NCBI RefSeq assembly: GCF_001945605.1
Contig: NZ_MPKA01000066.1
Coordinates: 1 to 22,588, forward strand
DNA from: Dubosiella newyorkensis
Lineage (GTDB): Bacteria > Bacillota_I > Bacilli_A > Erysipelotrichales > Erysipelotrichaceae
DNA: 22,588 nucleotides
Reading direction: 5' to 3'
Shown here: piece after piece, positions 1 through 22,588 of the stretch
Numbering within the stretch: position 1 is the first letter of the stretch
How the letters are laid out: every line of letters starts with the position of its first letter
Program-made: the position numbers and the translations under genes
The notes under the pieces: model-generated
Databases searched by the model: none
What the model was told of the DNA's origin: nothing
What the model saw: the letters and a program-made list of their open reading frames with translations, nothing else

Positions 1-250
1 AGAGGACATTGTCACGAAAGAGGAGAAAAAAAAGCAAATAAGTATCCAGAAGAAAAAGAGATTGATATTATATGGGACATTTTAAGAAAAAGGGGCTTAT
101 GTTTTTGCAAACTGTAAAACTCCCGTTCTTTGGGACAAAACATCTTTCATTGGAACATTTGGATCTTGCTTTGCATCATGGTCATCTTTTCTTTGCTGGC
201 CGCTATGTATATCGCTCAAGCGTATAAAAACGAAAAAACGACAAAATAAA

Positions 251-266
251 ATGCAAACGATTGCAT
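251..266. promoter_or_regulatory. candidate catabolite-responsive element (cre, CcpA operator) upstream of the ABC ATPase gene
   Basis: The sequence is ATGCAAACGATTGCAT, with inverted arms ATGCAA/TTGCAT around a central CG. It fits the Firmicute cre consensus WTGNAANCGNWNNCW at every defined position and lies about 80 nt upstream of the ATG at 345. Confidence 0.55.
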
Positions 267-344
267 ATTCCCTTCAAATTGTGAGAAAATAAAATAAATG
301 AAACCGCTTTTTCGAAGAAAGAATAAGGGCAATAAGGAGAAAAT

Positions 345-1496
345 ATGTCAGATCTTAATTTAAAACACATCAATAAGACGTATCCAAATGGATTTGTCGC
401 TGTAAAAGACTTCAATCTCGACATCAAAGATGGAGAATTCGTTATATTCGTTGGACCTTCTGGATGCGGTAAATCAACTACGCTAAGAATGATCGCTGGG
501 CTAGAAGATATCAGCGGCGGCGATTTGATGATCGATGGCAAACGCGTCAATGACGAAGAGCCAAAAGACCGCGATATCGCGATGGTGTTCCAAAGCTACG
601 CGTTATATCCACACATGACAGTTCGCCAAAATATGGAATTTCCATTAAAGATCGCGAAACTTCCGCAATCGGAAATCGATCAGCGTGTAGATGAGGCCGC
701 CAAGACATTAGGTTTGGAAAGTCTGCTCGACCGGAAGCCAAAAGCGCTTTCTGGTGGTCAAAGACAGCGTGTGGCCATGGGTCGCGCGATCGTTCGTCAC
801 CCTAAGGTATTGCTCATGGACGAGCCATTATCGAACCTTGATGCTAAGCTGCGTGGGCAGATGCGTGTCGAGATCTCTCGTCTTCACGAAAAGCTCAATT
901 CCACGATCATATATGTAACGCATGACCAAACAGAAGCGATGACATTGGGTGATCGCATCGTAGTTATGAGCGATGGCGAAGTGCAACAGATCGATACGCC
1001 ACAAAACTTGTATGATTCGCCCGCCAATAAATTCGTGGCCGGCTTTATCGGCGCTCCGCAAATGAACTTTATGGACGCGACGATCACAGAAAAGAACGGT
1101 GAAATGTTCGTGAAAGTCTCCGACCATCTCGTCAAGCTTCCAAAAGAAAAAGCGGATATTCTTCGCAAAAAAGGATTTGGAGATGGAAGAGATGTCACGA
1201 TCGGCATCCGTCCAGAAGATCTATGGGATTCGCCAGAAATGCTCGAGAAATTCAAAGACTCAACGGTGCATGGTACGGTGGAAGTGTATGAAATGCTTGG
1301 TTCCACAAGTAACTTGTATGTCGATATCGATGGGCATCAAGTCACTGCCACAGTAGAGCCTGACACGAAAAAACGAGTCGGCGATACAGTGACGCTTGCT
1401 TTTGACAACAATAAGATCCATGTGTTCGACAACGACACGAATGAAAACTTGCTTGTCGATCTCGATCCAGTCACAGGCGAATTACTCAAAAAATAA
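345..1496 (+). CDS. msmK: sugar ABC transporter ATP-binding protein, MsmK/MalK/UgpC type (stand-alone ATPase with no adjacent permease genes)
   Basis: 383-aa ORF with RBS AAGGAG 7 nt upstream. It carries Walker A GPSGCGKST, the Q-loop, ABC signature LSGGQRQR and Walker B LLMDEPLSNLD. The C-terminal half resembles the MalK-type regulatory (TOBE-like) domain. Confidence 0.88.
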   Translation: MSDLNLKHINKTYPNGFVAVKDFNLDIKDGEFVIFVGPSGCGKSTTLRMIAGLEDISGGDLMIDGKRVNDEEPKDRDIAMVFQSYALYPHMTVRQNMEFPLKIAKLPQSEIDQRVDEAAKTLGLESLLDRKPKALSGGQRQRVAMGRAIVRHPKVLLMDEPLSNLDAKLRGQMRVEISRLHEKLNSTIIYVTHDQTEAMTLGDRIVVMSDGEVQQIDTPQNLYDSPANKFVAGFIGAPQMNFMDATITEKNGEMFVKVSDHLVKLPKEKADILRKKGFGDGRDVTIGIRPEDLWDSPEMLEKFKDSTVHGTVEVYEMLGSTSNLYVDIDGHQVTATVEPDTKKRVGDTVTLAFDNNKIHVFDNDTNENLLVDLDPVTGELLKK

Positions 1497-1505
1497 CAAC
1501 CAATT

Positions 1506-1535
1506 AAAAAGATATCCGCGCGGATATCTTTTTTT
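1506..1535. terminator. bidirectional rho-independent terminator shared by the convergent msmK and isomerase operons
   Basis: Perfect 18-nt palindrome GATATCCGCGCGGATATC (1511-1528), flanked by an A5 run on the left and a T7 run on the right. Confidence 0.85.
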
Positions 1536-3264
1536 ATGCTTTTGGTTTTCGCACATAGGCGCGAATGACACCGATCGTTTTGTTCGTATTGTTGACGATC
1601 TTATAGTTTTTCACACTGGCTGGCACGATAAATGTTTCGGCATAGTGGACTTCGAACGGTTCAAAAGATCCATCCATGCTTTCGATCAGACAGCTTTGGC
1701 CCTCGATCAAATTGAGCATGTTCACATTGTCTTCGTTTTTGATAAGCACATCATCTTGGATCCAATAGCGTCTTGTTTCTATATATTCCAATTCATGAAG
1801 GCCTGTATGCTCTTCTTTGACATGCTCGTCTTCTTTGAGTGTATAGATCGCGTTGACAAGGTTCTTTTCGACCCAATGTGTTGTTCGATCCCATTGAATG
1901 TTTTTCTTTCCATGCTCGATATGGACTGGGCGTGGTTTTCCATCTAGTCCTACGCGCGCCCAATCCCAAAGCTTGAATGTAAAACAATACGGGGTGGCGC
2001 TGATTTCTAGGACCATCGCGTCTTTTCCAGAACAATGCGTCGTTCCTGCCGGGATCAAAAAGTGATCATGCTTTTTGGCTGGGAATTTATTGACATATTT
2101 TTCCGCGTCAAAAAGGATCTCTCCTCGATTGGCCGCTTCAAGGTCGGAAATCATTTCTTCAGGAACGACGCCTTCTTTCAAGCCAAGGTAGACACACGCG
2201 CCCTCTTTGGCATCAAGAATATAGTAGCTTTCATCTTGGGTATAGGCCATCCCGAACGTTCGATGAATGTATTCGGTGAGCGGATGGACTTGGAGCGAAA
2301 GATTTTGTCCGCCAATCGTATCAAGAAAGTCGAATCGGATCGGGAATTCAGCCCCAAAACGAGAATATACGCTCTTTCCTAAAAGGGCTTTTGGCTGATC
2401 GAGCACGAGATCCATGGCAGGCAGTTCGATATATCCATTTCCAAAATCGAGATAGATTGAATTTTCTTCAGGGACACCATCAAAACTCCAAGCGTAGTTT
2501 TCTTTGTCCGGGTCCAAGTTGCAGGCGCTCTTCATCCATTGTCCGCCCCAAACGCCTGGATCAAAATAAGGCACGAGCCGGAAAGGACGATGAGCCATTT
2601 GGATCAAGCCGTCTCGAACCGCTTTTCCAGACACCATTTTTATTTCGTTCATATCGTTGGTGTCGATGAAGTAATCGATTCGATCAAAGAACGTGCGTTT
2701 ATATTTGTCGGCGACACGCCATTCGATAAAGAAACCGCGCTTGATCTTTCTTAATGCGTCTTCGTCTTGGTTGTCGGCTAAAAAGTTGGGCATTCCTTGA
2801 CGATAGCGAAGGGTGATTTCCCAACGCGCTAAATCCAAATAGACAAGGAGTCCTTGGGCGATCAAATTGGCTCCGTAGCCATAGACAATGACTTTTTTTC
2901 CTTCTTGTCTAGCTTTCTGGGCTTGTTCTTGGAGCGCTTTTTTCTTGTCTTCCACGATGAAATTTTCGATTTCTCCATAATACATGCGTCCAAACACTCG
3001 ATCGTCGGTGATATGGTATTTTAATTGTTCATAGATCGTTTCTTGATCTTTGAACAGCTCGATCGCGTCGATCCATACATCGTGGGGGATCTTTTTGAGT
3101 TCGTGTTTTATTTCTTCATCATATACGCCTGGATACGTATCGATGACGAGGATGTCTTCCATCTTTTCTTGCAGTTGGGCAAGGATCGATTCCCAACCTT
3201 GGATAAGCTCTCCTTGGTGGCCTTCGATTTTTGTTTTTGGATATGGATCATATAAACTAGTCAT
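1534..3264 (-). CDS. class I mannose-6-phosphate isomerase family protein, long (~576 aa) form with an N-terminal extension domain
   Basis: 576-aa ORF with RBS AGGAGAAG upstream. It has a type I PMI-like zinc or catalytic motif LSLQVHP and IPAGTTHCSG...VLEISATP in the C-terminal two thirds. Its start overlaps the upstream cupin gene stop by 8 nt. Confidence 0.65.
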   Translation of the reverse strand: MTSLYDPYPKTKIEGHQGELIQGWESILAQLQEKMEDILVIDTYPGVYDEEIKHELKKIPHDVWIDAIELFKDQETIYEQLKYHITDDRVFGRMYYGEIENFIVEDKKKALQEQAQKARQEGKKVIVYGYGANLIAQGLLVYLDLARWEITLRYRQGMPNFLADNQDEDALRKIKRGFFIEWRVADKYKRTFFDRIDYFIDTNDMNEIKMVSGKAVRDGLIQMAHRPFRLVPYFDPGVWGGQWMKSACNLDPDKENYAWSFDGVPEENSIYLDFGNGYIELPAMDLVLDQPKALLGKSVYSRFGAEFPIRFDFLDTIGGQNLSLQVHPLTEYIHRTFGMAYTQDESYYILDAKEGACVYLGLKEGVVPEEMISDLEAANRGEILFDAEKYVNKFPAKKHDHFLIPAGTTHCSGKDAMVLEISATPYCFTFKLWDWARVGLDGKPRPVHIEHGKKNIQWDRTTHWVEKNLVNAIYTLKEDEHVKEEHTGLHELEYIETRRYWIQDDVLIKNEDNVNMLNLIEGQSCLIESMDGSFEPFEVHYAETFIVPASVKNYKIVNNTNKTIGVIRAYVRKPKA

Positions 3265-3814
3265 TTTTTCTTCTCCTAACGATTACTTCTCCATTTTCTT
3301 TATAGACCCGATACGGAAACGGGTGCTCTTCGATTCGTGCATAATCGTGTCCTGCGTTGGCAGGCCACACACAAATCACTTCAAGATCTTCGTTTCCAGT
3401 ATTGATGAGCCGGTGGGCGTGATGTCCATGAATATGATGAAGCGTGCCGACATGCATTTTTTCGCTCCAGCAATTTCCTTGCTCATCCATCAGCATCAAC
3501 AAACCTTCGCCTTTCGCACACCAATAGTATTCTTCGCAAGACAGATCATGATGGAAATGTCCTCGTGTCATATTGCATTCGCCATCGACCAAGACAGGAT
3601 GCAGCAAAGAAACGCCCCAATTGAGATGGCCAGCCGCTCCTTCAGGATCTAAAAAGGAAGTGACTTCGTACATACACGTATCGTTGGGCAATGTCGGATC
3701 GTAGGCTGCGTAAAAATCTTTCGCGTCTTGATAGAGTTTGATGGATTTCTGCATTTCCTTTCCGCACATTCCTTTTTCAAAGTCGTGAAACAAGGAAGAT
3801 TCGATGATGTTCAT
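3257..3814 (-). CDS. cupin-type (archaeal-type) glucose-6-phosphate isomerase, cPGI
   Basis: 185-aa ORF with RBS AAGGAGGG. The cupin metal motif TRGHFH...EEYYWCAKGEG...HGHHAHRLINTG and the tail WPANAGHDYARIEE...ENGEVIV align, from memory, block by block with Pyrococcus furiosus PGI (TKGHFH...EVYVALKGKG...PPYWAHRTVNIG...YPADAGHDYGTIAE...ENGEVKV). Confidence 0.85.
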   Translation of the reverse strand: MNIIESSLFHDFEKGMCGKEMQKSIKLYQDAKDFYAAYDPTLPNDTCMYEVTSFLDPEGAAGHLNWGVSLLHPVLVDGECNMTRGHFHHDLSCEEYYWCAKGEGLLMLMDEQGNCWSEKMHVGTLHHIHGHHAHRLINTGNEDLEVICVWPANAGHDYARIEEHPFPYRVYKENGEVIVRRRKND

Positions 3815-3851
3815 AATTCCCTCCTTAATTGATATATCATTATTACTTTAA

Positions 3852-3880
3852 ATTATAGGAGTCAAAAAAAAATCCGTCAA
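3852..3880 (-). promoter_or_regulatory. sigma-A type promoter of the cPGI-PMI operon
   Basis: On the minus strand: TTGACG (3880-3875), a 17-nt spacer, then TATAAT (3857-3852). It lies about 38 nt upstream of the ATG at 3814. The -35 element overlaps the stop codon and terminator of the upstream methyltransferase gene. Confidence 0.55.
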
Positions 3881-3896
3881 CTCTTTTTGGCGGATT
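3864..3896 (-). terminator. probable rho-independent terminator of the rpoN/methyltransferase transcript
   Basis: On the minus strand the stem is AATCCG (3896-3891) with CGGATT (3876-3871). The loop is about 14 nt and contains the stop codon, and a T9 run follows (3872-3864). The stem is short, so confidence is moderate. Confidence 0.45.
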
Positions 3897-4413
3897 TGCG
3901 TTTTTCAATCAAAAAAAGATATGGACTATCTTTCTTTAAATAATTTGTGATTTTCTGGATCCCGTATTGACGCGGATCAAGCGTTTTTAAAAAGCGTTCA
4001 ATTTCTTGTTGTTCTAGAGGACTGTTTTCATGCGCGTATAGGACAAGGGAAAGTCGTCCTTTTGGCTTGAGTCTTTGGATTGTTTTTTGGATCGCCTCGA
4101 TGCTAGAGCTCGCTTGCGTCGTGATCGAAGGATCAAGTCCTGGACAATAGCCAAAGTTGAAAATCGCCGCGTCTAAAGGCTCTTTGATATATCGATCGAG
4201 ATGAGCATGCGAATCCAAGATCCAAACAAGAGAAGATGGAATCGTCTTAGGTTTTAATTCGGGCTGGATTTCAAAAGCGTAGATCTTCTTGACGGGCTGG
4301 TCTAGAAAAAACCGGGTATCGGATCCATTGCCATACGTTCCATCGAGCACGATCGCTTGTTTATGCATCGCTTCTTGTAAAAAAGCGTGCGAAAGTTCGA
4401 CCATTGTTTTCAT
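3877..4413 (-). CDS. mnmM: class I SAM-dependent methyltransferase of the MnmM/YtqB family (tRNA mnm5s2U34 methyltransferase-like)
   Basis: 178-aa ORF. The SAM motif VLDGTYGNGSDTRFF, IYAFEIQ and FNFGYCPGLDPSITT parallel the B. subtilis YtqB blocks (IDATMGNGHDT, VYAFDIQ, FNLGYLPGGDKSITT), recalled from memory. Confidence 0.72.
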   Translation of the reverse strand: MKTMVELSHAFLQEAMHKQAIVLDGTYGNGSDTRFFLDQPVKKIYAFEIQPELKPKTIPSSLVWILDSHAHLDRYIKEPLDAAIFNFGYCPGLDPSITTQASSSIEAIQKTIQRLKPKGRLSLVLYAHENSPLEQQEIERFLKTLDPRQYGIQKITNYLKKDSPYLFLIEKRKSAKKS

Positions 4414-4506
4414 TTATATTCCTCTGCCTAGAAATAGAATACACCAAAAAATAAATTTCATTCAATAAAACTCTGAATAATTCAATCCCGTATAAAAATC
4501 AGGTCA

Positions 4507-5703
4507 CTATTTTCTTCTCTTAGATGCACTCTCAATTCCCAAGATCTTTCTATATTTATTAATAGCTCTTCTTGAAACATACAATCCTAACTCTTCCAAT
4601 TGATCACATAGCTGCTGATCACTGAATGGTTTATGTGGATCTTCTTGTTCGATCAACGTTTGAATCGCCTTCAAGATGGAATCTTGACTCGTCCCGCCTT
4701 TTGTCTTTGAAACAAACAATCCTTTGATAGGATAAATATTCCCTTCAAATTGATAATACTTGTTGGAAAGTGTTCGAGATACCGTTGATTCATGAAATCC
4801 GCTCTTCTGTGCTATATCTTGTAAAGTACATGGTTCAAGTTCATCGTGAAACAAAAAATGATTTTTCTGGATCGAAATAATCTCATTCGCTAAAATGAGG
4901 AGCGTACGATTGCGTTTATTCATCGCATCCATAAAGAAATGGGCTTCTTGAAAATAAGATTTAAGATTTTTATTCTCTTTTGGGATGTTGAGAATTTGGA
5001 GTTGTCCTTGTTGAATTGGTTCTATGTAAACATCTGCCCCTTCGACATGGATCGTAAAATCAGGAATCAGTATTTCTTCTTTTTCAGTTGCCTCCTGCAA
5101 ATTCGGATAAAGAGAGCAAGCACGAATTTTATCTAATGCTTCTTCAATTTCTTTTAGCGTTGCCCCCTCTCTTCTTGCAATTTCTTTCCAAGAAAGCAGT
5201 TCTTTTCCTTGCCCATATTTTTTTAATAGATGAGATGCGAACGTTTCTTTCTTTCGATCAAGCTGTAGAATGATACACTCGCTTTGATTCCGAGCGGCTA
5301 TTCCTGCTGGATCTAGAGATTGAACTTGTTTGAGGGATCCTTTCCATCTATCTTCTGAGCAATTAAGGTAAGCTATGCTTTCTTCTTCTGAATCCATAAA
5401 CATTCCTTTTTCATTTAATGTTTCTATAATAAAACTACAGATCGTTGGATCGAATGTTTCTTCATTCGTATTCAACTGCCGATATAAGTCTTCTTTCCAA
5501 GAAACTGGCGCCGCAAATCCTTCTTCGATCCACTCATTGAGATCTTTACTTTGATGATATTCAATAAACGGATTTTGTTCACAAAGCTCTTTGATCGCAT
5601 CCTGCAATTGGGCTTCACTCATTCTTAAAACTTCTAAAGAACGTTGTTGAGAAAGCGACAATTGTTGAGTCTGTGTCTGTTTTTGAATCATTTTTTGGTG
5701 CAT
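4507..5703 (-). CDS. rpoN: RNA polymerase sigma-54 factor (RpoN/SigL), a short 398-aa form
   Basis: The Gln-rich region I reads MIQKQTQTQQLSLSQQRSLEVL. The C-terminal HTH is HESTVSRTLSNKY and the RpoN box is SRRAINKYRKILGI. RBS AAAGGAG lies 7 nt upstream. Confidence 0.92.
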   Translation of the reverse strand: MHQKMIQKQTQTQQLSLSQQRSLEVLRMSEAQLQDAIKELCEQNPFIEYHQSKDLNEWIEEGFAAPVSWKEDLYRQLNTNEETFDPTICSFIIETLNEKGMFMDSEEESIAYLNCSEDRWKGSLKQVQSLDPAGIAARNQSECIILQLDRKKETFASHLLKKYGQGKELLSWKEIARREGATLKEIEEALDKIRACSLYPNLQEATEKEEILIPDFTIHVEGADVYIEPIQQGQLQILNIPKENKNLKSYFQEAHFFMDAMNKRNRTLLILANEIISIQKNHFLFHDELEPCTLQDIAQKSGFHESTVSRTLSNKYYQFEGNIYPIKGLFVSKTKGGTSQDSILKAIQTLIEQEDPHKPFSDQQLCDQLEELGLYVSRRAINKYRKILGIESASKRRK

Positions 5704-5728
5704 AAAGATCTCCTTTCAATCTTATACT

Positions 5729-5744
5729 AGCAAGATTTGTGCCA
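5729..5744 (-). promoter_or_regulatory. sigma-54 (-24/-12) promoter immediately upstream of rpoN itself
   Basis: The minus strand reads TTGGCAC-AAATC-TTGCT-AGTATAAGATTGAAAGGAGATCTTTATG. GG is at 5743/5742 and GC at 5731/5730, with canonical TGGCAC-N5-TTGC spacing. It shares the extended TTGCTnGTATA....TGAA pattern with the two PTS promoters. The predicted TSS is near 5718, just ahead of the RBS. Confidence 0.7.
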
Positions 5745-5768
5745 ACTTTTTTAACCCTTTTTCTAAGT

Positions 5769-5797
5769 TTGACATCTATTTTTATTGCTTCTATACT
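5769..5797 (+). promoter_or_regulatory. sigma-A type promoter of the LevR-like activator gene
   Basis: Consensus TTGACA (5769-5774), a 17-nt spacer, then TATACT (5792-5797). RBS AGGTGA (5804-5809) and ATG 5815 follow directly, so the leader is very short. Confidence 0.65.
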
Positions 5798-5814
5798 CGA
5801 TTTAGGTGATTCAA

Positions 5815-8508
5815 ATGAAAGATACTTTATATAAAATGATCCACGCTTGGACAAGCGCAGAACGATTCGATGAGTTGACCATCGCTTCTCTTTCAAGTGC
5901 TTTATCGCTTCCAAAAAATAAAATTACGTTTTTTATGCAAGATCTGATCAAAGATGGAAAAATAGTCCGCATCGAAGAAAAGCCTCTTCGTTTTATGAGC
6001 AAAAAAGCACTGGAAGAACTATATGGAACGCCCGTTAATACGGATAAGATCCCTAGATTCGACGCTTGGCTAGCTTCTGTTCAAAAAGAACCAATGGATT
6101 TCGAAAAATTAGTCGGTTATGATGGCTCACTTGCTAGTTTAGTTGAACAATGTAAGGCGACGATCTCGTACCCACCTAGCGGTCTTCCCCTGATGCTAAC
6201 AGGAGAAACAGGAACAGGAAAAAGCTTTATCGCTCAATTGACATTTGAATACGCTAAGAATCATTCACTTTTAAAACCAGAAGGTCGTTTCGTTTCCATT
6301 AATTGTTCTGAATACGCAAATAACCCAGAATTATTAAGCGCCAATTTGTTTGGCTATGTTAAAGGAGCTTTTACAGGAGCCAATCAAGATACACCAGGAT
6401 TATTAGAACTGGCTGATGGAGGCGTTCTTTTTTTAGACGAAGTCCATAATTTAAAGGGGGAATGCCAAGAAAAGCTATTTCAATTTATGGATCAAGCCCT
6501 ATATCATCGAATGGGAGACAACAAAACTTGGTATTCTTCCCAAGTTCGTCTGATTTTTGCCACCACAGAAGATCCCAATCAAGTTCTTTTAAAAACATTA
6601 CAACGCCGTATCCCAATGCATTTAAAAGTCCCCACTCTTCTACAACGGGGATCTTTAGAAAAAATTCAAATGATCTATATGCTTTTCAAAAAGGAAGAAC
6701 AACGCCTTAAAAAGCGAATCAAGCTTTCACCTAGCTTCTTTCAATTGTTGCTTTCCTATCCATTTCCTGAAAATATTGGAGGATTAAAAAGCACGATCCA
6801 AGCATGCTGTGTGCAAGCCCTTTTTCAAATCGACGAAAAGGACGAAATGATGATCGAAGCTCATAATCTTCCTGCCACTATTCTAGAACATGCCTCGATC
6901 GATACGCTTTTGAAAATTCAAGACAGCGATTGGATTTATATTGATGAACTGGATCGTAATTTTAAAAATGAATATTCCACCACATTGCTTGAACAAAATG
7001 CGATTCATAAGCTTGCACAAACTGAGGATTTTCGAGAAGATGCACTTCATATCGCGAACGCTCTTTTCCAATCTTCAAATTCAAATAAGGCGAGCGCTTT
7101 CGAAAATGCCGCATTCACTTTGGTCGAAAAAATCACTCAGCACTATCATATGGCTGTCCTTAAACAAGAGAGTGATTCATTTCAGCATCAGCTTTTGTCG
7201 ATCCTTTCTTTACCGTTAAAGACTCGAATAGCACTAGAAAACAAAAAGCAAGAAATGGAAACGATCTTAGGACGTTTCAAAAACGAAGATTTCCGGATCT
7301 ATTCAGCTGTTTTAGAAATCCAAGAAACTTTAAAAAATACCCTCAATATTTCTATGGAGCCTATCCAAAATGTGTTACTAGGCCTTCTGTTTTTAAAAAC
7401 CTTCCCCACTCAAAGCATTCCAAAACGAATGGGGATTTTATTAGCGCATGGCCCTTCGAGTGCGAGCTCGATCGCAATTTGTGTAAATGAGTGGCTCGAA
7501 CAACATGTATTCGATGCGATCGATATGCCATACTTCATGTCGCAAGAACAATGTATAGAACAGCTCAATACCTATCTAAAAAAGATGGAAGGCATCGAAG
7601 AATTGTTTCTGCTCGTCGATCTTGGCTCTTTAGAAGAAGTTTGGAAAGGATTAAAGATCAAAAACGTCAATATTGGCATTATCAATACGCTTCATTTAAA
7701 GATGGCTCTTTCCATTGGCCAAGATCTCCTGAGTTCTAAAAGCATGGAAGATATCTTAGAAAAAGCAAAACAAGAAACGCGCGCTTCCTATCGGATCGAA
7801 TACAATAGGGAAAAGAAAAAATTGATCATCTGTTCTTGCGCGAGCGGAATGGGCGTAGCGGAAAAATTAAAAAGCGTAATTGTTGATTCTTTACCGAGCG
7901 AAAGCTCGATTGAAGTGCTCTCCTATGATTACAACTCTTTGCTTCAAAATGGAATCCATAATCCGAACTTTGAAAACTATGAAGTCTTGTGTGTCGTCGG
8001 CACTTTAAATCCAAATATTAAACACTTACATTTTATCGCCTTGGACGATTTGATTTTGCAAGAAAGCAATAACAGCCTCGATCAATATTTAGAGCCTTAT
8101 TTTTCAAACACAAAATTAGAAGAATTCAAGAAAAACATTATTAAGAATTTTTCGCTTTCCAATATCATGAATGCTTTAACAATTTTAAATCCTACAAAAT
8201 TGCTTGAACATGTCGCGGATGCGATCGACCGGCTCCAGAAAGAAATGCATCTTTCGTTGAGCAACAATACTTGTTTTGGTTTATATGTACATGTGAGTTG
8301 TTTAGTAGAGCGTCTTGTTATGAATCGAGGGATCGAATCATATCAAGATATCGGAGGTTTTCAAACCGAACAGAAAAACTTCATAGAACGAGTCAAGCGT
8401 TCCTTCAGCGATGTAGAAGCTTTTTATGGTGTTCAAATCCCTGTCGAAGAAATCGGATATATGTTCGATTACGTAAAAAACGATAAAAATTATCAAAAGT
8501 GTGTCTAA
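5815..8508 (+). CDS. levR: sigma-54-dependent, PTS-controlled transcriptional activator of the LevR family (HTH, AAA+, PRD, EIIA-Man-like, EIIB-Gat-like, PRD)
   Basis: The ORF-track model starts at GTG 5806. I prefer ATG 5815, which sits 5 nt after AGGTGA. Residues are numbered from the 5806 model. Walker A is GETGTGKS (133-140), the sigma-54 contact loop is GAFTGA (187-192) and Walker B is VLFLDE. The EIIA-Man-like domain has LLAHGPSS (His548), the EIIB-like domain has CSCASGMG (Cys678) and the C-terminal PRD motif is YVHVSCLVERL (His829). Confidence 0.9.
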   Translation: MKDTLYKMIHAWTSAERFDELTIASLSSALSLPKNKITFFMQDLIKDGKIVRIEEKPLRFMSKKALEELYGTPVNTDKIPRFDAWLASVQKEPMDFEKLVGYDGSLASLVEQCKATISYPPSGLPLMLTGETGTGKSFIAQLTFEYAKNHSLLKPEGRFVSINCSEYANNPELLSANLFGYVKGAFTGANQDTPGLLELADGGVLFLDEVHNLKGECQEKLFQFMDQALYHRMGDNKTWYSSQVRLIFATTEDPNQVLLKTLQRRIPMHLKVPTLLQRGSLEKIQMIYMLFKKEEQRLKKRIKLSPSFFQLLLSYPFPENIGGLKSTIQACCVQALFQIDEKDEMMIEAHNLPATILEHASIDTLLKIQDSDWIYIDELDRNFKNEYSTTLLEQNAIHKLAQTEDFREDALHIANALFQSSNSNKASAFENAAFTLVEKITQHYHMAVLKQESDSFQHQLLSILSLPLKTRIALENKKQEMETILGRFKNEDFRIYSAVLEIQETLKNTLNISMEPIQNVLLGLLFLKTFPTQSIPKRMGILLAHGPSSASSIAICVNEWLEQHVFDAIDMPYFMSQEQCIEQLNTYLKKMEGIEELFLLVDLGSLEEVWKGLKIKNVNIGIINTLHLKMALSIGQDLLSSKSMEDILEKAKQETRASYRIEYNREKKKLIICSCASGMGVAEKLKSVIVDSLPSESSIEVLSYDYNSLLQNGIHNPNFENYEVLCVVGTLNPNIKHLHFIALDDLILQESNNSLDQYLEPYFSNTKLEEFKKNIIKNFSLSNIMNALTILNPTKLLEHVADAIDRLQKEMHLSLSNNTCFGLYVHVSCLVERLVMNRGIESYQDIGGFQTEQKNFIERVKRSFSDVEAFYGVQIPVEEIGYMFDYVKNDKNYQKCV

Positions 8509-8510
8509 AT

Positions 8511-8526
8511 TGGCACACTTTTTGCT
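8511..8526 (+). promoter_or_regulatory. sigma-54 (-24/-12) promoter, distal copy (P1), starting 3 nt after the levR-like stop codon
   Basis: TGGCAC (8511-8516), ACTTT, TTGCT (8522-8526), with canonical spacing. Confidence 0.62.
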
Positions 8527-8583
8527 TGTATAGAAGTGAAGCGAATTCCAATACAAAAAAATATAAATCATAAACTCATTAGT

Positions 8584-8599
8584 TGGCACGCTTCTTGCT
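8584..8599 (+). promoter_or_regulatory. sigma-54 (-24/-12) promoter, proximal copy (P2) of the PTS operon
   Basis: TGGCAC (8584-8589), GCTTC, TTGCT (8595-8599). The predicted TSS is near 8610, followed by RBS AAAGGAGG (8623-8630) and ATG 8636. Confidence 0.75.
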
Positions 8600-8635
8600 T
8601 GTATAGAAATGAATAATTTAAAGAAAGGAGGTTCT

Positions 8636-9064
8636 ATGCGGCATATTATTTTAGCTTCTCATGGCGACTTTTCAAAAGGTCTGAAGCATTCTGTGCAGAT
8701 GATTGTTGGCGATATTGCCGACCAATTGCAAACATATTCGCTCTATCCGTCTTATAATCCTCGCGATTATATGGAAGAAATGAGTGCTCTCATCCAAAAG
8801 AACCCTGAGGACGAATATGTTTTTCTTTGTGATATTGAAGGTGGGAGTGTACATAGCGCGCTTTCTACATTGTGTCAATTCCCAAATGTTCTTGTATTTG
8901 GGGGAACAAATATGAATCTCGTGCTCGATTTACTATTATCGACACCAGAAATACTTATTAACAATCCTGATGTCCAAAATCGGTTGATCGCTTCCGGAAA
9001 AAATGGCGTAAGCTTAACGGATCAAAAAAGGATCCAACAAAAAAGCGAAGAAGAAGATTTCTAA
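8636..9064 (+). CDS. PTS mannose/fructose/sorbose-family EIIA component
   Basis: I take the start at MRHIILASHGDF because of the strong RBS. The track start at 8609 would lie inside the promoter. The phosphorylatable His is in the ASHG motif and a DIEGGS motif is present. The protein is about 142 aa. Confidence 0.85.
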   Translation: MRHIILASHGDFSKGLKHSVQMIVGDIADQLQTYSLYPSYNPRDYMEEMSALIQKNPEDEYVFLCDIEGGSVHSALSTLCQFPNVLVFGGTNMNLVLDLLLSTPEILINNPDVQNRLIASGKNGVSLTDQKRIQQKSEEEDF

Positions 9065-9079
9065 AGAAGGAGGAAAAAT

Positions 9080-9550
9080 ATGATTAAAAAACTTAGAGTC
9101 GATCATCGACTACTGCATGGACAAGTTGCTTTTTCGTGGACGAGCGCTCTGAATGCTGATTGCATTTTGATTGCCAACGATTCAGTCGTGAACGACGAAC
9201 TTCGAAAAACTACGATGAAAATGGCTAAACCAAATGGAGTGAAGCTTGTAATCAAAAATATTGCCGACAGCATTCAAGCGATCAACAGCGGCAAAACTGA
9301 CAAATATAAATTATTTATTGTGGTGGAGAGCATCAAAGACGCTCAGAAACTTATCAACGGCGTGGATCAAATCAAAAGTTTGAATCTAGGTGGTACAAAA
9401 GCAACTGAACAAACTCGCAACATTTCAAAAGCAATGAATATCACAAATGAAGAAGAGACGATTCTTAAAGATCTTGTGAATAAAGGTGTAGATGTAACGA
9501 TCCAAATGGTCCCTGAAGACACAGCCATTCCTGTAGAAAAGGTTTTATAA
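9080..9550 (+). CDS. PTS mannose/fructose/sorbose-family EIIB component
   Basis: The N-terminal RVDHRLLHGQVA motif matches the RIDxRLIHGQ phospho-His signature. RBS is GAAGGAGG. 156 aa. Confidence 0.9.
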   Translation: MIKKLRVDHRLLHGQVAFSWTSALNADCILIANDSVVNDELRKTTMKMAKPNGVKLVIKNIADSIQAINSGKTDKYKLFIVVESIKDAQKLINGVDQIKSLNLGGTKATEQTRNISKAMNITNEEETILKDLVNKGVDVTIQMVPEDTAIPVEKVL

Positions 9551-9559
9551 GGTGAGAGT

Positions 9560-10345
9560 ATGTTAATTCAATCAATTTTACTTGGCCTAGTGGCAATGCT
9601 TGGAAATGCCGAATATCTTTTAGGAACTTGTTTGCTTTCTCGCCCTATGATCATGGGCTTATTTACTGGAATTGTAATGGGAAACATTGAAATGGGCGTG
9701 AAGATCGGAGCAACGATGGAACTTGCTTTCATGGGTGCTTTCTCGATCGGGGCTAGTATTCCTCCAGAAATGATTTCTGGAACAGTGCTGGGCACCGCTT
9801 TTGCGATTACTACTGGATCTGGTGCTGAAACAGCCCTTGCGATCGGTCTTCCTGTCGCTTCGCTTGTTCTCTTGGCAAAAAACTTCGGCATGGTCTTCAT
9901 CTTGCCTCCATTTGTTCATAAAGCGGATGAATACGCAAGCAAAGATAATATGCAAGGTGTTGCCCTTGTTCATTATCTCGCCGGATTCTTTGGTGTCAAC
10001 TTGATTATTGGTCTTTGTGTAGGAATTGGCTATTATATGGGATCTCCAGCGATTGAAGCTTTCTTGTCGATCATTCCTGAATGGATCTCTAAAGGACTTG
10101 AAATCACGATGGGCTTACTTCCTGCAATCGGTTTTGGTTTGTTAATGAAAATGATCATGAATAAATCAAATATTTGCTTCTTTATTTTAGGATTTGGACT
10201 TTCTGTCTATTTGAATTTGCCTGGTACTGGAATTGCTGTTTTCGGAGCGATCATAGCGATCGTATTGACACAAATCAAGCGTTCTCAACAATTACAACCA
10301 GCAATGAATGTGGAAGGAGGATTAGATGATGACGACGACTTCTAA
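9560..10345 (+). CDS. PTS mannose/fructose/sorbose-family EIIC membrane component
   Basis: 261-aa polytopic hydrophobic protein in the canonical position after EIIB. It has an acidic C-terminal tail, GGLDDDDDF. Confidence 0.88.
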   Translation: MLIQSILLGLVAMLGNAEYLLGTCLLSRPMIMGLFTGIVMGNIEMGVKIGATMELAFMGAFSIGASIPPEMISGTVLGTAFAITTGSGAETALAIGLPVASLVLLAKNFGMVFILPPFVHKADEYASKDNMQGVALVHYLAGFFGVNLIIGLCVGIGYYMGSPAIEAFLSIIPEWISKGLEITMGLLPAIGFGLLMKMIMNKSNICFFILGFGLSVYLNLPGTGIAVFGAIIAIVLTQIKRSQQLQPAMNVEGGLDDDDDF

Positions 10346-11147
10346 AAAACTTGAAAGAAAACAAATTATGTCTGTATTCTGGCGCTCGTTCGGATTGGAA
10401 TGGGATTGGAACTATGAGCGACAGATGAATATTGGATATTGCTACTGCATGTTGCCGGTTATCAAAAAGTTATACCCAGACCCTGCGCAACAAGAAGCAG
10501 CTATGAAACGACATTTAGAATTCTTCAATACAACACCTCAGCTCGCTACCTTGATTCTTGGTATCACAGCCGCTATGGAAGAGCAAAACGCGAACGATCC
10601 TGGCTTCGATACACAATCGATTAATGATGTCAAAGTTTCTTTAATGGGACCTCTTGCAGGTATTGGTGACTCGTTTATTTGGGGAACTCTCCGTATCATT
10701 GCGACTGGTGTTGGTTTATCTCTTGCAACACAAGGTAATGTTCTTGGTCCTATCTTATTTTTCTTGATCTTTAATATTCCTGCTCAAGGTCTTCGCTACT
10801 ATTTAATGAATGCCGGTTATAAATTAGGAAGCGGTTTTTTAGCACAACTTCAAAAAAGTGGTTGGATGGAAATGTTGACATATGGTGCTTCTGTTCTGGG
10901 ATTGATTGTAATTGGAGGAATGACTGCACAAAATGTCGCGATCAATATTCCGCTTGTCATCGGTGCTGGTGAAGAAGCGACAACGATCGGAGATATTTGT
11001 AATCAAATCATGCCAGGTATTCTGCCATTGCTGTTTACATTCGCAATCTATTATGTGTTGAAATTTAAAAATGTCAAAACAACAACTTTATTGATCGTAT
11101 TTATCTTGATTGGTTTTATTGGTGCTTATTTTGGAATTTTAGGATAG
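10326..11147 (+). CDS. PTS mannose/fructose/sorbose-family EIID membrane component
   Basis: The N-terminal motif FWRSFGLEWDWNYERQMN is characteristic of IID (RS..LQ.SWNYERMQ). The gene overlaps the EIIC 3' end by 20 nt, and its RBS GGAGGA lies inside EIIC. Confidence 0.9.
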   Translation: MMTTTSKKLERKQIMSVFWRSFGLEWDWNYERQMNIGYCYCMLPVIKKLYPDPAQQEAAMKRHLEFFNTTPQLATLILGITAAMEEQNANDPGFDTQSINDVKVSLMGPLAGIGDSFIWGTLRIIATGVGLSLATQGNVLGPILFFLIFNIPAQGLRYYLMNAGYKLGSGFLAQLQKSGWMEMLTYGASVLGLIVIGGMTAQNVAINIPLVIGAGEEATTIGDICNQIMPGILPLLFTFAIYYVLKFKNVKTTTLLIVFILIGFIGAYFGILG

Positions 11148-11166
11148 ATAAAAGGAGGAAAATACT

Positions 11167-12162
11167 ATGATGAAATTCAATGAAAAGGAAAAAGTGGAAA
11201 GTGTACAAGGAGCTTTAGCTCTACGTCCAGAAATCGAATCGATTGTTGATGGGATTTGCAAAGACGGGTACAAAAATATCGTTTGGCTTGGTATTGGAGG
11301 AACGTGGGCAAGCTCACAACAAGCAACTGTACATATGAAAGAACGGTCGGGTATCGAAACTTGGGCAGAAAATGCAGCTGAATATCTCACAACAGGAAAT
11401 AAAAGAATCGGAAAAGGAAGCATTGTAATCACTTCTTCAGTAACTGGAAATACGATCGAAGTCGTTGAAGCAGTCAAAAAAGCCAAAGAAGCAGGTGCTA
11501 CAGTAATCGGATTCATTGATGCGCCTGAAGCTGAACTCGCTAAAATGGTCGATCATGTCATTTCATATAAGCAAAATGAGCAATTAAAATTCTTTATGGT
11601 AGCTGATCGTTTCATGAAAAATGCTGGTGAATTCGATGACTATGAAGAAATGTATGCAGAATTTGATCAATATTTGCCACAAGCGCTTGTAGAAGTAGAA
11701 AAAGCAGCAGAACCTTTCGCAGCAGAATTCGCAAAGCAGCATTGGAACGATGATATTCACTACTTTGTTGGTGCAGGAAATCAGTGGGGTGCTACTTACT
11801 CTTATGCGATGTGCTATTGGGAAGAGCAACTTTGGATCAAAACAAAGTCAATCACATCCCCAGAATTTTTCCATGGAATGTTTGAAATCGTGACAAAAGA
11901 AACTCCAGTAACCGTTTATATCGGCGAAGATAAGCAACGTCCGCTTTCTGAACGTGTAGCGAACTTCTTGCCTAGAATTTGCGGCAACTATACGATCATC
12001 GACACGAAAGACTATGAACTAAAAGGGATCAGCGAAAAATATCGTGGAGATATCTCTCATCTAGTCATGCACGCAGTCAACAACAGAATCGATGTTCATA
12101 TGGAAGATGAAACAAAACACCCAATGGAGATCCGTCGATATTATAGAGCTCTTGATTACTAG
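11167..12162 (+). CDS. SIS-domain protein, FrlB/GfrF-like fructosamine-6-phosphate deglycase family
   Basis: 331 aa. SIS motifs are present (VWLGIGGTW...SSVTGNT) together with an EFFHGMFE motif. The C-terminal tail EIRRYYRALDY resembles the E. coli FrlB tail (ERRYYGGLVEY), recalled from memory. RBS is AAAGGAGG. Confidence 0.72.
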   Translation: MMKFNEKEKVESVQGALALRPEIESIVDGICKDGYKNIVWLGIGGTWASSQQATVHMKERSGIETWAENAAEYLTTGNKRIGKGSIVITSSVTGNTIEVVEAVKKAKEAGATVIGFIDAPEAELAKMVDHVISYKQNEQLKFFMVADRFMKNAGEFDDYEEMYAEFDQYLPQALVEVEKAAEPFAAEFAKQHWNDDIHYFVGAGNQWGATYSYAMCYWEEQLWIKTKSITSPEFFHGMFEIVTKETPVTVYIGEDKQRPLSERVANFLPRICGNYTIIDTKDYELKGISEKYRGDISHLVMHAVNNRIDVHMEDETKHPMEIRRYYRALDY

Positions 12163-12170
12163 GAGAATAA

Positions 12171-13238
12171 ATGGATATGACGATGGAAGATTATATTCAA
12201 CAAAGTCGAGCTGCTTGTGAACAATTGCTTCACGATCATAACTTGCTTGAGCCTGTTGTTGAACTTTATCAAAAACAAAAGCCTGAAACGATTTGGCTAG
12301 TGGCTTCAGGCTCCAGTTATAATGCTTGTGTTTGCGCACAAGCGTTGATGAATCAGTGGATGGATACAGATGTGGAAGTTCGTACCCCATTCACCTTCCT
12401 TCATTATACACCGTCTTTAAAAAAGAATGATTTGATCTTCGTGATCACACAAAGTGGCTTATCGACCAACGCGATCGAAGTGCTCGATGCTTTACAAGGA
12501 AACCAAAATGTAATTTGCTTGACCGGAAACAAAAACAGCGACGTGAAAGATCATACGGAAATAGTTCTCGAATATGGTGTGGGTGAAGAACTTGTAGGAT
12601 ATGTGACAAAAGGCGTTAGTGTATTGACCTTTTATTTGATTTGTTTCGCTAAACAAGTAACGAATAAAGAAAACATTGACCTGCTTAAAGTATTATCTAC
12701 ATTCGAATATACACAAACAGAAACAGAACAATTTATTAGGAAACATTTCAAATCTCTTTCTGGAATGCAAACCGTATATTGTCTAGGAACGCCTTATTCA
12801 CAAGGGGTGGGCTTAGAAGCTGCCTTAAAAATCGGAGAAACGATCCATGTGCCAAGCTTCTACTATGAAGTTGAAGAATTTATTCATGGACCTAACCTTC
12901 AACTGAAGCCAACCTATACGCTCTTCTTTTTTGATAGCAACGATAGAGCCTCCTCTCGTCTTCATCAAATTTATGAAAGCGCGAAGCTCGTAAGCGATCA
13001 TGTCTATTTGGTTACGATGGATCCTGCTTTTAAAGAGGATGCTCACGCTCTTGTGATCGAACCAGCCGTCGACCCGCTCTTCAGCTCGTTTGTAGAATTA
13101 CCATTTCCGCAACTGATTAGCGCAAAGATCAGCACGATCTTACATAGCACAATGCAGCATCCTCTACTAAAAGAATTTAAAAAAGGAGCTGCCGCAAAAA
13201 CTGAAAACTTCATCAATTACGATAACGATGAGGCATAA
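12171..13238 (+). CDS. second SIS-domain sugar-phosphate isomerase or deglycase (GlmS isomerase-domain, AgaS or GfrE-like)
   Basis: 355 aa. It carries WLVASGSSYNA, ITQSGLSTN and EFIHGP motifs typical of tandem-SIS aminosugar-phosphate enzymes. It is clearly divergent from the first SIS gene. Confidence 0.7.
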   Translation: MDMTMEDYIQQSRAACEQLLHDHNLLEPVVELYQKQKPETIWLVASGSSYNACVCAQALMNQWMDTDVEVRTPFTFLHYTPSLKKNDLIFVITQSGLSTNAIEVLDALQGNQNVICLTGNKNSDVKDHTEIVLEYGVGEELVGYVTKGVSVLTFYLICFAKQVTNKENIDLLKVLSTFEYTQTETEQFIRKHFKSLSGMQTVYCLGTPYSQGVGLEAALKIGETIHVPSFYYEVEEFIHGPNLQLKPTYTLFFFDSNDRASSRLHQIYESAKLVSDHVYLVTMDPAFKEDAHALVIEPAVDPLFSSFVELPFPQLISAKISTILHSTMQHPLLKEFKKGAAAKTENFINYDNDEA

Positions 13239-13246
13239 TATAAAAA

Positions 13247-13281
13247 CGCAAAAGCAAAAAATAAGCTTTTGCGTTTTTTTA
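13247..13281. terminator. rho-independent terminator ending the PTS/SIS operon (bidirectional potential)
   Basis: The stem is ACGCAAAAGC (13247-13256) with GCTTTTGCGT (13266-13275). The loop is 9 nt and a T7 run follows. An A-run on the left side could serve the convergent macro-domain transcript. Confidence 0.88.
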
Positions 13282-13406
13282 TTAAGACAGCTTCCGCTTC
13301 TTCAAAAACTTAGTGTTCATGGAAACTTGTTTGAACGTGCTAAAGGATGCGATTCTAATGATCGATCCATTCTACTTAGAGGAAGGAAAAACCGAGATTC
13401 CTTTTT

Positions 13407-13934
13407 TTAAATAAGCGTTTGAAGCGCTTCTTTATAGAGTTGATAATCGATTTGTTCAAAGCATACAAAGACAATATCGATCGCTTTCGTGTCTGGATAG
13501 GCGGAACGGATCTTTTTAATCGTATTGAGAGCGATCTGGCAAGCTTCTTCATGCGGATAGCCATAGATTCCTGTCGAGATGCACGGGAAAGCGAGCGTAA
13601 GATGGTCGAGCTCATGTTCTCGCATATATTGATACGATAACGCGACCGCGTTCCAATAACAGCTTCTCAACGCTTCTTCGTCGCATTCTTTTCCCGAATA
13701 GACCGGACCTACCGCGTGAATGATCGCTTTGCAGGGCAGATCGAAGGCGGGCGAAATGCGCACGTCGCCAGCCTTTCCGCTTGGCAGCTTGGAACAAAAT
13801 GTTTGAAGTTCTTTTCCCGCTTTGGAAAAGATCGCTCCGCACACGCCTCCTCCAGGGGCGAAGTGTGGATTGGCAGCGTTGACAATAATGTCAAAATCTA
13901 AACCGGTAATGTCTCCTTTAATCGTTGATATCAT
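13407..13934 (-). CDS. macro-domain protein (ADP-ribose or O-acetyl-ADP-ribose hydrolase family)
   Basis: The signature GDITGLDFDIIVNAANPHFAPGGGVCGAIFSKAG and the later motif FPCISTGIYGYP are canonical macro-domain motifs. 175 aa. Confidence 0.87.
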   Translation of the reverse strand: MISTIKGDITGLDFDIIVNAANPHFAPGGGVCGAIFSKAGKELQTFCSKLPSGKAGDVRISPAFDLPCKAIIHAVGPVYSGKECDEEALRSCYWNAVALSYQYMREHELDHLTLAFPCISTGIYGYPHEEACQIALNTIKKIRSAYPDTKAIDIVFVCFEQIDYQLYKEALQTLI

Positions 13935-14844
13935 GATATTCCTTTCCTTCCATCATCCCTTCGAAGCGGGATGCGATCTTCTTGCTCGATGTTTGTACTT
14001 GCTGGAGCTGCTTGGCCGCTGTTTCGAGGGCTTGATTGGCTTTGATCGCTCTTTCCTGCAGGCGACGGACATCTTCTTTGAGCATCCAAAGGTCGTGTTC
14101 GATCTTTTCAAGATGGGTAGCCCGATAAAAATCATTCGTGCTTGCTTGAAGCGAAAATAAAATGCCAACAAGCGTCGTTGGAGATGTGATCAATACATGC
14201 CGTTGCAAAGCGTAAGTAAATAAAGAATCACAGCTCGCGCAAATAAATTGATAGATCGCTTCGCTTGGTATGAACATGAGCGCTTGGGGCGCTGTGGCGT
14301 GATTGATATATTTGTTGGCTATATCGTCTACGTGTTTTTTGACGTTTTGAATAAATTGGCGGGCATAATATTCTTTATTTTCTTCATCATCCATACGGGC
14401 GTAGTTTTCCATCGGAAACTTGGAGTCGATGCATAAGACTTGCTTGCGTCCTGGAAGATGCAGCGCTACATCGGCTATTTTTCCATTCGGAAGTGTATAT
14501 TGAGTCGAATAGATCGAGTCGTTTTCCCCTAAATAGGTAGAAAGAATATAGTCGAGCTGGTATTCGCCCCAACTACCTCGCCGTTTTGTGTTAGTCATCA
14601 CATTCGCCATTTGATCGACTTGGCGCTGGACCCAATCCATCGCGTCGAGCGAGTGGATTTGATTTTTTTGCAAGTTCTGCATTTGATTCAAGATCGAGTC
14701 AAATTGCGCGTTTGTATTTTTCGTTTCTTGTCTTTCCAACAAAGAACGTTCTTGTTCGTTTCGATGCTGCATCATAATATAGAAGATCAGAAAAAGCAAG
14801 CTGAGCAAGATCAAGATCAAAAGAAACAAGATAAATAAATTCAT
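13918..14844 (-). CDS. rmuC: DNA recombination protein RmuC (N-terminal TM helix, coiled coil, PD-(D/E)xK-like nuclease domain)
   Basis: The hydrophobic N-terminus is LFILFLLILILLSLLFLIFYIM. The RmuC core is RRGSWGEYQLDYIL...CIDSKFPMENY. The gene overlaps the macro gene by 17 nt and cca by 4 nt (ATGA). Confidence 0.85.
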   Translation of the reverse strand: MNLFILFLLILILLSLLFLIFYIMMQHRNEQERSLLERQETKNTNAQFDSILNQMQNLQKNQIHSLDAMDWVQRQVDQMANVMTNTKRRGSWGEYQLDYILSTYLGENDSIYSTQYTLPNGKIADVALHLPGRKQVLCIDSKFPMENYARMDDEENKEYYARQFIQNVKKHVDDIANKYINHATAPQALMFIPSEAIYQFICASCDSLFTYALQRHVLITSPTTLVGILFSLQASTNDFYRATHLEKIEHDLWMLKEDVRRLQERAIKANQALETAAKQLQQVQTSSKKIASRFEGMMEGKEYHDIND

Positions 14845-16166
14845 GAAGAGTGATTCCTTCTTTCTAAATAAGAGAGTAGATCGGCACGATTGTTTTTTTC
14901 CGGATGATAGAATGCATGATCGAGCGCCTCTTTAAGCAAGTTTCCAATTTGATGGTCCAGAACGCCCAACGCATTTTTAATATCGTTTCCATTGATTGCC
15001 AGATCTTTCAAAGAAAGAGGCCGCTCTTTTTTTTCTTTTTCGTAAAAGGCGACCGTTTCCTTTAAAAGATCCAGTCTTTTTTGTCCTTTTTGCGAATGAG
15101 CCATGATATCGCCATATTGAACCAAAAAAAATTTATGGATCCATTCATCGCTCATTCCAAGCTGGATCCGATATTTATAAAGCCATTTCAAGCTGGGCGC
15201 TCGCACATCATCATGATAGAGCACGAGCGTTTCGATCATTTTTTGGGTTTTCTTCGGCATTTTGAGCGCTTTGACCACTCTTCTAGCAATTTGAGCGCTC
15301 ACTTTTGGATGCCCTTTAAAATGATCGAGTCCATGCGTGTCGGTTGTTTTGGTGCTAGGTTTTCCTAGATCATGAAGAAGCAAGGCCCAAGCCGCCTCTT
15401 GATCATAGGTTGGTAAATATTGAAGCGCCTGGAGCGTATGGTCGAGCACGTTAGTCGTATGATAAATAGAATGCTGAGAACATGAAACGCATTCTTTTAA
15501 TTCCGGGATCCATGGCTCGAGCAAGTCAAGCATGTTCCGAATCTGGATCGGATCCGTTTTTAAGATCAAATCAAGTTCGGGAACGATACGCTCGACCGCC
15601 ACGTTCTTGATCAAATCCGCGTTTTCATGAATCGCTTCGCGTGTTTTTTCTTCGATCTGAAAATGCAGAACGGCCGCGAATCGGTGGGCTCTGATCATTC
15701 GCAAAGCGTCTTCTTGAAAGCGGAGAGAAGGATCTCCGATCGCCCGAATGATATGATCATGAAGGTCTTTTTGTCCTCCCGTCACATCCACGATCCCCTT
15801 TTTAGGATGATAGGCGAGCGCGTTGATCGTAAAGTCGCGTCGGAGCAGATCCTCAGAAAGCGATGAAACATAATCGATATGATCGGGATGCCGGTTGTCG
15901 GAATACCCTTTTTCTTTTCGATACGTCGTGCATTCAACAGACTGTCCCGCTTCTAAGATCGTGATCGTTCCATGCAGAATACCCGTGGGGATCGTATGGG
16001 AAAAGAGCGATTGGACTTGTATAGGCAAAGCGTTGGTGCAAAGATCATAATCATGGATCGGACGAGAAAGAAGAAAGTCGCGCACGCAGCCACCCACAAG
16101 ATAGCTTTCATAGCCAGCCTTTTCAAATGTGTCCAATATCGTTTGGATATACGATGGAATTTGCAT
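14841..16166 (-). CDS. cca: CCA-adding tRNA nucleotidyltransferase with C-terminal HD domain
   Basis: The Pol-beta NTase motif is YLVGGCVRDFLL...DYDL and the HD motif is LLHDLGKP. I take the start at MQIPSY (16166), 4 nt after AAAGGAGAA. The track start at 16202 is an upstream extension. Confidence 0.85.
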   Translation of the reverse strand: MQIPSYIQTILDTFEKAGYESYLVGGCVRDFLLSRPIHDYDLCTNALPIQVQSLFSHTIPTGILHGTITILEAGQSVECTTYRKEKGYSDNRHPDHIDYVSSLSEDLLRRDFTINALAYHPKKGIVDVTGGQKDLHDHIIRAIGDPSLRFQEDALRMIRAHRFAAVLHFQIEEKTREAIHENADLIKNVAVERIVPELDLILKTDPIQIRNMLDLLEPWIPELKECVSCSQHSIYHTTNVLDHTLQALQYLPTYDQEAAWALLLHDLGKPSTKTTDTHGLDHFKGHPKVSAQIARRVVKALKMPKKTQKMIETLVLYHDDVRAPSLKWLYKYRIQLGMSDEWIHKFFLVQYGDIMAHSQKGQKRLDLLKETVAFYEKEKKERPLSLKDLAINGNDIKNALGVLDHQIGNLLKEALDHAFYHPEKNNRADLLSYLERRNHSS

Positions 16167-16192
16167 GGATTTCTCCTTTCTAGGGTGCAGAT

Positions 16193-16220
16193 ATTTTATC
16201 ATAGATCGTCATTGGGTAAA
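16193..16220 (-). promoter_or_regulatory. candidate sigma-A promoter of the cca-rmuC-macro operon
   Basis: On the minus strand: TTTACC (16220-16215), a 16-nt spacer, then TG-a-TAAAAT (extended -10, hexamer at 16198-16193). Confidence 0.4.
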
Positions 16221-16243
16221 ACACAGATTCTTTGGATTCGTAT

Positions 16244-16270
16244 AAAAAAGATCTAGCCAAACCTAGATCT
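16244..16270 (-). terminator. rho-independent terminator of the PadR-DUF1700-DUF4097 operon
   Basis: Perfect 8-bp stem AGATCTAG/CTAGATCT (16249-16256 and 16263-16270) with a 6-nt loop. A T-run follows on the minus strand (16249-16244). Confidence 0.78.
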
Positions 16271-16278
16271 GATTCTAC

Positions 16279-17058
16279 TTACTTGAACGAGATATCCACG
16301 TTCCCCATATTCGTATATGCTTCGATCCTTGCCAAGCCTTCATACTTTGCATCATGATCATGGCCATGATCAACATCGACTTCGCCCATATCTGTATCGG
16401 CATCGATCGTATACTCCTCTCTTCCGCCTTGAAGCGCAAGATCAATATTTCCCATCGCGTTATTGGCTTTCAGAAATTCTTTCACTTGTCCATCGAACTC
16501 CAGATCGCCCATCGACAAATATAAGCTTCCGTTTGCGATCGTGCTTTCATTGACTTCCACATTCCCTAACTGGCAAGTCACATCAAGATCTTGCAGATCG
16601 ACCTTGCGAATTTGAACATCGCCCATCGCCGTCTCGATTCGAATAGCACGAATAGAAGAAGGAACCACAACCTTCATCGAAACATTCAAGTTTTGAAACG
16701 TAAAATGATTATCCGAAGTTTGTTCGATTTTATACTCTTTTCCATGAACGCTCGAATTCAAATGGATCTCCTTTGATTTTTGATTCATTTCCGGCATGTT
16801 TTCTGTTTCGATTTTAAAAGCGTCTCCACGCTCGATCTCAATATGCGCCATCGCCACATCTAAAACTAAAGTATCGATATTTTCTTTTGGCTCGTACGTA
16901 TATTCTTTCCCTTGAAATGGATTTTCGTCTATAGACACCTTTCCAAAATTTGTATATCTAAACAACATATCGCCACGACGCTGATACGCGATCGAACATA
17001 GACCCAATCCAAGCACGAGTGAAACGATCCCAACGATCAACAATCCTTTGTGTTTCAT
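16279..17058 (-). CDS. DUF4097-family membrane-anchored beta-repeat protein (LiaG/YvlB-like putative adhesin fold)
   Basis: It has an N-terminal TM anchor (LLIVGIVSLVLGLGLCSIA). At least seven repeats of a (M/L)G(D/N/E)-hydrophobic-x-hydrophobic rung motif follow: MGDVQI, LGNVEV, MGDLEF, MGNIDL, MGEVDV, MGNVDI. A His-rich patch DHGHDHD is also present. Confidence 0.7.
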   Translation of the reverse strand: MKHKGLLIVGIVSLVLGLGLCSIAYQRRGDMLFRYTNFGKVSIDENPFQGKEYTYEPKENIDTLVLDVAMAHIEIERGDAFKIETENMPEMNQKSKEIHLNSSVHGKEYKIEQTSDNHFTFQNLNVSMKVVVPSSIRAIRIETAMGDVQIRKVDLQDLDVTCQLGNVEVNESTIANGSLYLSMGDLEFDGQVKEFLKANNAMGNIDLALQGGREEYTIDADTDMGEVDVDHGHDHDAKYEGLARIEAYTNMGNVDISFK

Positions 17059-17672
17059 TCTCTAACCTCCCGATTTCTAAGCTTCCGATAAAGTTTGGCG
17101 ACCCAACGCGACAAAGCCGGAAAGCCAACTTTGATGATCCAGCCAATCGCAAGACAAGCCAAGATCGCCGCCCCAAACGCCGTCAATACGACACCCAACA
17201 AAAATAAAGAAACCATCAAATCTTGACCCAATGTCGAGAAGAATTCGAAAATACACAATCCTACCGTTATGATGGCACCTACCAGAGCCATCACAAACAC
17301 CAAAAGGATCATCGCCAAAGTGATCACTCCCACAAAAATCAGAACGATCACTACGATCAAAAGCGGCAAAGCGATCGGCAAAGCACAAATCCCAAGCACC
17401 AAGATCCCCAACGTTTTCCATACACTATTTTGAGAAGCAGGACGCGCTTGCATTTGACGAGGGATCCGAGGAGGGACACTCGCCACAAGATCAGCCCGAA
17501 TTGTCGCCGCATACTTTTCTGGCGAACCCAATTCTTCGATCACCTTCTGTTCGTTTTCTACCCCTGCTTCTTCAAAATATTCATTCAAATACACGATCGC
17601 ATCCGAGAGGTCGCGGGGATCGACGCCCGAAAGCTGCGAATGAACGATCTGAATATATTCTTGTTTAGTCAT
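17055..17672 (-). CDS. DUF1700 (HAAS-type) membrane protein partnered with PadR
   Basis: The soluble N-terminal helical domain reads MTKQEYIQIV...LNEYFEEAG...LGSPEKYA. Several TM helices follow. The gene has an 8-nt overlap with padR and a 4-nt overlap with the DUF4097 gene. Confidence 0.7.
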   Translation of the reverse strand: MTKQEYIQIVHSQLSGVDPRDLSDAIVYLNEYFEEAGVENEQKVIEELGSPEKYAATIRADLVASVPPRIPRQMQARPASQNSVWKTLGILVLGICALPIALPLLIVVIVLIFVGVITLAMILLVFVMALVGAIITVGLCIFEFFSTLGQDLMVSLFLLGVVLTAFGAAILACLAIGWIIKVGFPALSRWVAKLYRKLRNREVRE

Positions 17673-17982
17673 GATGACTCCTTTCCAAAATACCTTCTAC
17701 CTTTTCAACATATCTTTTCCATTCAAGACGATCCGACTCCAACTTTTTTCTACCTTGTGCCGTGATCGTATAATACCGACGATTTCGGCCATCGTAAGGC
17801 TTATCATACGTCGATAAGTACTTCTCTTTTGTCAGTCTCCGTAAGACTGGATACAATGTTGACTCCGAAACCGATAGTGTCTCTTTGACTTCATGTGTCA
17901 ATTTATATCCATAGGTATCTTGTTGCTCCACAAGAGCAAGGACACACATATCCAAAAGAGTTCCTCCATATTGAAATCCCAT
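17665..17982 (-). CDS. PadR-family winged-helix transcriptional regulator
   Basis: The motif YGYKLTHEVKETLSVSESTLYPVLRRLTKEKYL...RRYYTIT is canonical PadR. I take the start at MGFQYGG (17982), 7 nt after AAAGGAGA. The track start at 18012 is an extension. Confidence 0.87.
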   Translation of the reverse strand: MGFQYGGTLLDMCVLALVEQQDTYGYKLTHEVKETLSVSESTLYPVLRRLTKEKYLSTYDKPYDGRNRRYYTITAQGRKKLESDRLEWKRYVEKVEGILERSHHD

Positions 17983-18000
17983 AATATTATCTCCTTTACC

Positions 18001-18023
18001 AATATTATACATAATATAATATT
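18001..18023. promoter_or_regulatory. inverted repeat in the padR promoter region, a candidate PadR operator
   Basis: AATATTATA-CATAA-TATAATATT has perfect 9-bp arms. Each arm contains a TATAAT on one strand, and the repeat lies about 20 nt upstream of the padR start codon. Confidence 0.4.
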
Positions 18024-18035
18024 AGGTGCAATAGA

Positions 18036-18058
18036 AAAGCAGGCTTTTTACCTGCTTT
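18036..18058 (-). terminator. rho-independent terminator of the 72-aa ORF
   Basis: The stem is AAAGCAGG/CCTGCTTT with a 7-nt loop. A T-rich tract follows on the minus strand. Confidence 0.68.
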
Positions 18059-18087
18059 CATCCTCTATGATGTATTTCTATTTAAGT

Positions 18088-18306
18088 TTATGCCTGCACT
18101 CGATATTGCTCGATCCGATCACAAGGAATGTTCATCGTCCGCTTCTTATCCGTATATTGGATCAACATATACGAATGAACTAGATCCCAGACGACCTCTA
18201 AAATCTTATAGCAATTCCCTGAACCATCATGTAAGATCGTACCTTTTTTAATATCCAACTCATTCGCATCTCTTAACTTTTGTTCATGACGCTTTACTAC
18301 AATCAT
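18088..18306 (-). CDS. small hypothetical protein (72 aa), no family recognised
   Basis: The ORF starts at MIVVKRHEQ, 8 nt after AAAGGAG, and has its own terminator and a TATAAT-containing palindrome upstream. I recognise no motif. Confidence 0.5.
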   Translation of the reverse strand: MIVVKRHEQKLRDANELDIKKGTILHDGSGNCYKILEVVWDLVHSYMLIQYTDKKRTMNIPCDRIEQYRVQA

Positions 18307-18459
18307 TCTACACACTCCTTTCTAGGACGCTATTATAGCGAAAAGAATGAGTATAGACTTGTAAAATGCTCAAGCATCGTGCTATTTTTTCTAAAAATCG
18401 TGTTAGAATCCCATACAAAATTACGATACGATAAACATCGAACACAAGGAGGATCGATC

Positions 18460-19278
18460 ATGAAAATCTTAACATTCAACACTCACTCTCTTGAAGAAGC
18501 CAATATGCCCCAAAAACAAAAACAATTCGTCCAAGCCTTAAAACAACTCGATCCCGACATTGTCGCTCTTCAAGAAGTCAACCAAACCAATACGAGCCCG
18601 ATCGTTTCACACACTCCCAGCACGATTCAAATCATCCATAAAACAATTCCGCTGCGAGAAGACAACCATGTTCTCGCTCTAGACACTCTACTCAAAAAAG
18701 AAGGACTTTCCTATGAGATCGTATGGTCGCCAGTCAAGCTCGGCTATGGAAAATACGACGAAGGACTCGCCTTTCTATCGAAAAAGCCGATCCAGAACAT
18801 CGAAACGATCCTTTTGTCCAAGCAAGACAACTACTCCGATTTCCGCACCCGGAAAGCGTTAAAGATCCAAACAGAAGATGGAGTATTCGTCAATGTCCAT
18901 ATGGGTTGGTGGAATGATGAATTAGAACCTTTCCAAGACCAATTTATTCGCCTTGATCAAAGCATCCATCAAGAAGATCCTCTCTATTTGATGGGAGACT
19001 TCAACGCCGAGGCAAGCATTCCCAACGAAGGCTATGCCCAAGTAGTAAAAAGCGGCTACTCCGATCTTTATACGCTCGCTCAACAGAAAGATGATGGAAT
19101 CAGTGTCGACCATGTGATCGATGGTTGGAGAAACAATCAAAACATTTCCGGAATGCGCATCGACTACATCTTCTCCAATAAAAAAAGGAACGTTCCTTGG
19201 ATACGGACCGCCTTTCGAGGCCAAGAAGAACCTATTTTATCCGATCACTTTGGCGTGCTCGCCTGCTTGACAGACTAG
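18460..19278 (+). CDS. endonuclease/exonuclease/phosphatase (EEP) family protein
   Basis: I take the start at MKILTFNTHSL, 7 nt after AAGGAGG. The upstream 60 codons of the track ORF cross the divergent promoter region. EEP motifs are present: ILTFN, VALQEV, MGDFN and SDHFGV. Confidence 0.8.
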   Translation: MKILTFNTHSLEEANMPQKQKQFVQALKQLDPDIVALQEVNQTNTSPIVSHTPSTIQIIHKTIPLREDNHVLALDTLLKKEGLSYEIVWSPVKLGYGKYDEGLAFLSKKPIQNIETILLSKQDNYSDFRTRKALKIQTEDGVFVNVHMGWWNDELEPFQDQFIRLDQSIHQEDPLYLMGDFNAEASIPNEGYAQVVKSGYSDLYTLAQQKDDGISVDHVIDGWRNNQNISGMRIDYIFSNKKRNVPWIRTAFRGQEEPILSDHFGVLACLTD

Positions 19279-19338
19279 TCGTTTGTTTTTACTTTAAGCG
19301 CCTTTATGGTATACTCTTGAACGTAAAAAGGAGATTAC

Positions 19339-20187
19339 ATGATAAAAGAAATACTACAAGGGATCGTCATCGGAATCGCGAACATCATTCCAGGCGTCAG
19401 TGGCGGAACGATGATGGTCGCCATGGGAATCTATGATAAACTCATTGAATCGATCACCCATCTCTTCTCGAACTTCAAGAAAAGCTTTCAATTCCTTTTA
19501 CCGATTTTTATCGGTATAGGAATCGCGATCATCGCCCTCTCAAAACTCTTCGAGTTTCTCTTGAGCAATTATCCTATCCCAACAAATTTAGGATTTTGCG
19601 GGCTCATTTTAGGGAGCTTGCCCTTTATTACTCAAAAAGTGGCGCATAAAGGCTTCGGTATCGACAAGCTCATCCCATTTCTTGTCTTTTTTGCCCTCGT
19701 TGTAGGCATGAGTATCGCCGGAGAAGCAAGCGGAAGAGAAGTCGTTCTCTCTCTTGCCCCGCTTCAAATCCTTTTGTTGTTTTTAGTCGGAGTGATTGCC
19801 GCTGCGACCATGGTCGTTCCAGGCGTGAGCGGATCGATGATCCTCATGAGTTTAGGCTATTATGAACCGATCCTCAAAACGATCAACGCGATGGTATCTG
19901 CCCTAGTCCATCTTGATTTTGGTCAAGTGTTGTATTGCTGCGGGATCTTGATCCCTTTTGGGATCGGCGTCGTTGTCGGAATTTTTGCGATCGCTAAACT
20001 CGTCGAATGGCTCTTTGCCCGTTTTCAAGTCCAAACGTATTGGGCCATTATTGGCTTGATCGTCGCCAGCCCGATCGCCATTTTATTATCTACGGATTGG
20101 GCGACATTCTCTATCGTTCAAATGCTGATCGGTTTCTTGACCTTCGTGCTTGGATGGTATGTCGCCTCTAAACTTGGCGGCGAATAA
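19339..20187 (+). CDS. DUF368 membrane protein (PopT-type polyprenyl or undecaprenyl-phosphate translocase family)
   Basis: The duplicated signature PGVSGGTMMV and PGVSGSMILM occurs in a 282-aa polytopic protein. RBS is AAAGGAGA. Confidence 0.8.
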   Translation: MIKEILQGIVIGIANIIPGVSGGTMMVAMGIYDKLIESITHLFSNFKKSFQFLLPIFIGIGIAIIALSKLFEFLLSNYPIPTNLGFCGLILGSLPFITQKVAHKGFGIDKLIPFLVFFALVVGMSIAGEASGREVVLSLAPLQILLLFLVGVIAAATMVVPGVSGSMILMSLGYYEPILKTINAMVSALVHLDFGQVLYCCGILIPFGIGVVVGIFAIAKLVEWLFARFQVQTYWAIIGLIVASPIAILLSTDWATFSIVQMLIGFLTFVLGWYVASKLGGE

Positions 20188-20204
20188 AAATAGATATTCA
20201 AAAA

Positions 20205-20235
20205 ACTCGTACGAACTGATCGCACGAGTTTTTTA
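20205..20235. terminator. rho-independent terminator after the DUF368 gene
   Basis: The stem is ACTCGTACGA/TCGCACGAGT (10 bp with one mismatch) and the loop is ACTGA. A T-run follows and an A-run precedes. Confidence 0.75.
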
Positions 20236-20276
20236 TAAAATGACTTTTTGCACACTATATTCATTTTGACTATAAT

Positions 20277-20330
20277 AAAAAAGAATCCATCCTGATCCAT
20301 TCCTTCCCAAGAACCCAATCGGATGGATTC
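20277..20330 (-). terminator. probable terminator of the murB-M20 transcript
   Basis: On the minus strand a perfect 10-bp stem GAATCCATCC/GGATGGATTC (20330-20321 and 20292-20283) encloses a 28-nt loop. TTTTTTATT follows. Confidence 0.5.
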
Positions 20331-20336
20331 ACTCTT

Positions 20337-21488
20337 TTATTTCTTATTCAAAAAATCCCAGGCACTCATTGCCATCGCACAAATCGCGATATACAACGAC
20401 TTTTGCGCCTTTGGACCATGAACAAGATCCAAAAAAGCTTCTTCATGCGCAAAAACAGAGGGGACAGCCCCTGTATCCAATTCGACATAGGCGCAAGGAA
20501 CCACTTGCGAAACATTTCCAATATCCGAACTGCCACCCCACTCTTCCATCTCCTGAAATTCGTGAACACCAAGCAATTCAAGATTCTCCTTCATGTATTG
20601 ACTCAAAGTCCGATCCGCTACCAACGAATCAAATGACTGTTCAAAGAAGCGATAGGACATCTTGGCACCCGTCATCAAAGAAGCACCATCCGCTAGAGAG
20701 ATCATTCTCTTAACAAGCGCGTCGACTCTTTTCCGAGAACAGGAACGCACATAGAATTGACAAGAAGCATACTCTGGAATGATATTGCACGTGCTTCCTC
20801 CATTGGTAATGATCCCCATGATAGAATCTTCTTTCGAAAGTTGCGCTCGCATTTGATTCAAACCATTAAATAAGGAAATCACCGCATCGAGGGCATTGAT
20901 CCCTTCTTCAGGAGCCAAGGCCGCATGGGAAGCCTTTCCAAAAAACTCAAATTCGATCGAATCCATCGCTTGAATTTTCGGCATCAAAACCGTTCGAGCA
21001 GCTAAATGCATTTGGAATACCGCATCCACATCACAAAAGGCGCCTTCTTGAACAAGAACGCACTTTCCGCCAATACTCTCTTCTGCCGGCGTTCCGATCA
21101 CAACGATCTTCACATCCTCCTGAGATAAAAAGGAAGAAAGGACAATAGCCGCTCCTACACTACTTGCTGCGATCCAATTGTGTCCACAAGCATGGGCAAT
21201 TTGATCATGCGCTTCTCCATAACCAGGTAAAGCGTCATATTCCGCTAAAAAAGCGACTACCGGATTCCCATGACCAAATTCTGCGCGAAAAGCCGTTGAT
21301 TGCGAACCATAGGGATATTCGATCCGAAATCCATTCTTCTCTAAAAACGATGTCAAATACTGACATGCCTTCTCTTCTTGACCACCTAGTTCAGGATGAG
21401 AAAATAAATACTCGCTAATTTCCTCGAATCGAGGAAGCCATTCTCTTGCACGAGCTTGGATCTCATTTTTCATGTTTGCTTTTGACAC
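20337..21488 (-). CDS. M20-family metallo-amidohydrolase or peptidase (M20D, AbgB-like)
   Basis: The motif AEYDALPG...HACGHN, and overall length and organisation, are typical of M20 amidohydrolases. The start is uncertain (GTG 21488 or ATG 21473) because neither has a clear SD. The gene overlaps the murB 3' end. Confidence 0.78.
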   Translation of the reverse strand: MSKANMKNEIQARAREWLPRFEEISEYLFSHPELGGQEEKACQYLTSFLEKNGFRIEYPYGSQSTAFRAEFGHGNPVVAFLAEYDALPGYGEAHDQIAHACGHNWIAASSVGAAIVLSSFLSQEDVKIVVIGTPAEESIGGKCVLVQEGAFCDVDAVFQMHLAARTVLMPKIQAMDSIEFEFFGKASHAALAPEEGINALDAVISLFNGLNQMRAQLSKEDSIMGIITNGGSTCNIIPEYASCQFYVRSCSRKRVDALVKRMISLADGASLMTGAKMSYRFFEQSFDSLVADRTLSQYMKENLELLGVHEFQEMEEWGGSSDIGNVSQVVPCAYVELDTGAVPSVFAHEEAFLDLVHGPKAQKSLYIAICAMAMSAWDFLNKK

Positions 21489-22341
21489 GACGAACTTCAG
21501 GCTCTAATTGAACATTGAACTTTTCAAGCACGATTCTTTGCACGTCCGCAATCAGCTGATTGAACTCCTTTGAAGAAGCATTCCCCTTATTGATCAAAAA
21601 ACCAGCGTGTTTCGTGGAAACCTCCGCGTCTCCTACATGATAGCCTTGCAGATCACTTTGATGAATGAGAGCGCTAGCATAATGTCCTTCTGGACGTTTG
21701 AATGTGCTTCCTGCGCTATATTCTTCCATCGGCTGTTTTGAATACCGTCTTTCTTTTAGATCAGCAATCTTTTCAGCCACAAAGGAAGATTCCTTTGGTT
21801 CAAATTGATAGATCGCGGAAGTCACGATCCCAAACGTATTCGAGAAGATCGAATGACGATAGGAAAGATCGAGCTCTTTATTCATCTTTGTTTGAAGTTT
21901 CCCTTCTTCATCGATGTATTCGATCGAAACGAGAACATCCTTCATTTCTCCATCGTAAGCGCCCGCATTCATGACGATCGCGCCTCCGATCGTGCCTGGG
22001 ATGCCACTTGCGAACTCATAACCTCCTAGTGAATTTTCGACACAAAACGAAGCGAGCTGAGCGTTTGTCGCTCCGCTTTGGACCCACACCTGATTGTTTT
22101 CTAAGCGCTTGATCGCACTGAATTGCTCTCCAAGATGAAGAATGATCCCTTCATATCCTTCATCTTCAAATAAGACATTCGAACCATTCCCTAAAATATA
22201 GAGAGGAAGATCTTTCTCTTTGGCCATCTCTAAAACCTCCAGGATCTCCGATTCGGTTTCTGGATGGGCCATATATGTAGCTGGACCACCAATATGTAAG
22301 GTCGTCCAGTCTTTTAATTGGACTTGTTTTTCTATTTTCAT
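21463..22341 (-). CDS. murB: UDP-N-acetylenolpyruvoylglucosamine reductase (MurB)
   Basis: The sequence MKIEKQVQLKDWTTLHIGGPA...LPLYILGNGSNVLF...GIPGTIGGAIVMNAGAYG-like shows FAD-binding MurB motifs. I take the start at 22341, 6 nt after AAAGGTGG. Confidence 0.9.
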   Translation of the reverse strand: MKIEKQVQLKDWTTLHIGGPATYMAHPETESEILEVLEMAKEKDLPLYILGNGSNVLFEDEGYEGIILHLGEQFSAIKRLENNQVWVQSGATNAQLASFCVENSLGGYEFASGIPGTIGGAIVMNAGAYDGEMKDVLVSIEYIDEEGKLQTKMNKELDLSYRHSIFSNTFGIVTSAIYQFEPKESSFVAEKIADLKERRYSKQPMEEYSAGSTFKRPEGHYASALIHQSDLQGYHVGDAEVSTKHAGFLINKGNASSKEFNQLIADVQRIVLEKFNVQLEPEVRRVKSKHEK

Positions 22342-22374
22342 CACGTACCACCTTTCAAGCAAAAATATCATACC

Positions 22375-22399
22375 AAAAAAAAGAGCTGAACATCAGCTC
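22375..22399 (-). terminator. rho-independent terminator downstream of the 23S rRNA
   Basis: On the minus strand: GAGCTGA-TGT-TCAGCTC followed by T8 (22382-22375). Confidence 0.78.
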
Positions 22400-22503
22400 C
22401 AATTGATTATTTATGGTTTCGATCGATCCCTCAAAACCGGAAAAATCTTTCAGACACAACTCTTTCGTCTGTTTCAAGTCATGGCGTCCTCTCTTCTCTT
22501 TTC

Positions 22504-22588
22504 TGATCAAGTCCTCGGCCTATTAGTACCGGTCCACTCCGGACATCGCTGCCCTTCCATTCCCGGCCTATCCACCTTGTCGTCTTCA
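22504..22588 (-). rRNA. rrl: 23S rRNA, 3'-terminal ~85 nt (partial, continues beyond the window)
   Basis: The reverse complement reads TGAAGACGACAAGGTGGATAGGCCGGGAATGGAAGGGCAGCGATGTCCGGAGTGGACCGGTACTAATAGGCCGAGGACTTGATCA. This matches the conserved 23S 3' end (E. coli ...TGAAGACGACGACGTTGATAGGCCGGGTGTGTAAGCGCAGCGATGCG...ACCGGTACTAATGAACCGTGAGGCTTAACCTT), recalled from memory. Confidence 0.8.

Follow-up and report, generated by a model that had tools for sequence, protein, structure and literature searches.

Does a sigma-54 gene that sits beside a single activator and a single sugar operon serve that operon, and did the block travel as a unit? The question is raised by a 22,588-nucleotide stretch of Dubosiella newyorkensis contig NZ_MPKA01000066.1 (hereafter, the window), in which an earlier note, made from the sequence alone, had proposed a sigma factor dedicated to, and possibly transferable with, one catabolic operon. 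Of this interpretation, the physical clustering proved to be real and conserved, whereas transferability found no support, with no mobility genes and with saturated synonymous sites.

Gene content and resemblance to known systems

Pfam searches bore out the layout previously read from the sequence: rpoN on the minus strand is divergent from a LevR/GfrR-type gene, which is followed by EIIA, EIIB, EIIC and EIID genes, two SIS genes and a strong terminator.

4507..5703, minus strand: rpoN (sigma-54), 398 aa, with all three Pfam domains (Sigma54_AID, CBD and DBD)
5815..8508, plus strand: levR/gfrR-type bEBP, 897 aa, with Pfam Sigma54_activat AAA+ and a C-terminal PRD
8636..9064, plus strand: EIIA (mannose family), 142 aa, Pfam EIIA-man, start as in public assemblies
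9080..9550, plus strand: EIIB (sorbose/mannose family), Pfam PTSIIB_sorb, 1e-49
9560..10345, plus strand: EIIC, Pfam EII-Sor, 2e-65
10326..11147, plus strand: EIID, Pfam EIID-AGA, 7e-106
11167..12162, plus strand: SIS enzyme 1 (SIS1), FrlB/GfrF-like putative sugar-amine-6-phosphate deglycase, from PDB matches
12171..13238, plus strand: SIS enzyme 2 (SIS2), GlmS-C/NagB-II-like, putative second deglycase or isomerase, Pfam SIS in two stretches
13236..13284, plus strand: operon-end intrinsic terminator, -24.3 kcal/mol, z = -5.2, inverted repeat I4, 95% complementary

The rpoN product has the RpoN box SRRAINKYR and is a 100% match to D. newyorkensis proteins named sigma-54; against NCBIfam TIGR02395 it scores 259.6 bits, below the 277.35 cutoff. 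LevR has Walker A at residue 130 and GAFTGA at residue 184, its top NCBIfam match is DagR, and its Breznakia orthologue carries the name "regulator of gfr operon". Its start is most likely the ATG at 5815 (897 aa) rather than 5806, and the EIIA start, previously placed at 8609, is most likely the ATG at 8636, with AAAGGAGG just before it. The structures matched by SIS1 are 2a3n (1e-53), 8glr (9e-53) and 3eua ("fructose-aminoacid-6-phosphate deglycase", 3e-34), and its best NCBIfam match is fructoselysine-6-P deglycase, yet below cutoff. SIS2 matches 2aml (5e-31). The operon-end terminator is likely bidirectional, since it has both an A-run and a T-run.

This organization resembles that of the GfrR-gfrABCDEF systems of Salmonella and Clostridium, a sigma-54-dependent fructoselysine/glucoselysine PTS (PMC4987338, PMC6615313), which likewise have a bEBP of the LevR type with PRD in its C-terminal part, an EIIA-B-C-D order followed by two SIS-family deglycase-like enzymes, and a -24/-12 promoter; the SIS1 matches are of the FrlB/GfrF type. 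In those systems, however, rpoN is unlinked and serves many bEBPs, whereas in the window rpoN, divergent from the activator gene, is preceded by a sigma-54-type promoter of its own. The window operon also differs in its tandem promoters, in scores below the NCBIfam equivalog cutoffs and in that its substrate is putative; this moderate homology suggests that sugar-amines of the fructoselysine/glucoselysine type are the most likely candidates. The levanase operon of Bacillus subtilis shares the AAA+ GAFTGA activator with PTS control through PRD (PMC4987338) and an activator gene that immediately precedes a mannose-family PTS operon under a sigma-54 promoter, but its sigL is at a separate chromosomal location and works with several activators.

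Sigma-54-type promoters of the operon and of rpoN

An exact scan of both strands of the window for TGGCAC-N5-TTGC identified three sites, at 5744-5730(-), 8511-8525(+) and 8584-8598(+), all inside the block, as had been noted earlier, and no others. Shuffled versions of the window predict 0.03 such sites, and 0/100 shuffles gave three. When one mismatch was permitted, just two more sites appeared, both within EIIC (0.96 expected). The promoter-region features are as follows.

5714..5745, minus strand: sigma-54-type promoter of rpoN, TTGGCAC-N5-TTGCTAGTATAAGATTGAA, exact motif match
5769..5797, plus strand: sigma-A-type levR promoter, TTGACA-17-TATACT, 11/12 consensus match, back-to-back with the rpoN promoter
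8495..8527, plus strand: levR intrinsic terminator hairpin, -14.2 kcal/mol, z = -4.84
8510..8540, plus strand: distal sigma-54 promoter (P1) of the PTS operon, exact motif, 31-nt repeat D2
8583..8613, plus strand: proximal sigma-54 promoter (P2) of the PTS operon, exact motif, 31-nt repeat D2

P1 and P2 form a 31-nt direct repeat with 90% identity. A sigma-A start for the PTS operon, which would speak against a dedicated cassette, is not indicated, as sigma-54-type promoters were seen and no good sigma-A one. The levR hairpin has the stop codon in its loop, and its 3' arm consists of the P1 -24 element and spacer. This overlap with P1 is conserved, with covarying arms, in five lineages (L027, L028, L032, L034 and L036), and the terminator/-24 design recurs in one Pediococcus plasmid. 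Both the extended promoter motif and the 398-aa length of sigma-54 had been taken as hints of a dedicated sigma factor. The motif is also present in Lacticaseibacillus and Pediococcus plasmid cassettes, and the sigma-54 of relatives has 396-423 aa, a trait of the clade instead; the two features are lineage or family traits.

The -24 GG of the minus-strand site is ~40 nt upstream of the rpoN ATG. Its position directly upstream of rpoN had been left unstated in the first reading. A -24/-12 site at this place was found in 18/18 group-A lineages compiled and in 0/63 outgroups. The distance from this site to the start of the rpoN match is 39-52 nt in nine of the ten group-A species genomes and 87 nt in L031; the window and the metagenomic lineages have the site as well (~137 nt in L020). 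The seven clade lineages of group B keep the rpoN-levR-PTS linkage and have no -24/-12 site before rpoN; autoregulation is therefore dispensable for the module.

The rpoN promoter has the geometry of P2, with a short leader containing a Shine-Dalgarno sequence. There is a systematic difference between the two promoter sets, TTGCTA occurring in 9/13 rpoN promoters vs 3/27 PTS promoters, and the rpoN promoters of four lineages contain TGCTATAAT, consistent with an overlapping sigma-A -10. In the window, the rpoN promoter may overlap a weak sigma-A extended -10, TGCTAGTAT; across lineages, the proposed -10 is good in only 4-7/13. Sigma-54 and sigma-70 promoters also overlap at E. coli glmY, a precedent for a sigma-54 promoter over a sigma-70-type -10, and in the divergent Pr/Ps region of xylR/xylS on the TOL plasmid, a sigma-54 promoter is back-to-back with the sigma-70 promoter of the activator gene. 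In neither case, however, does the sigma-54 promoter drive the gene of the sigma factor itself.

The TTGAC element of levR and its spacing to the rpoN -24 element are conserved across lineages, with a gap between them of only ~21-24 bp. A search for a LevR-binding site (UAS) upstream of the rpoN promoter or of the PTS promoters identified none; given this gap, a UAS for rpoN would have to be embedded in levR, in its promoter or its coding sequence, or else work over a distance of 2.7 kb.

Computational work has noted -24/-12 promoters in front of rpoN, with Erysipelotrichia among the enriched classes (PMC12316311, 2025), and it cites documented cases in Geobacter and Dokdonia. There, as here, a promoter of this kind implies that rpoN is autoregulated, but the statement is one of class-level enrichment, without locus anatomy, levR/PTS linkage or a proposed activator.

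Conservation and chromosomal residence of the linkage

The synteny comparison suggested in the earlier note showed the rpoN-levR-PTS linkage in 17/17 species genomes of the Erysipelotrichaceae sigma-54 clade and in seven metagenomic lineages. In contrast, levR and a mannose-family PTS operon lie beside rpoN at none of 63 outgroup loci, which include Listeria and many Clostridia, and none of these has a LevR homologue within 10 kb. The adjacency is not fortuitous.

Recent acquisition of the block as a horizontally transferable island with its own sigma factor is very improbable. In its favour, its GC content is 0.36-0.41 vs 0.42-0.47 in the flanks, the flanking genes vary between most lineages, and rpoN and a PRD regulator vary by strain in L. 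rhamnosus (PMC7513527). Moreover, Lacticaseibacillus paracasei has a true plasmid-borne analogue on p1CACC566 (NZ_CP048004.1), in which rpoN and the 2.8-kb gene of a sigma-54-interacting regulator diverge and rpoN adjoins a mannose-family PTS catabolic operon (dga-like), whose -24/-12 promoter has the TTGCT.(A/G)TATA...GTGAAG extension in common with the window. The plasmid, however, is mobilizable and IS-flanked, its rpoN precedes the operon in the same orientation, no -24/-12 site lies before rpoN, and the enzymes are DgaE and KDGP aldolase; since its sigma-54 is only 27.5% identical, the plasmid cassette is of independent origin.

Against an island, a search of the window for an integrase, a transposase, a tRNA target or boundary repeats found none, and plasmid matches did not exceed 32% identity. 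In every cassette gene pS is 0.65-0.9, even against the closest species, and synonymous sites are saturated relative to all relatives. A flanking pair, encoding a 576-aa protein and a GPI-cupin, is common to the distant Longicatena and OM02-2AC (63% identity). In D. newyorkensis, all 24 contigs with the flanking Macro protein gene also bear the cassette, so that no empty site was found among them. Finally, the Erysipelotrichaceae sigma-54 sequences form a monophyletic clade in the sigma-54 phylogeny. We lean towards the reading that the block is an old, vertically inherited, Gfr-like chromosomal module of Erysipelotrichaceae, in which the control circuit of the operon has come to include the sigma-54 gene.

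A putative feedback circuit and the reach of the sigma factor

In such a circuit, the presence of the substrate would end the inhibition of LevR by the PTS through PRD phosphorylation, and LevR hexamers would then open the operon promoters and the rpoN promoter alike. Induction would yield more sigma-54, a substrate-gated positive feedback under which the sigma factor would be inducible and largely private to the operon. Were rpoN transcribed from a sigma-54 promoter alone, a bootstrapping problem would arise; basal sigma-54 probably comes from the weak sigma-A -10 overlapping the -12 element, perfect (TGCTATAAT) in four lineages and represented by TGCTAGTAT in the window. The module would still rely on host EI, HPr and core RNA polymerase.

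The same overlap could be read as negative autoregulation only, a stable closed complex of the sigma-54 holoenzyme at the rpoN -24/-12 site blocking the sigma-A promoter and holding sigma-54 at a set level, with LevR never activating. In some proteobacteria, rpoN is reported to be under negative autoregulation by way of sigma-54 sites that overlap its promoter. The perfect extended -10 of the four lineages and the TGCTAGTAT or TATAAT-like sequences of others are compatible with it, as are the empty UAS search near rpoN and the scarce room between the divergent promoters. We consider it improbable, as the site lies at the same distance from the Shine-Dalgarno sequence and ATG as that of P2, every group-A lineage keeps its full consensus, even where the -10 is poor (L029, L038, L049 and L020), the -10 of the window has no accompanying -35 element, and the activator gene is directly adjacent, the usual place of bEBP targets (PMC6615313).

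Concerning the reach of the sigma factor, sigma-54 has the highest dN among the eight cassette genes (0.216 vs 0.034 for EIID against OPF54; 0.487 vs 0.046 against D. muris), and between the orthologous loci L022 and L038 its identity is 43%, compared with 69% for LevR and 58-79% for the flanks. These values suggest a lightly constrained, locally used factor, and it is plausible that sigma-54 is dedicated; D. newyorkensis probably has no sigma-54 regulon other than the cassette. A functionally dedicated sigma-54 has a parallel among Firmicutes in Lactiplantibacillus plantarum, with one EBP (ManR) and essentially one mannose-PTS target (Stevens et al. 2010, as related in PMC3162934); as far as that account goes, neither an rpoN beside the EBP gene nor a sigma-54 promoter on rpoN is described.

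Alternatively, sigma-54 could be an ordinary multi-regulon factor, with other bEBPs and -24/-12 promoters elsewhere and with levR adjacency as functionally meaningless synteny. The -24/-12 consensus at the locus is fully canonical, and the supplement of PMC12316311 lists three EBPs for Faecalibaculum rodentium, seven for Longicatena and 13 for C. innocuum, so that sigma-54 would not be private in every member of the clade. These counts, however, are inflated: L. plantarum is listed with seven EBPs vs one in Francke et al. (PMC3162934) and genomes without rpoN are given one. We regard this alternative as rather unlikely, although less so than negative autoregulation only: a factor that serves many promoters would not be expected to diverge faster than LevR and the flanking genes, and a sigma-54-type rpoN promoter would tie the supply of sigma-54 to an activator. 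In addition, rpoN occurs in only 6/11 Erysipelotrichia genomes of the same supplement, among which Faecalitalea has a single rpoN and a single EBP; its rpoN adjoins levR.

Gene content and predicted function of the block

The rpoN product is identical to the NCBI proteins named sigma-54 of D. newyorkensis, and the same locus with the same neighbours occurs on hundreds of public contigs; the window is chromosomal DNA of this member of the Erysipelotrichaceae. The features on which our analysis is centred are the following:

4507-5703, minus strand: rpoN, encoding a sigma-54 of 398 aa
5769-5797, plus strand: strong sigma-A-type promoter of levR (TTGACA-17-TATACT), back-to-back with the rpoN promoter
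5815, plus strand: ATG, likely start of levR, as in public assemblies, with a good ribosome-binding site before it
8510-8540, plus strand: P1, distal predicted sigma-54 promoter of the PTS operon
8583-8613, plus strand: P2, proximal predicted sigma-54 promoter of the PTS operon
8636, plus strand: ATG, likely start of the EIIA gene, again as in public assemblies and following a good ribosome-binding site

Pfam analysis identified three sigma-54 domains in the rpoN product (PF00309, 1.8e-8; PF04963, 1.2e-29; PF04552, 3e-38), and the architecture of the family is present: the activator-interacting region I, the core-binding domain and the DNA-binding domain with its RpoN box (SRRAINKYR at residue 377). 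The protein aligns to the Aquifex and Klebsiella sigma-54 structures, most of region II is absent, and its score of 259.6 bits falls just under the 277.35 cutoff of the NCBIfam equivalog TIGR02395, which marks it as a divergent member of the family. Its short length, presented in the earlier note as a special feature, is a clade trait and not a sign of specialisation, since the sigma-54 proteins of the entire clade of relatives measure 396-423 aa; the Aquifex sigma-54 is of similar length. On the 3′ side of rpoN (4414-4506, minus strand), no convincing terminator was detected (fold z = 0.36); thus, transcription may continue into the gene for an rRNA methylase at 3877-4413.

LevR is an AAA+/PRD activator of 897-900 aa (PF00158, 8.7e-39, Pfam), with a Walker A motif (GETGTGKS) at residue 130, a GAFTGA loop at 184 and a single Pfam PRD match at residues 806-890; a match to PF03610 is found in some of its orthologues. 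The best 120 matches to LevR are all orthologues, with 41-99% identity, and the Breznakia orthologue is annotated as the regulator of a gfr operon.

Every gene named in the earlier note was recovered in the Pfam analysis. The operon encodes a mannose-family permease with separate EIIA, EIIB, EIIC and EIID proteins (PF03610, PF03830, PF03609 and PF03613), followed by two SIS-domain proteins, and ends at a hairpin of -24 kcal/mol. SIS1 matches the structures 2a3n (1e-53), 8glr and 3eua, the latter described as a fructose-aminoacid-6-phosphate deglycase, while SIS2 matches 2aml and isomerase domains of the GlmS-C/NagB-II type. The best NCBIfam matches, fructoselysine-6-phosphate deglycase and the D-glucosaminate regulator DagR, are both under cutoff, and SIS1 and SIS2 score below all NCBIfam equivalog cutoffs. 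In gene order and content, the operon corresponds to the gfrABCDEF-GfrR system described in Salmonella (PMC4987338) and reconstructed in Clostridium and Clostridioides (PMC6615313). Based on these sequence similarities, we infer that the operon serves the uptake and deglycation of sugar-amines of the fructoselysine/glucoselysine type. It would be a probable route for the use of Maillard-type sugar-amines by Erysipelotrichaceae abundant in the mouse gut, such as Dubosiella and Faecalibaculum; in Salmonella, the use of fructoselysine already matters to competition in the gut (PMC12675984).

Linkage of rpoN, levR and a PTS operon in relatives

In relatives whose sigma-54 is 70, 48, 47, 43, 42, 39 and 36% identical to that of the window, rpoN is divergent from a levR-type gene that is followed by a mannose-family PTS operon, while the outer flanks of these contigs otherwise differ. 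Using an alignment of the clade to scan one genome per species, we found 80 rpoN loci, with D. newyorkensis itself not among the matches. A LevR homologue and PTS genes adjoin rpoN in 17/17 loci of the Erysipelotrichaceae clade, which includes OPF54, Dubosiella muris, Faecalibaculum, [Eubacterium] hominis, Breznakia, Faecalitalea, MTC7, Longicatena, Floccifex, Ileibacterium and Stoquefichus; the 63 outgroup loci, from Clostridia, Listeria and other taxa, all lack this combination within 10 kb of the gene. The synteny that the earlier note proposed to examine is therefore conserved and not fortuitous. In a crude neighbour-joining tree, the sigma-54 proteins of the clade form a monophyletic group.

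Some copies of the locus appear broken. The rpoN gene is split by a frameshift in L024/L025, contig loci of relatives (10001-11219; 341 + 55 aa), and apparently also in L049 (10001-11184); L024 also has fragmented PTS genes, and L020 has a split levR and a split EIID gene (4045-4863 and 6959-9699). These split genes could be the result of module decay or of assembly error.

As all sigma-54 sequences labelled D. newyorkensis are at least 91% identical, this species apparently has a single rpoN. In the supplement of a 2025 survey, rpoN is present in 6/11 Erysipelotrichia genomes (PMC12316311). The enhancer-binding protein (EBP) counts of that supplement, to be read as upper bounds only, are one in Faecalitalea, alongside one rpoN, three in Faecalibaculum, and more in Longicatena and C. 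innocuum, each of which has two rpoN genes. These counts are inflated, since seven EBPs are given for L. plantarum, versus one according to Francke et al. (PMC3162934), and one EBP is assigned to genomes without rpoN (PMC12316311). That sigma-54 is dedicated to this one operon is plausible: the apparently single rpoN, its patchy presence in the class, the single EBP of Faecalitalea, the fast divergence of sigma-54 and the sigma-54-type promoter of rpoN speak for it, and the higher EBP counts of the other genera speak against it.

Sigma-54-type promoters and the proposed circuit

The sequence TGGCAC-N5-TTGC occurs exactly three times on both strands of the 22.6 kb, always within the block, as the earlier note had stated; 0.03 occurrences are expected from shuffled sequences. 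Allowing one mismatch adds two sites, both inside the EIIC gene and close to the number expected by chance. The three exact sites lie 40-125 nt upstream of rpoN or the EIIA gene in the correct orientation, and they are conserved at orthologous positions. With the -24 GG, the -12 GC and the canonical spacing, they are predicted sigma-54-dependent promoters. Between levR and the EIIA gene, P1 and P2 are two copies of a 31-nt direct repeat that share 90% identity at a distance of 73 bp. The third site, on the minus strand, reads TTGGCACAAATCTTGCTAGTATAAGATTGAAAGGAGATCTTTATG, i.e., a -24/-12 element followed by the Shine-Dalgarno sequence and the rpoN start codon; thus, rpoN has its own sigma-54-type promoter, and the supply of sigma-54 would depend on an activator.

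P1 begins 3 nt past the levR stop codon. A hairpin (-14.2 kcal/mol, z = -4.8) with a U-run behind it spans this junction: the last LevR codons make up the 5′ arm, and the -24 element and spacer of P1 the 3′ arm. This hairpin is kept in five other lineages with covarying arms; the levR terminator is fused to the operon promoter. The number of PTS promoter copies varies between lineages from one or two to four, the latter in Faecalibaculum, in repeat units of roughly 100 bp. In this genus (L014, 6590-7180; L029, 4850-5260), the EIIA gene is preceded by sigma-54 promoter units in four tandem copies of roughly 90-107 bp, and a degenerate promoter remnant directly past the levR stop codon is followed by an insert of ~230 bp with a small called ORF.

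From -12 to +5, the conserved sequence is TTGCT(T/G)GTAT(A/G)GAAGTGAAG. The extended motif described in the earlier note is thus real, but it is not special to the cassette: because it is also found in Lacticaseibacillus and Pediococcus cassettes, it is a family-wide feature.

A -24/-12 site is located 39-52 nt upstream of the matched start of rpoN in 9/17 species genomes and 87 nt upstream in a further locus, L031. The window and all metagenomic lineages belonging to the same subgroup also have it (~137 nt upstream in L020), and it was found upstream of rpoN in none of the outgroup loci. Seven clade lineages lack the element (Faecalitalea, Floccifex, Ileibacterium, Stoquefichus and three MAGs); they retain the linkage of rpoN, and their intergenic regions are short and AT-rich. 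Since these lineages are nested among the others in the tree, the element has been lost or gained more than once. A class-level enrichment of sigma-54-type promoters upstream of rpoN has been reported for several classes, including Erysipelotrichia, in a survey that does not describe locus anatomy or report a linkage to levR (PMC12316311).

The rpoN and PTS promoters differ systematically: the rpoN set mostly has TGGCAT, and TTGCTA occurs in 9/13 rpoN promoters versus 3/27 PTS promoters. In four lineages, the -12 element of the rpoN promoter merges into a perfect extended -10, TGCTATAAT, the window having TGCTAGTAT. This overlap suggests a weak overlapping sigma-A promoter, which could supply basal sigma-54.

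What the sequences show directly are the types, positions and conservation of the promoters, the fusion of terminator and promoter and the domain content. Combined with what is described for LevR-family control (PMC4987338), these features lead us to propose the following circuit. LevR would be produced from its sigma-A promoter. When no substrate is available, the cognate EII would phosphorylate PRD2 and render LevR inactive; when substrate is present, LevR would activate P1/P2 and, as our own addition, the rpoN promoter. Activation of rpoN would provide more sigma-54 and amplify the induction, basal sigma-54 being supplied from the overlapping sigma-A -10. The main rival explanation is that the -24/-12 site of rpoN acts only in negative autoregulation, by promoter occlusion. 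The weakest point of the amplifying circuit is that no LevR binding site was found, and only ~21-24 bp separate the divergent promoters. Searches for shared 10-mers with at most one mismatch upstream of the rpoN and PTS promoters of 12 lineages, and for repeated 8-mers of the kind arrayed on an L. paracasei plasmid (AGTGTTT), gave no upstream activating motif common to the two regions and nothing consistent between lineages. The sequence GTATAGAAG, which P1 and the levR -10 region have in common, was discarded as a candidate LevR site, since other lineages do not conserve it beyond the TATAC hexamer.

If it operates as proposed, this natural minimal three-part sigma-54 circuit would allow the start and shut-off of a positive-feedback loop to be studied, as well as the co-evolution of sigma factor and promoter under few constraining promoters.

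Divergence, mobility and plasmid counterparts

Among the eight cassette genes, the non-synonymous divergence is highest for the sigma-54 gene, with a dN of 0.216 versus OPF54 (EIID, 0.034) and 0.487 versus D. muris (EIID, 0.046). Between the orthologous loci L022 and L038, sigma-54 is 43% identical, LevR 69% and the flanks 58-79%; the EAL-domain protein encoded after rpoN is also very divergent (31%). With orthologous levR genes and flanks, these two loci carry different PTS/enzyme sets, one of the BtpA/HAD type and the other of the gfr type with two SIS enzymes, so that, judging from gene content, the cargo seems modular over long times.

The earlier note had suggested that the cassette might be transferable. 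The window contains no integrase, transposase or relaxase genes and no tRNA target, and no direct repeats flank the block boundaries, where the sole flank-to-flank match corresponds to terminator T-runs. The flanking Macro protein occurs in its exact form on 24 contigs, each of which also has the cassette. Recent transfer or recombination was also ruled out as the explanation for EIID and SIS1 being 94-96% identical: every cassette gene has a pS of 0.65-0.9, even versus the closest species, and with synonymous sites thus saturated, this identity reflects constraint. On plasmids, no copy of the window cassette was found, the best sigma-54 match being 32% identical and the LevR matches ~31%. The lower GC content of the block (4500-13300; 0.36-0.41 versus 0.42-0.47 in the flanks) is the sole hint toward transfer, and every other test, including the shared flank, argues against recent acquisition. 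The block is an old chromosomal module and not a mobile cassette; the underlying observation is confirmed and extended, and the earlier interpretation is partly supported, with dedication plausible and mobility of this locus not supported.

One element of the flank is shared more widely. The genes for a 576-aa protein and a GPI-cupin near rpoN (1534-3814, minus strand) have counterparts in Longicatena and the OM02-2AC lineage (L022, 14263-16559; L038, 14026-16331; L049, 14259-16543), which lie 3-5 kb from rpoN and show an identity of 63% and 48-54%, far above that of sigma-54. The 576-aa protein has no solid Pfam match and a weak one to PMI type I (E = 0.005). The two could be ancestral neighbours or a pair of sugar isomerases with a functional link.

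IS elements are located near the locus in some D. newyorkensis assemblies (L002, 15793-17604; L005, 149-436), in one case as a DDE transposase between the ABC ATPase and YhfC genes; in another assembly, a transposase HTH fragment lies just past the SIS2 end, at the contig edge.

A transferable sigma-54 cassette does exist elsewhere: on a mobilizable plasmid of L. paracasei (NZ_CP048004.1, 10968-19843), IS5 and IS30 border a segment with a bEBP gene, rpoN and a dga-like operon for a mannose PTS; the gene for the sigma-54-interacting regulator is divergent from rpoN, which is followed by a -24/-12 promoter and the PTS operon. Just upstream of this promoter (15239-15335), five AGTGT(T/C)T-type repeats ~21 bp apart are likely an activator binding array. 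In L. rhamnosus, rpoN and a PRD-domain regulator of adjacent accession number vary by strain (PMC7513527, PMC3954586). Plasmids of Enterococcus and Pediococcus commonly carry LevR-PTS cassettes that lack rpoN. One of them, on a Pediococcus pentosaceus conjugative plasmid (CP021472.1, 6973-15242), has the gfr-like order FrlB-LevR-EIIABCD-FrlB-PgmB, and its hairpin at the levR end (10846-10880) overlaps the -24 element, as in the window. The Lacticaseibacillus case makes such circuits useful for studying how sigma-54-dependent operons enter hosts that have no sigma-54.

The usual textbook picture of sigma-54 is that of a constitutive, chromosome-wide factor whose specificity comes solely from its many activators. 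In this whole family, the sigma gene stays next to one activator gene and one target operon, and in a large subclade the sigma gene lies behind its own kind of promoter. Compared with the known GfrR/LevR sigma-54 PTS systems, the distinguishing features are that rpoN is linked to a single activator and operon throughout the clade, that it has a sigma-54-type promoter and that sigma-54 evolves fast. We tentatively suggest, as a possible but somewhat doubtful reading, that in one branch of the Erysipelotrichaceae sigma-54 has adopted a lifestyle resembling that of ECF sigma factors. The rpoN-levR pair would be a self-amplifying, substrate-gated platform in which LevR fires the sigma-54 promoter of the sigma gene, and on which mannose-family PTS cargos (gfr-type with two SIS enzymes, BtpA/HAD-type and single-SIS) would be exchanged. 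Freed from serving many promoters, sigma-54 would outpace its neighbours in evolution. The same solution would have arisen independently on the Lacticaseibacillus plasmid, where rpoN would let the operon work in hosts without the factor.

Elsewhere in the window, three genes at 16279-18012 (minus strand) encode a PadR-family regulator, a HAAS-domain protein and a DUF4097 'toastrack' protein, a recurring, putatively stress-sensing trio unrelated to the cassette. The Rfam scan reported no RNA family near the block or in its leaders, and its sole match is the 3′ end of a 23S rRNA (RF02541, 51 bits) in the last 86 bases (22503-22588, minus strand); thus, the window abuts an rRNA operon.

Follow-up and report, generated by a model that had tools for sequence, protein, structure and literature searches.

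Our analysis of the rpoN locus of Dubosiella newyorkensis, a bacterium of the mouse gut, suggests that sigma-54 probably boosts its own production in this organism. The sigma-54 gene is preceded by a -24/-12 element which, judged by its recurrence at one position and on one strand among relatives, is real and maintained by selection. We regard it as moderately probable that the element is a true sigma-54-dependent promoter which puts rpoN into its own regulon, to be induced whenever an activator protein (bEBP) is active, with basal sigma-54 being supplied from an overlapping sigma-A motif.

The rpoN locus and its -24/-12 element

In the window, i.e., the whole stretch of 22,588 nucleotides of D. 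newyorkensis DNA that was analysed, a sigma-54 possessing all three domains and a bEBP bearing the GAFTGA motif are encoded side by side (Table 1). The bEBP exhibits a Walker A motif (GETGTGKS) at position 130 and GAFTGA at position 184, and the PTS/SIS operon that follows is of the gfr-like fructosamine/amino-sugar type, as listed for clostridial GfrR (PMC6615313); its two tandem sigma-54 promoters are 73 nt apart. The strong sigma-A promoter TTGACA-N17-TATACT, which a sequence-only reading of this DNA had described as being aimed at the activator gene, was found as claimed. Two further features of the surroundings may be recorded here: (i) a 576-aa ORF at 1534-3814 (-), for which Pfam yields no domain and NCBIfam only a weak ManA-like stretch, overlaps a cupin/GPI-like ORF, and the pair is also located near the cassette in loci L023 and L035 (63% and 48-54% identity); (ii) the 3' end of a 23S rRNA gene, 22503-22588 (-), runs past the edge of the window.

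Table 1. Features of the rpoN-bEBP-PTS locus, with coordinates counted from the first nucleotide of the window.
Feature	Coordinates	Strand	Basis or remark
Intrinsic terminator ending the rpoN-mnmM unit	3862..3897	-	Hairpin + U9, after mnmM
mnmM (tRNA mnm5s2U34 methyltransferase)	3877..4413	-	NCBIfam MnmM, 146 bits vs cut-off 135
rpoN (sigma-54), 398 aa	4507..5703	-	Pfam AID, CBD and DBD domains; RpoN box RRAINKYR; 100% identical to D. newyorkensis RpoN
rpoN RBS AAAGGAG	5710..5716	-	Sequence
Predicted rpoN transcription start	5717..5720	-	~12 nt past C of GC, from -24/-12 geometry; inside (G/T)TGAA box
Extended -10-like sigma-A motif TGcTAGTAT overlapping the -12 box	5724..5732	-	Putative basal promoter or competition site
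Sigma-54 promoter of rpoN	5730..5745	-	TTGGCAC (-24 box, 5739-5745)-AAATC-TTGC (-12 box, 5730-5733); exact consensus
Divergent sigma-A promoter of the bEBP gene, TTGACA-17-TATACT	5769..5797	+	11/12 match
LevR/GfrR/DagR-like PRD-containing bEBP, 897 aa	5815..8508	+	Sigma54_activat and PRD domains; best NCBIfam match DagR
Distal sigma-54 promoter of the PTS operon	8511..8525	+	Exact match; directly 3' of the bEBP stop codon
Proximal, duplicated sigma-54 promoter of the PTS operon	8584..8598	+	Exact match
PTS operon: man-family EIIA, EIIB, EIIC, EIID and two SIS-domain sugar-phosphate enzymes (gfr-like)	8637..13238	+	Pfam, NCBIfam

The 111-nt intergenic region ahead of rpoN (5704-5814) reads, on the minus strand, ...AAAAAAGTTGGCACAAATCTTGCTAGTATAAGATTGAAAGGAGATCTTTATG, and, around the element, TTGGCACAAATCTTGCTAGTATAAGATTGAAAGGAGATCTTTATG. 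The element represents an exact match to TGGCAC-N5-TTGC at 5730-5744 (-), composed of TGGCAC at 5739-5744 and TTGC at 5730-5733, in which the GG and GC dinucleotides are one helical turn apart. The C of the GC dinucleotide is located 26 nt upstream of the rpoN ATG (5703-5701), the element points toward rpoN, and the predicted +1 (~5717-5720) lies directly upstream of the RBS AAAGGAG. The canonical -24/-12 element that had been claimed 26 nt before the start codon is thus borne out in sequence, placement and orientation.

Exact matches to this motif are rare: the 22.6-kb window contains three on both strands taken together, compared with 0.03 expected, and a count of three was attained in 0/100 shuffles. 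All three are intergenic and flank the bEBP gene, one before rpoN and two in tandem before the PTS operon, and they have TTGGCAC-N5-TTGCT(T/A)GTATA in common. When up to two mismatches are allowed, the window yields 19 matches vs 15 expected, which is background level, and hence only the exact sites are meaningful. Since mismatched matches occur at background frequency, the one-mismatch sites at 9790-9804 and 10222-10236 (+), inside the EIIC gene, are probably due to chance. An Rfam scan identified no RNA element near the rpoN-bEBP locus.

The proposal that the downstream mnmM gene rides on the rpoN transcript stands in part. The identity of MnmM holds, no terminator was found in the 93-nt gap between rpoN and mnmM, and a hairpin followed by U9 is located 3' of mnmM, which makes co-transcription of mnmM with rpoN plausible in D. 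newyorkensis. However, while strains of D. newyorkensis exhibit this linkage, all other species examined lack it. Hence, mnmM is ruled out as a conserved passenger of the rpoN transcript, and its position appears as a species-specific accident of gene order which is incidental to the regulatory design.

Conservation of the element among relatives

One genome per species was scanned with an alignment of RpoN, which returned 80 loci, and -24/-12 elements with at most one mismatch were sought in the 300 nt ahead of rpoN, the chance expectation being estimated from shuffles. The gene order of rpoN, divergent LevR/GfrR-like activator, EIIBCD and SIS is kept in 27 loci of the Erysipelotrichaceae type. 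In 11 of these 27 the element is present on the rpoN strand, always 38-49 nt upstream of the rpoN ATG, and on the opposite strand it is present in none (0/27), with 0.04 loci expected by chance. It is this fixed position and strand that lead us to consider the element real and under selection. The sequence-only reading had held that its claim would fail if the motif were not conserved in relatives; conservation in orthologous intergenic regions is thus borne out. The positive loci are those of Erysipelotrichaceae OPF54, Dubosiella muris, Faecalibaculum, [Eubacterium] hominis, two Breznakia species, strain MTC7, Longicatena caecimuris, Clostridiaceae OM02-2AC and two uncultured genomes; 16 of the 27 syntenic species are devoid of a -24/-12 element at rpoN. 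Across the genera that carry it, RpoN identity amounts to only 32-47%, and the remaining intergenic sequence of the positive syntenic loci has diverged, except for the activator's own sigma-A promoter, the GTCAA and GAGTATA blocks of which are conserved in 12 sigma-54-positive intergenic regions. Outside this group, ~50 loci from Clostridia and Listeria contain a single comparable match, at another distance.

In a rough neighbor-joining tree of RpoN, basal branches, as well as the Dubosiella/Faecalibaculum and Breznakia/[E.] hominis groups, exhibit the positive state, and the element is missing from the Holdemanella/Faecalitalea/Floccifex clade, Solobacterium, Ileibacterium and Stoquefichus. 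This distribution fits an ancient origin of the element followed by several later losses.

The PTS promoters are distributed more widely, since a consensus sigma-54 promoter is located directly after the activator stop codon in every syntenic locus that reaches this region. Their copy number varies, with two copies in L001, L002, L008, L011 and L013 and four, ~100 nt apart, in Faecalibaculum (L003, 2648-2951 (-)), and no tandem-repeat unit was found between the copies. More than one copy is seen only in species in which rpoN, too, has a sigma-54 promoter.

Strains of D. newyorkensis differ at one of the 111 intergenic positions. This identity is uninformative as to selection on the promoter, because the flanks are likewise 99-100% identical and the divergence of rpoN is mosaic. 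For rpoN itself (4507-5703 of the window vs L081, L083 and L085 at 4001-5197), DNA identity is 91.6-95%, with dS of 0.17-0.32 and dN/dS of ~0.13, with divergent tracts located between nt 100 and 1000, the breakpoints of which differ per strain, while the flanking genes are 99-100% identical. Within this species, rpoN thus looks like a mosaic hot spot of repeated recombination imports.

Putative sigma-A sequences at the promoter and alternative readings

Comparison of the rpoN and PTS promoters of the syntenic loci reveals that both possess TTGCT and, exactly 10 nt past TTGC, a (G/T)TGAA box, which in the window is found at 5715-5719 (-), 8536-8540 (+) and 8609-8613 (+), that is, around the expected +1. 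These shared features argue for firing of the rpoN element in the manner of the PTS promoters, beyond mere docking of the holoenzyme. The two classes differ in that (i) TGGCAT, the clostridial consensus (PMC6615313), is present in 9/12 rpoN promoters, whereas almost all PTS promoters exhibit TGGCAC, and (ii) TTGCT is followed by A in 10/12 rpoN promoters and by T in most PTS promoters. Conservation of the PTS promoters also covers -11 to -5 (TTGTATA), an unusual feature, as sequence specificity is not normally ascribed to these positions.

Owing to the A that follows TTGCT, nine of the 12 rpoN promoters fit, in register with the -12 box, the extended -10 pattern TGNTANNNT (TGnTAnnnT), to which none of the 28 PTS promoters conforms, and a perfect TGCTATAAT is found in five species (L004, L006, L008, L011, L013). 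In the PTS promoters, the last base of the -10-like hexamer is A, which is poorly tolerated by sigma-A at this place. In the window the motif reads TGCTAGTAT, its hexamer TAGTAT being weak (4/6), and in the strain variants of D. newyorkensis it reads TGCTAATAT, with the hexamer TAATAT; in L002, L003 and L023 the -24/-12 element is present and the in-register -10-like motif absent. Transcription by sigma-A from this motif would start no more than 1-2 nt away from the sigma-54 start. A separate -35/-10 sigma-A promoter for rpoN was considered and rejected, as the minus strand of the intergenic region contains no two-hexamer promoter better than 9/12. The statement of the sequence-only reading that rpoN lacks a same-strand sigma-A promoter is therefore correct for -35/-10 pairs, but has to be amended in view of the extended -10-like sequence that overlaps the -12 box and is perfect in five relatives. 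This overlap suggests a hybrid promoter giving basal sigma-A transcription, at which rpoN might possibly also be self-repressed by occlusion; it would resolve the bootstrap problem of a sigma-54-dependent sigma-54 gene and, at the same time, opens a reading as negative autoregulation.

Species devoid of the -24/-12 element exhibit TATAAT-type promoters ahead of rpoN instead, which indicates that the two solutions are alternatives. In four relatives without a sigma-54 promoter (L010, L021, L024, L025; ~5950-5980), TATAAT is located 6-7 nt before the rpoN ATG and a Shine-Dalgarno sequence is missing, which suggests that their rpoN mRNAs are leaderless.

According to the mechanism that we favour, (i) sigma-54 holoenzyme would bind to the -24/-12 element of rpoN as a closed complex, (ii) an active bEBP, most likely the adjacent PTS-controlled one, would open this complex, and rpoN (here along with mnmM) would be transcribed from ~5717-5720, (iii) sigma-54 would rise along with its target PTS operon, which amounts to activator-gated positive autoregulation, and (iv) a basal, sigma-54-independent supply would be provided by the extended -10-like motif (TGcTAGTAT in the window) from nearly the same start nucleotide. 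Against this mechanism speak the 16 syntenic species that do without the element, the TGGCAT of most rpoN promoters in place of the TGGCAC of the PTS promoters (although TGGCAT is the clostridial consensus), and the overlapping -10-like motif, which would also permit an exclusively repressive role. That rpoN constitutes a bistable switch, as had also been proposed, is pure speculation.

The weakest link in this mechanism is the assignment of the adjacent LevR-like protein as the activator, because no shared enhancer was identified and three bEBPs are listed for a close relative, Faecalibaculum rodentium (supplement of PMC12316311). In the window and 10 relatives, the 220-260 nt ahead of the rpoN promoter were compared with those ahead of the PTS promoter for the best 10-mers and 16-mers in common, either orientation being allowed; nothing consistent in sequence or position emerged from these 11 genomes, and enumeration of palindromes upstream of the PTS promoters of 19 species yielded none shared with the rpoN region. 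The only recurrent palindrome, AATCG-N10-CGATT, is located at 8451-8470 (+) of the window (AATCGGATATATGTTCGATT), 41 nt upstream of the distal PTS promoter, and exact copies are found 30-109 nt upstream of a PTS promoter in L001, L002, L004 and L011. As it lies within conserved C-terminal codons of the activator (EIGYMFDY) and has no copy near rpoN, we refrained from calling it a common UAS; it may represent the enhancer or a mere coincidence. The nearest upstream region of a PTS promoter is ~2.7 kb away from the rpoN promoter, whereas a UAS for a bEBP would be expected ~80-250 bp upstream.

We would call it possible, if rather doubtful, that the sole rpoN of an Erysipelotrichaceae lineage is driven by a fully hybrid promoter, in which TTGC-TATAAT/TAGTAT serves both as -12 box and as extended -10 with the same start: sigma-A would then provide basal transcription, idle sigma-54 would occlude it, and the PTS-gated bEBP would fire. 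The TATAAT-only, apparently leaderless rpoN of the sister clade would be the end-point reached after loss of the -24 box. If true, this would imply homeostatic self-repression by the idle holoenzyme and self-amplification once the bEBP is active. Such a promoter combines our favoured mechanism with the two alternatives of occlusion and of another bEBP considered below; these three are not mutually exclusive.

Autorepression by occlusion would mean that sigma-A transcribes rpoN from the overlapping extended -10 and is blocked by inactive sigma-54 holoenzyme docked at the -24/-12 element, so that sigma-54 is held at a set level with no activator involved. We consider this unlikely, even though it accords with the in-register TGNTANNNT being present in rpoN (9/12) and absent from PTS promoters (0/28), with the perfect TGCTATAAT of five species, and with the fact that k-mer and palindrome searches yielded no enhancer. 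In E. coli, sigma-70 promoters are repressed by sigma-54 holoenzyme at overlapping sites, in vivo as well as in vitro (PMC4551910), rpoN of R. leguminosarum is known to be negatively autoregulated (PMC3538637), and a -24/-12 element overlapping a sigma-70-type -10, of the kind that may be present here, is found at R. leguminosarum rpoN and at E. coli argT, chaC, mdfA and patA (PMC4551910, PMC3538637). However, the hexamer in the window is weak and is not accompanied by a -35, three species (L002, L003, L023) keep the -24/-12 element without the in-register motif, and the (G/T)TGAA box found at +1 of the activated PTS promoters is also present in the rpoN promoter, where a mere docking site would not need it. 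In contrast to the occlusion systems, the Dubosiella site is a full-consensus promoter with the downstream features of an activated promoter, the sigma-A element being a putative one.

It appears quite improbable that the rpoN promoter is functional and sigma-54-dependent but fired by another bEBP, in which case the loop would be gated by a signal other than the PTS substrate. The failure of our searches to reveal a common enhancer and the three bEBPs of the related F. rodentium would be in line with this possibility; yet rpoN adjoins this bEBP in every species carrying the element, the rpoN and PTS promoter classes are alike from -24 to +5, and bEBP genes usually adjoin their targets (PMC6615313). 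Finally, we give hardly any credence to a non-functional relic, i.e., a PTS promoter copy that reached the rpoN leader by duplication and leaves rpoN expression unaffected: PTS promoters are present in 2-4 copies in the same species, so that promoter copies do spread at this locus, but conservation at a fixed position across genera with diverged RpoN and diverged surroundings contradicts a neutral relic.

Relation to known systems and biological implications

Activator-gated positive autoregulation, the mechanism favoured here, has a counterpart in prxS-rpoN2 of Rhizobium etli and Mesorhizobium loti, where a sigma-54 gene is likewise located behind a -24/-12 promoter, a bEBP (NifA) is required, and sigma-54 amplifies sigma-54 when induced (PMC3538637); for Dubosiella this is a prediction. 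The systems differ in that (i) the activator is NifA in rhizobia and, as a candidate, the adjoining PTS-controlled LevR-type protein in Dubosiella, (ii) a NifA UAS can be recognised at the rhizobial promoter and another gene precedes rpoN2 in the operon, whereas in Dubosiella no UAS was found and the promoter is located directly before rpoN, and (iii) the rhizobial rpoN2 loop is started by a second, constitutive rpoN1 along with a weak internal promoter (PMC3538637), whereas Dubosiella apparently possesses one rpoN, no second D. newyorkensis RpoN family being present among the best 120 RpoN matches listed.

The idea of a sigma-54 promoter driving sigL in Firmicutes, of which the sequence-only reading knew no example, has been put forward before. 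Apart from the rhizobial precedent, a 2025 PSSM survey (PLoS One) already predicts such promoters: for Bacilli, Clostridia and Erysipelotrichia, it reports an enrichment of rpoN (COG1508) in the set of genes predicted to have a sigma-54 promoter, 'implying autoregulation' (PMC12316311). The survey thus draws the same inference for the same bacterial class, but it does so as class-level enrichment, from 11 Erysipelotrichia genomes that do not include Dubosiella, and contains no locus anatomy, conservation analysis or experiment (PMC12316311). Our literature search revealed no paper dealing with sigma-54 in Dubosiella and no experimental case of a sigma-54-driven rpoN in Firmicutes, and autoregulation of sigL is mentioned neither in the Clostridiales regulon reconstruction nor in Francke 2011 or ProPr54. 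A sigma-54-driven sigma-54 gene is already known; what may be new is the apparent overlap of sigma-A and sigma-54 promoters in a self-contained cassette.

In the LevR/GfrR systems of B. subtilis, Salmonella and clostridia, the sigma-54 gene is unlinked and is expressed independently of sigma-54, whereas in Dubosiella rpoN is physically part of the cassette and has the same type of promoter as the PTS operon. In other respects the locus resembles B. subtilis LevR/levDEFG-sacC, Salmonella GfrR/gfrABCDEF and clostridial GfrR, in which a PRD-containing bEBP likewise adjoins a mannose-family PTS operon that is driven by sigma-54 and contains SIS deglycase-like genes (PMC6615313).

The Dubosiella rpoN cassette is small and genetically tractable and would give the Firmicutes their first experimental case, and its promoter represents a natural test bed for the competition of sigma-A and sigma-54 at one start site. 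In the usual view, sigma-54 is constitutively present and regulation is placed on the activators. A conserved sigma-54 promoter on rpoN, within a compact sigma-activator-target cassette, would instead make the level of the sigma factor a regulated variable in gut Firmicutes, which could sharpen or delay the induction of the fructosamine/amino-sugar PTS. Mannose-family PTS are receptors for class IIa bacteriocins and some phages, and the sigma-54 loop might therefore also affect the sensitivity of these bacteria to such bacteriocins and phages.
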